A stretch of 64,000 bases of DNA from Acidobacteriota bacterium (GTDB lineage Bacteria; Acidobacteriota; Thermoanaerobaculia; Thermoanaerobaculales; Sulfomarinibacteraceae), in the NCBI GenBank assembly GCA_022340665.1, contig JAJDNM010000029.1:15627-79626 (forward strand), written 5' to 3'. Numbering within the stretch: position 1 is the stretch's first letter; each line of letters starts with the position of its first letter. A model generated the notes under the pieces. The model was given only the letters and a program-made list of their open reading frames with translations. It had not been told where the DNA came from and searched no databases. Positions 1 to 64,000 of the stretch are shown here, piece by piece. Position numbers and translations under genes: made by a program.

Positions 1-2
1 TC

Positions 3-2036
3 GTAATTTTCTTCTTTCTCCGTGATTGGCGGACAACCCTGATACCGGTTGTCGTCATCCCGGTGTCGTTGATCGGGTCGTTCTTCGTCATGTACGTGGC
101 CGGGTTTTCACTCAACGTGCTGACTCTCCTGGCGATGGTGCTGGCGATAGGTCTGGTGGTGGACGACGCGATCGTCGTTGTGGAGGTCATTTACGCCAAG
201 ATCGAGGCCGGCCACGAGCCGTTCAGCGCCGGCGTCGAGGGCACCAAGGAGATCTTCTTCGCGGTGGTGGCGACGACCGTCGCGCTGGTTTCGGTGTTCA
301 TGCCTATCATGTTTCTCGGCGGCCTTGTCGGCCGGCTGTTTCGCGAGTTCGGGCTGACCCTCGCCGGAGCGGTCATCATTTCCTCGTTCGTCGCCCTGAC
401 GTTGACACCGATGCTGGCGACTCGCCTGCTCAAGAAACGCTCGCGTCAGCCCTGGCTCTACAGATCTACCGAACCGTTTTTCCGGGGCCTGGTCACCAAC
501 TACAGACATCGACTGACAGCCCTGCTCGATCGGCGCTGGTTGGCGATTCCGATCATCCTGTTGTGCTTGGGTGTATCAGCCCTGTTTCTCCAGATACTGC
601 CGCGCGAGCTGGCGCCGCTTGAAGATCGTTCCGAGATCAGCATCTCGGTTCGTGGCCCGGAAGGCGCCACCTTCGCCTATATGGACCGTTTCATGGACCG
701 GCTCGGCAACCTGATCGCCGAAGAGGTCCCGGAGGCTGACAACATCATCAGCATTACCTCGCCCGGTTTCGGCGCCTCCTCCGCGGTCAATTCCGGTTTC
801 GGCCGAATCCGCCTTGTAGAACCGGACGAACGCGAACGGACGCAGCAAGAGATCGCCGACGCCCTCGCAGTCCAGGTCGGGTACCTGACGGAGGCGCAGA
901 CCTACATTACACAGCCGCCGACGATCGCCGTTGGAAGGCGTCGGGGCCTGCCCGTCCAATTCGTGATCCAGGCGCCGAACATGGAGAAGCTACAAGAGGC
1001 CCTGCCTCCGTTCCTCGCCACTGCAGCAGCCGATCCGACCTTCACCTACGTCGACGTCAACCTCAAGTTCGACAAGCCGGAGCTCCGAGTCACGATCGAC
1101 AGAGAACGGGCACAGGACCTCGGCATCTCGGCGCTTCGCATCGCTCAGACCCTGCAGCTCGCTCTCAGCGAGCAGAGGCTCGGTTACTTCGTGATGGACG
1201 GCAAGCAGTACGAGGTCATCGGACAGGTGATGCGCGACGCCCGCGACGAGACGGTTGATCTCCGCAACCTGTACGTCACCACCGAGGGTGGGCCTCCGGT
1301 TCTGCTCGACAAGCTGGTGCGGATCGAGGAGACCAGCAGCCCGCCGCAGATCTACCGTTTCGACCGATACGAGTCTGCGACGGTGTCGGCCGCGCTGGCG
1401 CCCGGGGCGACAATTGGCGACGGAATCGATGCGATGGATCGCATCGCGGATGAGGTGCTTGACGAGACCTTCGCGACCACCCTCGCCGGTCAATCGAGAG
1501 ATTTCGCCGAGAGTGCCAGCAGCCTGCTCTTCGTATTCGTGTTGGCGCTGGTGTTGATCTACCTGGTCCTGGCCGCACAGTTCGAGAGCTTCCGCGACCC
1601 CATGATCATCATGTTCACCGTGCCGCTGGCGCTCGCCGGTGCCCTCTTCGCGCTCTGGTACTTCAACCAGACGATCAACATATTCAGCCAGATCGGGATG
1701 ATCATGTTGATCGGCCTGGTAACCAAGAACGGCATCCTGATCGTCGAGTTCGCCAACCAGCGCAAGGCGGCCGGCGTGCCCGTGACCGAGGCGATCATCG
1801 AAGGGGCGACGGCCCGCTTCCGGCCAGTACTGATGACCAGCTTTTCGACCGTGCTCGGCATTCTGCCGATTGCGCTCGGCCTCGGCGCCGGCGCGGAGAG
1901 CCGCATCCCGATGGGAGTCGCGGTGATCGGCGGACTGTTCGTCGGAACCTTGCTGACCCTGTTCGTCGTGCCGGCCATGATGTCTTTCCTGACGAGCAAG
2001 GCGGCCCGCGTACAACGCTTTGCCGGGGAGGAGTGA
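3..2036 (+). CDS. RND efflux transporter permease (AcrB/HAE1 family), 5'-truncated at window edge
   Basis: Open frame from nt 3 with no upstream stop. Translation FFLRDWRTTLIPVVVIPVSLIGSFFVMY... is typical of RND transmembrane/periplasmic domains. C-terminal TM bundle and stop at 2034-2036. Confidence 0.9.
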   Translation, partial: VIFFFLRDWRTTLIPVVVIPVSLIGSFFVMYVAGFSLNVLTLLAMVLAIGLVVDDAIVVVEVIYAKIEAGHEPFSAGVEGTKEIFFAVVATTVALVSVFMPIMFLGGLVGRLFREFGLTLAGAVIISSFVALTLTPMLATRLLKKRSRQPWLYRSTEPFFRGLVTNYRHRLTALLDRRWLAIPIILLCLGVSALFLQILPRELAPLEDRSEISISVRGPEGATFAYMDRFMDRLGNLIAEEVPEADNIISITSPGFGASSAVNSGFGRIRLVEPDERERTQQEIADALAVQVGYLTEAQTYITQPPTIAVGRRRGLPVQFVIQAPNMEKLQEALPPFLATAAADPTFTYVDVNLKFDKPELRVTIDRERAQDLGISALRIAQTLQLALSEQRLGYFVMDGKQYEVIGQVMRDARDETVDLRNLYVTTEGGPPVLLDKLVRIEETSSPPQIYRFDRYESATVSAALAPGATIGDGIDAMDRIADEVLDETFATTLAGQSRDFAESASSLLFVFVLALVLIYLVLAAQFESFRDPMIIMFTVPLALAGALFALWYFNQTINIFSQIGMIMLIGLVTKNGILIVEFANQRKAAGVPVTEAIIEGATARFRPVLMTSFSTVLGILPIALGLGAGAESRIPMGVAVIGGLFVGTLLTLFVVPAMMSFLTSKAARVQRFAGEE

Positions 2037-2115
2037 AGCCCTCCTCGGAAACTCGCCGACTCGCCTGAGGACTTTTCTGCCGAAGTCAGCACCGATACAA
2101 TCGGGCCAGGGATCC

Positions 2116-3171
2116 ATGGCGAGGCAAAGCAGTTTTTCGGTGAGGCGTGGAAGCGCCCGTGCCGGGGCGGCTCTGGCGCTCGCGGTGCTCATCTTCTCGA
2201 CCCTGCCCGCGTCGGCGGTGCAATCGCTTTTTGACAGCGAAGAATTCTTCGAGCTCACCATTCGCGGACCGCTGAATCGCCTCGTCCGCTCCGCGTCGGC
2301 CGGCACCGTGGTGCCAGGCCAGATGGAGCTGGGCGACGGGACGACGATTCCAATCGTCTTCTCCAAGTACGGACTCAGCCGGCTCGAGGAGTGCGACCTA
2401 CCCCTCCTCAAGATCGAGCCCGACGAGATGCAGGCTCGCGGCACCCCGTTTCAGGGCTTGCGCACCGTGCGGCTGGTGACGCCGTGTCACCACGGATCCG
2501 CCTGGGACAGGTTCATCCTGCTCGAGTACCTGGCCTACAGGAGCTACGCGGTGATCGAGGAACCGGCGTTGCGGGTGCGCCTGGTGGAGACGCACTTCCT
2601 CGATTCCGAAAGCGCGGCATCCGAGCAAACCAGCCTCTCCTTCTTCGTCGAGGACATCGGTGCAGTCGCCGAACGGTACCGGATGGAGTGGCTCGATATC
2701 GAGTCACAACCGGTCGACACCCTGGAACTCTCCCGGCTCGCGCGGTTCGCCCTCTTTCAGTACATGATCGGCAACACCGATTGGTCGGCAGTTGAGGGCC
2801 CCGTGGGCAGGCGCTGTTGCCACAACGTGGCCGTGCTCGGCTCTGACGCCGACCGCTTCAATACCCTGCTGCCGTTCGATTTCGACCACTCTGGTCTGGT
2901 GGACGCGCCGTACGCCCTGCCAGACGCGTCCCTGCCGATCCGGAGCGTCACCCAGAGGACGTACCGGGGATTCTGCGCGAGCAACGAGTTCCTTCCCGCC
3001 GCCATCACCTCCTTCAACGAGAAGAGATCCGAGCTCGAGAGGCTTTTCACCAACCAAGGGCTCCCGGACCCCAAGGTAAGGAAACGAGCTCTGAAGTACA
3101 TCGACTCGTTCTACGCCACGATCAACGACCCGCGAAAGCTCGAGCGCCGGATCATCGACAGGTGCAGGTGA
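2116..3171 (+). CDS. hypothetical secreted protein (N-terminal signal peptide)
   Basis: ORF 2020-3171 with internal ATG at 2116 (MARQSSFSVRRGSARAGAALALAVLIFSTLPASA, signal-peptide-like). Good GC3 codon bias. No recognisable family. Confidence 0.6.
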   Translation: MARQSSFSVRRGSARAGAALALAVLIFSTLPASAVQSLFDSEEFFELTIRGPLNRLVRSASAGTVVPGQMELGDGTTIPIVFSKYGLSRLEECDLPLLKIEPDEMQARGTPFQGLRTVRLVTPCHHGSAWDRFILLEYLAYRSYAVIEEPALRVRLVETHFLDSESAASEQTSLSFFVEDIGAVAERYRMEWLDIESQPVDTLELSRLARFALFQYMIGNTDWSAVEGPVGRRCCHNVAVLGSDADRFNTLLPFDFDHSGLVDAPYALPDASLPIRSVTQRTYRGFCASNEFLPAAITSFNEKRSELERLFTNQGLPDPKVRKRALKYIDSFYATINDPRKLERRIIDRCR

Positions 3172-3257
3172 GCCCCGGGTCGATTGACTTCACGTCAGGG
3201 CATGTCTACCGTGGAATTCAGCATTCTCAGGATGACCACAATGGATGGGACGAGCTC

Positions 3258-4283
3258 ATGAATCAGAATCGCCGTCTGGTTGTCGCCTTTAGGATCCTCT
3301 GCGTGACCTGCCTCGCCGCGGCAGCCGTGGCATCCGACGGCGCCGAGGCCGCCGTGACACCATCGACCGTCTACGTGTCGAGGATTCTGGAAGGCATGGT
3401 CGCGGTCATCGACGCGAACACCGATCAGCTGATCGCCTTCGTTCGGACGGGCTCGAATCCGGCCGAGATCGGCGTGGTGGCATCACTCAGCCGGGCCTTC
3501 GTGGCGGATCTGACCGACAGCACAGTGACGGTCATCGAAACGACTGGTCACGGCATCGACGACACCATCACCCTCGCCTCCCCTCCAGCGACTATCGGCG
3601 TGGACGAGGCGGCGCAACGGGTTTTCGCGCTGGATTTCAGCAACGGCGCCTGGGGTACCGACCTGCACGTGATCGATGCCGACTCGAAGTCCGAGATCGA
3701 CACCTTCATGGTCGGCACCCGGACCCAGAACATCGCCGTCTCCGCGGCTGACGACGTCGCCTACGTGACGGATTTCGAGGACGGCATCATCGAGGTCGAC
3801 ACCGGCACCGGGGCGGTTCTCCGGACGCTCGCCATGAGCAGCCTGCCGCACGGCATCGCGCTGAACGAATCAACCGACCGTCTCTATGTGACCCGCTTGG
3901 ACGCCGACGACGTGAAGATCATCGACACCGCAGCGACGGACCTCACCGTGATCGGCACGGTAGCGGTCGGCGAAATGCCTCAGTGGATCGCGCTCGACCT
4001 CCCGCGGGGCAAGGCCTTGGTCACCAACGAGGGCGACGACACCGTCTCGGTCTTCGATCTCGCCACTCACAACGTGCACCCGGCGGCCATCCCGGTCGGC
4101 GACGGCCCGCTCACTCTGACGATCCACGACGGGGCAGCAAGAGCCTATGTGTACAACGCCAACGACGGAACCATTTCGGTGATCGACACGGTGAGCGAGA
4201 CGGTCGTTGCCACCATCGACGTGCTGTTCGGCGATGGCTTCGAGCTGGGAAACACCGCACCGTGGTCAAGCAGGGTCCCCTGA
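3258..4283 (+). CDS. YVTN-family beta-propeller repeat protein, secreted
   Basis: Repeated ~40-aa units (VYVSRILEGMVAVIDANTDQLIAFVRTGSNPAEIGV / AFVADLTDSTVTVIE / LYVTRLDADDVKIIDTA / ALVTNEGDDTVSVFDL / AYVYNANDGTISVIDT) match the YVTN repeat. Signal-like N-terminus from ATG 3258. Confidence 0.8.
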   Translation: MNQNRRLVVAFRILCVTCLAAAAVASDGAEAAVTPSTVYVSRILEGMVAVIDANTDQLIAFVRTGSNPAEIGVVASLSRAFVADLTDSTVTVIETTGHGIDDTITLASPPATIGVDEAAQRVFALDFSNGAWGTDLHVIDADSKSEIDTFMVGTRTQNIAVSAADDVAYVTDFEDGIIEVDTGTGAVLRTLAMSSLPHGIALNESTDRLYVTRLDADDVKIIDTAATDLTVIGTVAVGEMPQWIALDLPRGKALVTNEGDDTVSVFDLATHNVHPAAIPVGDGPLTLTIHDGAARAYVYNANDGTISVIDTVSETVVATIDVLFGDGFELGNTAPWSSRVP

Positions 4284-4308
4284 GAGCACACAGTCCTTCC
4301 CTCAGGGG
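4277..4308. terminator. putative bidirectional hairpin (cccctgag...ctcagggg) between convergent genes
   Basis: 8-bp perfect inverted repeat with 16-nt loop overlapping the YVTN stop codon. No T-tract, so high-GC intrinsic-terminator-like only. Confidence 0.3.
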
Positions 4309-4496
4309 TCAAATTCAACCCGAGCTGGAACGCCATCCATCAACCTGAGCGAGTGAGCGGAACAGTTTTCATCACCGGTATTTCGACCGAGCGACATTCA
4401 GCATCGCCGCCCTCGTCATTTCGACCGAACGAACATCGTGAGCGAGCGGAGAAATCTATTGGCATCAAAGAAGCGCACCGGCGAAGAAACCACAGA

Positions 4497-6110
4497 TCAC
4501 GAGTCACCTTCCACCTTCGGACGTTTCAGTCGATAGAGATCCGGGGCGGCGAGCTGCTGCAAAACCCATCCGCTATCGGCAAGGCGGTTCAGCATATCGT
4601 CCGAGACTCTCCATACGAACACATTCTCGTACTCGCGCGGAATCACCGGCATCTCTGGCTCGACGACGATCTGAATGCCCGTCCGATCGCTCGCCGCGTG
4701 GGCGAAAGCCAACGACGTGAACATGCCCATTGGGTCGTCCATGCTGGTAACCACCAGCGGCGACGAGTAGCGATCGACCAATTTCGCAGTTGTGAGCAGG
4801 TCGCGCCCAGAGAATTTGTTCCACCAGGTCTCGGACTGCCGGTAGAAGCTGTTCGAATAGATGCCGCAGCCGAGCACGAACGCCGCCGTCACTGCGGCTC
4901 CGAGGCGAATTGCCCGTTGTTTGTTGGATAGAAGGTAAGCGATCGCGAACGCAGCGCAGAGCTCCAGCGCGAATGTCGTCGGCAGGTGGTACCGACTGAC
5001 CGCCGCCCGCCACCCTCCGGAAGACAGATCGACGACGATCATCGGCAGCCAGCACGAGAGGCCCAGGAGAACCACGAACAGGCGCGCCCGCTGCGGCGCA
5101 AATCTGATCAGCACGGCGACGCTCGCCAGCACGAACAGCAGTACGAAGACGATCAGCACCCGGGAGGAGAATCCCGCGTTCACGATGTTGTCCGGGAGAT
5201 CGACGAAGGTCCTGGCGATGGATCCGGCGACCCGTCGGAGCCAACCCCAGAACGGCACGTCGGTGGCGGCCCACACGACCCAGGGTCGATCCCTGGAATC
5301 GAGGAAGATCGACCACGCCCAACGCGAAAAGAGCAGGGAAACAAGCACGAGGGCAGCCGCGGTCAGCTTGACGACCGACGAAAGGCGGAACTTCTCGCTG
5401 ATGACAGCGAAGAGAAAATGCGCTGCCATAATAAACACTGTCAGCAGGTGGGTGATAAGGGTGAGGCCGAGAGCGCCGGTGTAGAGGATCCACCATAGCC
5501 ACGCCGGCCGGTCTCGTTCCCGCGTGCGTCGTGAGGCGACCAGCAGCAACCAACTCGAGAGGATCACGAGATCAACCCAGAGGATGTACTGCCTGGCCTC
5601 CTGGGCATACACGAAATGCAGCGGCGATACCGCGATCAGGCCGACGGTGATCCAACCCTCGAGGGATCGTCCGAAGAGCTCCCGGCTCAGGAGGAATACG
5701 AGCGGCAGGCCGAGGATGCCGAGAAATGCCGAGAATCCCCTCAGAATGGCCTCCGAGGAGCCGAGCATCTTCACCCAGGCTCGAGCGAGGACGAAATAGA
5801 GAGGCGTTTGTCTCGGGTCCTCCCACACCAGCACGTAGATCGTGTCGACGACCGACCGATCATCCCGGGGGAACTGGTGAACCAGTATCTCGTCCCTGGT
5901 GTGTACCTCGCCATCGAAAACATCCTCGATGATCTCACCCCAGAAACTGCCGGCGATTGCGCGGCCGGTGTGTGTTTCGTCCCACCAGACGACTTTCGAG
6001 CCCAATCCATCGAAGCGGATCCAGCAGCCGAAGGCGGCAAGCAGCAGGGCGACACCACGCACCCAGCGAAGCGTTCGCCGATTGGTGGCAGAGGGCGGAT
6101 CGACGATCAT
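4497..6110 (-). CDS. GT-C fold glycosyltransferase, ArnT/PMT-like (GT39/GT83 family), polytopic membrane protein
   Basis: 537 aa and highly hydrophobic. N-terminal region (WWDETHTG...PLYFVLARAWVKMLG...LFGRS...VSPLHFVYAQEARQYIL) follows the ArnT/PMT loop-1 pattern (DE...PPLyYW...lfG). Last gene of a coupled minus-strand cluster. Confidence 0.75.
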   Translation of the reverse strand: MIVDPPSATNRRTLRWVRGVALLLAAFGCWIRFDGLGSKVVWWDETHTGRAIAGSFWGEIIEDVFDGEVHTRDEILVHQFPRDDRSVVDTIYVLVWEDPRQTPLYFVLARAWVKMLGSSEAILRGFSAFLGILGLPLVFLLSRELFGRSLEGWITVGLIAVSPLHFVYAQEARQYILWVDLVILSSWLLLVASRRTRERDRPAWLWWILYTGALGLTLITHLLTVFIMAAHFLFAVISEKFRLSSVVKLTAAALVLVSLLFSRWAWSIFLDSRDRPWVVWAATDVPFWGWLRRVAGSIARTFVDLPDNIVNAGFSSRVLIVFVLLFVLASVAVLIRFAPQRARLFVVLLGLSCWLPMIVVDLSSGGWRAAVSRYHLPTTFALELCAAFAIAYLLSNKQRAIRLGAAVTAAFVLGCGIYSNSFYRQSETWWNKFSGRDLLTTAKLVDRYSSPLVVTSMDDPMGMFTSLAFAHAASDRTGIQIVVEPEMPVIPREYENVFVWRVSDDMLNRLADSGWVLQQLAAPDLYRLKRPKVEGDS

Positions 6111-6120
6111 GCCGGTCTCT

Positions 6121-7233
6121 TCAGCCTTTGCCGAAGAACTCTGCGATCCTGGTCGTCACCGCCCGCACCTGCTCCCGGGTGATGCCGACGAAAATCGGCA
6201 GAGAGAGGGAGGTCTCCGCCAACTCTTCCGCGATCGGAAAGCTGCCGCTGGCGAAGCCGAGGCCGGCGTAGGCTTGCTGGAGGTGCGGGGGCACCGGGTA
6301 GTGAACCATCGTCTCGATGCCATGCTGCTCGAGATGCTCCCGGAGCTCGTCGCGACGCCGTGTCCGCACCACGTACAGGTGGTAGACGTGGTCGAACCCG
6401 GGGCCGACGAATGGCGGGAGCAGTCCGTCCACGTCCTCGAGGTCTTCCCGGTACCACGCCGCAATCCGCCGCCGCTCCTCGATCCACCGCCCGATGTAAC
6501 GGAGCTTGATGCCAAGGATGCCGGCCTGAAGCTCGTCCAACCGCGAGTTGACGCCGATCAGATGGTGACGGTTCTTCTCGCCCGATCCGTAGTTGCCCAT
6601 CGATCGCACGTGTTCTGCCAGGGCCGGGTCGTCGGTCGTCACCGCACCGGCATCTCCCAGGGCACCGAGGTTTTTCGTCGGGTAGAAGCTTGTCGCGCTG
6701 ATGCGGCCGATGCTGCCGGTCGGCCTGCCGCTACAAACGGCTCCCTGCGCCTGCGCGTTGTCCTCGACCACGACGAACCGGTGCCGATCAGCGACCTCGG
6801 AAACGGCATTCATATCGCAGGGTTGGCCGTAGAGATGTACCGGGACAACGGCCCTGGTTCGGTCGGTGACGGCCTCCTCGATGCGTGTGGGGTCGATGTT
6901 GAAGGTCCGCGGATCGGGCTCCACCGGGATCACGACGGCGCCGGTGCGTGACACGGCCATCCAGGTCGCGATGTAGGTGTTCGAGGGTACGATGACTTCA
7001 TCACCCTCGCCAATCCCGAGCGCCTCGAGGGCCAGGTAGAGGGCGTCGAGGCCATTCGCCACTCCAACGCAGTATCGGGTTCCGCTCGAGCGGGCGTAGG
7101 CCTGTTCGAATTCCTCGACCCTCTCCCCCAGGACATACCTCCGCGAGTCGTAAAAGGATTTAAAGAAGGCGCTCACCTCCTCCTCCAGCTGATCGTGGAG
7201 AATATCCAGGGAGTGAAACGGGACCCGCATCAT
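6121..7233 (-). CDS. DegT/DnrJ/EryC1/StrS-family PLP-dependent sugar aminotransferase
   Basis: 370 aa. Motifs GDEVIVPSNTYIAT and SFYPTKNLGALGDAGA (PLP lysine). ATGA overlap with the upstream GT2 stop. Confidence 0.9.
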   Translation of the reverse strand: MMRVPFHSLDILHDQLEEEVSAFFKSFYDSRRYVLGERVEEFEQAYARSSGTRYCVGVANGLDALYLALEALGIGEGDEVIVPSNTYIATWMAVSRTGAVVIPVEPDPRTFNIDPTRIEEAVTDRTRAVVPVHLYGQPCDMNAVSEVADRHRFVVVEDNAQAQGAVCSGRPTGSIGRISATSFYPTKNLGALGDAGAVTTDDPALAEHVRSMGNYGSGEKNRHHLIGVNSRLDELQAGILGIKLRYIGRWIEERRRIAAWYREDLEDVDGLLPPFVGPGFDHVYHLYVVRTRRRDELREHLEQHGIETMVHYPVPPHLQQAYAGLGFASGSFPIAEELAETSLSLPIFVGITREQVRAVTTRIAEFFGKG

Positions 7234-8240
7234 GAACCGTCTGTTTTCACCGCGTCGTCGGGCTTCCTTTCGTCTTCCACCTCACGGATCACGAAACCGG
7301 GTCTTCCCTTGACCTCCTCGTGGATCCGCCAGATGTACTCGGCCACGATCCCGATGCTGAGGAGGATCAATCCGTTGAACATCATCATGACGATGATCGT
7401 CGTCGCCCAGCCGTGGGTCTGGAAACCGAAGAGGCTCGAATCGGCGAAGATCCTCGCCCAGGCGATGAGAACAACCAAGAAGAGACAGGAGACGAAGATG
7501 CCCAACCCGAGCACGGTGATCAGCCTCAGCGGGTAGGAGGACGATCCGAAGAAAGTCGCGGCCGCCATGCGAACTTTCTTGCGCAGGGTCCATCTCGATG
7601 GTCCGGGCGGAGCCGGCCTGTCGTATGCGAGGAAGACGGGTGAGAACCCGAGCCGCAGGACCTCGAGCACCGGCGTGGTGTTGATCGGGTGGATCTTCGA
7701 GTTGAGAATGTCCACCACCTCCCTGTCGGCCAGAAAGCGATCGGACCCCCCAGGTGGGAAGGCGACATCCGAAAACTGGTTCATGACGCCCCAGTAGAGG
7801 CTGGAGAAGAAATCGTTCAACCGGCCGTCGTCGCGAGACCGGCGGTGGGCCACGATGACCTTGTTGCCCTGCTCCCACGAACGGTACATTTCGACCACCA
7901 CATTCAAGGGGCATTGATGGTCGTCCGGCAGCGACGTCACACAAGCGCCACGGGCAACCGACAGGCCGGCGAACTGCGAGTACGGGCTGCTGTAGTTCCT
8001 GCTCAGCTGGAACGCGCGCAGGCGAGCGTCTTCCCGGGCGAGCTGACGGGCCAGATTGAAGGACCGGTCGGTAGAACCGTCATCCATGATGATGAGCTCG
8101 AACGGGATCTGCTCCGCTTCCATCGTCCGGACGACTTCGTCGACCGCGGGCCGCAGACGTTGCTCGCTTTGGAACGAGAGCAGGACGATGGACAACAACC
8201 CGGATTCATTCTCCGTGAGTTTCGATCGAGTGCCCGACAT
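7230..8240 (-). CDS. GT2 glycosyltransferase, polyprenyl-phosphate sugar synthase type (ArnC/GtrB/DPM1-like) with C-terminal TM helices
   Basis: Start ATG at 8240 with GGAGAG RBS. LSIVLLSFQSEQRL...ELIIMDDGSTDRS motif. Two C-terminal TM segments typical of ArnC/GtrB. The longer ORF upstream of 8240 overlaps the GtrA frame and is rejected. Confidence 0.85.
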   Translation of the reverse strand: MSGTRSKLTENESGLLSIVLLSFQSEQRLRPAVDEVVRTMEAEQIPFELIIMDDGSTDRSFNLARQLAREDARLRAFQLSRNYSSPYSQFAGLSVARGACVTSLPDDHQCPLNVVVEMYRSWEQGNKVIVAHRRSRDDGRLNDFFSSLYWGVMNQFSDVAFPPGGSDRFLADREVVDILNSKIHPINTTPVLEVLRLGFSPVFLAYDRPAPPGPSRWTLRKKVRMAAATFFGSSSYPLRLITVLGLGIFVSCLFLVVLIAWARIFADSSLFGFQTHGWATTIIVMMMFNGLILLSIGIVAEYIWRIHEEVKGRPGFVIREVEDERKPDDAVKTDGS

Positions 8241-8641
8241 CACACCTCTCTCCGTTTCAGGAAGGCTGACGAGAAACCGAAGTTCCACATCGCCGTGACC
8301 GGGAGCACCAGCAGCGGCAGGACCCAGTTCTCGAAGGGCAACACCGCCCGGTAGATCCTCAGCAGCACGACTCCGACGCCCATCGACGACAGGTAGACAC
8401 CGTAATACAGAATCATTCTCTTGACGGACAGTGCACTCTGAAATGTGAAAATGCTGTTCAGGAAGTACGACACATTGATCGCCAAGCAGTAGACGCACAC
8501 CCAGGTCACAATCAACGGGGTTCGGAAGAACTTGAGCAGCACGATGTTCGTGCCCGTCGCGATGCAGGTCACGACTGCCCCGACCACTGAAAAATGCGGA
8601 AGGCGCTTGAGCCTGGCCACGACTCCGGTTTCTTGTCGCAT
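8240..8641 (-). CDS. GtrA-family small membrane protein (polyprenyl-P-sugar flippase family)
   Basis: 133 aa with 4 predicted TM helices (LPHFSVVGAVVTCIATGTNIVLLKFF...). Start ATG 8641. TGATG overlaps with both neighbours. Confidence 0.75.
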   Translation of the reverse strand: MRQETGVVARLKRLPHFSVVGAVVTCIATGTNIVLLKFFRTPLIVTWVCVYCLAINVSYFLNSIFTFQSALSVKRMILYYGVYLSSMGVGVVLLRIYRAVLPFENWVLPLLVLPVTAMWNFGFSSAFLKRREV

Positions 8642-9072
8642 TACACCGGTTCCGACTGGCTTCGCAATGAACGGAACTCCTCGAGGCTCCGAATATAGTC
8701 GTTGGGCAGATATTCCTCTGATTCGAATGCGAGCTGCACCGCCCCTTCGGTGTACTTCATCGTGCGCCAGCACATTCGAGGTAGGAAAAGGCCGACCTCC
8801 GGCCGGTCGAGCAGAAAGTCTTCCAACCGGCCGGATACCATCTCGGTTGCGACCTCGATTCTCCCGCTCACCGCCAGCAGCAAGGTCTGGGTTTGGCGGT
8901 GTGCGTGGTGCCCTCGTGTCACGTCGGGAGGAGTGCCGCAGGTCCAGAATACCCGCCGCACGCGGAAGGGAATATCGTTCGTCAGCTCCGCCAGGGTGAG
9001 GACTCCAGTCGACGAGTTTCCGAACGAGGCGAACTCGATGAGACGGGGTGTTGTCGATTGGTTGACCGACAT
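8641..9072 (-). CDS. WxcM/FdtA-like cupin domain protein (dTDP-4-keto-6-deoxyhexose 3,4-ketoisomerase family)
   Basis: 143 aa. RVFWTCGTPPDVTRGHHAHRQTQTLLLAVSGRIEV matches the FdtA/QdtA cupin His motif. Start ATG 9072 overlapping the upstream stop (TGATG). Confidence 0.75.
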   Translation of the reverse strand: MSVNQSTTPRLIEFASFGNSSTGVLTLAELTNDIPFRVRRVFWTCGTPPDVTRGHHAHRQTQTLLLAVSGRIEVATEMVSGRLEDFLLDRPEVGLFLPRMCWRTMKYTEGAVQLAFESEEYLPNDYIRSLEEFRSLRSQSEPV

Positions 9073-17894: not shown

Positions 17895-17972
17895 GGACGG
17901 CGGAACCCGTATGGCCGTATAGCCGTTTCGCCTTGGGTGGGCGGGTGACGGAACCCGTTCTGCCGTTCAGCC
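17895..17972. repeat. two ~28-bp direct repeats (GACGG(C)GGAACCCGTnnnGCCGTnnAGCC) flanking a GGGTGGGCGGG motif
   Basis: Copies at 17895-17924 and 17945-17972. The GGGTGGGCGG motif recurs in other intergenic mosaics in this window. Confidence 0.7.
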
Positions 17973-17973
17973 C

Positions 17974-20900
17974 CTACAGCAATCTCTCGTTCGCGTCATC
18001 ACCGAGGGCTATGACGGATCGGAAAAGGGCTCTGACGATCTCGATATTGTTGGACAGGAGATCGAAGAAGTCTTCGGCTTCTATGATCAGCATTCGTGAT
18101 TCGGTGGTCGCAACTGCATCGCCCGACCGGGTGTGACCGCTGAGGATATCGAGAACACCGAAACGTCCGCTCGGCCCGATCACCACCCCGTGTTCCTCGT
18201 CGGCACCCAGCCGCACCTTCCCTTCGACCACACAGAAGAGGCTGTCGGCGGGCTCATCGCGGCGGAAGATTACCTCGTCCTTGTCATAGGTGTGCTCGCT
18301 GGCAATCGCCGCCAACCTGAGGACCTGCTCCGCGTTGCAGTGGGCAAAGAGATCGACCCCCTGTAGAAAGACCATCATCTCGATCTGTGCCATCTGGCCC
18401 ATATCGGTGTCTCCTCCCCTCGCGATCACTCCCCGGGTTCTCGGGCCGGCCTTGACCTTGTTTGTAACCCAGGCGGCAGTCTCCTTGACCATCTGGTCCT
18501 CCGTTTCCTCTGCCAGCGCCGCCACCTCCGGGTAGAGCTTTTCGATCTCCTCGTCCCACACGTTGTAGAGAGCCGCGAGGATGATGCCGATGGCGCTCGG
18601 GTCGCGCCGCGGGTCGATCTGGATCATCCGATGAAGTGCCTGTTCCGGAGATTGAACCTGAGTCCCGAATATCTGATGTGCACGCCTGAGCTTGTCCTCC
18701 AGCGGGGCATCATCGATCACCGCGAACAGATCGCGGCGCAATGAACCTGAAAGCGTGTTGTCGAGGTACTCGAGCGAGCGCGCCCGAAGCTTGTTGTTGC
18801 CCGTGAGGAGGCTCCGTTGGGCGGCCCGCACATCCTCCGGGTTCTCGACCAGCTCGAGTAGAGAGAAGATGTTGCCGACCGAGTCGACCAATCGTTGAGC
18901 GAGCAGCTGCTGCGGCAGCGTCGGCACGCGGCCATCGACCTTCCAAACGGCCAGCGGCCCGTCCAATCGCGCTTCATGAAGCGACGACACCGCCCATAGG
19001 TCGGCGAGATTCTGCAGATAGCGCGAGGCCTCTTTGCTGAGCTCACGGGTTATTTTCCGCCGACTGAACTTGAGGTCGGGATAGCGGGACCGCAGATAGC
19101 TCAATGCTTCGATAATCTTCGTGCGCAGCATCGAGTCGGAGGCGTCAAGGCTCTCCAGCAGGACATCCACCGCCTTTTGAGATCCGATCAGAGCGATCGT
19201 CTTGGGTACCGCCCGGCGAACCCAGATCTGCTCGTCGTCAGATCGCATGAAGAGCAGTAGCGGCTCGATAGCCACGACGCCCTGGGCCACCAGCGCCTCG
19301 CGGGCCTCGTGCTTGAGTCTCCGATTTCCCGTCAAGGAGATGAGGATGGTTGCGTAGAGGGGATTCGGTCCGCTACGCGCGACCCGCTGGCGAACCGCGT
19401 GAATCGCTTCCTGGATCACTTTCAGGTCACGATCGTAAAGAAGCAGAACCAGGATGTCACTCGCCGTAGGATCGTCGACCTGGCCGAGAGCGCCGGCCGC
19501 CTCGGCCCGGACGCAGGGATTGTCATCCGCGACCATTTCGGAAAGCACGTTTTCGGCTTTCTCCCGGGCCTCGCCCTCTCCTCCCCCGAGAAGGCCGGCA
19601 ACGGCAGACGCCCTTAGACGCGGGTTTTTCTCTTCGAGGTGCTTCAGCATCAGGCTGGCGGCATACTCTTTCCGGAGCTGGGCGAGGGTCCGCATGGCGC
19701 CGGTGCGGACCTCGGCATCGCTGTCGCCGAGGGCGCGCTCCACCAGATCGGCTGCATCCTCGCGGCCCGTTTCAGCCAGGATGTCGAGTGTCCTGCGGCG
19801 CACCTCCGCGCTGTCATGATGGAGCAGCACCGGCGGGACGAGTCGTCCCTCACCGCTCGACGACAGGAGATCGAGACTGTGGAGGACCTTGCGCGGATCC
19901 GAGCTTCCGAGTGCCTCGACCAGAGTCGTCACGGTTGTCACGTCACTGGAATCGATCGTCGCATCGGTCTGGATGACGCCGGATTTCAGGCCTTCTCGAA
20001 AGGCGGTCACGTACTCGCGCCGGGTGCGGATCGTCAGTGCCAGCCAGCCGATGGCGAGAAACAGAGTCACCACGCTCACCCAGGTGGCAGACAGAAAGGT
20101 CAGGATTACCAGGATCAGAATCGCCGCGGCGCCCTTGCTGAACCGCTGGATGAAGACATCGATGAACGCCTTCGCCTTGATCCGCAATTCCTCCGCGACC
20201 GGCATGAAGAGAAGCTCCCGGGTGGCCTGATCGACCGAGTGTCGGAGGCTGTTTTCGCCGAGGAATAGGATCCACACGAGCGGATAGACGATGAGCGTGG
20301 CCGGCGAGAAAACGATGGCCAGCACCACCGCCAGTTGAGCCAGAACCACCGTGCCGGGCAACACGCGCATTCCGACGCTCACCCCCAGGACCCGGTGGAT
20401 GCGGCCAGTGAAGATCAGCTGGAAGAGAAAGCCGACAAGACCCATCAGAATGAAGGCGTACGCGAAGACCGACGTCCGCTGGTCGAGGTTTTTGGTGTGC
20501 AGTTCGACATACCAGTTGAATTGCCAGCCGACGAGTTGGCCAATCATGACCGAGGCAGCCATCAGGAGGGCGATCATTGCCAGCAGCCTCGAACCTCTCA
20601 GGGTGCTGAGCCCGCCACGCGCCTCGTCATATCGGAGTTTGCGAATCGACCGTGGAGGCCTGTCAGGGTGTGCCCGGCGCCGCTCGATGAGGACCAGCAG
20701 GATGGGAAGGACGAGCAGCAGCGCCGCGGCGGCGAGCAGGATGTAGCGAGTGCCCGCGACGCGGGTCACCGCCGCAGCCAGCAGCCCGCCCAATGTGGCT
20801 CCGAGCAGACCGCCCGCACCGATGAAGGAGAACAGACGCCGAGCCTGCCTTGCGTCGAAGACCTGGTTCGCATACGTCCAGAACTGCGACACGGCGATCG

Positions 20901-21348
20901 CGAACGCCATCCCCAGCCACACGTAGTAGAGCGCCGCGACCCATCCTCGTCCGATGCTGAAGAGGTAAAAGAAAAGGACCAGCCCGATGACGTGCAGCAG
21001 GGTGCCGCCCAGGATCAGCATCGGCAGACGCACGCGCATGGCCGCGCGCGAATAGAGCACCAGGACCGGAAGGGAGACTGCGGCGACCGCGAGATAGACC
21101 CACGGGAGGTTCTCTGCACCGAGGGAATCAATGAAGGTCGCCTGCCGGACGGATTTGCTCGCGAAGTGAACCGTCGTCAGGATCAGGAATTCAAAAAAGA
21201 ACAGCCACGCCAACCCGCCCTCACCCCGCCGAATTCCGAAAATGCCGCCCCCGAAATCGCGGAGCCTGCCGCCGGAACGCATCGCGTTGCCGACCGAGAG
21301 TCTCTCGTGCGCAGCCGAGTCCGTCGTTCTTGGTCTCACTCTCGCCAA
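17974..21348 (-). CDS. multi-domain membrane protein: N-terminal TLC/NTT-like (ATP:ADP antiporter family) transporter, central HEAT (PBS-lyase type) repeats, C-terminal cyclic-nucleotide-binding domain
   Basis: N-terminus GLAWLFFFEFLILTTVHFASKSVRQATFIDSLGAENLPWVYLAVAA with ~12 TM helices resembles nucleotide transporters. HEAT repeats include AEVRRRTLDILAETG, DAEVRTGAMRTLAQL and NPCVRAEAAGALGQV. cNMP domain: FLQGVDLF...FGVLDIL...RSGDAVA. Likely start at internal ATG (MRSGG..., ~21282). Confidence 0.8.
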   Translation of the reverse strand: MARVRPRTTDSAAHERLSVGNAMRSGGRLRDFGGGIFGIRRGEGGLAWLFFFEFLILTTVHFASKSVRQATFIDSLGAENLPWVYLAVAAVSLPVLVLYSRAAMRVRLPMLILGGTLLHVIGLVLFFYLFSIGRGWVAALYYVWLGMAFAIAVSQFWTYANQVFDARQARRLFSFIGAGGLLGATLGGLLAAAVTRVAGTRYILLAAAALLLVLPILLVLIERRRAHPDRPPRSIRKLRYDEARGGLSTLRGSRLLAMIALLMAASVMIGQLVGWQFNWYVELHTKNLDQRTSVFAYAFILMGLVGFLFQLIFTGRIHRVLGVSVGMRVLPGTVVLAQLAVVLAIVFSPATLIVYPLVWILFLGENSLRHSVDQATRELLFMPVAEELRIKAKAFIDVFIQRFSKGAAAILILVILTFLSATWVSVVTLFLAIGWLALTIRTRREYVTAFREGLKSGVIQTDATIDSSDVTTVTTLVEALGSSDPRKVLHSLDLLSSSGEGRLVPPVLLHHDSAEVRRRTLDILAETGREDAADLVERALGDSDAEVRTGAMRTLAQLRKEYAASLMLKHLEEKNPRLRASAVAGLLGGGEGEAREKAENVLSEMVADDNPCVRAEAAGALGQVDDPTASDILVLLLYDRDLKVIQEAIHAVRQRVARSGPNPLYATILISLTGNRRLKHEAREALVAQGVVAIEPLLLFMRSDDEQIWVRRAVPKTIALIGSQKAVDVLLESLDASDSMLRTKIIEALSYLRSRYPDLKFSRRKITRELSKEASRYLQNLADLWAVSSLHEARLDGPLAVWKVDGRVPTLPQQLLAQRLVDSVGNIFSLLELVENPEDVRAAQRSLLTGNNKLRARSLEYLDNTLSGSLRRDLFAVIDDAPLEDKLRRAHQIFGTQVQSPEQALHRMIQIDPRRDPSAIGIILAALYNVWDEEIEKLYPEVAALAEETEDQMVKETAAWVTNKVKAGPRTRGVIARGGDTDMGQMAQIEMMVFLQGVDLFAHCNAEQVLRLAAIASEHTYDKDEVIFRRDEPADSLFCVVEGKVRLGADEEHGVVIGPSGRFGVLDILSGHTRSGDAVATTESRMLIIEAEDFFDLLSNNIEIVRALFRSVIALGDDANERLL

Positions 21349-21535
21349 AAATACTCCGTCGCCGAGTCTGAGGCAACAGTTGAACGATTTCCGATGCGTC
21401 GTCGCCTGTCATCGTGTACGGTCAACGACCTCTCAGGTTTTCAGGAATATCTTAGCCAGTTACACTCAAAAACAGTTGCGATGCCGGGTTTTCGAAATCT
21501 TAGTCTATTTTTATAAGGAATATCAATATTGGGTC

Positions 21536-21564
21536 TTGACATCCGCGCGAATAACCCTTATATT
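21536..21564 (+). promoter_or_regulatory. sigma70-type promoter of groESL (TTGACA-17-TATATT)
   Basis: -35 at 21536-21541 and -10 at 21559-21564, 64 bp upstream of the groES ATG. Confidence 0.6.
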
Positions 21565-21568
21565 CACG

Positions 21569-21595
21569 CTAGCACTCTCACGACGAGAGTGCCAA
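21569..21595 (+). promoter_or_regulatory. CIRCE operator (HrcA binding site)
   Basis: cTAGCACTC-N9-GAGTGCcAA matches the CIRCE consensus TTAGCACTC-N9-GAGTGCTAA. Lies between the promoter and groES. Confidence 0.85.
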
Positions 21596-21627
21596 AACAT
21601 CGCAATAACTCGAAAGGAGAGAGTCAC

Positions 21628-21918
21628 ATGAAGGTCAAACCTTTGGGTGATCGAGTGCTTTTGAAGCGGGTTGAAACCGAGGAAGAGGTGCGCGGCGGAA
21701 TCATCATCCCCGACACCGCCAAGGAGAAACCCCAGGAGGCTGAGGTCGTCTCGGTCGGCGACGGCAAGATGGACGACGACGGCAAGCGCCTGCCAATGAC
21801 GGTCAAGAAGGGCGATCGCGTCCTGATCGGCAAGTACACGGGACAGGACATCAAAATCAACGACGAGGAACACACCATCGTCCGTGAAGACGAGATCCTC
21901 GCCATCATCGAAAAGTAA
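21628..21918 (+). CDS. groES: co-chaperonin GroES
   Basis: MKVKPLGDRVLLKRVETEEEVRGGIIIPDTAKEKPQEAEVVSVG... with AGGAGAG RBS. The ORF-track start 21529 is rejected. Confidence 0.95.
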   Translation: MKVKPLGDRVLLKRVETEEEVRGGIIIPDTAKEKPQEAEVVSVGDGKMDDDGKRLPMTVKKGDRVLIGKYTGQDIKINDEEHTIVREDEILAIIEK

Positions 21919-21922
21919 GTAG

Positions 21923-23590
<1,668 letters not shown>

Positions 23591-23613
23591 TCGCCCGTTT
23601 CTTTCGATCAACC

Positions 23614-23643
23614 AGAACCCGGCTTCGGCCGGGTTCTTTTTTG
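23614..23643 (+). terminator. Rho-independent terminator after groEL
   Basis: agaacccggc-ttcg-gccgggttct stem-loop followed by TTTTTT. Confidence 0.85.
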
Positions 23644-23869
23644 AGAAGGCGTTTCGGAAAAACGGCGTTACGGGGAATCGCCAGTACCCGGAACAGGCAT
23701 AATGATGAGCTTGAGCGTCTTTGCGTCGGCACGTGAGAGGGAGAACCCATGGAACCGTCTGCCGAGTGGGCGGGCGGAGGAATAACGCAACTCCGATGGA
23801 CATTTACCGTACTGTCCGTGGGGCTGCCGGGAGCGATACGAATCGACCCGTGAACCAAAGGAAAACACG

Positions 23870-25021
23870 GTGATGAACCAACCCAGATCAACACCTCTGT
23901 TCGTTCGAGGTGCGCCAGCCTTTCTTGCTCTTGTCGTGGCGATCGCCGCCGGCGGTTGCGGTGGCGATGCAAACGGCCACGGGGCCAACGGGCACGGTGA
24001 TAGCGAACAGGAAGGCCAGGAAGAGCCGGCAATCACCGTACGTGCCGGGCTGATATCCCGCGAGCCGATTTCTTCACTCTACTCGACCTCTGCGACTCTG
24101 CGAGCCGATCGCCGAGCGACCGTCATCGCCAGGACGCGTGGAGTCGTGCGCCGCCTCGCCGTAGAGGAGGGCGATCGGGTCGTCGTGGAACAGGCGCTCG
24201 CATTTCTCGAGGACGATGAACAGAAGATTGCCGCTGCTCGCGCCCGTACCACCGAGGAGACGGCCCGCCGCGACCACCAGCGGCTTTCCGGCCTTTACGA
24301 GCAGGGCCTGGTCAGCGTCGACGAGTACGAAGCGAGCCGGCGAGATGCAGAGGACGCCGCCCACGCTCTCGAACTGGCCGAGCTCGAGCTGTCTCGTACT
24401 GTAATCCGCGCGCCGATAGCCGGGGTCGTGGTGACCCGCCATCTCGACGTCGGCGCCACCGTGTCGGACGGCACTCCCGTCTACGACCTCGCCGACCTCG
24501 ATCCACTTTATGCCGACATCAACATTCCCGAGCGCCACGTCACTCGCCTCGCCCCCGGCCAGGAGGTCCTTTTGACTGCGGATGCAACTGGCTCCCAGGC
24601 GCGAGCCATCATCGAACGAATCGCACCCGCTGTAGACCCTGCGACGGGCACCGTGAAGGTCACCGTCGCTGTGGTAGGAGATTCCGGGCTCAGGCCCGGA
24701 GCCTTCGTCCGCGTCGACATCGTCACCGACACCCACGCCGACTCCCTGGTCGTCTCGCGGTCGGCGCTGGTCGCCGAAGGGCGCCGCTGGCACCTCTACC
24801 GAGTCTCCGGCGACGGCACCACCGTTGACCAGATTGAAGTCGAGCTTGGTTTCGAAACCGGAGACCGTGTCGAAATCACTGGTTCCAAAGATGACGACGT
24901 GAAGCTTGCCGATGGCGATCAGGTGATCGTCGTCGGCGCCCCCGCTCTTTCGGATGGAGCCAAAATCCGCCTCATGACCGAAGACCAGTCTGCGTCTGAG
25001 AACGTGAAGCAGGCAGGCTGA
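23870..25021 (+). CDS. RND efflux periplasmic adaptor (membrane fusion protein, HlyD family), lipoprotein
   Basis: Lipobox IAAGGC, coiled-coil region, beta-barrel and MP domain motifs (VIRAPIAGVV, RPGAFVRVDI). Confidence 0.9.
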   Translation: MMNQPRSTPLFVRGAPAFLALVVAIAAGGCGGDANGHGANGHGDSEQEGQEEPAITVRAGLISREPISSLYSTSATLRADRRATVIARTRGVVRRLAVEEGDRVVVEQALAFLEDDEQKIAAARARTTEETARRDHQRLSGLYEQGLVSVDEYEASRRDAEDAAHALELAELELSRTVIRAPIAGVVVTRHLDVGATVSDGTPVYDLADLDPLYADINIPERHVTRLAPGQEVLLTADATGSQARAIIERIAPAVDPATGTVKVTVAVVGDSGLRPGAFVRVDIVTDTHADSLVVSRSALVAEGRRWHLYRVSGDGTTVDQIEVELGFETGDRVEITGSKDDDVKLADGDQVIVVGAPALSDGAKIRLMTEDQSASENVKQAG

Positions 25022-25059
25022 TGCTCGGTGGTTCCTCGACCTTGATCGGGATCTGAGCC

Positions 25060-28000
25060 GTGCTGCCGCGCTTTGCCGTCAATCGGCCGGTCACCGTCCT
25101 GATGGCGACCCTGGCGATCTCGACCTTTGGCCTGTTGGCAGTCCAAAACCTGCCCGTCGACCTGCTGCCGGACCTTTCCTACCCCACCCTCACAATCCAG
25201 ACCGAGTATCAGGATGCTGCGCCGGAGACCGTCGAACAATTCGTCACACGACCAATCGAAGAAGCGGTGGGAGTCATCCCCGGAGTGCGCGAGATGCGTT
25301 CGCAGTCACGTTCGAGCCTTTCCGAGGTCGTCCTGGAGTTCGAGTGGGGAGAGTCGATGGATACCGCGGGCCTGGAAGTCCGCGAACGCCTCGGCTTGGT
25401 GGAACTGCCCCGCGAAGCGGAGATCCCCAGGGTGCTGCGATTCGACCCTTCGCTCGAACCCATTATGCGGCTCGGGTTTTACGGCGATCGAGATCTCGAC
25501 GAGCTCCGTCAGCTGGCAGATCGTTGGCTCAAACCACGGCTCGAATCGGTGGTCGGCGTCGCCGCAGCAAAGGTTCGCGGTGGTCTGGACGCAGAAGTCG
25601 TGGTCGAGGCCGACGAGGATCGACTGGCTGCACTCGGACTCACACCGGCCGATCTCGCGTTGGCCCTGCGGCAAGAAAACGTGAATCAGCCCGGGGGCAC
25701 GCTTCGTGACTTCAACGCGATCTACCTCGTCCGCACCATGCACGAGTTCGAGAACCTGGAGCAGATTCGGCGAACTGTAGTACGCGAAACTGCAACCGGC
25801 CGGACACGGGTCGAGGACGTGGCGCGCGTCTTTCGCGGACACCGCGATCGCGATGAAATCACTCGGCTCGGTGGACGTGAGGTAGTCGAGATAGATTTGC
25901 ACCGCCAGGGGACCGCGAACACTGTCGCGGTCGCCAGAGCGGTCGAGGAGAGGCTTGAAGAGCTCCGCGGCGAGATGCCACCGGACCTCCACATTGAAAC
26001 GCTTACCGATCTCTCCGCCTACATCACGTCGGCGATCAACATGGTGTGGTCGGCGGCCTGGATCGGTGGCGTACTGGCAATTCTCGTGCTCTACTTCTTC
26101 CTCCGCGACCTCCGCGCGACTTCGATCATCGCCCTCACAATTCCGGTGTCTGTGATTGCCACCTTTCTCTTCATGGACCGAGCCGGCGTCTCGATCAACA
26201 TCATGTCCCTCGGCGGACTCGCCCTCGGCGTCGGCATGCTGGTGGACAACTCGATCGTGGTTCTCGAAGCCATCGATCGCCGCCGCGGCGAGGGCCTCGA
26301 GCGTGCGCAAGCCGCCATCACCGGCGCCTCGGAGGTAGCGGGAGCGGTCACTGCGGCCACCCTGACAACAATTGCGGTGTTCTTTCCCATCGTCTTCGTC
26401 CAGGGAGTCGCCGGGCAGCTCTTTCGGGACCAGGCAATCACCGTCTGTCTCTCGTTAGCCACCTCCTTGGTCGTGTCACTGACGCTGATTCCCGCACTTT
26501 CGGGATTCACAGCCCGCAAGGGTTTCGAGAGCGCCGGACGCCTCGCCGGACGCCGCCAGAGCGATGACGCGCCACTGCCCTTCACTTTTCACTTTGCCGG
26601 ATTCCAGCTCGATCCGATCGGTGATGGACAATCGTTGACCAGCAAGATCGTCACTGTCGCTGCCTTTCCCCTTCGATTCCTCATCCTTCTCGCGGCACTG
26701 GCGATCGGATTCTGTTGGTGGGTTTTCAGCCGAACGTTCGAGGTCGCCGCTGCTCCCCTCGGACGCGCCTTCGATGTTGTCGCTCGCTCGTATCCTGGCG
26801 CTTTGACATCGGCACTCGAACGGCGATGGCTTGTCTTGGCAGCAGCAGTAGCGATGTTCGCAGCATCGGTGCTGGCCATTCCCTATCTCGGCACGGACCT
26901 GGTCCCCGACCTTGCCCAGGGCGAGTTTGCATTCCAGCTACGGCTGCCCGAAGGTGCAACTCTCGAGGCCACGGCTGAGATGGTGGATCAGATCGAGGCC
27001 ATGTTGGTGAACGACCCCGCCTTCGCTTCGGTCTTTTCCATGGTGGGCAGCCTGCCATCGGCGGCGTCGGGCCGACGCACCCTGGGCGAAAACCTCGCAC
27101 AGATCAACTTCCGGATGGCGGGCGATGCCGATGCCGAAGATGAGGCAGCTGCCGTGCAACGCGTACGCACCGTCATCGCCCGCTTCCCACGTGCAGACGC
27201 CGAGCTCGTGCGACCGGCGGTTCTGTCGGTCCGGCCGCCGATCGCGGTGCAGGTGTATTCGGACGACCTGGTTGAACTCGACCAGGCTGCCGAAGCGGTT
27301 CGGGAGGTTCTCGAGGAACTGCCCGAGGTCCGTGACGTGGCGACTACCTCCGAGCCCGGGAGCCCGGAAATTCTGGTCGAGCTCGATCGAGAACGAGCTG
27401 CCGCGCTCGGCGTCTCAGCCAACGACGTCGGCGCTGCGATGAGAACCAAGATTCGAGGCGACGTCGTCGGTGAGTTCCGAGAGGGCGAGGAGCGGATCGA
27501 CATCAGACTTCGCGCCGGCGAACGGTTCCGGTCATTGGCTTCTGGAGTCCAGGCCCTTCGAATCCTCCTCCCCGGAGGCACAACGGTGCCGGTGTCCGCG
27601 GTAGCCGAGGTCGTTGTCGGTCGCGGTCCTGCTGCAATTTATCGGTACTCGGGCGCGCGGGTTGCGGAGGTGACCGCGCTGCCGACCACTCGTGACCTCG
27701 GCGGAGCCTTGGCTGCGGTCGATGCCGCCGTCTCGAGTCTGGTGTTGCCGGCGGGCGCGAGGCCCGAGCTCGCGGGTCAGAACGAAGAGCTTTCCGTCAG
27801 CTTCCGTTCATTGTGGCTGGCGATGGCACTGGCCACCTTCTTGGTCTACGTCGTCATGGCATCGCAGTTCGAGTCCCTGATCCATCCATTCGTTATCCTG
27901 ATGGCAGTGCCACTGGGAGTGGTCGGTGTGGTGGTAGCGCTCCTTCTGACGTCCACCTCGATCAGTGTCCTGGTGCTTATAGGAGCCATCATGCTGGCCG

Positions 28001-28332
28001 GCATCGTCGTCAACAATGCCATCGTGTTGGTCGACGCAGTCAACCGCCGACGCCGAGAGGGCCAGGCGGTCGATGACGCGCTCGTGGGCGCGGGGAGTGA
28101 ACGTCTGAGGCCAATCCTCATGACTACGGCTACGACCGTGCTCGCACTGTTTCCAATGGCCCTCGGTCTTGGAGCAGGCGATGAGCTTCGTGCGCCGCTC
28201 GCCATCACGGTGATCGGCGGCCTGACTGTCGCGACGGTGCTGACACTTATCGTCATACCTTGTATCTACAAGGTCGTTGGCAAGGCGCCCGTCCGGGGGA
28301 AGGTGGAAGAGAAAGAAGAGGCTCCAGCATGA
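25060..28332 (+). CDS. RND efflux transporter permease (AcrB/CzcA superfamily) 1
   Basis: 1090 aa, GTG start, 12 TM helices and two large periplasmic loops. Confidence 0.95.
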   Translation: MLPRFAVNRPVTVLMATLAISTFGLLAVQNLPVDLLPDLSYPTLTIQTEYQDAAPETVEQFVTRPIEEAVGVIPGVREMRSQSRSSLSEVVLEFEWGESMDTAGLEVRERLGLVELPREAEIPRVLRFDPSLEPIMRLGFYGDRDLDELRQLADRWLKPRLESVVGVAAAKVRGGLDAEVVVEADEDRLAALGLTPADLALALRQENVNQPGGTLRDFNAIYLVRTMHEFENLEQIRRTVVRETATGRTRVEDVARVFRGHRDRDEITRLGGREVVEIDLHRQGTANTVAVARAVEERLEELRGEMPPDLHIETLTDLSAYITSAINMVWSAAWIGGVLAILVLYFFLRDLRATSIIALTIPVSVIATFLFMDRAGVSINIMSLGGLALGVGMLVDNSIVVLEAIDRRRGEGLERAQAAITGASEVAGAVTAATLTTIAVFFPIVFVQGVAGQLFRDQAITVCLSLATSLVVSLTLIPALSGFTARKGFESAGRLAGRRQSDDAPLPFTFHFAGFQLDPIGDGQSLTSKIVTVAAFPLRFLILLAALAIGFCWWVFSRTFEVAAAPLGRAFDVVARSYPGALTSALERRWLVLAAAVAMFAASVLAIPYLGTDLVPDLAQGEFAFQLRLPEGATLEATAEMVDQIEAMLVNDPAFASVFSMVGSLPSAASGRRTLGENLAQINFRMAGDADAEDEAAAVQRVRTVIARFPRADAELVRPAVLSVRPPIAVQVYSDDLVELDQAAEAVREVLEELPEVRDVATTSEPGSPEILVELDRERAAALGVSANDVGAAMRTKIRGDVVGEFREGEERIDIRLRAGERFRSLASGVQALRILLPGGTTVPVSAVAEVVVGRGPAAIYRYSGARVAEVTALPTTRDLGGALAAVDAAVSSLVLPAGARPELAGQNEELSVSFRSLWLAMALATFLVYVVMASQFESLIHPFVILMAVPLGVVGVVVALLLTSTSISVLVLIGAIMLAGIVVNNAIVLVDAVNRRRREGQAVDDALVGAGSERLRPILMTTATTVLALFPMALGLGAGDELRAPLAITVIGGLTVATVLTLIVIPCIYKVVGKAPVRGKVEEKEEAPA

Positions 28333-28450
28333 GATTGCGAAATTCGGCATTCGGAATTCGGAGTTGGTACTCCGGTCGCCTCGAACTTCTCGGGGCGCCG
28401 GGTGGTATTCCAGAACTCAGAATTCGGAATTCAGTACTTTGGAAACCGCC

Positions 28451-31400
28451 ATGCGCCTGACCGACATTCCTCTCGACCGCCCCGTCGCGACGTTGATGCT
28501 TCTCTTGAGCTTGACGGTCCTCGGTACGGTGTCGGTCTTCCTATTGCCCCTCGACTTCATGCCGGTGGTCAAGGAGCCCGAGATCGATATCCAGATTCCG
28601 TTCCCGGGATCCCACCCCCTCGAAGCACTGCGCGAGGTCGTGGAACCGATCGAGGAAGAGGTCGCGACTATCCCCGACGTCAAACGGATCCTGGCCAACA
28701 CCTCGGCCGGTCAGGTCTTCATGGAAGTCATGTTCGACTGGGGCGTCGACGTCGACATCAAGAAAATGGAAGTGCGCGAGGCCATCGACCGTGCCCGCCC
28801 CGAGCTGCCAGACACCATCGGCCATATTTCGATTCGCGGCGACACCGACGGCGGCTCGGCCCAGGTTCTGGCGGGACGCATCTCCGCCGAGCGTGATTTG
28901 TCGGAGTCATGGGACCTCCTCGACCGCCGCATCGGTCGGCCGTTGGAAAGGATCAAGGGTGTCGCTCGCGTCGAGCTGTACGGCGTCGAACAGCAACAGG
29001 TCCGGATCGACCTCGACCTCGACGCCCTCAGGCGGCATGGTATCGACGCGGGAAAAGTGCTCGATACGGTCAACGCAGCCAATCAGGATGTCGATGCAGG
29101 CGTGATTCGCGGCGACGTGGTTCGCTACGAGGTCCGTACGCTGACCCGATTCGAGTCGGCTGAGGAAATCGGCGCGTTGCGGGTTGGTGATGACGGTCTT
29201 CGCATCGCAGACGTGGCGATCGTCGAGTTGCGGGAGCCGCGCCTTGACTACGGGCGGCACCTGGACCGCTCGTTCGCGGTCGGCATCGATGTCTACAAGG
29301 AACCGAGCGCCAACACGATCGAAGTCGTCGACAAGGCTCTCGAGCGCATCGACGAGATCAAGAATGACCCTCAGCTCGAGGGAATCAATCTCCTGATCTG
29401 GGAGAACCAGGGCGACGCAATCCGAAACTCCCTGGAGGGCCTTCGCAATGCGGGAATCTACGGCGGGATTCTGGCAATAGCCGTCCTCCATTTCTTCCTG
29501 CGTCGTTTTCGCACAACGCTGATCGTCGCTACGGCGATCCCGTTTTCTCTGCTCGTGACATGCGGCGCGATGTACGCGCTCGGGGCCAACTTCAACGTGC
29601 TGACCCTGCTCGGGCTGATGCTTGGGGTTGGCATGCTGGTCGACAACGCCGTAGTGGTGATCGAAAACATCCACCGCTACGAAAGCATGGGCAAAGCCGC
29701 GCCCGTTGCGGCGCGGCTCGGCACGCGGCAGGTGGCGTTGGCGGTGGTCGCCTCCACCGCTACATCGATCTTTGTCTGGTCGTGGCTCTTCGTTTCCGAG
29801 CGCAACACCATGGTCATCATGATGGGCGAGGTGGCATTGACGATTTGCCTCGCGGTTGCCTGCTCGCTGTTCATCTCGCTCACGTTCATTCCGCTGGCCG
29901 CGGCCCGGTTCGCGCCAGCCGAGGAGCCGAAACCCGGCATCGTCGTCAGGAAGGTGGTGCCCGCCTATCGGCAAGTGCTCAACTGGACCCTCGATCACAG
30001 GGTGACCACGCTCGCGTGCCTCTTCGTGATCGCGGGCTCGGCCGTCTGGCCTCTGATGAAGATCGAGAAAACCGGAGACATGCCGGAGCAGAATCGCCAG
30101 GTATCGATTTTCCTTCAGGTCCACGATGACGTCTCCAAGGAGGTGTTGGAGGGCTATGTTGATCAAGTGGAGGAGTGGGTCTACAGCCGCGAAGAGGAGC
30201 TCGGTTTTGACAGTGTTTACTCGTGGTATACGGAACACGGTTTCTGCATGACCCGCGTCTACCTGCCCGAAGACACGGCCAATCCGGAGACAATCGAGCG
30301 CCTGCGAACACAGCTCCGTGACGGGATCCCCGAGATAGCTGGTGTCACTCTCGAGGTCGGCGATCGCGACAACTGGTGGCGTCATGGCGGTGGCGAGGAT
30401 CGCCGCATGGTTTCGGTGGCACTCCACGGAGACGACCCCGAGTTTCTCGAAGAACTCTCGATGAACGTCGAAGAGCGCATGCGGGGTCTTGACCACCTGG
30501 AGGAGATCTGGGGGCCGACCATGCGCGGCACCAAGGAACTGCGGCTCATCGTCAATGCCGACGCCGCGAACAGCCTCGAGGTCAGTCCCCGCAGCGTGGC
30601 CGACGCCGTAGGTTTCGCGTTTCGCGGCCGGCGTCTGAGGCGCCTTCAGGGACCCGACGGCGAGATCGAGATGATCCTCGGCCTCCCCGAAGAGGCGCAA
30701 CCTGGCATCGATGCGCTCGCCGACCTGCCGGTGCCCAGCCGATCCGGCGGCTACGTTCCGTTGAGCTCGGTCGCCGAGATCACGGTGGCCCGGACTCCGG
30801 AGCGGATCCGGCGAGAAAACCGTCAGACAACGCAATGGGTGACGGCGCAATTCGACAAGGACGCCGTGACGACCGAAGAGGCAAAGAAGTTGGTCGAAGA
30901 ACGGATGCAGGGTTTTGCCGTACCGGAAGGCTACTCGTGGGACTTCGGCCAGTGGGGACACGACCGCGACGAGGCCCTGGGTACCATGCTCCGCGGAGTG
31001 GTGCTGTCGTTGGTGGCCGTGATCCTTCTGATGGCCGCTCTATTCGAGTCCTTCACCCAGCCCTTCGCTATTCTGATTACCCTGTTGCTCGCATTTTTTG
31101 GCGCCTTCTGGAGCCTGTGGTTGGGAGGCTTCGACCTCAACCCGATCGCCTTTATGGGGATCATCATCCTGATTGGCATTGTGGTCAACAACGGTATCGT
31201 GCTCGTCGACCACGTCAACTCACTTCGATCCGCCGGCGTCGAACGGCGCCAGGCGCTTATCGAGGGCTGCGGAGATCGCCTTCGCCCGGTCATCATGACA
31301 GCCATCACCACCATTTTTGGCCTCATCCCGCTGGTGGTTTCACGAGCCACAGTCGCAGGTGCGTATATCGATTCGATAGCGGTCGTGGTCATCGGCGGGC

Positions 31401-31549
31401 TGGCGACGTCAACCGTCTTCACCCTGCTCGCTCTTCCAGTGTGGTACACCTCGCTCGAGGACATCGGCGCAGCGGTTCTCCGCGCGCTTCCGTTCAGGAG
31501 CGGCAACAGGAGTCCTGAAATTTCGCAGGACAGCGTCCTGTCGAGTTGA
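28451..31549 (+). CDS. RND efflux transporter permease 2 (paralogous second subunit)
   Basis: Start at ATG 28451 (MRLTDIPLDRPVATLMLLLSL). The ORF-track upstream extension lies over repeat-rich spacer and is rejected. ~1030 aa. Confidence 0.93.
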   Translation: MRLTDIPLDRPVATLMLLLSLTVLGTVSVFLLPLDFMPVVKEPEIDIQIPFPGSHPLEALREVVEPIEEEVATIPDVKRILANTSAGQVFMEVMFDWGVDVDIKKMEVREAIDRARPELPDTIGHISIRGDTDGGSAQVLAGRISAERDLSESWDLLDRRIGRPLERIKGVARVELYGVEQQQVRIDLDLDALRRHGIDAGKVLDTVNAANQDVDAGVIRGDVVRYEVRTLTRFESAEEIGALRVGDDGLRIADVAIVELREPRLDYGRHLDRSFAVGIDVYKEPSANTIEVVDKALERIDEIKNDPQLEGINLLIWENQGDAIRNSLEGLRNAGIYGGILAIAVLHFFLRRFRTTLIVATAIPFSLLVTCGAMYALGANFNVLTLLGLMLGVGMLVDNAVVVIENIHRYESMGKAAPVAARLGTRQVALAVVASTATSIFVWSWLFVSERNTMVIMMGEVALTICLAVACSLFISLTFIPLAAARFAPAEEPKPGIVVRKVVPAYRQVLNWTLDHRVTTLACLFVIAGSAVWPLMKIEKTGDMPEQNRQVSIFLQVHDDVSKEVLEGYVDQVEEWVYSREEELGFDSVYSWYTEHGFCMTRVYLPEDTANPETIERLRTQLRDGIPEIAGVTLEVGDRDNWWRHGGGEDRRMVSVALHGDDPEFLEELSMNVEERMRGLDHLEEIWGPTMRGTKELRLIVNADAANSLEVSPRSVADAVGFAFRGRRLRRLQGPDGEIEMILGLPEEAQPGIDALADLPVPSRSGGYVPLSSVAEITVARTPERIRRENRQTTQWVTAQFDKDAVTTEEAKKLVEERMQGFAVPEGYSWDFGQWGHDRDEALGTMLRGVVLSLVAVILLMAALFESFTQPFAILITLLLAFFGAFWSLWLGGFDLNPIAFMGIIILIGIVVNNGIVLVDHVNSLRSAGVERRQALIEGCGDRLRPVIMTAITTIFGLIPLVVSRATVAGAYIDSIAVVVIGGLATSTVFTLLALPVWYTSLEDIGAAVLRALPFRSGNRSPEISQDSVLSS

Positions 31550-31553
31550 TCGA

Positions 31554-31646
31554 TCAGATCAACACCACCGCCGCCAGAATGATCAGCAGGATCACTCCCG
31601 CATAGACCGTCTGCCGGCGATGTTCCGGCGGAATTTCGACGAGCAT
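31554..31646 (-). CDS. putative 30-aa single-TM micropeptide immediately downstream of SPFH gene (MLVEIPPEHRRQTVYAGVILLIILAAVVLI)
   Basis: ATG 1 nt after the SPFH stop (TGAcATG), hydrophobic C-terminal helix. Absent from the ORF track because it is under 60 aa. Confidence 0.3.
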   Translation of the reverse strand: MLVEIPPEHRRQTVYAGVILLIILAAVVLI

Positions 31647-31647
31647 G

Positions 31648-32772
31648 TCACACCTCCCCGGAATCACCTTCGGACTCCAACGAAGTCGGTGCTTCGTCGC
31701 TCATCCGGTCTCCGCTTTCCAGAATTCGGTCGAACGCTGTCAATCCTCCCATCGCTCCGAGGCCCATGGTCTCGACCGCGGTCGACGGAACAATGATCAT
31801 CGAACCCTTCTTCTTGAGGCCCTCGAACACCATATTCATCGCCCGCAGATGCAGCGCCGCCTGGTTGCGCCTGTAGTGCTCTGACGCCCTCTCGAAGCTC
31901 TCGGCGATCTCCTCTTCGGCCTTCGAGAGAATGATCCGCGATTGCCGCTCGCGCTCGGCCTGCGCCTGCCGGCTCATGGCGTCCTCGAGCTCCTTTGGAA
32001 TGATGATGTCGCGGATTTCCACCGATTGGACGGTGATGCCCCAGGCATTGGTCTTTGCGTCAAGCACCTGTTGGATCTCCTTACCCAGCCGGTCGCGGTG
32101 GGAGAGCATGTCACCGAGCTCGTGCCGGCCAATGGCGTCACGGAGGCCCGTTTGAGCTGAGAGTGTGACCGCGCTTTCAAAATCTTCCACCTCGAGGACC
32201 GCCTTTTGCGCGTCCCAAACCATCCAAAATGCGATCGCGTCCACGTTGACCGGCACCGTATCCCTGGTCAGGGTCGTTTCGGCCTTGAAGTCGGTAACGC
32301 GGATCCGCTGGTCAACGTAGTTCGCGACCTTGTCGATCACCGGGAAGATCAAAAAGAGGCCCGATCCCTTGAGACCCCGGAATCGACCGAATCGCAGGAC
32401 CACCGCCTTCTCCCACTGATATGCCATCTGAATGCACGGGCTCACCAGGCCGGCGACAACCACCGAGGTGACCAGGATCCACGCGTCAGGGCGGTGCTGG
32501 AGATAGACGTAGAGTGCCGCCCCCGTGGTGGCAATGACGACCGACTCCCAGACCTGGAAAAGGCGAAAAACCGTGGCGAGAACGATCGCCACGCCGATCA
32601 TCGATATCACCGCCTCGAGGCTGAACGGCACTACCGCCAAATGGACGACAAGTCCCAGAAAACACAGCACGACGAGAATCATGATGTTGAGAGGAGCAAA
32701 CCTGAAATCGGCCCGGAACGAGGTTGCGAACCGCTCGAGTACGTCGAGCTTCATCTGGCCCATCTTATGCAT
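31648..32772 (-). CDS. SPFH/Band 7 (stomatin/prohibitin-like) membrane protein
   Basis: N-terminal TM region then SPFH core (VVLRFGRF...TRDTVPVNVDAIAFW...) and a coiled-coil with an acidic C-terminus. Confidence 0.88.
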   Translation of the reverse strand: MHKMGQMKLDVLERFATSFRADFRFAPLNIMILVVLCFLGLVVHLAVVPFSLEAVISMIGVAIVLATVFRLFQVWESVVIATTGAALYVYLQHRPDAWILVTSVVVAGLVSPCIQMAYQWEKAVVLRFGRFRGLKGSGLFLIFPVIDKVANYVDQRIRVTDFKAETTLTRDTVPVNVDAIAFWMVWDAQKAVLEVEDFESAVTLSAQTGLRDAIGRHELGDMLSHRDRLGKEIQQVLDAKTNAWGITVQSVEIRDIIIPKELEDAMSRQAQAERERQSRIILSKAEEEIAESFERASEHYRRNQAALHLRAMNMVFEGLKKKGSMIIVPSTAVETMGLGAMGGLTAFDRILESGDRMSDEAPTSLESEGDSGEV

Positions 32773-32787
32773 AGTCGCCTCCCTTTC

Positions 32788-33165
32788 TCAGCGCTTCCGG
32801 CGCTGCTCGAGGTTGTGAAGAACGTCATCGAGGTTGAAGCCGTGGGTCGAGGCCCGCGACAGGAATTCCTGGCAGAGCTGGTCGAGCACCCTCCGTCGTT
32901 CGAGGTCGTTCTGTTCGACCGGCCGGTTCCCCACGTAGGTACCGGACCCCATCTGTGTTTCCACCAGACCGGTGAGCTCGAGCTCCGTATACGCTCGACT
33001 GACCGTGTTCGGATTGATTGAGAGGTCGACGGCGAGCTGACGGACGGTCGGCAACCGGTCTCCGGCGGCAATCGTCTCGGTTGCGATCGCAGCCTTCACC
33101 TGATCGATGATCTGGCGGTAGAAAGGAACGCCGCTCTTGACGTCGAGTTGAATCTGGAGAGTCAA
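32788..33165 (-). CDS. GntR-family transcriptional regulator, short YtrA-like subtype
   Basis: 125 aa. HTH motif GDRLPTVRQLAVDLSINPNTVSRAYTELELTGLVETQMGSGTYV. Lies upstream of the SPFH gene. Confidence 0.88.
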   Translation of the reverse strand: MTLQIQLDVKSGVPFYRQIIDQVKAAIATETIAAGDRLPTVRQLAVDLSINPNTVSRAYTELELTGLVETQMGSGTYVGNRPVEQNDLERRRVLDQLCQEFLSRASTHGFNLDDVLHNLEQRRKR

Positions 33166-33184
33166 TCGCTGCTCCTTTGCACTA

Positions 33185-33214
33185 GTGTCCTAGTGAATTA
33201 TTGTCATAGGATAC
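33185..33214. promoter_or_regulatory. candidate GntR/YtrA operator: imperfect palindrome GTCCTAGTGAATTATTGTCATAGGATAC in an AT-rich divergent promoter
   Basis: TCCTAgTGA-N7-TCAtAGGA inverted repeat ~20 bp upstream of the regulator start. The region is unusually AT-rich for this genome. Confidence 0.4.
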
Positions 33215-33311
33215 TAATACATTCTGATGCGCACTTTGTCAAGAGATCCGCCCGTCGATTGTCAGAAAGAAGTGGTCGTACAATGGCCTCGCGGCAATAT
33301 CGATCGCCCCG

Positions 33312-35138
33312 GTGACCATGATCGACAGTGGTGCCGGAGCAACAAACAGAAAGTTGATACCAAGGTTGAAATCGTCAGGGGTACGACAAACCTGGATGCT
33401 CGTCGCCGTAGCCATGGCAGGCGTGGCCGCGGTGCCAATGGTCACGTCCGCCCGTACAATCAATCGCCTACCGCCGGAACTCTGCGCAATCGAAGAACGG
33501 TCGGACCTCGGAATGGTAGCTACTGGCTCGCCCGAGGCCACCCGGGCCGCGGTCGACGTCCTCGAGCGGGGAGGCAACGCGATCGACGCGGCGGTTGCAG
33601 CGGCTCTGGTGCTGGGCGTCGTCGATTTCGACGCCTCCGGCATCGCCGGCGCAACCAACATGCTGGTCCACCTGGCGAGTGGCCGCACCCTTGCGGTCGA
33701 TGGGACCTCGAAGGCGCCCCTGAAAATTGACATCGAGAGATTCAGGAGGTTCAAAGCGAGCGGGCGAACATACGGTTACGAGGCCATCGCCGTCCCGACC
33801 ACACTCGCGTCGCTCGAGTACGCAAGGGAAAGATTCGGCACCATGCCGATGGCCACCCTCCTCGAGCCCGCCATCCAAGCCGCAGAGCACGGTTATCCGC
33901 TGACCGATATCCAGGTCATGTGGACGAAGAAGTACTACGACAACATCATGGATTCGCCGCCCTATGTGCGCTACCTCACAATGGAGGATGGACGCACGAT
34001 TGGTGAGCGCGGAGATCGGCACTGCCGCCCGGATCTCGCCGCAACCCTTCGTGCCATAGCGGAGGAAGGCGTCCGCAGCTTCTACTTCGGGAATATCGCC
34101 CAGAGAATCGAGGAAGACATGATTCGTGGGGGCGGTTTCCTCCGTCGATCGGATCTGGCGACCGTCCGCATCCGCGAGGTGCAGCCACTTCACACGACCT
34201 ACCGGGGCTTCGACGTCTACACCTTTCCGCCACCGGGCGGAGGTGCAGGTGTGGTGACCGCTCTCAACCTGCTCGAAACGTATCCGAGCGAATTCCTGGC
34301 CGCGGACTCGGTCGAGAGGCTCCACGTCATGATCGAGTCGTTTCGGATTGCCGCGGCCGACTCCCGAGTGGCCGCGAATCTCAGGAACCATTTTGGCCCC
34401 CACCCCTTGAGCAAGAGATACGCTCGCGAACGCGTCAAGCTGATCACCCCGGCGCGAATGATCCCCGCGGAGTCGCTGGCGACCCCGATCCCTCCGGAAT
34501 GTGACCAGCCCGGTGAGAGCACCACCCAGGTTTCGGTTGCCGACCAATGGGGCAACATCGTATCCCTCACCCAGACTCTCAGCCGCTCATTCGGCGCGAA
34601 AATCGCTACGCCTGGTCTCGGTTTTCCCTACAACAGCTTTCTCGAAAACTACAACGCCGACAAACCGCAGTGCCCGGGCTATCTGCAGCCCAACAGCCCG
34701 TGCACGACTGACATGGCGCCGACCATCGTTTTGCATGATGGGGTGCTGGTCGCCGCCCTCGGCACACCCGGGAGCAACAGGATTTCCACCGTGGTCAGCG
34801 CAGTCATCAGCAATGTTGTCGACCGCGGCATGGGGATACGCGACGCGGTATGTGCTCCCAGGGTTTTGTGGGGAGGTATGTCCCGCAGGCGGGCATTTGT
34901 CGAGGTTGCCGGCCGGGTTTCCGAGCAGGATGTCGATGACCTCGAACAAATCGGGTACGAAGCGATGACCGTGCTTCGCTTTCCACCGCCCGACGACGAC
35001 ACAATGGCCAAATTCGGTGGCGTCAATGCTGTCGGTTATGACCCTCAGACCTTGAGCTTCACCGGCGTCGGAGATCCCCGACGCAACGGTTTTGCACTCG
35101 GGCCACGGGTCGTGGCAGGACAGGGCGTCCCCCACTGA
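33312..35138 (+). CDS. gamma-glutamyltranspeptidase (GGT, Ntn-hydrolase) 1
   Basis: GGNAIDAAVAAALVLGVVD, GESTTQVSVADQWGNIVSLTQTL (Thr nucleophile) and GLGFPYNS. The likely real start is an internal ATG 33396 with signal peptide MLVAVAMAGVAAVPMVTSA. Confidence 0.9.
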   Translation: MTMIDSGAGATNRKLIPRLKSSGVRQTWMLVAVAMAGVAAVPMVTSARTINRLPPELCAIEERSDLGMVATGSPEATRAAVDVLERGGNAIDAAVAAALVLGVVDFDASGIAGATNMLVHLASGRTLAVDGTSKAPLKIDIERFRRFKASGRTYGYEAIAVPTTLASLEYARERFGTMPMATLLEPAIQAAEHGYPLTDIQVMWTKKYYDNIMDSPPYVRYLTMEDGRTIGERGDRHCRPDLAATLRAIAEEGVRSFYFGNIAQRIEEDMIRGGGFLRRSDLATVRIREVQPLHTTYRGFDVYTFPPPGGGAGVVTALNLLETYPSEFLAADSVERLHVMIESFRIAAADSRVAANLRNHFGPHPLSKRYARERVKLITPARMIPAESLATPIPPECDQPGESTTQVSVADQWGNIVSLTQTLSRSFGAKIATPGLGFPYNSFLENYNADKPQCPGYLQPNSPCTTDMAPTIVLHDGVLVAALGTPGSNRISTVVSAVISNVVDRGMGIRDAVCAPRVLWGGMSRRRAFVEVAGRVSEQDVDDLEQIGYEAMTVLRFPPPDDDTMAKFGGVNAVGYDPQTLSFTGVGDPRRNGFALGPRVVAGQGVPH

Positions 35139-35172
35139 CACGACACCCTCAGTGTGGAACAATGAGCACCCG

Positions 35173-36963
35173 ATGATTCGCGCAGTTCGTGCATCCGTAA
35201 AGGCAGCCAACCTCCTCGCCCGTGGCGCCCTTGCCCTGACCGTTGGGTTACCGATCGGGGGTTGCGCTCACGGCGGTCGAAGTGACGACTCCTCGGTCGT
35301 CGCGCCCCTCTACGCCCCCGAGGCCCATTCGGACCTAGGCATGGTATCCACCGGGTCGATTGAAGCGACCCAAGCGGGCGTCACAATTCTCGAGTCCGGG
35401 GGCAACGCGATCGATGCCGCGGTGGCGGCGGCTCTCGCTCTCGGGGTCGCAGATCCGGGTGGATCCGGGCTTGGCGGAATGACCTATATCCTGATCTCGT
35501 TCGCCGACGGCCGGTCGATCGCAGTAGATGGCTCGGCCATCGTGCCCGTTGGAGCCGACCGCAAAGCGCTGGCAGAAATTCAGGCTTCCGAGGAACGATT
35601 CGGCGCCAGGGCAGTGGCAGTTCCAATGGCTCTCGCTGCCATGAGCCACGCTCTCGAGCGGCACGGCACCATGAGCTTTGCACGGGTGGCTGCGCCCGCA
35701 ATCAAGATTGCTGTGAATGGATATCGCCTCAGCCCCAATTCTATCTCGTGGGCCAACAGCTATCTCGACGACATCATGGCCTCTCGCTACCTCAGATTCG
35801 TCGCACTTGACGCCGGGGAACGAGTGGGCACACCGGGCGATCTGGTCTGCCGTCCCGATCTTGTCACCACCCTGAGAGTGCTTGCTGCAGAGGGCCCAGA
35901 CTCCTTCTATCGCGGCAGCATCGCACGGAGCATGCTGATTGATCTCTCGAGCCTCGGCGGATACCTCCGTCCGATCGATCTCGTGTCGACCAAGGCGGCA
36001 GAGCTGCAGCCGCTATCCTCGGAGTATCGCGGCGCGGAAGTCTTGTCCTACCCGTGGCCCGGAGGCGGCGGCGAGGTCGTGGCGATGCTCAACATCATTG
36101 AACAACTAGAATTCGATCTGCTACGCACGCCGTCGGTCGAACGCCTGCACGTAATGATCGAGGCCTCTCGGCTGGCCCGCGCCGATTTCCTGAGGTCCGC
36201 CTCCGGCCCAGCGCAACACGCTTCCAGCCTTGCCGGCCAGCTCTCCAAAGCCTACGCGAGGGAACGCGCCAGCCTGATCACTCCCGGCCGGGCACTCCCT
36301 GAGGATCTCGTTCAATCTTCCGGTTCCGCGGCCAGGATGGGCAACCACACCACCCACATCTCGGTCGCGGATCGCTGGGGTAACGCGGTCGCCATGACTC
36401 AGACCCTGTGCCGCCAGTACGGTGCGAAAGTCGCAACTCCAGGCCTCGGGTTCCCATACAACAGCTGCCTCGAGTTCTTCGATTTCGAGAATGAGGCCAG
36501 CCCCATCTATCTGCGCCCGCGGGCGCTCTACGCGTCCAACATGGCACCGACCATCGTTCGCCACGAGGGAACACTGCTGATTCTCGGCAGCGCCGGATCC
36601 GACCGTATCCCCGGTTCGGTCGTCGAGGTTATCAGCAACGTGTTCGACCGACAGATGGGAATCCGGGACGCCGTCACGGCTCCACGCGCACTGTGGAACA
36701 GTGCTCACGAACCGGACCGGATCTGTATTGAGATCGCGGACCCGATCTCCCATGCCGACGCCGACGAGCTCCAGAGCTTCGGCTTCGAACACATGTTCCG
36801 CCTCGATTACCTGGCCGGTCCCGTCAACGATGCCCCGTTTTTCGGCGGTGTCAACGCAGTACTCTACCAACCCGCGACCGGAAAATATTCTGGTGTCGGC
36901 GATCCCCGGCGCAACGGGTTCGCGCTCGGTCCGAGAGCGATCGTGCAGCGGGAGGGGCATTGA
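35173..36963 (+). CDS. gamma-glutamyltranspeptidase (GGT) 2, lipoprotein paralog
   Basis: NHTTHISVADRWGNAVAMTQTL and GLGFPYNS. Signal with lipobox PIGGC. Start at ATG 35173 (the ORF-track start 35092 overlaps GGT1). Confidence 0.9.
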   Translation: MIRAVRASVKAANLLARGALALTVGLPIGGCAHGGRSDDSSVVAPLYAPEAHSDLGMVSTGSIEATQAGVTILESGGNAIDAAVAAALALGVADPGGSGLGGMTYILISFADGRSIAVDGSAIVPVGADRKALAEIQASEERFGARAVAVPMALAAMSHALERHGTMSFARVAAPAIKIAVNGYRLSPNSISWANSYLDDIMASRYLRFVALDAGERVGTPGDLVCRPDLVTTLRVLAAEGPDSFYRGSIARSMLIDLSSLGGYLRPIDLVSTKAAELQPLSSEYRGAEVLSYPWPGGGGEVVAMLNIIEQLEFDLLRTPSVERLHVMIEASRLARADFLRSASGPAQHASSLAGQLSKAYARERASLITPGRALPEDLVQSSGSAARMGNHTTHISVADRWGNAVAMTQTLCRQYGAKVATPGLGFPYNSCLEFFDFENEASPIYLRPRALYASNMAPTIVRHEGTLLILGSAGSDRIPGSVVEVISNVFDRQMGIRDAVTAPRALWNSAHEPDRICIEIADPISHADADELQSFGFEHMFRLDYLAGPVNDAPFFGGVNAVLYQPATGKYSGVGDPRRNGFALGPRAIVQREGH

Positions 36964-38141
36964 TGACGCTTCGTGTGTACCTCGAAGACCCGTATCTTAC
37001 CGAGCTCGAGGCTGAGGTCGTGAAAGCCGATGCCCAGGATGGTCGTCCCTACACCGTGCTGTCGGAAACGATCTTCTACCCGGAGGGCGGCGGGCAACCG
37101 GCGGACCGCGGGCACCTCGGAAGTGCCAAGGTCCTCGACGTCCAGACCTGTGACGGTGAAATCCGCCACTTCCTCGACAAACCGGTCGAACCCGGACCGG
37201 TGCGGATCGAAATCGAATGGCGGCGCCGGTGGGACCATATGCAACAGCACACGGCTCAGCACGTGCTGACCGCTGTCGCCCTTCGAGATTTCGGCTGGCG
37301 CACCACCGCGTTTCACCTCGGAGCCGAAACAAGCGACATCGAACTTGATGTACCGGACCTCACACGGCAGAATCTCAGAGACCTGGAAGAAAAAGTCGCC
37401 GAGGAGATCAGGGCTGCCCGTCGCGTGACATACGGCAGTGCCGAGGCGGCAGATTTCGAGCGTCTTGGAGTGAGATCGCGGCTTCTACCGGAGGGACTCT
37501 CGGGAAAGGTTCGTCTGGTGGATATCGAGGGTCTCGACCTCAACACCTGCGGTGGCACCCACTGCCGATCGACCGCCGAGATCGGCTCGCTCAGCCTGCT
37601 CGGGACCGAACCGATGCGAGGCGGCACGCGGGTTTTCTTCGTTGCCGGCGACCGTGTGCGTCGACGCTTGACCGCGCACGAGAATCGCAACCTGCGCCTG
37701 AGGACACTGCTCGACACGGGAGACGAAGAGCTGCCCGATGTCGTTCAGCTCCGGCTCGAACGCGAGAAGGCCCTGGCTCGCACAAATCGCCGACTCTCCG
37801 CCGCGCTCGCGGATTCCACTGCCCAAAGCCTGTGTTTGAAATCGTCGGCAACGGTTGATGCCCACTGGTCGGAACGCGACATGGCCTTTCTGCAATCGGT
37901 GGCACGCGCCGTCGCCGAAAAGGCACCAGAGAAACGTGTTCTTCTCACCTCGGAGACCGAAGACGGCGTGTTGTTCGTCGTCGCAACAGGCGCAGAGTCC
38001 GGGCTGCAGGCCGAAGGCGCTGGGCCGGCAGTCGCAGAGGCCCTCGGCGGCCACGGCGGTGGCCGAGGTTCCATCTTCCAGGGCAAGGCAAAATCGCTCG
38101 CGCAACGGGAACGGGCTCTGAAGATCCTCCGCGAAGCGTAG
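36960..38141 (+). CDS. AlaX-L type alanyl-tRNA editing protein (Ser-tRNA(Ala) deacylase; tRNA_SAD + DHHA1)
   Basis: HTAQHVLTAV (HxxxH) and CGGTHC zinc motifs, with a C-terminal DHHA1-like GGHGGGRGSIFQG. ATGA overlap with GGT2. Confidence 0.85.
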   Translation: MMTLRVYLEDPYLTELEAEVVKADAQDGRPYTVLSETIFYPEGGGQPADRGHLGSAKVLDVQTCDGEIRHFLDKPVEPGPVRIEIEWRRRWDHMQQHTAQHVLTAVALRDFGWRTTAFHLGAETSDIELDVPDLTRQNLRDLEEKVAEEIRAARRVTYGSAEAADFERLGVRSRLLPEGLSGKVRLVDIEGLDLNTCGGTHCRSTAEIGSLSLLGTEPMRGGTRVFFVAGDRVRRRLTAHENRNLRLRTLLDTGDEELPDVVQLRLEREKALARTNRRLSAALADSTAQSLCLKSSATVDAHWSERDMAFLQSVARAVAEKAPEKRVLLTSETEDGVLFVVATGAESGLQAEGAGPAVAEALGGHGGGRGSIFQGKAKSLAQRERALKILREA

Positions 38142-38160
38142 ACACCCGAAAAACCACGGA

Positions 38161-38427
38161 GGCACAGAGGACACAGAGGAAGCACAGAGTTTCTGTCGCT
38201 TCTTAACGCAAAGACGCGAAGGCACAAAGACGCAAAGTCCCCCGCCCACCCACCACCATGAAGAGGGAGAGAATCAGAACCGACGTGCTCTCTTTGCGTC
38301 TCTGCGACTTTGGGTGGGCGGGCGGAGGGGTGGCTCTGCGTTTTCTCGGGTGGGCGGGTGGAAAATTCGAAATTCGAAATTCGAATTGGGCGGGTGGGTG
38401 GACCCTGAGTCTCTGTGCCTCTGTGGT
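38161..38427. repeat. composite mosaic inverted-repeat element (CACAGAG, CAAAGACG, CCCGCCCACCC, GAAATTC heptamer blocks in mirrored order)
   Basis: The left arm carries (cacagag)x3, (caaagacg)x3 and cccgcccacccacc. The right arm carries their reverse complements plus (gaaattc)x3. It fills the gap between convergent genes. Confidence 0.9.
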
Positions 38428-39818
38428 TATTCGGCACCAACCGGTGCGACGAGCCGCTTGAAATCCTCGCGATCGCGAAGGCCGTCGAGGTCGTGGTCGG
38501 TCGCCATCAGCTCGAATTGATTGAATCCCGTCTCGAACGCTCGCGCGAGTGCCTCCATCGCCGCCTCGTCATGTCCGAGAAGAGCTCGCATGCAGGCGAG
38601 GTTGTACCAGACGACCGGGTTGTCATCGCGGATCATCACCGCCAGCTCGTACGACGTGGCCGCATGTGCGTACCGACCCTCGCCCGCAGTATCCCGAGGC
38701 AGGTAGAACGAGACTCCGCCGTAGAGCGCGTTGAGACACCTTTGAGCTGCGAGCCCTCTGGCGTCCTTTTGCTCTCCCTCGTGCTGCAGCTGCCTTATCT
38801 GAAACCGTTGGGCGAGCTGGGCAACGCGCTGTGGAATTTCCGAGCTGCGAAGGGCATGCAGGCCGATACTGACCCGCTCGTCGCAGCGGCGCTCGAAGTT
38901 TCGGATTTTCTTAATGGTCTTGGCCTGATCCCGATAGGTCGCTTCGGCCTCGATCTTCCGTGCGCGGCTGCCAGCATTCGTCGACACCCCAAGACCCCCA
39001 TAGGTTCGATCGATCTCGCGATACCTCCGCGCAGCGTCATAATCGCGACCTTCGTCAACCAACAGATTCGCGGCCTCCATGTCTTTGGCTAACAGCGTGC
39101 CCACCAGCTCTGCATCGACGCTTCGCTCACCCCGTTGCATGGCAACAAGCTCGAACCACTCGATTGCCTCCCGTGCCAACTCGGGTGGCATCCAGGAATG
39201 TGAGCCTTCGAAGATCGCCAGGCGATGCGGGTTGCCCTGGGCCTCGAGAAACTCGTTGAGGAGGTGCATCTCCCTGTAGTTGAAGTCGAGCGAGCCGGCG
39301 GTAGCGAAGATCGGCACGTCGTCACCCTCGAGGATCTCTGGAAAATGCCGCCCGCCGCACGCCAGAATCCCCGCCAACCCTTGCGTCGCCCTCGAAAGCG
39401 AATATGCGACTGCGGCCCCACCCGAGAAGCCGGCGGCGTAGATTCGGCTACTATCCGTCGGCAGGCGCAAGTGGATCTCCGGCCACAGCGCCTCGAGGGC
39501 GATGGTATTGGGCTCCATCGGTCCGTCGGATCGGGTGTTGTCGGAGCTGACGATCATCCAGCCGTAGGCCTCGGCAGCATCCCTGAACAGCTCGGCAGCG
39601 AGCAGGGATCGCCCGCGTGGGTCGAAGACCAGTAGCACCGGCCACAAACGATCACTGGAATATGTCGAAGGGACGTAAAGGGTGTACGTCTGGGTCGGAT
39701 TGGACGCGCATTCGATGCCTTCGACCATCACACCGACCGGAACCGTGAGTGGCGGTATTTCGGCGTCGGCCAACCCGGCAACGCACGCTATCAGCAGGCC
39801 AAGAGATGCCAAGCGCAT
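38427..39818 (-). CDS. secreted alpha/beta-hydrolase (esterase/peptidase, GFSGGA nucleophile elbow) with C-terminal TPR-like helical domain
   Basis: Signal peptide MRLASLGLLIACVAGLADA from ATG 39818. GFSGGAAVAYSL serine motif. C-terminal half helical and TPR-like (YNLACMRALLGHDEAAMEALARAFETG). Confidence 0.75.
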   Translation of the reverse strand: MRLASLGLLIACVAGLADAEIPPLTVPVGVMVEGIECASNPTQTYTLYVPSTYSSDRLWPVLLVFDPRGRSLLAAELFRDAAEAYGWMIVSSDNTRSDGPMEPNTIALEALWPEIHLRLPTDSSRIYAAGFSGGAAVAYSLSRATQGLAGILACGGRHFPEILEGDDVPIFATAGSLDFNYREMHLLNEFLEAQGNPHRLAIFEGSHSWMPPELAREAIEWFELVAMQRGERSVDAELVGTLLAKDMEAANLLVDEGRDYDAARRYREIDRTYGGLGVSTNAGSRARKIEAEATYRDQAKTIKKIRNFERRCDERVSIGLHALRSSEIPQRVAQLAQRFQIRQLQHEGEQKDARGLAAQRCLNALYGGVSFYLPRDTAGEGRYAHAATSYELAVMIRDDNPVVWYNLACMRALLGHDEAAMEALARAFETGFNQFELMATDHDLDGLRDREDFKRLVAPVGAE

Positions 39819-39820
39819 GA

Positions 39821-42670
39821 TTGACTTACGTTGAGACACCTTTTTGGGTTCTACATCGGCTCGACTGGTTCCACCCTCCACCCACCCACGGCCAAACAGC
39901 ATTACGGGTGAGGTCATCCGGCAAAATCTACGCGCGTCGCTCCATCTCTACAGCACCACATCGCTGGAAAGCCGATCGGCCGTATCGCCGTCGAGCCGTA
40001 AAGCCGCTCCGACTTCAATACAATGGGCGCGTGGAGATCATTACAACCCACCTCTCGGCCGATTTCGATGCGTTCGCCGCAGCCGTGTGCTCGGTTCGAC
40101 TGTATCCTGGCGCCAAGGTGCTTTTTCCGGGTTCTCAGGAGGCGGCAGTGCGGCGTTTCCTCGCTGATACGGACCTCAGTTACCCTGAGTTCAAGCTGCG
40201 AGCTGCACGGACCGCAGGTATCGAGCATGTAGTGGTGGTCGATACCCGCAGCCCGTCGCGCCTCGGTGAGGTCCACGATCTTATCCAGCGAAACCGATGT
40301 CGGATCACCGTGATCGACCATCACACGGAGGATGACGACAACGATCTCGACGCGGATCAGGTTTTCGAACGCCCGGTCGGCGCAACCTGTACGATCGTCG
40401 CCGAACTCTTTCGCGAGCGCGGCATCGAACCGACCGAGGACGAAGCGACTCTCCTTCTCATGGGTATCTACGAGGACACCGGTGGTCTTTCCTACCGCGA
40501 GACCACGGCCGATGATCTCCGCATCAGCGCATGGCTTCTCGAACGGGGCGCTTCGCTCGGATGGGTGAGACGGTGGGTTCTCAAGGCTCTCCAACCCGAG
40601 CAATTGGAGCTGCTCAACCGGATGGTCGAGGCCACCGAGCAAGTCATGGTGGCGGGGACCCCCGTCGCGCTGTCGATGATCGAGGTGGATGAATACCACG
40701 AGGAGGCAGCATTCGTCGTACACCGATGGGTCGAGATCTTCGAGATCGCTGTCGGTGCAGTCATGCTCGTACGACCGCCGAACATCAATCTGATCCTGCG
40801 GTCCCGTCTCCCGGACCTTCACATCGGGAAGGTGGCTCAGCGGTTCGGGGGCGGTGGCCATCCGACTGCAGCGTCGGCGCGAGTCACCGGTATGATGCCC
40901 GTTGAACTCAGGGAAACGTTGCTCGAAACACTCGCAGTCGAAATGCCGCCGCCGGCGACCGCCATCGACATCGCCGTCCGCACGATTTTTTCAATCGATG
41001 ACACAAACAACGTCGAGGAGACCAAGAACCGGATCAACCAGCTTCGAGTCAATGCCCTTCCCGTCCGTGACAGCGGAACCGGTGAGTTGATCGGCCTCGT
41101 AACACGACAAACCCTGGACTACGCCCTCAGCCACGAGATGGGCAACCGACCCGTGCGCTCGGTGATGCAGCCTGAGCTACCGGTCGTATCGGCAGCCATC
41201 CCGCTCGATGACCTCCGGGACATCTTCCTTGAACGTTCCTACCGTTTCGTGGTCGTCGAAGATGCTGGTCGACCCGCCGGCATCGTCACCCGGATGGAGC
41301 TCTTCCGCCGTCTTTTCGAGCAGCAATACGATACCGGTTCCACGCTTGACCACCGAATGGCGGGGACCCGCCCCGTCAGCCAGCCCATCACCCGCCTTCT
41401 GCGAGATTTCTCGCCCCCTTGGGTCCAGCGTCTGGTGTCCGCGGCCCGGGAGGTCGCCGACCGCCTCGGCGTCTCGGTTTACCTGGTCGGCGGCATGGTC
41501 CGTGACATGCTGCTCCAACGAGCGAACGAGGACATCGACCTGGTCGTCGAGGGCGACGGCATCGCGTTCGCCGAAGCACTGGCGGAGATGCTGGGCGGCC
41601 GCCACCATCCGCATGCGCCGTTTTTGACCGCTGTCGTCACACTCCCCGACGGCCTCCGGGTCGACGTAGCTTCGGCACGCACCGAGTTCTACCGCACGCC
41701 CGCAGCGCTCCCTGAGGTCGAGACTTCCTTGATTCGCCAGGATCTCTACCGTCGTGATTTCACCATCAACGCCCTTGCGGTTGCGCTCTCGGGTGAACGT
41801 TACGGCGATCTCGTCGATTTCTTCGGCGGCCGCAAGGATATCCAACGTCGGGAGATCAGAGTGCTCCACTCACTCTCATTCATCGACGATCCGACCCGGG
41901 CGCTCCGTGCCGTGCGATACGCGCGCCGGCTCGGTTTCGACATCGCCAGTGACACCCGCAACCTGATTGCCACGGCCCTCGAGGAGGGCGTTTTCGAACG
42001 CCTGTCGGGTCAGCGTCTTCGGCGCGAACTCGAACACCTGTTGGCTGAGCCACACCCGACCCCGGCGCTCGAACTGGTCGCCGATATCGGGCTCATGCCG
42101 GCCATCTGCCCAGGCCTGGAGTGGTCCGAGGACATTCAAAGCTATCTCATGGAGTTGGAAGGCCAGCTCGCCTGGCATCAGCTCGAACAGCTCGGCTCAC
42201 CTCCCGAACAATGGATGCTGTTCCTCGGTGGATTGGCGCTTTCGTCTGGCCCCGACGCCGTGATCCGCCTGGTCGAGAGACTCCAGCTTGGCGGTCCGGT
42301 GAAAGACCGTTTTCTGGCGCTACCGGAGGCGGTGGAAGCGATCAAGGCGGCCGCGGAACCTGACCTGTCCACATCCCAGCGGGCAAATGCGATCGAGCAA
42401 CACTCGACGGAGTCACTATTGCTCGCGATGTCAGAGCTGCAGATGGAATCGCGACGCAGGCTGGCCAACGCATCGGTCTCGAACGCGCGGACCCGGATGC
42501 CAATCACCGGGCAGCAGCTGATCGACGGCGGAATGTCACCCGGCCCGCACATCGGACGAGCCCTCAAGCTGACCCGCGATGCACTCATCGACGACATGAT
42601 CGAAACCGAAGACGCTCTCTCCTGGGCACTTGAAACCGCCCGCTCGCTGGAACGGGAGACGATCCCGTGA
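39821..42670 (+). CDS. cca: multi-domain tRNA nucleotidyltransferase (CCA-adding/poly(A) polymerase head domain) fused to N-terminal DHH-DHHA1 phosphoesterase and CBS domains
   Basis: DHH motifs (ITVIDHHTED, GGGGHPTAASA), a CBS pair, then PolyA_pol head (VYLVGGMVRDMLL...DIDLVV...RDFTINALA). The ORF-track ATG 39821 is 3 bp from the divergent gene start; the real start is probably downstream (for example GTG ~40031). Confidence 0.8.
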   Translation: MTYVETPFWVLHRLDWFHPPPTHGQTALRVRSSGKIYARRSISTAPHRWKADRPYRRRAVKPLRLQYNGRVEIITTHLSADFDAFAAAVCSVRLYPGAKVLFPGSQEAAVRRFLADTDLSYPEFKLRAARTAGIEHVVVVDTRSPSRLGEVHDLIQRNRCRITVIDHHTEDDDNDLDADQVFERPVGATCTIVAELFRERGIEPTEDEATLLLMGIYEDTGGLSYRETTADDLRISAWLLERGASLGWVRRWVLKALQPEQLELLNRMVEATEQVMVAGTPVALSMIEVDEYHEEAAFVVHRWVEIFEIAVGAVMLVRPPNINLILRSRLPDLHIGKVAQRFGGGGHPTAASARVTGMMPVELRETLLETLAVEMPPPATAIDIAVRTIFSIDDTNNVEETKNRINQLRVNALPVRDSGTGELIGLVTRQTLDYALSHEMGNRPVRSVMQPELPVVSAAIPLDDLRDIFLERSYRFVVVEDAGRPAGIVTRMELFRRLFEQQYDTGSTLDHRMAGTRPVSQPITRLLRDFSPPWVQRLVSAAREVADRLGVSVYLVGGMVRDMLLQRANEDIDLVVEGDGIAFAEALAEMLGGRHHPHAPFLTAVVTLPDGLRVDVASARTEFYRTPAALPEVETSLIRQDLYRRDFTINALAVALSGERYGDLVDFFGGRKDIQRREIRVLHSLSFIDDPTRALRAVRYARRLGFDIASDTRNLIATALEEGVFERLSGQRLRRELEHLLAEPHPTPALELVADIGLMPAICPGLEWSEDIQSYLMELEGQLAWHQLEQLGSPPEQWMLFLGGLALSSGPDAVIRLVERLQLGGPVKDRFLALPEAVEAIKAAAEPDLSTSQRANAIEQHSTESLLLAMSELQMESRRRLANASVSNARTRMPITGQQLIDGGMSPGPHIGRALKLTRDALIDDMIETEDALSWALETARSLERETIP

Positions 42671-43308
42671 CGGCGAGACTGGCGTTGATGGTGGCAATCG
42701 CTTCTGTGGCGATTCCGCCACCGGCATCCGCCCAGGCGCCAATCGCGGTCGCGGAGAGGACCGTTACCCAGAGAGATGTGGCCACCCGTGTTTCGTTGTT
42801 CTCCAATGGTGCGGTCGTGGTTACGGTCCGACGCGGCGAAGAGCCGGATTTCTTCCGCCGGATCACTCTTCCGGACGACCAGTACATGATCTACCTCTCG
42901 ATCATCCAGACCAACGCGGAGGAGCTCGAGGACGAACCGATTTCCTCGCGCATCGACACCGAAGACTCCGAGGTCGTCCTGTCGCTGCACGTCGGACCCA
43001 GCGCACCCAGGTCGTTCCGTTTCTCCCCCATGTCTGGTGTCAATCTGGCGCTGTCGAAGATCATGGGCGCGATGGATGACCTGCAGACGCAGGTATTCGA
43101 CACCAGCCCTTCGGCCGAGGCTCTTCGAGCTTGGGTACCCCACGAGGGGGACCTGGTCGAGTTGATGACCGGGCAGTTTGCGACTGTGGTTGAAATCTGG
43201 GACGACGGGATGATCATCCTGAGGCACGAGTCAACCTCTATCCGGGAGTCGGTGGTTCCGAGCGTCCGTGATCAGGTGATACTCAGGATCGTGGAACGGG
43301 CACCGTGA
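42667..43308 (+). CDS. hypothetical secreted protein
   Basis: Signal peptide MTARLALMVAIASVAIPPPASAQA. ATGA overlap with the upstream gene. No recognisable family. Confidence 0.6.
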   Translation: MTARLALMVAIASVAIPPPASAQAPIAVAERTVTQRDVATRVSLFSNGAVVVTVRRGEEPDFFRRITLPDDQYMIYLSIIQTNAEELEDEPISSRIDTEDSEVVLSLHVGPSAPRSFRFSPMSGVNLALSKIMGAMDDLQTQVFDTSPSAEALRAWVPHEGDLVELMTGQFATVVEIWDDGMIILRHESTSIRESVVPSVRDQVILRIVERAP

Positions 43309-43874
43309 GAATTACCGGCGGCGAGTGGAGGTCGCGCCGATTGCGCGGCCCCGGAAGCAGCAAGGCACTGCGCCCGACGCCGGACGCAATGCGGGAACGA
43401 GCATTCGCGGTGCTCGGTCAGAAGATCGCCGAAACTCGATTTCTCGACCTTTTTTCCGGAACCGGCGCAGTCGGGCTCGAAGCACTTTCACGAGGCGCCG
43501 AGTCGGCAGTGTTCGTCGAGCAGCATCGGCCCGCCGCAAACCTGATCAAAGAAAACCTCGCCGCCTTCGACCTCGACCCGAGCCGCGCTGAGCTCATCGC
43601 ACGTCCCGCCTCTGCAGCGTTGGCCGATCTGACGAGGAGAAACGACCGCTTCGACGTCGCCTGGATCGACCCGCCGTTCGAGACCTGGAGGGACGGGCTC
43701 GAGATCGTGATTTCACTCTTCGACCTTGGCCTTCTCCACGACCGCGCCCTGGCATGCCTGGAGTGTCCGCAAAAGGCCGATGTTGCTGGTGCGATTCCAC
43801 AGAATCTCGAGATCATCCGCGACCTGGTCGGAGGCGCCTCACGCGTCGTCATGATTGGAAAACCAAGCTCGTAG
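43305..43874 (+). CDS. rsmD: 16S rRNA (guanine966-N2)-methyltransferase RsmD
   Basis: RITGGEWRSRRL...LDLFSGTGAVGLEALSRGA...VAWIDPPF motifs. Confidence 0.9.
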   Translation: MRITGGEWRSRRLRGPGSSKALRPTPDAMRERAFAVLGQKIAETRFLDLFSGTGAVGLEALSRGAESAVFVEQHRPAANLIKENLAAFDLDPSRAELIARPASAALADLTRRNDRFDVAWIDPPFETWRDGLEIVISLFDLGLLHDRALACLECPQKADVAGAIPQNLEIIRDLVGGASRVVMIGKPSS

Positions 43875-43889
43875 TCGTTCCCAAGTAAC

Positions 43890-43924
43890 TGGATGTTGGA
43901 TCTTGGATGTTGGATGTTGGATCC
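43890..43924. repeat. 7-bp tandem repeat (TGGATGT/TGGATCT) x5
   Basis: Directly read. Intergenic between convergent rsmD and the YdbT-like gene. Confidence 0.9.
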
Positions 43925-44016
43925 GACCAGCGTCTGAACCACACCGCCAAGGTCAGCACGTGAATCGAAAACCCAATGTCAAACATCGAATATCGAAGAT
44001 CGAACGAACGGATGAA

Positions 44017-44799
44017 CTACGAACCGACTGTGCGGCGGAGGGTGCGGGCCTCCTCGAGCAACCCCCGCGCAGCGACGAGAACTGCCGAAGGCTGCGTCGT
44101 ACCCGCTGCATCGGACTCTGCTTCAGGCTGAGGCTGATCGAGATCGCCAAGCCCGGAATCATGAAGTCGTTTGAGCCGCTCCAGAATCAGATCGCGAATC
44201 GCCGGCGCGTTGTCGACGCCACGAAAGTACCCGATGTGACCACTCTTCTCCTCCCCCTCGGCCTCGTGATGATTTGCTCGACCTCCACCTCCCGCAGTCC
44301 TGACCCGCAGGTTCGAGATCCCGAACAACCTCTCCACCGGCCCCTGTCGGATCGAGACCTCCTGGACGTTGTCGAAGGTCATCGTCATCTCGCTGACCTT
44401 GCGCACGCCCTCACGAATTCGCAGGCTGCGGTCGGTGACGATATACCACCGCAGCTCCCAATCGAGGACCACAGCCATCAGCGACACCGGCAGCTGGGCG
44501 AGGAAGCCGACGATTCCGATGATCTCGATCCACCCCATGAACCTCAGAATGATTGCTTGGAAGGGCACCTTCGTCAGCACTTCCAGTTCACCGGATTCGA
44601 CAAATCTCATCGCCGCGAGGGCACTGACGAGACCGATGAGGGTCAGGATCTGACCCGCACCCCATCCCAGGAGCTTCAAGTGAAAATATCGTCTCGAAGC
44701 GCGAAACACGCGTGCGGTGTCCACCGAACCGGCCGGGAGGTGCGGTTCGGGTGGCACCTTGAGAATCCGCAACATGAAGTTCTTGAAGGCGCCGATCAC
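44017..44799 (-). CDS. YdbT-like bacterial PH-domain (bPH_2/DUF304) membrane protein
   Basis: Two N-terminal TM helices followed by a bPH_2-like domain. Paired with the upstream YdbS-like gene (4-nt overlap). Confidence 0.7.
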   Translation of the reverse strand: MIGAFKNFMLRILKVPPEPHLPAGSVDTARVFRASRRYFHLKLLGWGAGQILTLIGLVSALAAMRFVESGELEVLTKVPFQAIILRFMGWIEIIGIVGFLAQLPVSLMAVVLDWELRWYIVTDRSLRIREGVRKVSEMTMTFDNVQEVSIRQGPVERLFGISNLRVRTAGGGGRANHHEAEGEEKSGHIGYFRGVDNAPAIRDLILERLKRLHDSGLGDLDQPQPEAESDAAGTTQPSAVLVAARGLLEEARTLRRTVGS

Positions 44800-45353
44800 G
44801 GCAGCTCACCCCGATCCCGACCCGCAAGGGTCTCGCGAATCGCCCGCAGTTCGGCAGTGACCCCGCGCAGAGTTTCGGCCAACTCGCTGGTGGCAGCGGC
44901 GTCGATGCTACCAGCCGCCCCTCCCCCCCGGATTTTCTCGGCCGACGGTGTTTTGACGCCACGCATGCGTCCGTAGAGGTAATCACGAATTTCGTCGAAT
45001 TCCAGCAAGCCCTCGAGGGTCATCTCCGCTCCCGAGCTGCCGCTTGCCGTCTGAACCTCGATCCGTGCCAGCTTGAGCCAGCGCTCGACGATGTTCGAGC
45101 GCAGGTGGATGTCCTGAATGCGCGCGTAGGTGAGATTGATCTCGCGCCTAAAGAGAATCCCCCACCGCATCGATATCCCTTCCTCGTCGAAACGATAGCG
45201 AAGGGTGTGATAGCGAAAGTACAGCGGAATCAGGAGTATGAAGAAGAGTGGACCGAGCAGGAAGGACGACAACACGTAGTAGGTCATGAGGGCCGGTGCC
45301 GGCCGCTCGATGGCGAAAATGGCAGACTCGTCGTATGAATTTTCGCTGCTCAT
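44796..45353 (-). CDS. YdbS-like bacterial PH-domain membrane protein
   Basis: TM hairpin (YYVLSSFLLGPLFFILLIPLYF) followed by a PH-like domain (RYRFDEEGISMRWGILFRREINLTYARIQDIHL). Confidence 0.7.
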   Translation of the reverse strand: MSSENSYDESAIFAIERPAPALMTYYVLSSFLLGPLFFILLIPLYFRYHTLRYRFDEEGISMRWGILFRREINLTYARIQDIHLRSNIVERWLKLARIEVQTASGSSGAEMTLEGLLEFDEIRDYLYGRMRGVKTPSAEKIRGGGAAGSIDAAATSELAETLRGVTAELRAIRETLAGRDRGELP

Positions 45354-45396
45354 GACGTGAGTTTATACCCGCTGTTGACCGGTTGTATTCCACTCA

Positions 45397-45490
45397 GAAT
45401 TTGAGAGTTGAGAATCGAGAGTTGAGAGTTGGTTCAAAAGACGCCGATCTGCGGTTTCAGGGTGGGTGGGCGGAACTCTCAACTCTTCAC
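45397..45490. repeat. mosaic hairpin element: (GAGAGTT)n ... AAAGACGCC ... GGGTGGGTGGGCGG ... inverted (AACTCTC)
   Basis: gagagttgagaatcgagagttgagagttgg ... ggaactctcaactcttc inverted arms around a GGGTGGGCGG core. Confidence 0.85.
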
Positions 45491-45525
45491 TTACGAGCGT
45501 CAGTTGGTCGATTGACAAATCAGGA

Positions 45526-45792
45526 ATGAATCCTGATATTATGACCGTCTGGGGGTTTTTGATGGCTCTGCTTCGGCCGAAAAACAAACGACGCCGCACC
45601 AAATTTCGCTCCTACACAGTCATCCGGTGCCCGTTCAACGGCCACCAGGTGTCGTTCTGCCGAGGCCTGTGCGAGCCTGTCAATGGTTACGGTCACTGCG
45701 GCCGCATCGCCGCCCATGCGATGATCGGCCGCCATCAGGCGGCCATCGCCAGCTACAAGGCACGGCCGCTCAAGGACAGGCCGAACTACTGA
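45526..45792 (+). CDS. hypothetical small Cys/His-containing protein
   Basis: ORF with moderate codon bias (CPFNGHQVSFCRGLCEPVNGYGHCGRIAAH). The 5' end overlaps the repeat element, so the call is weak. Confidence 0.3.
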   Translation: MNPDIMTVWGFLMALLRPKNKRRRTKFRSYTVIRCPFNGHQVSFCRGLCEPVNGYGHCGRIAAHAMIGRHQAAIASYKARPLKDRPNY

Positions 45793-45796
45793 TCGT

Positions 45797-45910
45797 CGCT
45801 CGATGCTGGATGCTCGATGCCGGATCCTGGATGTTGGATGCAAGAGAATTATCGGTCCACCGCTTCAGCTGGCGGCGAAGCGGATCTAGCATCCATGATC
45901 TAGCATCCAG
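45797..45910. repeat. inverted blocks of CTGGATG/CTCGATG heptamer repeats around a small GC hairpin (ccgcttc...gaagcgg)
   Basis: Left block gctcgatgctggatgctcgatgccggatcctggatgttggatg. Right block ctagcatccatgatctagcatccag, the reverse complement of the same family. Confidence 0.85.
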
Positions 45911-45932
45911 AATCGGGTGGGGCAACCGGAGC

Positions 45933-47735
45933 CTACGCGCTCTTCCTTTTTTTCGGCCGCTGGTTGGCGGCGAGCACCCGTTTGCGCACCCTGATCGCGG
46001 TCGGAGTGACTTCGACCAACTCGTCCTCGTCGATCCACTCGATCGCCCGGTCAAGGGTCAATTCCTGCGGCGGCGCGAGCCGCAATGCCTCGTCGGCACC
46101 CGCGGCACGCATATTGGTCAACTTCTTTTCACGCGTGATGTTCACATCGAGATCGTTGTCGCGCGCATTTTCACCCACAATCATGCCCTCGTAGACCTCG
46201 GTCTGAGGGTGGACGAAGAGCGTACCTCTTGGCTCGAGGTGGTAGAGCGCGTAGGTTGTCGTCTTACCGGTACGGTCTGATACAAGTGCGCCGGTGGCCC
46301 GGCCCGGGATCTCGCCCTGCCACGGCTCCCACCCATCGAAGAGGTGGTTGAGGATGCCGGTGCCTCGGGTATCGGTGAGGAACTCCGAGCGGAAACCGAT
46401 CAGGCCGCGCGACGGAATTCGGAATGCCAGCCGCACGCGGCCGTGACCCGGGTTGTGCATCTCCGTCATTTTTCCCTTTCGCCCGCCAAGTTTCTGGGTG
46501 ACGACGCCAACGAAATCCTCCGGACAGTCGACCTGAACCACTTCCATCGGCTCGTGCCGTCGCCCGTCGATCTCGCGAGTGACGATCTCGGGCTTCGAGA
46601 CTGAAAGCTCATAACCCTCGCGCCGCATGGTCTCGATCAGAATCGCGAGCTGCAGCTCTCCCCGACCCTGCACCTCGAAGGCATCGTTGCCGAGAATGCT
46701 CAGACGGATGGCGACGTTGTGGAGAGCCTCCTTTTCGAGCCGCGCACGAATCTGGCGAGCGGTCACGTATTGGCCCTCGCGCCCGCCGAACGGGGAGGTG
46801 TTGGCCGAGAAGACCATCGACATGGTCGGCTCATCGATCGCGATCCGCTTGAGCGGGCGCGGATCATCGCGATCAACCAACGAGTCGCCAATCGTCACCT
46901 CGTCGAGGCCCGCCAGGGCGACGATGTCCCCCGCCACAGCGTGTTCCACCTCGACCCTTTTGAGACCTTCGTGCGAGTACACGACACCGACCTTGGCTTC
47001 GTCGAGACCGTCCTCCCGCGCAATGCCGACCGACCGGTTGGCGTGTAATGTCCCGTTGACGATCCGGCCCACGGCAAGACGACCGAGATAGTCCGAGTAG
47101 TCGAGGTTGGTGACCAGAAGCTGAAGCGGCTCGGCTTCGTCACCCCGAGGCGGCGGAAGGGTTTCGAGAATTTCGTCGAGCAGGGGTTGCAGGTCGCCGA
47201 ATTCGCCTTCGATCCCGCGTCTGCACAGGCCCTTACGGGCGTTCGTGCAGAAGACGGGAAAGTCGAGCTGATCTTCGTCGGCGTCGAGATCGATGAACAG
47301 GTCGTAGACCTCGTCGAGAACCTCGGCAGGACGCGCATCGCCACGGTCAATCTTGTTGAGTACGACGATCGGTGGCAGACCGAGTTCGAGCGCTTTCTGC
47401 AACACGAAACGGGTCTGTGGCAACGGGCCTTCTGCGGCATCGACCAGCAACAGCACCCCATCCACCATCTGCAGGGTTCGTTCGACCTCACCCCCGAAAT
47501 CGGCGTGTCCGGGGGTGTCTACGATGTTGATCTTGACCCCCCGGTGGCGGACTGCCGTGTTCTTGGCGAGGATCGTGATGCCACGCTCACGCTCGAGATC
47601 ACCGGAGTCCATAACGCGCTCCGCAACCCGCTCATTCGATCGGAAGGTGCCACTCTGCCACAACATGGCGTCCACCAGCGTGGTCTTCCCGTGATCGACA
47701 TGCGCGATGATGGCAAGGTTTCGAAATTGGTTCAT
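45933..47735 (-). CDS. typA: translational GTPase TypA/BipA
   Basis: [25 protein letters not shown]... with EF-G-like domains. ATG 47735 with GGAGAGG RBS. Confidence 0.95.
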
Positions 47736-47978
47736 GGGGGGATCCTCTCCGACCCGCAACAGCGGGCGCGCTGTTGTAACACCTGGGGTCTTCAGGGTCA
47801 ATGGGCGCAGAATGAATTCGGATTTCGGAATTCGGAATCTGAATTTTCACACGTAGGGCAAATCTGCCGAAACAGTACTTAAAAATATACTCAGTCTCAG
47901 AAATGGTTGACTTCTTTCTGGTAACAGGTATCTTTTCGATTGGCGCGATTTCTCGAGGCAATTGGCGGGGAACCGGTG

Positions 47979-49412
47979 ATGAAATTCGAATGCTCGGTCT
48001 GCGGCTACATCTACGACGAGGAGGTGGAGGGCCTTCCCTTTGATCAACTGCCTGATGACTGGGAATGTCCCGTCTGCAGCGCGGACAAGAGCTGTTTCGA
48101 GGCCCAGGAAGACTCCGCCGCTGATGCTGAAACACAGACCGAGACTCCCGGTGAAGGCGAAGCCGGACTCGAGACCTACCTCGCCGAGTGGAAGCGCTCG
48201 TCAGACGATTTCGAAGCGCAATTCGCAGCGATCCAACACGCGGCGGTGACCGGAAAATCGATCATCGAACCGATGCGCACCCGCAAGCCGGTAGTGTCCT
48301 GGGACGAGATCCTAGTGATGGGAGCCCAACTCGCCTGTTTGCCGCAAAACGATGAGGATCCGGTTTCGACACGCACGGTGATCGGCCCCGAGGCAACGCA
48401 CCCACTCGAGATGTCGATCCCGGTCTTCGTCAGCCACATGTCCTTCGGAGCCCTGTCGAGAGAGGCGAAGATTGCTCTCGCGAAAGGGTCCGCGGCGGCC
48501 GAGACCGCCATGTGTTCCGGTGAGGGCGGCATCGTGCCCGAGTCGCTCGAGGCATCGCACCGTTACATTTTCGAGTACGTTCCCAACCGCTACAGTCTGA
48601 CTGACGAGAACCTGCAGGCGGTGGACGCGATCGAGATCAAGATCGGCCAGTCGGCCAAGCCCGGCATGGGCGGCCACCTGCCGGGCTGCAAGGTGACCGA
48701 AGAGATCGCCGCCGTCCGCGGCTTTCCCGCTGGCGAGGATGTCGTCAGTCCGGCGCATTTCGACGACATCACCAATCCGGATCAGCTCGGCGAGAAGATT
48801 GCCTGGCTGCGAGAAAAATCGAAAGGCAAGCCGATCGGCATCAAGCTCGCCGCAGGTCACATCGAGGCTGATCTCGAAATCGCTCTGCGCGCACACCCGG
48901 ATTTCGTGACCATCGACGGGCGGCCGGGGGCCACCGGCGCCGCATCCAAGGCCGTCAAGGACGCAGCCGCAGTTCCGACCATCTACGCGCTGGCCCGCGC
49001 TCGCCGATACCTGGATTCGATGATGGCCGAAGGCATATCGCTGGTGGCAACCGGCGGATTCCGGTCATCTTCGGACATCGTCAAGGCACTCGCCATGGGG
49101 GCGGACGCCGTCGCCATCGCGTCGGCGGCGATGATCGCCATCGGCTGCCAGCAATATCGAGTTTGCGACACCGGCCGCTGCCCGGTCGGTGTCGCCACAC
49201 AAGATCCCGAGCTTCGATCACGCTTCGATATCGACAGATCGGCCGAAAGGCTCGCCAATTTCTTCCGCGTCGTGAGGAGTGAGCTCGAGGACTTCACCAG
49301 GCTCACCGGTCACGAAGATGTTCACGACCTCAGCGTCGCCGATCTCCGCACCACCAGCTCGGAAATTTCGAAACATTCCAACATCGCCCACGTGGGCGAA
49401 TCGACCGATTGA
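47979..49412 (+). CDS. rubredoxin-domain fused to glutamate-synthase FMN-binding (GltS_FMN) domain protein
   Basis: N-terminus [15 protein letters not shown]...[12 protein letters not shown] (rubredoxin CxxC x2). The remainder matches the GltB central FMN/Fe-S domain ([34 protein letters not shown]). Confidence 0.8.
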
Positions 49413-49423
49413 AGGAGGATCCA

Positions 49424-49945
49424 ATGTCCAAGACCCAAGAAAACCTGATGGCCGCATTTGCCGGGGAAAGCCAGGCCCGCAACATGTACACCTACTTCGC
49501 CAAGGTGGCGCGCAAAGAGGGCTACCATTACATCGCGAAGATCTTCGAGGAAACCGCTATCAACGAGATGCGGCACGCCAAGGACGAGTTCGTGCTCGCC
49601 GGCGGCCTGGGCGATACGGTCGCCAACCTCAAGAAAGCCGTCGAGGGAGAGGACTACGAGACCACAACGATGTACCAGGATTTTGCAGCCACTGCCGAGG
49701 AGGAAGGCAACAAACAGGCGGCGATTCTCTTCAGGATGATCGCCCGAGTCGAGGCCGAACACCGCGACCGATACAAGAAGATCCTCGAGATGGTCGAGAA
49801 CGGCACCGTCTACAAGCGGGACGAACCCATCCGCTGGAAGTGCGCGGTCTGCGGCTACATTCACGAGGGCACCGAGCCGCCCGCAAAATGCCCGTGCTGC
49901 CAACACCCGCGCGAGTACTTCGAGCCGGAGAACATGGAGTTCTGA
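49424..49945 (+). CDS. rubrerythrin (diiron ferritin-like domain + C-terminal rubredoxin-like CxxC-x12-CxxC)
   Basis: MSKTQENLMAAFAGESQARNMYTYFA...EMRHA...EAEH and C-terminal KCAVCGYIHEG...KCPCCQHP. Confidence 0.9.
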   Translation: MSKTQENLMAAFAGESQARNMYTYFAKVARKEGYHYIAKIFEETAINEMRHAKDEFVLAGGLGDTVANLKKAVEGEDYETTTMYQDFAATAEEEGNKQAAILFRMIARVEAEHRDRYKKILEMVENGTVYKRDEPIRWKCAVCGYIHEGTEPPAKCPCCQHPREYFEPENMEF

Positions 49946-50020
49946 ATTTTAAATTCTCAATGTTGAATTTTGAATGACGAGGTGACCCCTTTGCAGCTGT
50001 TGAGTCCGTGGGGGTGGATG

Positions 50021-50056
50021 GCAATTCGAAATTCGAAATTCGAAATGCGCGAAATC
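50021..50056. repeat. GAAATTC heptamer tandem element (AATTCGAAATTCGAAATTCGAAATGCGCGAAATC)
   Basis: Near-identical copy at 63515-63549. Related runs at 28338-28363, 28411-28437, 38362-38388, 47810-47848, 53200-53226, 53261-53280, 57088-57144 and 59769-59811. Confidence 0.9.
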
Positions 50057-50078
50057 CAGTGTTAGCATCCCGTCTCCC

Positions 50079-51656
50079 GTGATGAATCGGAGGGCAACCG
50101 CGCTTCGAGTCGTTCTCGCCGCTGCCTTGGCCGCGCCATGGGTGGCGTGCCGGGCAACGAATGAGACACCTCCTAACCGGCCGTTCATCCTCTTCGGGGT
50201 CGACGGCGCGGACTGGCAGGTCATTGAGTGGATGTGGGAACAGGACCGTCTCCCCCACCTTCAGCAGCTGGCCGATCGTGGCGTCGCCGCGCCTCTCGAG
50301 ACCTTTCACCACGCCTCGCCGGTGATATGGACGACGGTCGCCACAGGGAGGATGCCGAAGGTGCACGGCATCACCGAGTTCGTAGTACCGACAGGCAAGG
50401 GCGATCAGCCGGTCGCCTCGACCCTGCGCCGGGTTCCAGCACTCTGGAACATGCTGACCGCGAGCAGTAGGAGGGCCGCGGTGGTCGGATGGTGGGCTTC
50501 GTGGCCGGTCGAGGAGATCAACGGCGTCATCATCTCTGACCGGGCGGTGCATGAACTCCCGGATCGGGTATGGCCGCCGGAACATCTCGCGGCCTTCGAC
50601 GCTGAGCTCGTTCGCCTCCGCTCGAAGGAGCGGGGTACGAGGAAAACATCCATGCTCGAAGCGGATCGGGTCTTCTCCCGTGCTGCAATCGATCTCGCAC
50701 GCGATCGCTACGATCTGCTCATGCTCTACCTGCGCGGTGTCGATATCTCCTGCCACTTTCACTGGCGGGCATTCGAGCCGCAGGCTTTCCCCGACGCCGA
50801 CCCGATGGACCTCGAGGCCGAGCGTGAGCTCGTCGCCCGAGAGTACGAGCTGGTCGATCGAACTCTCGGCGAACTGATGACAGTGACCGACACCCAGGCG
50901 AACATCATCGTGATGTCCGACCACGGCTTCGATGCAACTGATGGCGAAACGACCCACATACGACTCGATTTCGACGCGGTTCTCGAGCATCTCGGGTTTC
51001 TGACCTCGGTCGACGGAGGGGTCGATCTCAGCCGCACCGAGCTCTACAGCTACGACTCCCCACAGCGGTCGCTAGCCAAAAAGATTCGCTTCGCGCTCGC
51101 CGGGAGGGAGATTGACGGGCGCGTCCAACCCGCCCAACGAGCGGCCATCCGCGGGCGGCTTGAAGCGGCTCTCGAAACCGCCACCTACAACGGTGGCGCA
51201 CCCGTGTTTCGGGTGCGTGACGCAACCCGCAAAGAAAAGAAACGCGGGGCTGATCTCACCGTCGAGGTGCTGACCGAAGGTGCGCGGGAGCCGTTGCGGA
51301 TTGACGGCGTTCCTTTGCAAAGGGCTATTCGATCGATCAACCGGCTCTCCGGCACGCACGGACGCAAGACACCCGGCATCATCGTTGCCGCAGGTCCCGA
51401 CATCGTTCACCAGGCCGAAACCGAGGATCTTCGGGTGATCGACGTCCCGCCGACCGTGCTCTACGCCATCGGCCTGCCGGTCGCCGAAGATTTTGCTGGC
51501 CGGGTGCGAACCGAGATCTTCACCGATGCCTTCCGCCGCGCCCATCCTGTACAAAAGATCCCGACCTGGGGAGAGCCGGTCGAAGGTGACAACCGGGCTT
51601 CCGACGTCGACGAGGAACTGCTCGAGCAGCTGAGGGCGCTGGGGTATATCGAGTAA
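50079..51656 (+). CDS. alkaline-phosphatase-superfamily type I phosphodiesterase/nucleotide pyrophosphatase family protein, secreted
   Basis: Signal peptide. ILFGVDGADWQVIEWMWEQDRLPHLQQLADRGV and SPVIWTTVATGRMPKVHGIT metal-site motifs. C-terminal LEQLRALGYIE tail. Confidence 0.75.
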   Translation: MMNRRATALRVVLAAALAAPWVACRATNETPPNRPFILFGVDGADWQVIEWMWEQDRLPHLQQLADRGVAAPLETFHHASPVIWTTVATGRMPKVHGITEFVVPTGKGDQPVASTLRRVPALWNMLTASSRRAAVVGWWASWPVEEINGVIISDRAVHELPDRVWPPEHLAAFDAELVRLRSKERGTRKTSMLEADRVFSRAAIDLARDRYDLLMLYLRGVDISCHFHWRAFEPQAFPDADPMDLEAERELVAREYELVDRTLGELMTVTDTQANIIVMSDHGFDATDGETTHIRLDFDAVLEHLGFLTSVDGGVDLSRTELYSYDSPQRSLAKKIRFALAGREIDGRVQPAQRAAIRGRLEAALETATYNGGAPVFRVRDATRKEKKRGADLTVEVLTEGAREPLRIDGVPLQRAIRSINRLSGTHGRKTPGIIVAAGPDIVHQAETEDLRVIDVPPTVLYAIGLPVAEDFAGRVRTEIFTDAFRRAHPVQKIPTWGEPVEGDNRASDVDEELLEQLRALGYIE

Positions 51657-51663
51657 AGGGTTG

Positions 51664-51850
51664 CCGATTCGCGATGCTCGATGCTCGAAACTGGATGCTG
51701 GTTCCTGGATGCTGGATGCTGGATGCTGGATGCTGGATGCTGGATGCTGGATGCTGGATGCACCGAGCGCATAAGCCATCTCGCTGAATTGTCAAGTGGT
51801 GGGAGGGTGGATCGAGTATCCAGCATCTAGTATCGAGCATCTGGACGGGT
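51664..51850. repeat. long imperfect palindrome built from CTGGATG heptamers (8+ tandem GCTGGAT copies at 51690-51754; inverted copies at 51806-51836)
   Basis: Directly read. Occupies the whole gap between the convergent phosphodiesterase and REC-LpxC genes. Confidence 0.92.
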
Positions 51851-51858
51851 GGTTGGGC

Positions 51859-53154
51859 TCAGCTGTTGGCGGCAAGAATCTGGCGCTGGATCTCGATGTT
51901 GTCGCGGTGGCCGGTGAGGTGGGCGGTCACCTTGCCGCGCACCGGGTAGCCGAGCATATAGAGATCGCCGACGATGTCGAGGATCTTGTGGCGCACGAAC
52001 TCGTCGGAGAAACGGAGCTCAGTATTGATGACGTTGTCCTCACCGACGAGGATAAAGTTGTCGAGCCGGCCGCCGGTGCCGAGGCCGAGCTCGTTGATCA
52101 TCTTGAGGTCGCGCATGAATCCGAACGTCCGGGCCGGGGCGATCTCCTCACGAAACGCTTCACATTCGGTCATCTCGAAGTCGTAGAACTGGTCGCCCAC
52201 CGGCGGCGGGTAGGCGAGTTGGTAGGAAACCGAGAAGCCGTCCGATGGCTCGATCACCAGCGATTTCTCACCCTCACCTACCTCGTACCGGCGATCGATG
52301 ACGAGTTCCTTGACCGGCGCATCCTGTTCGACGATCCCAACCGCCTCGAGCCTTTCGAGGAAGCTGAGAGCCGAGCCGTCAAGCACCGGGATCTCTCCGT
52401 GAACCTTGACCAGCATGTTGGTGATACCGCAGGCGTGCAGGGCTGACAGCAGGTGTTCGACGGTGCGGATGCTCTCGCCTTTGGCCGTCAGGGTCGTCGC
52501 ATAATCGGTTTCGGCAACCGAGTTCACATGAGCGGGCATGGTGACGCCGCTCGGCAACGTGATGAAGTGGATGCCGGTGTCGGGAGGAAGGGGCTGGATC
52601 ACCATGCCGGTTCGGCCGCCGGAGTGGAGGCCGAGGCCGTATATCACGCTGGCATCACGAATCGTTTTCTGGCGGCGGTCGGTGGTCTCGAGAATCGGCA
52701 GCTCCGGAGGCGGCTCGAACTTCATGATCGGTTCGATGCGTGCCCGGCTCTCCTCGAGAACCCCGGCACCGGCATCCTCGTCCTTCGCACGCTTCGCTTC
52801 GAGCGCATCCTTGACGGCTCTGAGCGTCCGGTCGTACGAGAGGGGCTTCTCGAGGTAGTCGTGGGCACCCATCTTGATCGCCTTGACCGCGGTCTCCGAC
52901 GTCCCGTGGCCGGACATCATGACGACCATCGCGTTCGGGTCGACATCGCGCAGCGCCTGGAGGGTCTCGAGGCCATCCCAGTCGGGTAGCCAAATGTCGA
53001 GGAATACAACCTCCGGACGCTGTTCGCGAAATAGATGGAGGGCCTCCTCGCCGCTGGTCGTCGTGATCGTGCGGTAGCCCTCGTCGCCGAGAATCTGCGA
53101 CAGGGTCGTCAGAATCCCGGTTTCGTCGTCAACGATCAGAATGAGTTCGTTCAT
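51859..53154 (-). CDS. lpxC: response-regulator receiver domain fused to UDP-3-O-acyl-N-acetylglucosamine deacetylase (LpxC)
   Basis: N-terminal REC (ILIVDDE...VVFLDIWLPDWDG...MMSGHG...YLEKP) followed by a full LpxC (GLGLHSGGRT, TVEHLLSALHACGI, FVRHKILDIVGDLYMLG, HLTGHRDN). Confidence 0.88.
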   Translation of the reverse strand: MNELILIVDDETGILTTLSQILGDEGYRTITTTSGEEALHLFREQRPEVVFLDIWLPDWDGLETLQALRDVDPNAMVVMMSGHGTSETAVKAIKMGAHDYLEKPLSYDRTLRAVKDALEAKRAKDEDAGAGVLEESRARIEPIMKFEPPPELPILETTDRRQKTIRDASVIYGLGLHSGGRTGMVIQPLPPDTGIHFITLPSGVTMPAHVNSVAETDYATTLTAKGESIRTVEHLLSALHACGITNMLVKVHGEIPVLDGSALSFLERLEAVGIVEQDAPVKELVIDRRYEVGEGEKSLVIEPSDGFSVSYQLAYPPPVGDQFYDFEMTECEAFREEIAPARTFGFMRDLKMINELGLGTGGRLDNFILVGEDNVINTELRFSDEFVRHKILDIVGDLYMLGYPVRGKVTAHLTGHRDNIEIQRQILAANS

Positions 53155-53307
53155 GGCGGTTCAAGTGTGATGGTTCGAAGTTTCAGGGTCAACCCAGCGC
53201 AATTGAACTTCGGATTTCGGATTTCCCGCCCCACCCCCCGGGAATTTGGGGTCAGCAAGGACAAAATTCGAAATGCGAGGGTCGCCGACATCCCCAGTTC
53301 CTCATTT

Positions 53308-56300
53308 TCAACGAGTGCCCGAAACCGAAAAGTAACGCGCATCTGGGTGATGAAATACCATCGCCGAGACGCTGGCTTCCGGTTCCATCATCATTCCATC
53401 GGTAAGACTGACTCCGATTTCCTCCGGTTTGAGCAATTGCCACAGGGCGGCCTGGTCGTCGAGATCGGGGCAGGCCGGGTAGCCGAAGCTGAAACGCTTT
53501 CCCCGGTAACGTGCCTGAAAACGATCCTTCATGGTCGTCTCCGGCGGATCGGGGAAACCCCACGCTGCGCGCAGTCTGGCGTGGAGCCACTCGGCAGCCG
53601 CCTCGGCGGTCTCGATCGCGAGCGCCTGGATGGCGTGGCTCTCGAGATACTCCCCCGCCTCCTTTGCCGCCGCCGACCGTTGGCGGACCTCGTCACCGGC
53701 GCCAACCACGAAGAGGGCAACCGAGTCACGGAACCGGCCCGACGGTGGCATGACGAAGTCGGCCAGGCTCAGCCCACCCGGCCTGCCCTGCCTTCCGAAT
53801 TCGAAGTGATGCGCAAACTCTTTTGTATCCGGATAGAAGAGAGTAACACCGTTGCCACCGGGCTCGGCCTGGAAAAACCGCCATACGGCCCGAACCCGCA
53901 TCCATGCCTCGACCTCACTCTTGAGCGACTCGATCACACCCTGCAGTTTCTCCGCCTTGACATCGCCCTCGTCGAGCAGCCGCTGAAAACTGCCACGGAG
54001 GCCGAGGTGCTTGCCGTAGAGCATCTGCGGGTTGATGTAGGACCAGACCTCTTTAAGATCCTCCACCGGCGACCACACGACCCGGTCCGGCCGTGGTGGC
54101 GGCAGGGGTTCGACATCGGCGCGGATCACTGGTCCGGCGGGCGCGACTGCGCGCCGCGGCGCCTTGCGATCGACCGGTGTTCCCGGGGTTGGAGCGACCT
54201 TCGGAGCATCCTCCTTCTCGTCCAATCTCCACCCGTCGTCGGCGAGGCGCAGAAGCGCATCCAGCCCGGCCATGGCGTCCGCACAGTAGATGACCCGGCC
54301 ACCGTAGGCCGGATCGATACGCTCCTCCGTGAAGCGTTTCGAGAGGGCCGCACCACCAACCAGAATCGGCAGTCCGATCCCGGCGGCGGCCAGGTCCTCT
54401 GCCGTCACGACCATCTGCTGCGCCGATTTGACCAACAGGCCCGACAATCCGATCGCATGCGGGCGGTGTTCGGCGACGGCCTGGACCAGGGTTTCCGGCA
54501 CCACCTTGATGCCCAGGTCGACAACCTCGAAACCGTTGTTCGAGAGGATGATCTCGACCAGGTTCTTGCCGATGTCGTGCACGTCTCCCTTGACGGTCGC
54601 GAGAACCACCCGGCCCCGGGCGGTAGACGTATCGGCATCCATGAACTGTTCGAGATGGGAGACCGCCGCCTTCATCGCCTCGGCACTCTGCAACACCTCT
54701 GCCACGATCAACTCGTTGGCGTTGAAAAGCCGTCCGACCTCCGCCATACCGTCCATCAACGGGCCGTTGATGATGTCGAGAGGCGCCACGCCTTCAGCGC
54801 GCTTGAGGTCGAGATCCTCGAGCAGGCCGGAGCGGCTCCCGTCAACGATGTAGCCGGAGAGTCGCTGATCTAGCGGTTGCTCCGGCCGCACGACCGCCTG
54901 ACGCTTGACGCCGCGATAGAAATCCCCGAGTCGGGACACTTGGAACTGGTGGATCGCTGCGCGTTGCTCCGACGTCTGTTTCCGCCAATCATCCGGTGCC
55001 CCCACCAACGCGAGATCATCAGTCTCACCCTCCAGGGGCGGACGGTTGAAAAGCAGTGCCTCGGCCATCCGCCGCTCCTCCTCGGGAATGGCGGCGTACC
55101 GCTCCAACCTTTCGGTGTTGACGATGGCCAGGTCGAGACCTGCCTTCGTGCAGAGATAGAGAAAGACCGAGTTGACGATCTCCCGCGCACGGATCGGCAG
55201 CCCGAACGAGACATTCGAGATGCCGAGCACCGTCGGGCAGTTCGGGAGGGCCTCCTTGATCAGCCGCAGGCCCTCGATCGTCTCGACCGCACCTCCGATA
55301 TAGCTCTCGTCCCCGCTCGCGGCCGGAAAGACGAGCGGGTCGAAAATGATGTCGGTTTCGGGAATGCCAAACTCCGTGGTCAGAAGCTCGTGGCCCCGGC
55401 TCGCTATCTGGAGTTTCCGCTCGCGGGTGAACGCCTGTGCCTGCTCCGGGTCCTCGTCGATCGCGCCGAAGATCACCGCTGCGCCATACCGACGCATCAA
55501 TGGCACGACGGCCGCTATCCGCCCTTCTCCGTCCTCGAGATTGACCGAGTTGATGATTGACTTGCCCTGGCAGTAGGTCAGCCCGACCTCGATCGCCTCG
55601 GGATCCGTCGAGTCAATCATGATCGGCACTTTGACCGCACGGCCCAACCGGTCGTAAAGCTCGCTGATCGCAGCCTTCTCGTCGCCTTCGGTCGACTGCA
55701 GACAAACGTCGATGATCTGCGCACCGTTCTTGACCTGACGGCGGGCGATCTCCGTCGCCTCCTCCCACTCGCCCGCCGATACCATCTCGCGAAAAGCCTT
55801 CGAGCCGATGACGTTCGTGCGCTCGCCCACCAGGAGCGGTCGGTTGTCCTCGTCGGGTTCGACCAGATCGATCCCGGTGTAGACGGCGTGCCGCTTTCGG
55901 TCCACGTTCGACACTCGAGGACGGTAACCATCCACCATCCGAGCCATCGTCGCCGTGTGCTCGGCCGTCGTACCGCAGCATCCTCCGACGATGTTCAACC
56001 AACCGGCATCGGCGAATCGCTCCAGCGCAGCTACCAGGCTTTCGGGCGTCTCCGGGTAGATCCCATCCTGGTCCGGCAGGCCAGCGTTGGGAAAGCACGA
56101 CACCGCGAAGCGCGCCCGTTCGTGAATGGTACGCAGGTGGTCGGTCATGAGGTCGGGACCGGTCGCGCAGTTGAGGCCGACCGCCAGAAGCTCCGCATGC
56201 TCGATCGAAGCCAGAAAAGCGTCAGCCGCCTGACCGCCGAGCATCGTGCCGGACGTCTCGATTGTCCCCGAAACCGCGATCGGGCGACGCACTCCCGCCT

Positions 56301-56895
56301 CGGCGAAAACTGCCTCCACGGCGATCAACGCCGCCTTGGTGTTGCGGGTGTCCTGGCAGGTCTCGATAAGGAGGATGTCGGCCCCTCCTTCGACGAGCCC
56401 GCGCGCCTGCTCATAAAAGGTCCGGACGAGCTCCGCGAAGGTGACGCCGCCGGTTACTGAAATCGCCTTGGTGGTCGGGCCCATCGAGCCGGCGACGAAA
56501 CGCGGCCTGTCCGGAGTCGAGGCTTCCTGCGCAGCCTGCACCGCGAGCTCGGCGGCGAGCCTGTTGAGTGCCCGCGCCTCCGCCTCCAGCCCGTACTCGG
56601 CGAGGACCAGCGGGGTGCCGCCGAAGGTGTCGGTCTCGATAATGTCGGCGCCTGCGCCGAGGTACGCGCGGTGAACATCGAGGATGACGTCCGGCCGCGT
56701 GCGAACGAGGATCTCGTTGCAGCCCTCGAGCTCCACTCCTCCGAAGTCCTCGGGCCCGAGCTCCTTCGATTGCAGCATCGTGCCGGTGGCCCCGTCGAGC
56801 ACCAGGATGCGCTCGGCCATGAGAGCACGCAGCTCCTCGGTCCGCTCCGTCCCGGCCGCCATCAGCCGTCGGTGTTTTGGCGCGGTTTTTGTCAT
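53308..56895 (-). CDS. metH: cobalamin-dependent methionine synthase MetH (full length: Hcy-, pterin-, B12- and AdoMet-binding domains)
   Basis: 1195 aa with the B12 motif GDVHDIGKNLV and a C-terminal reactivation domain. Confidence 0.97.
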   Translation of the reverse strand: MTKTAPKHRRLMAAGTERTEELRALMAERILVLDGATGTMLQSKELGPEDFGGVELEGCNEILVRTRPDVILDVHRAYLGAGADIIETDTFGGTPLVLAEYGLEAEARALNRLAAELAVQAAQEASTPDRPRFVAGSMGPTTKAISVTGGVTFAELVRTFYEQARGLVEGGADILLIETCQDTRNTKAALIAVEAVFAEAGVRRPIAVSGTIETSGTMLGGQAADAFLASIEHAELLAVGLNCATGPDLMTDHLRTIHERARFAVSCFPNAGLPDQDGIYPETPESLVAALERFADAGWLNIVGGCCGTTAEHTATMARMVDGYRPRVSNVDRKRHAVYTGIDLVEPDEDNRPLLVGERTNVIGSKAFREMVSAGEWEEATEIARRQVKNGAQIIDVCLQSTEGDEKAAISELYDRLGRAVKVPIMIDSTDPEAIEVGLTYCQGKSIINSVNLEDGEGRIAAVVPLMRRYGAAVIFGAIDEDPEQAQAFTRERKLQIASRGHELLTTEFGIPETDIIFDPLVFPAASGDESYIGGAVETIEGLRLIKEALPNCPTVLGISNVSFGLPIRAREIVNSVFLYLCTKAGLDLAIVNTERLERYAAIPEEERRMAEALLFNRPPLEGETDDLALVGAPDDWRKQTSEQRAAIHQFQVSRLGDFYRGVKRQAVVRPEQPLDQRLSGYIVDGSRSGLLEDLDLKRAEGVAPLDIINGPLMDGMAEVGRLFNANELIVAEVLQSAEAMKAAVSHLEQFMDADTSTARGRVVLATVKGDVHDIGKNLVEIILSNNGFEVVDLGIKVVPETLVQAVAEHRPHAIGLSGLLVKSAQQMVVTAEDLAAAGIGLPILVGGAALSKRFTEERIDPAYGGRVIYCADAMAGLDALLRLADDGWRLDEKEDAPKVAPTPGTPVDRKAPRRAVAPAGPVIRADVEPLPPPRPDRVVWSPVEDLKEVWSYINPQMLYGKHLGLRGSFQRLLDEGDVKAEKLQGVIESLKSEVEAWMRVRAVWRFFQAEPGGNGVTLFYPDTKEFAHHFEFGRQGRPGGLSLADFVMPPSGRFRDSVALFVVGAGDEVRQRSAAAKEAGEYLESHAIQALAIETAEAAAEWLHARLRAAWGFPDPPETTMKDRFQARYRGKRFSFGYPACPDLDDQAALWQLLKPEEIGVSLTDGMMMEPEASVSAMVFHHPDARYFSVSGTR

Positions 56896-56984
56896 CGTCG
56901 TGATCTTCGAAACATCAGGTTACAGGATGGAGATGAAAAATCGCCACTGATCAATGCCTCGGATACCTGGAAACGAACAAGAAG

Positions 56985-57144
56985 AAATGCAAAGACGCAA
57001 AAAGGCAAATACTCAAAATATTGTCTTTCTTTGCGCCTTAGCGCCTTTGCGACTTTGCGTTGTTTTCCTGGCTGGGTGGGCGGCATTCTTAATTCCTAAT
57101 TCCTAATTCCTAATTCCTAATTTCTAATTCCGAATTCCGAATTC
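56985..57144. repeat. mosaic intergenic element: CAAAGACG hairpin, GGGTGGGCGG motif, then (TAATTCC)x6-(GAATTCC)x2 tandem heptamers
   Basis: gcaaagacgcaaaaaggcaaa...tttgcgccttagcgcctttgcgactttgcg inverted arms, followed by ctgggtgggcgg and the heptamer array. Abuts the stop of the YitJ-like gene. Confidence 0.9.
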
Positions 57145-58979
57145 TACTGCGTGTCGTCGATCACCGGCAGGATCGCCTGCGGCTGTTTGAACGGCGCGAT
57201 CAGGTAGGCGCCAGCTGCGTGGTCGGGAGCCTGCCGAAGCATCTGAACCGCTCGTTCGTAGCCGACCTTCGCAGCATCGCCCCCGGCCGCCTCGAGCGCC
57301 GAGAGCAGGTCATCGGGCACCAGGATTCCCGGCACCTCATGGTGAAGACGCAGTGCCATTTTGAACGATCGCAACGGCCACACCGCAGCCAGGGTCGGGA
57401 CCGGCAAATTGCCGGCAAAGAGGTCGGCGAAGCGATCCCACGCTCCCCAGTCGAAGCACACCTGACTCATCGCGAAATGGGCACCGTTGTCGACCTTCCT
57501 TCGCAGGCGATCCGCCTCCTTCATCGGGTCCTCGGCAGCAGGATTCACCGCCACACCGATCAGGAATCCCGGAGGATCCCCGATCCGGTTTCCCGCACAG
57601 TCGAAGCCTTCGGCCATTCTCGACAGTGCCCGCACCAGCTCGAAGATGTCGACGTGGTAAACGTCGTGGACACCCGGGAGATCTCCGAGCTGGGAGGGAT
57701 CGCCGGTGATCGCCAACAGGTTGCGAATACCACCCGTCCATGCGCCTAGGAGCTGTGACTGCAGGCCCATCAGGCTCGCATCCCGCGGCGTGATGTGCGG
57801 CACCGCCTCGAGCCCCGCTCGCTGCTGGATGAGCTGGCCGAGGAACAGGGGGTCCATCCGCAGTCTGGCCAGCGGGTTGGAGTTGATGTCGACAGCGTCC
57901 ACGTCCGGGTGGGCTCCAATCGCCTCTGCCGCCTCGAGGATCGCCTCGACGTTGGTCCCCTTCGGCGGATCGAGCTGCACCAAACGCACGAAACGGCCGC
58001 GATCGAGCTTGGACGCGAGCGACGAAGAGGGCTGAACCGGCGCGGGCGTCGGCGTACTTTCGAGCATCACCACGGCGGTTCCCGTCCTTCGCTCGGGCTT
58101 GAGATCGCGCGCCGCCTCGGCAATTGCCCGGATGTGCTCCGCACCGGTGCCGCAGCAACCACCGACGTACGCGGCACCGAGGCCGACCGCCTGCCGGGTG
58201 AACTGCGCGAGGTAGCTCGGAGTCGCCGGCGCCATCAGGATGCGGCCTTCGCGCTGCATCGGCATTCCGGCGTTTGGCGACACCGCGAGAGGCAACCTCT
58301 GTTGCTTCACGTGGCGAAGGATTTCGATCGCTCCCATCGGTCCCGGCGCGCAGTTGACGCCGGCCGCCACGAGATCGAGCTCGGCCAGCTCGTCGATCAT
58401 CCGAGCCTGTTCGAGGTATGGATGGGGAGGCCGCTCGTGGGCGAAGGTCATCATACCGATCAGCGGAAGATCCGTAACGCTGCGCGCCGCCTCGACTGCG
58501 ATCGCCAGCTCGTCGACCCTGAAGAAGGTTTCGAGTACCAGCAAATCGGCGCCACGGCCGGCGAGGATTGCAGCCTGCTCCGCGTGAGCGGTCAGGATCG
58601 TCCTGCGGCCGTCCGGTTCGTCGAGGTCGAGCACACCCGCCAGCGGTGCGATCGATCCGGCTACCAGCACGTCACGGCCCGAAATTTCCCGTGCCTCGCG
58701 TGCCAGCTTGACCGCCGCTGCGTTGGTCTTCTCGGTCAGCTCACCGACGCGACCACGCTGCATGCGTGGCCTCGAGCTGCCGAAAGTCGCAGTTTCGATA
58801 AGCTCCGAACCGGCCTCGATATAGGCCAGGTGGATATCGAGGACCTGCTCCGCGTGCTCGTGCGCTGCGACGTCGAGCCGGGAGCCCTCGGGCAGGCGTT
58901 GCAGCAGCTCCGAGCCCATGCCGCCATCGCCAACGATAACCTCTTTTGACAGCCGCCGTCGAAGCTCCTCGACCTTCAT
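57144..58979 (-). CDS. bifunctional homocysteine S-methyltransferase / 5,10-methylenetetrahydrofolate reductase (YitJ-like fusion)
   Basis: N-terminal Hcy-binding domain (GDGGMGSEL...GGCCGT) and C-terminal MTHFR domain. Start ATG 58979 (ATGA overlap with HAD); the ORF-track upstream extension is rejected. Confidence 0.9.
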   Translation of the reverse strand: MKVEELRRRLSKEVIVGDGGMGSELLQRLPEGSRLDVAAHEHAEQVLDIHLAYIEAGSELIETATFGSSRPRMQRGRVGELTEKTNAAAVKLAREAREISGRDVLVAGSIAPLAGVLDLDEPDGRRTILTAHAEQAAILAGRGADLLVLETFFRVDELAIAVEAARSVTDLPLIGMMTFAHERPPHPYLEQARMIDELAELDLVAAGVNCAPGPMGAIEILRHVKQQRLPLAVSPNAGMPMQREGRILMAPATPSYLAQFTRQAVGLGAAYVGGCCGTGAEHIRAIAEAARDLKPERRTGTAVVMLESTPTPAPVQPSSSLASKLDRGRFVRLVQLDPPKGTNVEAILEAAEAIGAHPDVDAVDINSNPLARLRMDPLFLGQLIQQRAGLEAVPHITPRDASLMGLQSQLLGAWTGGIRNLLAITGDPSQLGDLPGVHDVYHVDIFELVRALSRMAEGFDCAGNRIGDPPGFLIGVAVNPAAEDPMKEADRLRRKVDNGAHFAMSQVCFDWGAWDRFADLFAGNLPVPTLAAVWPLRSFKMALRLHHEVPGILVPDDLLSALEAAGGDAAKVGYERAVQMLRQAPDHAAGAYLIAPFKQPQAILPVIDDTQ

Positions 58980-59749
58980 CCTATGGCCCCAGCCTTCACA
59001 AGCTTGGCCCAACCTGCCTCCAGAGTTCCGTCCAATGCAGCGGCAAGGAACGAATCGAGGTCCCCCCGGCCCACGATGGCGGCCGCAGGATACGGTTCCG
59101 GCGCCCCATCCGGTGCAATCCAGTACGCCGGGATGCCGGCCTCTCCCGCACACATCACATCCCAGCCCCAGTTGTCACCAACCATCACGCACTCCTCGGG
59201 ACGTCTCCCGAGCTGATCGACGATTTCCTCGAAGTACGCAGGGCTCGATTTGGTCGCATGGCAGTTCTCGTAGACTGTGACCAGATCGTAATCGAAGCGG
59301 TCGACTCCCACCCCACCCCAGGCCATGCGCTGTTCGATGGCCGTCCTTGGGAACAGCGGGTTGGTGGCGACCACGACCTGCAAATCTCTGTTGTTTGCCC
59401 ACTCGACGATCTTCGGCGCTGCGGGCCGTGGCCGGGTGAGCGGCTCGAGCCGCGGAAATGCCTCGGCGTAGAAACGGCCGAGCACAGGCTCCAACTCCTC
59501 CCGAGACACACCCAGCGCCGGGTAGAAGGTCGCCGCAAAAACCTCCTCGTTGCTCGGACCGCTACCGTCGTTTCGATCCATCGCCCGGGTCGCGTGCAGC
59601 AGCTTCTCGATGAAGCGCTTGGGATCGATAACCGACGCCACGAACGACTCCAGAGCGCTGAAGTACGCCGGGATGAAGGTATCCATCGAGTTGTCGATCA
59701 ACGTGTCGTCCAAATCGAGCAACAGTGCCTTCAAAGCTGGAGAATTCAT
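58976..59749 (-). CDS. HAD-superfamily hydrolase
   Basis: LLLDLDDTLID motif I and GDNWGWDVMCAGEAG motif IV. Confidence 0.8.
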   Translation of the reverse strand: MNSPALKALLLDLDDTLIDNSMDTFIPAYFSALESFVASVIDPKRFIEKLLHATRAMDRNDGSGPSNEEVFAATFYPALGVSREELEPVLGRFYAEAFPRLEPLTRPRPAAPKIVEWANNRDLQVVVATNPLFPRTAIEQRMAWGGVGVDRFDYDLVTVYENCHATKSSPAYFEEIVDQLGRRPEECVMVGDNWGWDVMCAGEAGIPAYWIAPDGAPEPYPAAAIVGRGDLDSFLAAALDGTLEAGWAKLVKAGAIG

Positions 59750-59768
59750 TCAGGGAGTATAGCGACAC

Positions 59769-59990
59769 GGATTCGGGATTTCGGATTTCGGAATTCTGAG
59801 TTCGGAATGCCACCCGCCCAAGCCTTGAAAAACCGCAGATCACGCAGATCGACGTTGATGTCAAGACAACCGGCGAAGAAACGTGGGTGACCCTAGCGCC
59901 AGCCCTATTCACCCTCTCCCCTCCGAAAGACGCGGAGGGCGCGGACCTACGTGACTTTCTGAGGGTGGGTGGGCGGGGGGAGGGGGCGGG
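59769..59990. repeat. repeat-rich divergent intergenic region (GGATTTCGGAATTC heptamers, CCACCCGCCC, GAGGGTGGGTGGGCGGGGGGAGGGGGCGGG)
   Basis: Same motif families as elsewhere in the window, lying between the HAD and TauE genes. Confidence 0.85.
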
Positions 59991-60187
59991 ATGCATAGTG
60001 CCGGCGGCGTTTCCATCGGCAGCGCCGCCCGCCGGCGCGCCGACGGCGCGTAGTGGAGGAGGGCCGACGGATCGAAGAGGGCTCGTCCTCGGAGAGCCGG
60101 TGGACCGAGGACACCTGGCCGCGATCGCAGATCGCGGCCGGCGGGCTCATGCACGGAGCATGTCACAATCGGGGCGTGACACCGACG

Positions 60188-60928
60188 ATGTGGTTGCTGG
60201 TCCCGTTGTGCGCGCTGGTGGCGGCTGCGTACGCGGCGGTCGGGCTGGGCGGCGGCACCGGCTACCTGGCGCTGATGACCCTCTTCGGCATCGACACCCA
60301 GAGCATGCCGTCGACCGCCCTCATGCTCAACGTCGTCGTCACCGGAGCCGCCCTACTCCGTTTTGGCGTGGCCGGACGTCTTCGCACCGACCTGCTGGCG
60401 CCGTTTCTGGTTACCGCCATACCTTCCGCCTTCGTGGGCGGACTGATCGATGCACCGCGACGTGCCTTTCTTCTGGTTCTCGCCGTCGGTCTAGCGGCGG
60501 CGGCCGCGGCGATGCTCAAGACGGCTGCGAGCCCCGACGATCCTGTCACTCCGAGCCGGGCCCGACTCTGGTCGGTGGCGATTCCGGCCGGGACCACCAT
60601 CGGCCTCGCCTCGGGCTTCCTCGGTATCGGCGGCGGGATCTTCCTCGGTCCGTTGATCCTCCTTCTCGGTTGGGCAGGCCCACGCGAGGTCGCGGCGATT
60701 AACTCGGCCACCGTTCTCATCCTTTCGGTTGCCGGCCTGACGGCACACGGTCTTCGTGGATCGGTTGATCTCCAGATCGCTCTCCCTCTCGGAGTCGCGG
60801 TGCTCGTCGGCGGCCTCGCCGGTGCGCACCTCGCCGAGAGCAAGTTATCCGCTACGACCCTCAAACGGCTCTTCGCGGTCATCGTCCTCGTCGCCGCAAT
60901 CCGAGCGGCCTTCCTCGCATTCTCATGA
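60188..60928 (+). CDS. TauE/SafE (DUF81) family anion exporter membrane protein
   Basis: Twofold internal repeat of GLGGGTGYLALM ... GFLGIGGGIFLGPLILL motifs. Start uncertain (ATG 60188 or 60149). Confidence 0.8.
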   Translation: MWLLVPLCALVAAAYAAVGLGGGTGYLALMTLFGIDTQSMPSTALMLNVVVTGAALLRFGVAGRLRTDLLAPFLVTAIPSAFVGGLIDAPRRAFLLVLAVGLAAAAAAMLKTAASPDDPVTPSRARLWSVAIPAGTTIGLASGFLGIGGGIFLGPLILLLGWAGPREVAAINSATVLILSVAGLTAHGLRGSVDLQIALPLGVAVLVGGLAGAHLAESKLSATTLKRLFAVIVLVAAIRAAFLAFS

Positions 60929-60981
60929 TGAGTCCGGGTTAGAATGCCTGCTCGGTTTTGACCATTGCGCCGAGGAGAGAA

Positions 60982-63237
60982 ATGATTAGCGATACCAAAG
61001 ACACAGACCGTGTCGGCATCCTGACGAGCGGCGGTGATGCGCCCGGAATGAATGCTGCCCTCCGTGCAGCTGTTCGTACGGCGCTCGACTCGGGCACGGA
61101 GGCCGTTGCCATCAGCGAGGGACTTCTCGGACTGGTCGAGGGTGGCGACAGGTTCCGGCAGCTGGACTGGGACGCAGTCGGCGGGATCATGCACAAGGGT
61201 GGCACCGTCATCGGAACGGCTCGATGCGAGGAATTCCGCGCCCGGGACGGGCGGCTTCGTGCCGCGCAGAATCTGGTCGAACACGGTATTGATCGCCTCA
61301 TCGTGATTGGCGGGGATGGCAGTCTGACCGCCGCCGATCTCCTGCATCGGGAATGGCCCGGTTTGATCGCGGAGCTCGAAGAAGGGGGTCGCATTTCGCC
61401 CGGGGCTGCAAAACGATTCTCTCACCTTCGACTGACCGGTATCGGTGCTTCGATCGACAACGACATGTCCGGCACCGACATGTCGATCGGCGCCGACACC
61501 GCGTTGCACCGGATTGCCGAGGCGGTTGACGCGATCAGTGCGACGGCCGCCAGCCACCAACGCACCTTCGTAGTCGAGGTCATGGGTCGACACTCTGGCT
61601 ACCTTGCATTGATGAGCGGCCTGGCGACCGGCGCAGATGCGGTCTTCATTCCGGAGGCCCCTCCGTCCGGTGATTCCTGGAAGGAAATCCTACCGAAGCG
61701 GCTGCGCGCGGGCCGCCAGGCCGGACGCCGAGACAGCATTGTTCTCGTAGCCGAGGGTGCAATCGACAGCAACGGCCAGCCCATCACCGCGGTCGGGATC
61801 AAACAGGTCCTCGAAGAGAGTCTGGAAGAGGAGGTCCGGGTCACCATCCTTGGCCACGTCCAGCGCGGCGGTGCTCCATCGGCTTACGACCGTCTGATGG
61901 GAACGCTGCTCGGCCACGCAGCCGCGCTCGAGGTGTTGGCGGCTGATGCCCAATTGACGCCGCAGCTGGTCGGAGTGCGCCACAGCCGGATAACACGGCG
62001 GCCGTTGGGCGAATGTGTCGAGGCCAGCCAGGCGGTGACGTCGGCAATCACGAGCAACGACTCCAATGAAGCGCTGCGGCTGCGCGGCGACAGGTTCTCG
62101 GAAAACATCGACACGCTGCAGACCCTGCTGCGATCACTCCCGAACCCGCCCAGTGCAGGACAGCGGCGACTGCGTCTGGCGGTGCTGTCGTCGGGCGGAC
62201 CCGCGCCTGGAATGAACACCGCCACTCGCGCCGCCGTGCGTCTCGCCCTCGACGAGGGCCACCAGATGCTCGGGGTTCGGGGGGGATTTCAGGGTCTGAT
62301 GGACGGCCATGTCGAGGAGTTCGGCTGGATGAGCGTCCGAGGCTGGACGACTGCCGGTGGCTGCGAGCTCGGAGTCAACCGCGTCATTCCGCGCGGGAAG
62401 GACTTCTACTCCATCGCCCGCCGGATCGAGGACCTATCGATCGACGGCATCCTGATGATCGGCGGTTGGTCAGGATATGACTCCGCCCTCCGCATGACTC
62501 GCAAGCGCGAGTCATTCCCCGCGTTCGAGATCCCGATCATCTGTCTGCCCGCAACCATCAACAACAACCTGCCCGGGTCGGAGCTTTCGATCGGATCTGA
62601 CACGGCGCTCAACGCGATCGTTGAAGCGGTCGACAAGATCAAGCAGTCGGCGGTGGCGTCGCGGCGTTGCTTCGTGGTCGAGGTCATGGGTCGCTATTGC
62701 GGCTACCTCGCCCTCATGGCTGGTCTCGCGAGTGGTGCCGAACGGGTCTACCTCAACGAAGAGGGAGTGTCCATCGCCGATCTCCAGGAGGATGTGGAGG
62801 CGCTCATTTCCGGTTTCTCCGGAGGCAAGCGCCTCGGCTTGATGATCCGGAACGAGATGGCCAATCCCTGTTACGACACGCAGTTCATGGTCTCTCTTTT
62901 CGAGGAGGAAGGCCAGGATCTCTTCGACGTCCGCCAGGCGATCCTCGGCCACCTCCAGCAGGGCGGCGATCCGAGTCCCTTCGATCGCATTCTGGCGACC
63001 CGCCTCGCCAAGCGATGCGTCGAACGGCTGATCGACGAGGCCGAGGCCGGAACCGACGCCGCTCTCGCGATCGGCCTGAACGACGGCAAGATAGAGTTCA
63101 CCGAACTCGAAACGCTTCGTCGTCAGGTGGATTCCGAACACCAGCGGCCGAAGTCGCAGTGGTGGATGGATCTGCGCCCTATCGCCAAGATACTTGCCCA
63201 GCCGGGACCATCTGGAGACGCGACCACGGACGACTGA
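60982..63237 (+). CDS. tandem-duplicated ATP-dependent 6-phosphofructokinase (eukaryote-like two-lobe PFK; catalytic N-half, degenerate C-half)
   Basis: N-half: GGDAPGMNA, GGDGS, SIDND, MGRHSGYLAL, HVQRGG. C-half: GGPAPGMNT, GGWSGY, TINNN, MGRYCGYLAL, HLQQGG. ATG 60982 with GAGGAGAG RBS. Confidence 0.9.
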   Translation: MISDTKDTDRVGILTSGGDAPGMNAALRAAVRTALDSGTEAVAISEGLLGLVEGGDRFRQLDWDAVGGIMHKGGTVIGTARCEEFRARDGRLRAAQNLVEHGIDRLIVIGGDGSLTAADLLHREWPGLIAELEEGGRISPGAAKRFSHLRLTGIGASIDNDMSGTDMSIGADTALHRIAEAVDAISATAASHQRTFVVEVMGRHSGYLALMSGLATGADAVFIPEAPPSGDSWKEILPKRLRAGRQAGRRDSIVLVAEGAIDSNGQPITAVGIKQVLEESLEEEVRVTILGHVQRGGAPSAYDRLMGTLLGHAAALEVLAADAQLTPQLVGVRHSRITRRPLGECVEASQAVTSAITSNDSNEALRLRGDRFSENIDTLQTLLRSLPNPPSAGQRRLRLAVLSSGGPAPGMNTATRAAVRLALDEGHQMLGVRGGFQGLMDGHVEEFGWMSVRGWTTAGGCELGVNRVIPRGKDFYSIARRIEDLSIDGILMIGGWSGYDSALRMTRKRESFPAFEIPIICLPATINNNLPGSELSIGSDTALNAIVEAVDKIKQSAVASRRCFVVEVMGRYCGYLALMAGLASGAERVYLNEEGVSIADLQEDVEALISGFSGGKRLGLMIRNEMANPCYDTQFMVSLFEEEGQDLFDVRQAILGHLQQGGDPSPFDRILATRLAKRCVERLIDEAEAGTDAALAIGLNDGKIEFTELETLRRQVDSEHQRPKSQWWMDLRPIAKILAQPGPSGDATTDD

Positions 63238-63514
63238 CCCGCGTCCACGTCCGTGCCCCGCAATTATGAGCGCTCACCCACTTCAACGACACAGGAGCCA
63301 CCTTTCGCATTGTCCGCCTGGAGCGCGTTACCTGATGGCGAAGCAAAGAATTCGAACAATGCAAAAGATGGCACCAACGCGGCGAAGCGAAAGGCGCAAG
63401 GAGGTGTGGGCGGCACCTCGCTCGCCGAAGCGAGACGGCCCTGTCGCGTCGACGACCCTGCTCACCGCAGCGGAAGGCGCGAAGAAGCGCCAAAATGGAC
63501 GCGCTGGCGTACAG

Positions 63515-63549
63515 CAATTCCGAAATTCGAAATTCGAAATGCGAGAAAG
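63515..63549. repeat. GAAATTC heptamer tandem element copy (AATTCCGAAATTCGAAATTCGAAATGCGAGAAAG)
   Basis: Near-identical to 50021-50056. Confidence 0.9.
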
Positions 63550-63625
63550 AAAAATACCCCCAATACGTCATTCCTCATTCTTAATCCCAATTCGACCGGG
63601 GTTATCCTGTACTCGGAGGGCAAAT

Positions 63626-64000
63626 GTGAAATTCTCAGCTCAGATCGTCCTTCTGGCTCTGGCACTCGCATGCGGTGGAACGAGCGAGCAACCACCTCCG
63701 TTCCTCGACGACAGCTCACAGCTCGCTGAAGGCCCCAACACCGTCACCGCACCGGACGGGGTTGAAATCGCCTACACGGTATCGGGGCACGGCTCGCCGG
63801 CGCTCGTCTTCATCCACGGTTGGATGTGCGACCAGAGCTTCTGGAAAGCTCAGGTCGAGGAGTTCAGCACGACCAACACCGTCGTCACGATCGACCTCCC
63901 CGGGCACGGCCTTTCGGGTACTGAACGCGACCACTGGTCGATGGCGTCCTATGGATCCGACGTCACAACGGTCGTCGAACACCTCGGTCTCGAGAACGTG
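63626..64000 (+). CDS. alpha/beta-hydrolase fold lipoprotein, 3'-truncated at window edge
   Basis: GTG 63626 with GGAGGG RBS. Signal and lipobox LALACGG. VFIHGWMCDQSFW is typical of the alpha/beta-hydrolase N-terminus. No stop before the window end. Confidence 0.7.
   Translation, partial: MKFSAQIVLLALALACGGTSEQPPPFLDDSSQLAEGPNTVTAPDGVEIAYTVSGHGSPALVFIHGWMCDQSFWKAQVEEFSTTNTVVTIDLPGHGLSGTERDHWSMASYGSDVTTVVEHLGLENV

Follow-up and report, generated by a model that had tools for sequence, protein, structure and literature searches.

A Slippage-Evolving, Repeat-Armed Hairpin between Convergent Genes of a Sulfomarinibacteraceae Bacterium: A Candidate Bidirectional Terminator or 3′-End-Protecting Element

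Introduction

The anatomy of the bidirectional intrinsic terminator consists of an A-tract, a 5′ arm containing A, a 3′ arm containing U and a T-tract. Tandemly repeated heptamers, the STRRs, were reportedly described in cyanobacteria by Mazel in 1990. Repeats of the heptamer TAACTGA are found in Beggiatoaceae (PMC4679880), and in many bacteria the long simple-sequence repeats are most often of the heptamer type and have been attributed to slippage (Mrazek 2007, cited in PMC4679880). In Xanthomonas and Nostoc, quadruplex-forming heptamer repeats rich in G are concentrated near the ends of genes (PMC4692102). The REP325 element of E. coli is reported to combine partly Rho-dependent termination with stabilisation of mRNA, and the presence of REPs between convergent genes is correlated with raised expression of the two (bioRxiv 10.64898/2026.03.23.713779).

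The element described here occupies a 285-bp spacer in a 64,000-nucleotide stretch of contig JAJDNM010000029.1 (hereafter the window; all positions refer to it), from an uncultured Acidobacteriota bacterium of the Sulfomarinibacteraceae. The original prediction of a modular family of hairpin-forming intergenic motifs, joined in varying combinations, was borne out both in the window and in related genomes (loci designated by L numbers). Its remark that the elements did not look like a recognised family also held: Rfam gave no match at the gathering threshold for the window and nine related loci, an E-value scan restricted to the focal region gave noise only, plasmid and phage collections contained no match, and the searchable literature yielded no relevant paper for the motif strings, the matches being unrelated human or aptamer sequences. 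The spacer apparently belongs to a lineage-wide and hitherto undescribed class of 'repeat-armed hairpins'.

Results and Discussion

The spacer (38142–38426) is the entire gap between two convergent genes. The gene on the + strand (36963–38141, stop codon at 38139–38141) encodes an AlaX-like Ser-tRNA(Ala) deacylase with the Pfam domain tRNA_SAD, whose homologues are named AlaX by JGI, and the one on the − strand (38427–39917) is hydrolase/TPR-like, with a weak Abhydrolase_2 match, and is syntenic in L001, L004, L089 and L090. The true start of the latter gene is probably further downstream than called, since its relatives encode 462–463 aa; the called starts of both flanking ORFs are over-extended. 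In the genome-contig scan, the AlaX relatives among the matches listed were at most 53% identical and lacked synteny. The nameable products among the ~46 window ORFs scanned were housekeeping only, and no tRNA gene was found in the 64-kb window. A 67-aa ORF at 38258–38461 was ruled out as coding, as a 7-bp indel in the near-identical strain L001 would shift its frame; this indel would break the frame of any ORF spanning the array, and the element is therefore non-coding.

The spacer element consists of nested inverted repeats of strict polarity. Its 5′ half is composed of T-poor tandem 7–9-mers with the core CRCARAK and of a C-box, and its 3′ half of the reverse complements of these units, of (GGGY)n G-boxes and of (AAATTCG)n, with 9% T in the left arm and 12% A in the right arm. 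If > stands for a CRCARAK unit, < for its complement, c for a C-box and g for a G-box, the modules follow each other in the order >>>> >>>> c – centre – << g < g (AAATTCG)n g <<. The CACAGAG units, the C- and G-boxes, the reverse complements and the (AAATTCG) x3.3 array were all located where the original prediction had placed them.

The outer left arm, which includes the A-tract (CCGAAAAACCACGGAGGCACAGAG, 38146–38169, +), pairs with 38411–38434 and is kept as CCGAAWAACCACAGAGG in L090, L100, L103 and L115. Array A (38155–38189, +) contains four CACRGAG units 8–11 nt apart, namely the variant CACGGAG at 38155 and CACAGAG at 38163, 38172 and 38183, and is also found directly after the AlaX stop in L090, L098, L099, L100, L103 and L115. 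Array B (38207–38237, +; TRF: period 8, 4 copies) is formed by the octamers CGCAAAGA, CGCGAAGG and CACAAAGA and a final CGCAAAG. Its CGCAAAG-type units start at 38207, 38215 (CGCGAAG), 38223 (CACAAAG) and 38231, and a repeat search placed its inverted partners at 38292–38306 and 38334–38342. An octamer present three times had been predicted here; CGCAAAG-type octamers do stand at this place, four in number, but the exact CAAAGACG occurs twice. The C-box CCCCCGCCCACCCACCACC (38239–38257, +), complementary to the G-box, pairs perfectly over 12 nt with 38311–38322, and in relatives a C-box follows array A too. The palindrome centre (38258–38290) includes, at 38272–38286 (CAGAACCGACGTGC), the remnant of a three-hairpin element of ~125 nt that relatives have kept intact.

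The 3′ half opens with array B′ (TCTTTGCG TCTCTGCG ACTTTG, 38291–38310, +), the reverse complement of array B units, followed by G-box 1 (GGGTGGGCGGGCGGAGGGG, 38312–38330, +), whose four G3 tracts make it match the canonical G-quadruplex motif, of which only three examples exist in the window. A lone CTCTGCG and TTTTCTC come next (38334–38347, +) and form, with a small stem at 38322–38339, a terminator-like site; the CTTTGCG/CTCTGCG units of the right half start at 38292, 38300 and 38334. G-box 2 (GGGTGGGCGGGTGG, 38348–38361, +) and G-box 3 (GGGCGGGTGGGTGG, 38388–38401, +), both identified by repeat search and motif count, enclose the (AAATTCG) x3.3 array (38362–38387, repeats at 38363–38385, +; 100% matches in TRF), which is polymorphic in copy number and, as the repeat search indicated, self-complementary through its TTCGAA cores. 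The outer right arm (CTCTGTGCCTCTGTGGTTATTCGG, 38411–38434, +), with CTCTGTG at 38411 and 38419, is kept in L090, L095, L100, L103, L104, L107 and L109 and includes the last two codons and the stop of the convergent gene (38427–38429, TTA, which is TAA on the − strand). The resulting outer inverted repeat (38146–38169/38411–38434) is 24 nt long and 92% complementary. The nesting is imperfect: array B′ falls inside the loop formed when the C-box pairs with G-box 1, and alternative pairings exist as a result.

Several traits of this anatomy are shared with REP/BIME elements, which are likewise extragenic, hairpin-forming, often located between convergent genes or at gene 3′ ends and built as mosaics in which a small number of motif types alternate in orientation; the role thought probable here also matches that reported for REP325. 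Nevertheless, the spacer element is not a REP, a BIME or a classical MITE. The REP/BIME unit is a palindrome of 20–40 nt, whereas the present one is a non-palindromic 7–9-mer in tandem, only (AAATTCG)n being self-complementary, and palindromy is achieved by inverting whole arrays. Defined linkers connect the REP/BIME mosaic; here a mosaic of arrays and boxes in inverted orientation is likewise present, with units of other kinds and without fixed linkers. REPs are high-copy, mostly at 3′ ends, and flank a RAYT gene (Y1/HUH transposase); the modules in the 64 kb surveyed are intergenic and occur in divergent spacers too, and the ~46 window ORFs scanned contained no transposase or RAYT Pfam domain. 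REP locations vary between strains, whereas the element is kept at one orthologous site over deep divergence. The non-palindromic units, the orthologous fixity and the lack of a RAYT gene among these ORFs therefore restrict the predicted BIME/REP likeness to mosaic layout and probable function, without membership.

The arrays resemble STRRs, the TAACTGA repeats and other long simple-sequence repeats in their tandem units of ~7 nt, overwhelmingly intergenic location and variable copy number, and in a function that is unknown or presumed post-transcriptional. Like simple-sequence tandem repeats, whose units measure 5–11 nt, they consist of short head-to-tail units, in runs exceeding chance length and mostly non-coding, that slip between close strains. 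They differ from this class in the dominance of period 8, in the inverted pairs that make long polar stems, in the associated C- and G-boxes and in their motif families. The G-box is similar to the GGGNATC-type repeats of Xanthomonas and Nostoc (PMC4692102) in being G-rich, periodic, strongly non-coding and close to stop codons, whereas its period is four, (GGGY)n, it usually has three G3 tracts and a C-box as pairing partner, and its quadruplex is only predicted. The succession of A-tract, stem, loop, stem and T-tract between convergent genes, with a purine/A-containing 5′ arm and a U-containing 3′ arm, is that of bidirectional intrinsic terminators; these measure 20–40 nt, whereas the stem-loop of the spacer extends over ~270 nt, includes nested sub-hairpins and has short or interrupted T-tracts. 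Finally, MITEs and pneumococcal BOX elements also have inverted ends, a modular build and a variable number of internal modules. The 24-nt outer arms are formally like terminal inverted repeats and run into the stop codon of the adjacent gene, but no direct repeat indicative of a target-site duplication flanks 38146 and 38434, the units are much smaller, and only one copy of the entire element exists in the window, with a counterpart at the orthologous site in most relatives. An IS or MITE, which the original prediction had named as the explanation to be checked, is thus matched in its terminal inverted repeats but not in its target-site duplication, nor in a transposase domain among the ORFs scanned.

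The predicted long imperfect hairpin was confirmed by RNA folding, which gave −133.2 kcal/mol for the + strand (z = −6.6) and −117.9 kcal/mol for the − strand (z = −5.4), with none of 200 shuffles folding as well. The focal spacer was the most structured of the 22 intergenic regions in the window, four of which had z values below −3, compared with none of 22 size-matched coding controls. When clusters in the window and in relatives hold both array orientations, > and c are always on the 5′ side and < and g always on the 3′ side, the reverse order (< and g on the 5′ side) never being met. This layout is palindromic and strand-symmetric, and both convergent transcripts would therefore carry an identical module order. 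An independent small-RNA gene within the spacer would agree with such a strong and conserved secondary structure and with the three-hairpin core of ~125 nt, which is conserved in relatives with compensatory changes. It is highly improbable, given that the pattern scan detected no promoter-like site in or adjoining the element, that no Rfam family matched and that most of the conserved core has been deleted in the window.

The same modules are strongly enriched in the window, where GGGYGGGYGG occurs 16 times (1.4 expected) and adjacent CRCARAK pairs five times (0.03 expected). The intergenic enrichment that the original prediction had put up for checking was found within the window: intergenic sequence amounts to 7.0% of it, and this share holds 28 of the 31 G-box-type motifs (p ~2e-29), 14 of the 17 tandem arrays of period 7–9 (1.2 expected, p ~4e-14) and all five copies of CACAGAG. 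Recurrence at the other sites named in the original prediction held for the G-boxes, present at every one of them, and was accompanied by GAAATTC-type arrays at 53209, 57130 and 59768 and GCAAAG-type arms at 56985–57059, but it failed for CACAGAG, which is absent from the window outside the focal spacer. Further module sites were located at 23706–23780, 39872–40008, 43889–44004, 45798–45925, 47814–47845, 49943–50050, 51673–51858 and 63516–63544; arrays, boxes or both are present in nearly all spacers between 38 and 64 kb, as well as at 17772–17973 and at the first two of these sites. Modules were also found in the divergent, promoter-side spacers 45354–45534, 47802–47939 and 59750–60052.

One combination, TTTTCY-[G-box]-(AAATYCG)n, recurs with a fixed internal orientation, on the + strand at 38341–38387, 50005–50046 and 57064–57144 and on the − strand at 53209–53245 and 59768–59825, and is also present in L088. 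This composite offers the best evidence that some of the modules are dispersed or selected as whole units. Its occurrence at no fewer than these five window loci and L088 is in line with non-autonomous mobile elements, MITE- or REPIN-like, in which the mosaic would result from nested insertions, tandem arrays and boxes would serve as ends and the transposase would be encoded elsewhere. The outer arms with their likeness to terminal inverted repeats, two ~250-nt composite copies that flank an extra gene in L090 (absent from the window) and the replacement of the module adjoining the AlaX stop by an ACGGCTT-type array with a C-box in L102, L106 and L108 point in the same direction. This origin is nonetheless considered unlikely. 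In addition to the missing target-site duplication and the lack of transposase or RAYT domains in the ~46 ORFs scanned, only short modules recur within the window, and the architecture of the whole element is fixed at one site across AlaX proteins 61–70% identical, unlike a recent insertion; the ~270-bp element is locus-specific, and the idea that it is, as a whole, a dispersed repeat had to be abandoned. Moreover, the unit motifs form a one-step mutational series, as predicted for drift in place.

The G-boxes are the most sharply intergenic of the motifs, and this, together with their excess over expectation, suits a function at the DNA level, either as multivalent protein-binding sites or as G-quadruplexes or cruciforms acting on topology or replication. 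A motif with four G3 tracts was met at 38312–38330 (G-box 1) and 59963–59980, both fitting the canonical quadruplex; modules also exist on the promoter side of genes, the mismatches in the outer stem show no strand preference (G-U wobbles and A-C mismatches are about equal, 5 vs 7, and hence strand-neutral), and the quadruplex-forming repeats of Xanthomonas and Nostoc provide a precedent (PMC4692102). However, most boxes carry no more than three G3 tracts, and their pairing partner in the palindromes is a C-box, a candidate binding protein was not found, and the fixed 5′-A/3′-T polarity has a meaning for RNA and none for a symmetric DNA cruciform. The strand distribution of intergenic G-boxes under the strict definition (8 on + vs 3 on −) is not significant either, and a strong strand bias seen by eye (~14:3) was dropped. 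A role of this kind is accordingly regarded as very unlikely.

Orthologous spacers were compared in near-identical contigs (L001 and L002 from ENA and JGI metagenomes, and L003, an NCBI MAG, 96% identical) and in relatives with AlaX 61–71% identical, which keep the gene order. The contigs of two close relatives stop within or just before the spacer element. The orthologous spacers are 79–703 bp long, and the same module order is found between the same two genes in L089, L090, L095, L100, L103, L104, L107, L109, L115 and L118 (AlaX 61–70% identical), with most of the left arm gone and the right-hand arrays remaining in L107. In these relatives, L107 aside, the layout is stop – A-tract – (CACAGAGG)3 or (CGCAAAGR)3 – C-box – (CGCAGAGR)3-4 – centre – (CTCTGCG)n – T-rich – G-box – (CTCTGTG)n – stop, and in most orthologous spacers the outer stem extends to the hydrolase stop codon or lies directly beside it. 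When 17 of these spacers were folded, that of the window included, z values of −3.3 to −20 were obtained in 11; the four shortest (79–141 nt; L093, L099, L102 and L108) gave values near 0 to −1.8 and are barely structured, and the hairpin is therefore dispensable.

The outer stems are CACAGAG:CTCTGTG in the window, L090, L100 and L103, and CGCAAAG:CTTTGCG in L089 and L118, where the arms are complementary unit by unit. In the outer-stem alignment of 26 pairs, 91% of cells were paired, compared with 31–59% when the partners were slid. Six pairs were changed on both sides, and the covariation score was equalled by one of 500 shuffles; as the arrays homogenise and the six aligned sequences represent essentially two lineages, the independent covariation events behind this score are few. 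The units CACAGAG, CGCAGAG, CGCAAAG, CACAAAG, CACGAAG, CACAGAT and CGCAGAT are linked in a chain of single substitutions, which fits drift in place accompanied by homogenisation. On a much shorter timescale, 7 substitutions over 7,746 nt separate the window from L001 (99.82% identity), and the sole indel in these 7.7 kb is one AAATTCG unit, L001 having four units, which indicates that the arrays slip quickly.

This rapid slippage could also be read as a neutral mutational by-product, in which tandem duplications arise by slippage and inverted copies by template switching, without any function. The period of the clade's tandem arrays is compatible with such a process, as it peaks at 8 (45 arrays, vs 17 of period 7 and 14 of period 9, in 344 kb). 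In 1.66 Mb of unrelated loci, periods 6, 7 and 9 dominate. Arrays also occur in all types of spacer, divergent ones included, arrays or one arm have been lost in relatives such as L099 and L107, and slippage is the cause to which heptamer-type repeats are attributed elsewhere. Against this, motif and module order persist at orthologous sites despite 30–40% divergence of the flanking proteins, and neutral evolution would hardly be expected to preserve such short arrays, of three or four units, for so long. Other arrays persist likewise at their own orthologous sites: TGGATGC-type arrays lie 3′ of a 76-aa gene in the window (45798), L088, L089 and L090, and GCCGT-type arrays with a C-box precede a DHH-CBS-PolyA_pol gene in the window (39872–40008) and in L090 (11700–11840). 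The arms have remained complementary with changes on both sides, and the polarity and the A/T flanks are not random. A purely neutral origin is thus judged quite unlikely.

The flanks of the arrays are of particular relevance to transcript ends. In the family, T makes up 32% of the 12 nt after < arrays and A makes up 33% of the 12 nt before > arrays, against ~19% each for A and T in the base composition (62% GC). T-rich flanks are exemplified by CTCTGCG-TTTTTTTCC in L095 and CCTTTGCG-TTTTGTTT in L118, and the element in the window is bounded by CCGAAAAA...GTGGTTATT and by CCGAAAAA-stem...stem-TTATTCGG, with GAAAAA before the stem and TTATT after it. The pattern scan also found one match of canonical terminator type within the element (38322–38349, +), and the TTTTCY piece precedes G-boxes at other loci too. 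On the other hand, the outer arms are separated by a span of 240 nt, far beyond what is canonical for intrinsic terminators, and the T-tracts are brief or broken up (TTATT on the + strand). Modules in divergent spacers do not readily suggest termination, and ordinary short terminators are also used in this genome (about 23603–23631). Two further ideas were rejected. A C-box always placed on the mRNA sense strand after stops, as for Rho loading, was not found, since the first downstream box was a C-box at six window gene ends and a G-box at six; a CsrA-type sponge of GGA motifs suits only the TGGATGC and GGAATTA arrays and not CGCAAAG or GAAATTC.

Taken as a whole, the reading of the spacer as a resident, slippage-evolving bidirectional terminator or 3′-end-protecting hairpin whose arms are kept complementary is an even call. 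Its structural and evolutionary part is held with high confidence, whereas its functional part, compound bidirectional termination or 3′-end protection, is put forward tentatively from sequence features and falls slightly short of an even chance. Each convergent transcript would first carry an unstructured A/C/G arm, which the U/G/C arm transcribed later would zip into a long stem, with the base of the stem extending to the stop codon of the opposite gene. At the RNA level, the stem may act as a compound bidirectional terminator of intrinsic type, as a barrier to 3′-to-5′ exonucleases for both mRNAs, or as both. Such action has been demonstrated for some REP elements of E. coli. The arrays would lengthen, shorten and homogenise by replication slippage, and the complementarity of the arms may be maintained by selection or by templated correction from arm to arm; as long as the arms are kept complementary, the motif can drift (CACAGAG to CGCAGAG to CGCAAAG) and the hairpin persists.

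Hairpins armed with CRCRRAK octamers and of the same polarity were also encountered at GTDB MAG loci of Vicinamibacterales (L030), Bryobacteraceae (L039), Terriglobia (L046) and Acidobacteriaceae (L057), and a CACAGAT-type hairpin at a Gemmatimonas MAG locus (L059). These sequences hint that the repeat-armed hairpin class may be widespread in Acidobacteriota and their neighbours. A crude locus-level tally of boxes and arrays did not separate clades. A bolder reading, considered somewhat unlikely, would see in them an undescribed phylum-scale class of modular 3′-end elements, possibly specific to Acidobacteriota and their neighbours. Such terminator or stabiliser hairpins would be constantly rebuilt from slippage-prone 7–9-nt arrays punctuated by (GGGY)n boxes, always with A(5′)/U(3′) polarity. 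A dedicated partner, whether a protein that binds RNA or DNA or a process of templated arm correction, would hold motif and polarity over family-level divergence.

Conclusions

The arrays are likely assembly break points, as in the two close relatives mentioned above, and may be possible markers for strain typing. Should these hairpins indeed terminate or protect transcripts, they would reveal how gene ends are marked in a little-studied and mostly uncultured lineage, and operons and terminators could be better predicted in the metagenome-assembled genomes of this lineage. They would also provide a natural case of a regulatory structure that retains its form despite sequence turnover through slippage, and would represent a REP-like solution reached from different building blocks.

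Conserved Core of the Orthologous Palindromes

A conserved element of about 125 nt with three hairpins occupies the centre of the palindromes orthologous to the repeat-armed hairpin of the window, being found at 9902–10026 in the related locus L090 and also in L095, L103, L107 and L109, with a remnant in the window at 38272–38286. Its sequence order is GGCAGAACCGACGTGCC...GGCACGTCGGCCGGTGAGAAG...CTTCTCACCGGCGACAGGCGAT...ATCGCCTGTCGTTCTGCC, and of the 52 pairs predicted with RNAalifold, 4 had both partners changed. The element, which had no match among Rfam families, may represent either a structured RNA or a small insert. The contigs of two close relatives (metagenome or MAG) stop within or shortly before the palindrome (L002, end at 2391; L003, end at 2691), as would be expected if arrays of this kind interrupt the assembly of short reads.

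Related Modules and Arrays

The composite module TTTTCY-[G-box]-(AAATYCG)n, in which the G-box is a (GGGY)n run, is dispersed, with an identical internal orientation at every site listed: 38341–38387, 50005–50046 and 57064–57144 on the plus strand of the window, 53209–53245 and 59768–59825 on its minus strand, and 19876–19925 on the minus strand of the relative L088. The longest arrays of the window were (GATGCTG) x12.7 (51673–51761) and (GACGGCTT) x7.8 (17772–17833), each with degenerate inverted partners downstream (51811–51842 and 17907–17960, respectively). Two further proteins are encoded on the minus strand of the window: one (51859–53154) is a fusion of the UDP-3-O-acyl-GlcNAc deacetylase LpxC with a response-regulator receiver domain, an unusual domain combination, and the other (17974–21348) is a 1124-aa protein in which HEAT repeats and a cyclic-nucleotide-binding domain occur together with an MFS/TLC transporter-like region.

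In L090, a 247-aa gene that has no counterpart at that window position has on either side one direct copy (17639–18002 and 18747–19112) of a composite about 250 nt long, in which a GATGC-type array and a GCCGT-type array are combined with a CGCAGAT-armed hairpin and a G-box. A separate repeat family, starting with gttcaccggacgtgccgtc followed by a long hairpin, was found in several spacers of two relatives (L088, 15590–15690; L089, 13010–13100, 17790–17920 and 20270–20380), with none in the window. Tandem CRCRRAK-type octamers also form hairpin arms in GTDB MAG loci labelled Gemmatimonas (L059, 17852–17928) and Acidobacteriota, the latter comprising Vicinamibacterales (L030, 15326–15385), Bryobacteraceae (L039, 11177–11310), Terriglobia (L046, 2814–3310, where three tandem 121-bp copies contain the right arm) and Acidobacteriaceae (L057, 5778–5802).

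Gene Boundaries and Termination

The 12-mer TTCAATACAATG (40014–40025), directly upstream of the DHH-CBS-PolyA_pol (CCA-adding-like) gene, is conserved in the window and 17 related loci. Given this conservation, the ORF start at 39821 is probably too early, and the C-box (the G-box complement) at 39872–39890 and the GCCGT-type array at 39968–40008 are probably intergenic, within the divergent spacer. A short, ordinary intrinsic terminator, gaacccggcttcggccgggttctttttt, lies 3' of the GroEL-type chaperonin gene (~23603–23631, plus strand), which indicates that canonical terminators are also in use in this genome.

Follow-up and report, generated by a model that had tools for sequence, protein, structure and literature searches.

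LpxC catalyses the essential, flux-controlling step in the synthesis of lipid A and is among the leading targets for antibiotics. Its regulation in bacteria other than the enterobacteria is acknowledged to be a gap in knowledge: a 2025 JBC review names proteolysis, MurA binding and indirect effects on transcription, and no further modes (PMC12444477). The sequence-only reading of the DNA described here took LpxC to be normally controlled by proteolysis, which holds for the enterobacteria, as in the FtsH-LapB-YejM system of E. coli, but not elsewhere: in P. aeruginosa the post-translational control is by MurA binding, and in alpha-proteobacteria NtrYX and ChvGI act on lpxC transcription, with NtrYX lowering lpxC expression (PMC12444477). 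Deletion of ntrYX in R. sphaeroides changed the lpxC mRNA level 8.8-fold and raised LPS, an indirect and negative effect of NtrYX on lpxC (PMC7240162), and NtrX is said not to modulate LpxC specifically (PMC12444477). Systems of the NtrYX family have a third component, the DUF4390 protein PlrP (PMC13001219). In the DVU2931/DVU2934 system of D. vulgaris, lpxC is the sole mapped DNA target of the NtrC-family sigma-54 activator DVU2934 (Rajeev et al. 2011, PMC3333781), and in S. fumaroxidans the operon of the orthologous regulator has lpxC immediately upstream (PMC3333781).

A single gene encodes a receiver domain and a complete LpxC

The stretch of DNA analysed here (the window, 64 kb; all features described below lie on its minus strand) contains an uninterrupted ORF at positions 51859..53154, encoding 431 amino acids plus a stop codon from an ATG start, with an N-terminal response regulator receiver (REC) and a C-terminal LpxC. 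The in-frame fusion of a receiver to a complete LpxC, as first read from the sequence, was borne out by near-full-length Pfam matches to Response_reg (residues 5–114, profile positions 1–110 of 111, E 2e-29) and LpxC (residues 162–427, profile positions 1–267 of 268, E 8e-85, 285 bits against a cutoff of 27), and the GC3 of the ORF (0.82) is as in real genes of the same window. A stop or frameshift between the two domains, which the sequence-only reading had named as the finding that would split them into two genes, was absent from the ORF listing. Two JGI contigs, independent of each other, encode the identical 431-aa protein. Of the top 120 homolog clusters (71–92% identity), carried by Thermoanaerobaculales-like Acidobacteriota, at least 119 share both its length and its two domains. 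Homologs of the same length number in the hundreds and originate from JGI, ENA, NCBI and Logan assemblies, and the junction segment PPPELxLLxTTDRxQ is conserved. Long ENA contigs with an ortholog include ERZ25039514 contig_26623 (1.84 Mb), ERZ25039600 contig_13058 (0.93 Mb), ERZ26167708 ctg196961 (2.86 Mb) and ERZ25072999 ctg322008 (4.24 Mb). The uninterrupted frame, the independent contigs and the homolog clusters together rule out an artefact in which sequencing error or mis-assembly joined two adjacent genes, and the residual chance of this is negligible. Both domains are under strong purifying selection, with dN/dS of ~0.03 for the receiver and 0.07–0.10 for LpxC, values which are rough because dS is saturated.

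Neighbours and transcription of the REC-lpxC gene

Pfam searches with the ~40 ORFs of the window detected no histidine kinase, no second lpxC and no lpxA, lpxD or lpxB, and there was no kinase beside the gene in the loci of two close relatives (L003 and L004), with which conserved synteny is restricted to the upstream metF-like/metH genes. The intergenic region between metH and REC-lpxC is divergent between the window and these two loci except for one conserved block, the TTGACCCT box, which coincides with a candidate promoter of the gene's own at 53164..53192. This consists of TTGACC (53187-53192), a 17-nt spacer and CACACT (53164-53169), and ends 9 nt before the ATG. A consensus scan of the 153-nt gap after metH for sigma-70 promoters and terminators made no call at this position and yielded nothing useful; we infer the TTGACC/CACACT element as a weak candidate for the REC-lpxC promoter. 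Since no Shine-Dalgarno sequence precedes the ATG, the transcript may be nearly leaderless. Rfam gave no matches across the whole window.

The phospho-acceptor pocket of the receiver is intact

The receiver domain (residues 1–127, 52774..53154) is of the NtrX/NtrC type according to NCBIfam and PDB comparisons, and its phospho-acceptor residues are all present as originally noted, with an intact Asp pocket in alignments. These are the acidic metal-binding pair D9-D10 (DD, codons at 53125..53130), the predicted phospho-acceptor D53 in LDIWLPDWDG (52996..52998), S81 in MMSGHG (52912-52914) and K103 in YLEKP (52846-52848). All five were invariant across 94 close homologs, and among 49 diverse fused representatives the aspartate at the position of D53 was found in 47, the members of the D9/D10 pair in 46 and 48, and each residue of the quintet, like the aromatic switch residue, in at least 46. 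The best receiver-level NCBIfam match was NtrX (117.7 bits) and the best PDB matches were the receivers of NtrC4, NtrC1 and NtrX. The receiver in the window is 46–54% identical to those of lpxC-linked NtrX proteins, and its identity to other response regulators does not exceed 39%. DSSP of the AlphaFold2 (AF2) model gives a (beta-alpha)5 fold (E4-8, H12-24, E28-32, H35-45, E49-53, H61-71, E77-81, H86-94, E99-102, H107-127), the last element being a long alpha-5 helix (107–127). There was no Pfam match in the protein to either Sigma54_activat (AAA+) or the Fis-type DNA-binding domain HTH_8.

Such a receiver could be an unphosphorylated vestige of an ancestral regulator, serving only as a structural or dimerisation appendage, which would agree with the gene being an orphan that lacks an adjacent kinase in the window, L003 and L004, and with the ancestor's AAA+ and HTH modules having indeed decayed or vanished. 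However, loss of the Asp, Thr or Lys is typical of pseudo-receivers, whereas here the pocket does not vary within the lineage and hardly varies among fused proteins down to 33% identity, and no other part of the protein is as constrained as the receiver by dN/dS, making a vestige very improbable.

The LpxC domain and its tether

The LpxC domain (residues 161–431, 51862..52674) scored 247.6 bits against the lpxC equivalog model TIGR00325 of NCBIfam (cutoff 187.25) and matched PDB LpxC chains at E 4e-55. The zinc and catalytic signatures quoted from the sequence were all recovered, each residue aligning with its counterpart in the LpxC of P. aeruginosa: E233-H234 in TVEHLLSAL (codons at 52453..52458), the catalytic Glu and first zinc ligand, correspond to E77/H78; H389, K390, D393 and D397 in FVRHKILDIVGDLY (51964..51990), which supply zinc-ligand His and Asp as well as Lys and Asp of the HKxxDxxxD motif, to H237/K238/D241/D245; and the general acid His, H416 in HLTGHRDN (51907..51909), to H264. 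In E. coli numbering, the His-His-Asp zinc ligands H79, H238 and D242 are H234, H389 and D393, and the catalytic and substrate residues E78, H265, T191, K239 and D246 are E233, H416, T343, K390 and D397. The zinc and catalytic residues were kept in 45/45 fused representatives and T343 in 44/45, with one Thr-to-Ser change. With every catalytic and zinc residue intact, the domain is predicted to be a deacetylase. The LpxC-FabZ model NF009667 was matched at profile positions 4–219 only (198.5 bits against a cutoff of 465), without a FabZ half.

The inter-domain linker (residues 128–160, 52675..52773) starts with a disordered tether (128–143, AF2 pLDDT <50), followed by conserved GVLExSR and PPPELxLL patches in the per-column conservation, with pLDDT rising to ~93 at 151–160; its dN/dS is 0.10–0.31. 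The linker was also considered as a remnant of HTH_8, but hhalign of linker and HTH_8-region profiles gave a probability of 2.4%, and this origin was rejected. Overall, the AF2 model (pLDDT 82.8) consists of a canonical receiver, the flexible tether and an LpxC fold, the model matching PDB LpxC chains in Foldseek with TM scores of 0.77–0.87 normalised to the target (E 4e-28), and the PDB fold search contained no solved chain spanning both receiver and LpxC. The 16-residue disordered tether in this model makes rigid allosteric coupling of the two domains unlikely.

The protein ends four residues past the Pfam domain, leaving TIGR00325 profile positions 275–297 unmatched, and so lacks the C-terminal extension with the FtsH degron found in LpxC of the enterobacterial, FtsH/LapB-regulated type. 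If LpxC is to be regulated by degradation, this would require another handle, and the receiver might provide it by exposing or hiding a degradation signal or adaptor surface, as in RssB and CpdR, or might recruit the enzyme to the membrane, thus governing its amount or location rather than catalysis as an alternative to the FtsH/LapB route. In the best-studied systems it is the abundance of LpxC that is controlled (PMC12444477), and a flexible tether suits a detachable regulatory module. On the other hand, none of the loci examined has a linked protease, adaptor or LapB-like gene, and the receiver is of the NtrC/NtrX rather than the RssB or CpdR type; sequence by itself offers nothing to tell such control from control of activity. 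We consider this reading unlikely.

A family of NtrX-LpxC fusions

An exhaustive search of representatives identified four architectures, REC-AAA+-HTH_8-LpxC, REC-AAA+-LpxC, REC-HTH_8-LpxC and REC-LpxC, of which the protein in the window is the shortest. The architecture had been called unusual, and no description of a REC-LpxC fusion or of LpxC as a response regulator output was found in the literature searched, including the 2025 review of lipid A regulation, with an entry in Galperin's 2006 response regulator census still possible; it is, however, not an isolated oddity but part of a large fusion family. The REC-AAA+-HTH_8-LpxC proteins are whole NtrX-like regulators fused to LpxC, found in Nitrospinota, "Deltaproteobacteria" and Schekmanbacteria, and the long forms comprise at least 120 clusters. 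Their AAA+ modules kept Walker A, and lost GAFTGA and the Walker B Glu. All 55 of 55 fused LpxC domains grouped in one neighbour-joining clade with the architectures interleaved, although the support for this clade was only 44/100. The fused domains have a patchy distribution over Acidobacteriota, Nitrospinota, "Deltaproteobacteria", Entotheonellia, Spirochaetota and Schekmanbacteria, and mean identity of this subfamily to ordinary LpxCs is 37%, versus 42% for ordinary LpxCs among themselves. Most carriers of the fusion are uncultured.

In three of five long-form loci (L006, L087 and L088) an NtrY gene is located directly upstream of the fusion, with the domain order NtrY_N-HAMP-PAS-HisKA-HATPase, and in L006 and L088 this ntrY is itself preceded by a DUF4390 gene. 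The DUF4390-ntrY operon of the latter two loci misses the usual upstream lpxC and carries the fused lpxC only. Taken together, these sequence relationships suggest that REC-LpxC is the reduced end-member of an NtrX-LpxC fusion family, which would supply both its origin and its predicted kinase type, NtrY.

Unfused lpxC genes next to DUF4390, ntrY and ntrX

The gene order lpxC-DUF4390-ntrY-ntrX was found in ~10 of 80 sampled lpxC loci, from Acidobacteriota (two Thermoanaerobaculia MAGs among them), Rokubacteria and Desulfobacterota. A sigma-54 promoter preceded lpxC in 6/10 of these ntrYX-linked unfused loci versus 0/9 fused loci, and none was present upstream of the gene in the window (background rate of the scan 0.019 per 500 nt). 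The mutS and purM-purN-lolA-rseP flanks of fused loci, which if shared would have indicated a relocation at one and the same locus, were not shared by the unfused ntrYX-linked loci within the stretches compared. The ntrYX-linked LpxCs were examined as possible closest relatives of the fusion clade, which they are not (37.1% vs 37.0% mean identity). The NtrY proteins of loci L031 and L080 are only 37% identical.

The divergence and patchy multi-phylum spread of the fused LpxCs would also fit a mobile accessory paralog, with a conventional lpxC elsewhere in the genome and the fused copy giving a signal-dependent boost of lipid A or acting on a variant substrate. The fused proteins do form a separate, more divergent and scattered subfamily, the ordinary lpxC of other Thermoanaerobaculia MAGs is only 41% identical to the LpxC of the window, and fused and unfused loci share no flanking genes within the stretches compared. 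Against this, the window LpxC scores above the lpxC equivalog cutoff and retains all catalytic and substrate residues, the gene is under strong purifying selection and conserved in the at least 119 clusters of its lineage, the DUF4390-ntrY operons of L006 and L088 have the fused lpxC as their only one, the 64-kb window has no second copy, and excess LpxC is reported to be toxic (PMC3333781, PMC12444477). We consider an accessory role rather unlikely.

A possible shift of LpxC control from transcription to the enzyme

Our preferred reading, to which we give a probability of roughly 60%, is that an NtrY-type kinase, which formerly controlled LpxC through transcription, now does so through a receiver attached to the enzyme itself. 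In many bacteria lpxC lies beside the three-component system DUF4390(PlrP)-NtrY-NtrX, with a sigma-54 promoter presumably driven by the NtrX-like activator. In one lineage lpxC would have been fused onto the 3′ end of ntrX, after which the AAA+ module lost its sigma-54 contact loop and ATPase glutamate. Deletion of the AAA+ and DNA-binding modules probably followed in several sub-lineages, that of this Thermoanaerobaculales-like acidobacterium among them, and left REC-linker-LpxC. The steps beyond the sequence are all ones that we infer: a membrane kinase of the NtrY type, its gene lying elsewhere in the genome, would phosphorylate D53, this would change the alpha4-beta5-alpha5 face and the long alpha-5 helix and so alter receiver dimerisation or docking on the tethered enzyme, and LpxC output, and hence lipid A flux, would be set post-translationally. 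As the ancestral regulator was presumably a transcriptional activator of lpxC, phosphorylation would most likely raise LpxC output, but this direction is a guess, the sign not being predictable given that NtrYX lowers lpxC expression in alpha-proteobacteria. Points against the preferred reading are that no histidine kinase lies beside the gene in the window, L003 or L004 and no NtrY gene was found in this lineage, that the tether is disordered, that the fusion clade has low support, that the ntrYX-linked unfused LpxCs are not its closest relatives, and that the divergence and patchy spread of the fused subfamily would also suit an accessory paralog.

Capture of the receiver from an NtrYX-type regulator of lpxC transcription would suggest that outer-membrane synthesis is controlled directly by phosphorylation, in a manner so far undescribed. 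Taken as a whole, the proposal is a phylogenetically broad, undescribed pathway where an envelope sensor kinase of the NtrY type, together with a periplasmic DUF4390 partner, directly phosphorylates the LpxC receiver and sets lipid A flux post-translationally, which arose through capture of lpxC by its own sigma-54 activator followed by decay of the ATPase and DNA-binding functions, and in which the fused copy is the only LpxC in Thermoanaerobaculales-like Acidobacteriota, Nitrospinota and others. This joint version is tentative, with a little less than an even chance of being right in all its parts.

If correct, the receiver would be a new way of controlling LpxC, through a two-component input that is direct and specific, and would document the shift of a regulatory link from transcription to direct control of an enzyme. 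The graded series from the unfused operon with its sigma-54 promoter, via the regulator-enzyme fusion with decayed ATPase, to the minimal REC-LpxC would show how such a link can be taken from transcription and built into the protein. The fusion family may also act as a natural "Rosetta stone" tying NtrYX-type systems to LpxC in at least five phyla, provides a testable kinase candidate in NtrY with DUF4390/PlrP, and may help to explain the envelope phenotypes of NtrX-family regulators in proteobacteria.

Comparison with known systems

Compared by description and gene order, the DVU2931/DVU2934 system likewise is an NtrC/NtrX-type two-component system dedicated specifically to LpxC, and the order in S. 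fumaroxidans (PMC3333781) agrees with the lpxC-DUF4390-ntrY-ntrX order and sigma-54 promoter of Acidobacteriota, Rokubacteria and Desulfobacterota. DVU2934 binds DNA and acts on transcription, whereas the receiver in the window is covalently attached to the enzyme, without AAA+ or DNA-binding modules and without a sigma-54 promoter. The NtrY-NtrX-PlrP systems of alpha- and beta-proteobacteria resemble the fusion in that NtrX has the closest receiver and long-form fusions are located in DUF4390-ntrY-ntrX operons, and NtrYX has already been tied to the cell envelope, the lpxC mRNA level and the amount of LPS. Known NtrX proteins are, however, transcription factors that regulate dozens of genes, while the protein in the window lacks AAA+, HTH_8 and an adjacent NtrY.

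The post-translational control of LpxC by FtsH-LapB-YejM or MurA is different again, as it depends on proteolysis via a C-terminal degron or on a partner protein, whereas the fusion lacks the tail and has its own predicted phospho-switch. The only other widely annotated LpxC fusion is LpxC-FabZ (NCBIfam PRK13188), putative members of which were seen in the sampled loci as LpxC ORFs of ~437–450 aa; it has a metabolic partner enzyme at the C-terminus, in contrast to the N-terminal signalling domain described here.

Response regulators with enzymatic output include the CheB methylesterase, the PleD and WspR diguanylate cyclases and the HD-GYP phosphodiesterase RpfG. They share with REC-LpxC the N-terminal receiver, the flexible or helical linker and the C-terminal enzyme, and suggest two generic mechanisms, relief of active-site occlusion or dimerisation driven by phosphorylation. 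Their outputs are signalling enzymes, whereas here the receiver is joined to the enzyme that catalyses the committed step in a core pathway of biosynthesis.

The REC-LpxC fusion is a conserved acidobacterial gene

The gene at 51859–53154 on the minus strand is a single unbroken open reading frame of 431 aa with a GC3 of 0.82, as in the genuine genes of the window (62% G+C). Pfam recovered both domains at full length, with the receiver (REC) at residues 5–114 (E 2e-29) and LpxC at residues 162–427 (E 8e-85), which confirmed the sequence-only reading of an in-frame fusion of a receiver to a complete LpxC; the NCBIfam lpxC equivalog TIGR00325 scored 247.6 bits (cutoff 187.25). The motifs quoted in that reading were all found, and map to the key residues of the receiver (D9/D10, D53, S81 and K103) and of LpxC (E233/H234, T343, H389/K390/D393/D397 and H416), the latter matching the zinc ligands and catalytic residues of P. 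aeruginosa LpxC upon alignment. Two independent JGI metagenome contigs encode the identical protein, and 119/120 of the best clusters from a 5.8-billion-protein collection contained both domains (71–92% identity, ~431 aa), with Acidobacteriota, 'Holophagae', Thermoanaerobaculales and Ca. Sulfomarinibacteraceae as named sources among these 120. The fusion is thus no error but a gene conserved within a Thermoanaerobaculales-like lineage of Acidobacteriota. No stop or frameshift separates the domains, and the Asp pocket is present. The five key receiver residues and the catalytic residues of LpxC were invariant in 94 close homologs. In this protein an intact NtrX-type receiver is genuinely joined to an intact LpxC, and the fusion is conserved.

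Pairwise Nei-Gojobori comparison with two orthologs gave dN/dS ratios of ~0.03 for the receiver, 0.07–0.10 for LpxC and 0.10–0.31 for the linker, which are rough since dS exceeds 1. In the AlphaFold2 model (mean pLDDT 82.8, pTM 0.74) the receiver forms a canonical (beta-alpha)5 fold with alpha-5 reaching residue 127, residues 128–143 form a disordered tether, and a conserved, confidently placed PPPELxLL...TDRxQ segment joins this tether to the LpxC fold, which superposes on solved LpxC chains (TM 0.77–0.87); sequence and fold comparison with the PDB found no solved chain spanning both REC and LpxC. Both halves look functional from sequence and model, and the conservation data fit poorly with a vestigial receiver. 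The protein stops 4 residues past the LpxC domain, and therefore is without the C-terminal tail that bears the FtsH degron in E. coli LpxC (PMC12444477).

Genomic context and putative promoter

REC-lpxC is preceded on the same strand by a metF-like gene and then metH, an order retained on the 1.84-Mb and 0.93-Mb contigs of relatives with different downstream genes, and is convergent with phosphodiesterase-family, rubrerythrin and rubredoxin-glutamate-synthase-like genes. Pfam annotation of ~40 ORFs across the 64 kb detected no histidine kinase, second lpxC, lpxA, lpxD or lpxB, making REC-LpxC an orphan response regulator. A prediction scan of the 153-nt gap after metH gave no terminator or called σ70 promoter, and the sole block in this gap conserved among the window and two relatives' contigs (L003 and L004) is the TTGACCCT box (TTGACC). 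This box and a weak -10-like hexamer lie at 53164–53192 on the minus strand, 17 nt apart, with the hexamer ending 9 nt before the ATG, which lacks a preceding Shine-Dalgarno sequence. REC-lpxC might hence have its own promoter and a nearly leaderless mRNA, instead of being transcribed together with metH.

The convergent gap directly past the REC-lpxC stop codon carries a tandem repeat of the heptamer GCATCCA (minus strand; 12.7 copies, 51673–51761), and its copy number varies, as the JGI contig with the identical protein (L002) has 11.7 copies at 1575–1656. Further repeats in the window are located at 51811–51842, 53209–53225 and 45799–45819, and the upstream intergenic region has short arrays of TTCGGAT (window) or TCCTAAT (L004), with longer repeats in L003.

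Elsewhere in the window, a cluster at 4497–9788 encodes a PMT_2 (ArnT-like) glycosyltransferase, a DegT/ArnB-like aminotransferase, a family-2 glycosyltransferase and a hexapeptide acyltransferase, and resembles an amino-sugar modification pathway whose target may be LPS or a different envelope glycoconjugate. At 13217–16840, a SpoIIE/PP2C-type phosphatase gene precedes a haemolysin-III family gene flanked by two PilZ-domain genes, which may represent a small c-di-GMP-related signalling neighbourhood. A 1124-aa protein (17974–21348, minus strand) has an unusual transporter architecture, with MFS/TLC (ATP/ADP-transporter-like) membrane regions, HEAT repeats and, at the C terminus, a cyclic-nucleotide-binding domain. 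In a 949-aa protein (39821–42670, plus strand), DHH phosphoesterase and CBS domains occur together with a poly(A) polymerase/CCA-adding head domain. Two tandem gamma-glutamyltranspeptidase genes are present at 33312–36963, and at 47940–49945 a fusion of rubredoxin with a glutamate-synthase-like FMN domain is encoded beside a rubrerythrin gene.

A wider family of NtrX-LpxC fusions

HMMER, run exhaustively against 1.84 billion 50%-identity representatives, recovered REC-LpxC proteins of 412–461 aa with identity down to 33%, and a 650–736-aa class with the Pfam domains Response_reg, Sigma54_activat, AAA_lid_14 (plus HTH_8) and LpxC, by its domain content an entire NtrC/NtrX-type enhancer-binding protein with LpxC added. 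REC-HTH_8-LpxC and AAA+-LpxC architectures were also present, and at least 120 more clusters, of 725–773 aa, came from a profile search seeded with long forms. Named sources of fusions were Nitrospina, Nitrospinaceae, Ca. Nitromaritima, 'Deltaproteobacteria' MAGs, Ca. Schekmanbacteria, Ca. Entotheonellia and one Spirochaetota bacterium; many of these proteins are annotated as 'NtrX' at JGI, and as plain LpxC at NCBI.

Neighbour-joining trees placed 55/55 fused LpxC domains in one clade, together with three unfused sequences, two of which (P0157 and P0190) come as fragments from contigs of <1 kb; the core bipartition had a bootstrap of 44/100 in a smaller data set. The window protein is a member of this clade of NtrX-LpxC fusions. 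Since architectures interleave within it, for example REC-AAA-HTH8-LpxC beside REC-HTH8-LpxC and REC-LpxC, the trees suggest a single fusion event, after which the middle modules were lost repeatedly. Each key position of the receiver pocket was kept in at least 46/49 diverse fused proteins, and each catalytic LpxC position in 45/45, one Thr-to-Ser substitution excepted. The AAA+ modules retain the bEBP-type Walker A; GAFTGA is absent in all, and the Walker B Asp-Glu has become D-[S/D/R/G]. Judged from these residues, selection appears to have retained receiver and enzyme and allowed the transcription machinery to decay.

An NtrY-type kinase gene (NtrY_N, HAMP, PAS, HisKA and HATPase_c) is located directly upstream of the fusion at three long-form loci (L006, L087 and L088), preceded by a DUF4390 gene in L006 and L088. 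The fusion of two Nitrospinota-type genomes is an orphan that retains its downstream purN-lolA-rseP-proS neighbours. Downstream of long-form genes, a conserved block of purM/purN, lolA, rseP, (ispG) and proS was observed (L006, 8964–15620; L088, 9212–14717; L085 and L086, 9286–15875), so that the fusion adjoins genes for outer-membrane lipoprotein trafficking and an envelope-stress protease. The lack of flanking genes common to fused and unfused loci within the stretches compared would fit an accessory paralog instead of the housekeeping lpxC, as would the patchy distribution and greater divergence of the fused subfamily (mean identity to ordinary LpxCs 37%, vs 42% among the ordinary LpxCs themselves); however, DUF4390-ntrY operons with the fusion have no lpxC at its usual place, and the equivalog-level score, the strict conservation of the fused protein and the reported toxicity of excess LpxC would all fit a sole copy.

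Some ordinary lpxC genes are linked to NtrYX-type systems

In an arbitrary sample of 80 lpxC loci from species genomes, about 10 had an ordinary lpxC followed by DUF4390, ntrY and ntrX, including two Thermoanaerobaculia MAGs, Ca. Acidoferrum, a Rokubacterium, Desulfonema magnum and other Desulfobacterota, with GAFTGA/GSFTGA and Walker B intact in NtrX. A σ54 promoter (-24/-12 match at ≥10/12 consensus positions; background 0.019 sites per 500 nt) was detected just upstream of lpxC in 6/10 of these unfused loci and in 4/34 other lpxC genes; the same scan found none upstream of fused genes (0/9) or before the window gene. In unfused relatives lpxC is thus linked to NtrYX-type systems by gene order and σ54 promoters. 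The window receiver is 46–54% identical to receivers of lpxC-linked NtrX, and ≤39% identical to other response regulators in a small background set.

Strong σ54 matches (10–12/12 positions) also immediately precede ordinary lpxC genes without adjacent ntrYX in Nitrospirota MAGs (L018, 7968; L034, 7949; L036, 7949) and Pyxidicoccus (L025, 7965), hence lpxC in Nitrospirota and Myxococcota may often depend on σ54 and on an activator whose gene lies elsewhere. Further lpxC ORFs of 416–450 aa were seen at sampled loci L026, L061, L067, L073, L075, L082 and L084, and several ORFs of ~437–450 aa match the query in the LpxC part only, probably being known LpxC-FabZ fusions.

In published work, lpxC is the single mapped DNA target of the D. 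vulgaris NtrC-family regulator DVU2934, and in S. fumaroxidans it is directly upstream of the operon that the authors consider orthologous to that of DVU2934 (PMC3333781). Loss of NtrYX in R. sphaeroides raised lpxC mRNA 8.8-fold and increased LPS, with no NtrX binding at lpxC (PMC7240162), and the DUF4390 protein PlrP is a periplasmic third component of PlrSR, an NtrYX-family system (PMC13001219).

Proposed function and comparison with known systems

We propose that control of LpxC by NtrYX-type signalling has shifted from transcription to the enzyme itself. An NtrY-type kinase encoded elsewhere would phosphorylate D53, which may alter LpxC output via receiver dimerisation or docking across the flexible tether. 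The effect may be positive because the ancestor was an activator, yet the alpha-proteobacterial data point the opposite way. Alternatively, the receiver may control the stability or localisation of LpxC, and not its catalysis.

The modes of lipid A regulation in a 2025 review comprise FtsH/LapB/YejM proteolysis, MurA binding, possibly Lon, and transcription via NtrYX/ChvGI (PMC12444477), and full-text literature searches turned up no paper describing a REC-LpxC or NtrX-LpxC protein. The window protein belongs with LpxC and with receiver domains in all sequence and fold tests, and falls outside the enhancer-binding proteins (AAA+ and HTH_8 being absent), the degron-bearing enterobacterial LpxCs and the LpxC-FabZ fusions. 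Its domain composition suggests that it acts as a response regulator whose output is an enzyme, a type already known.
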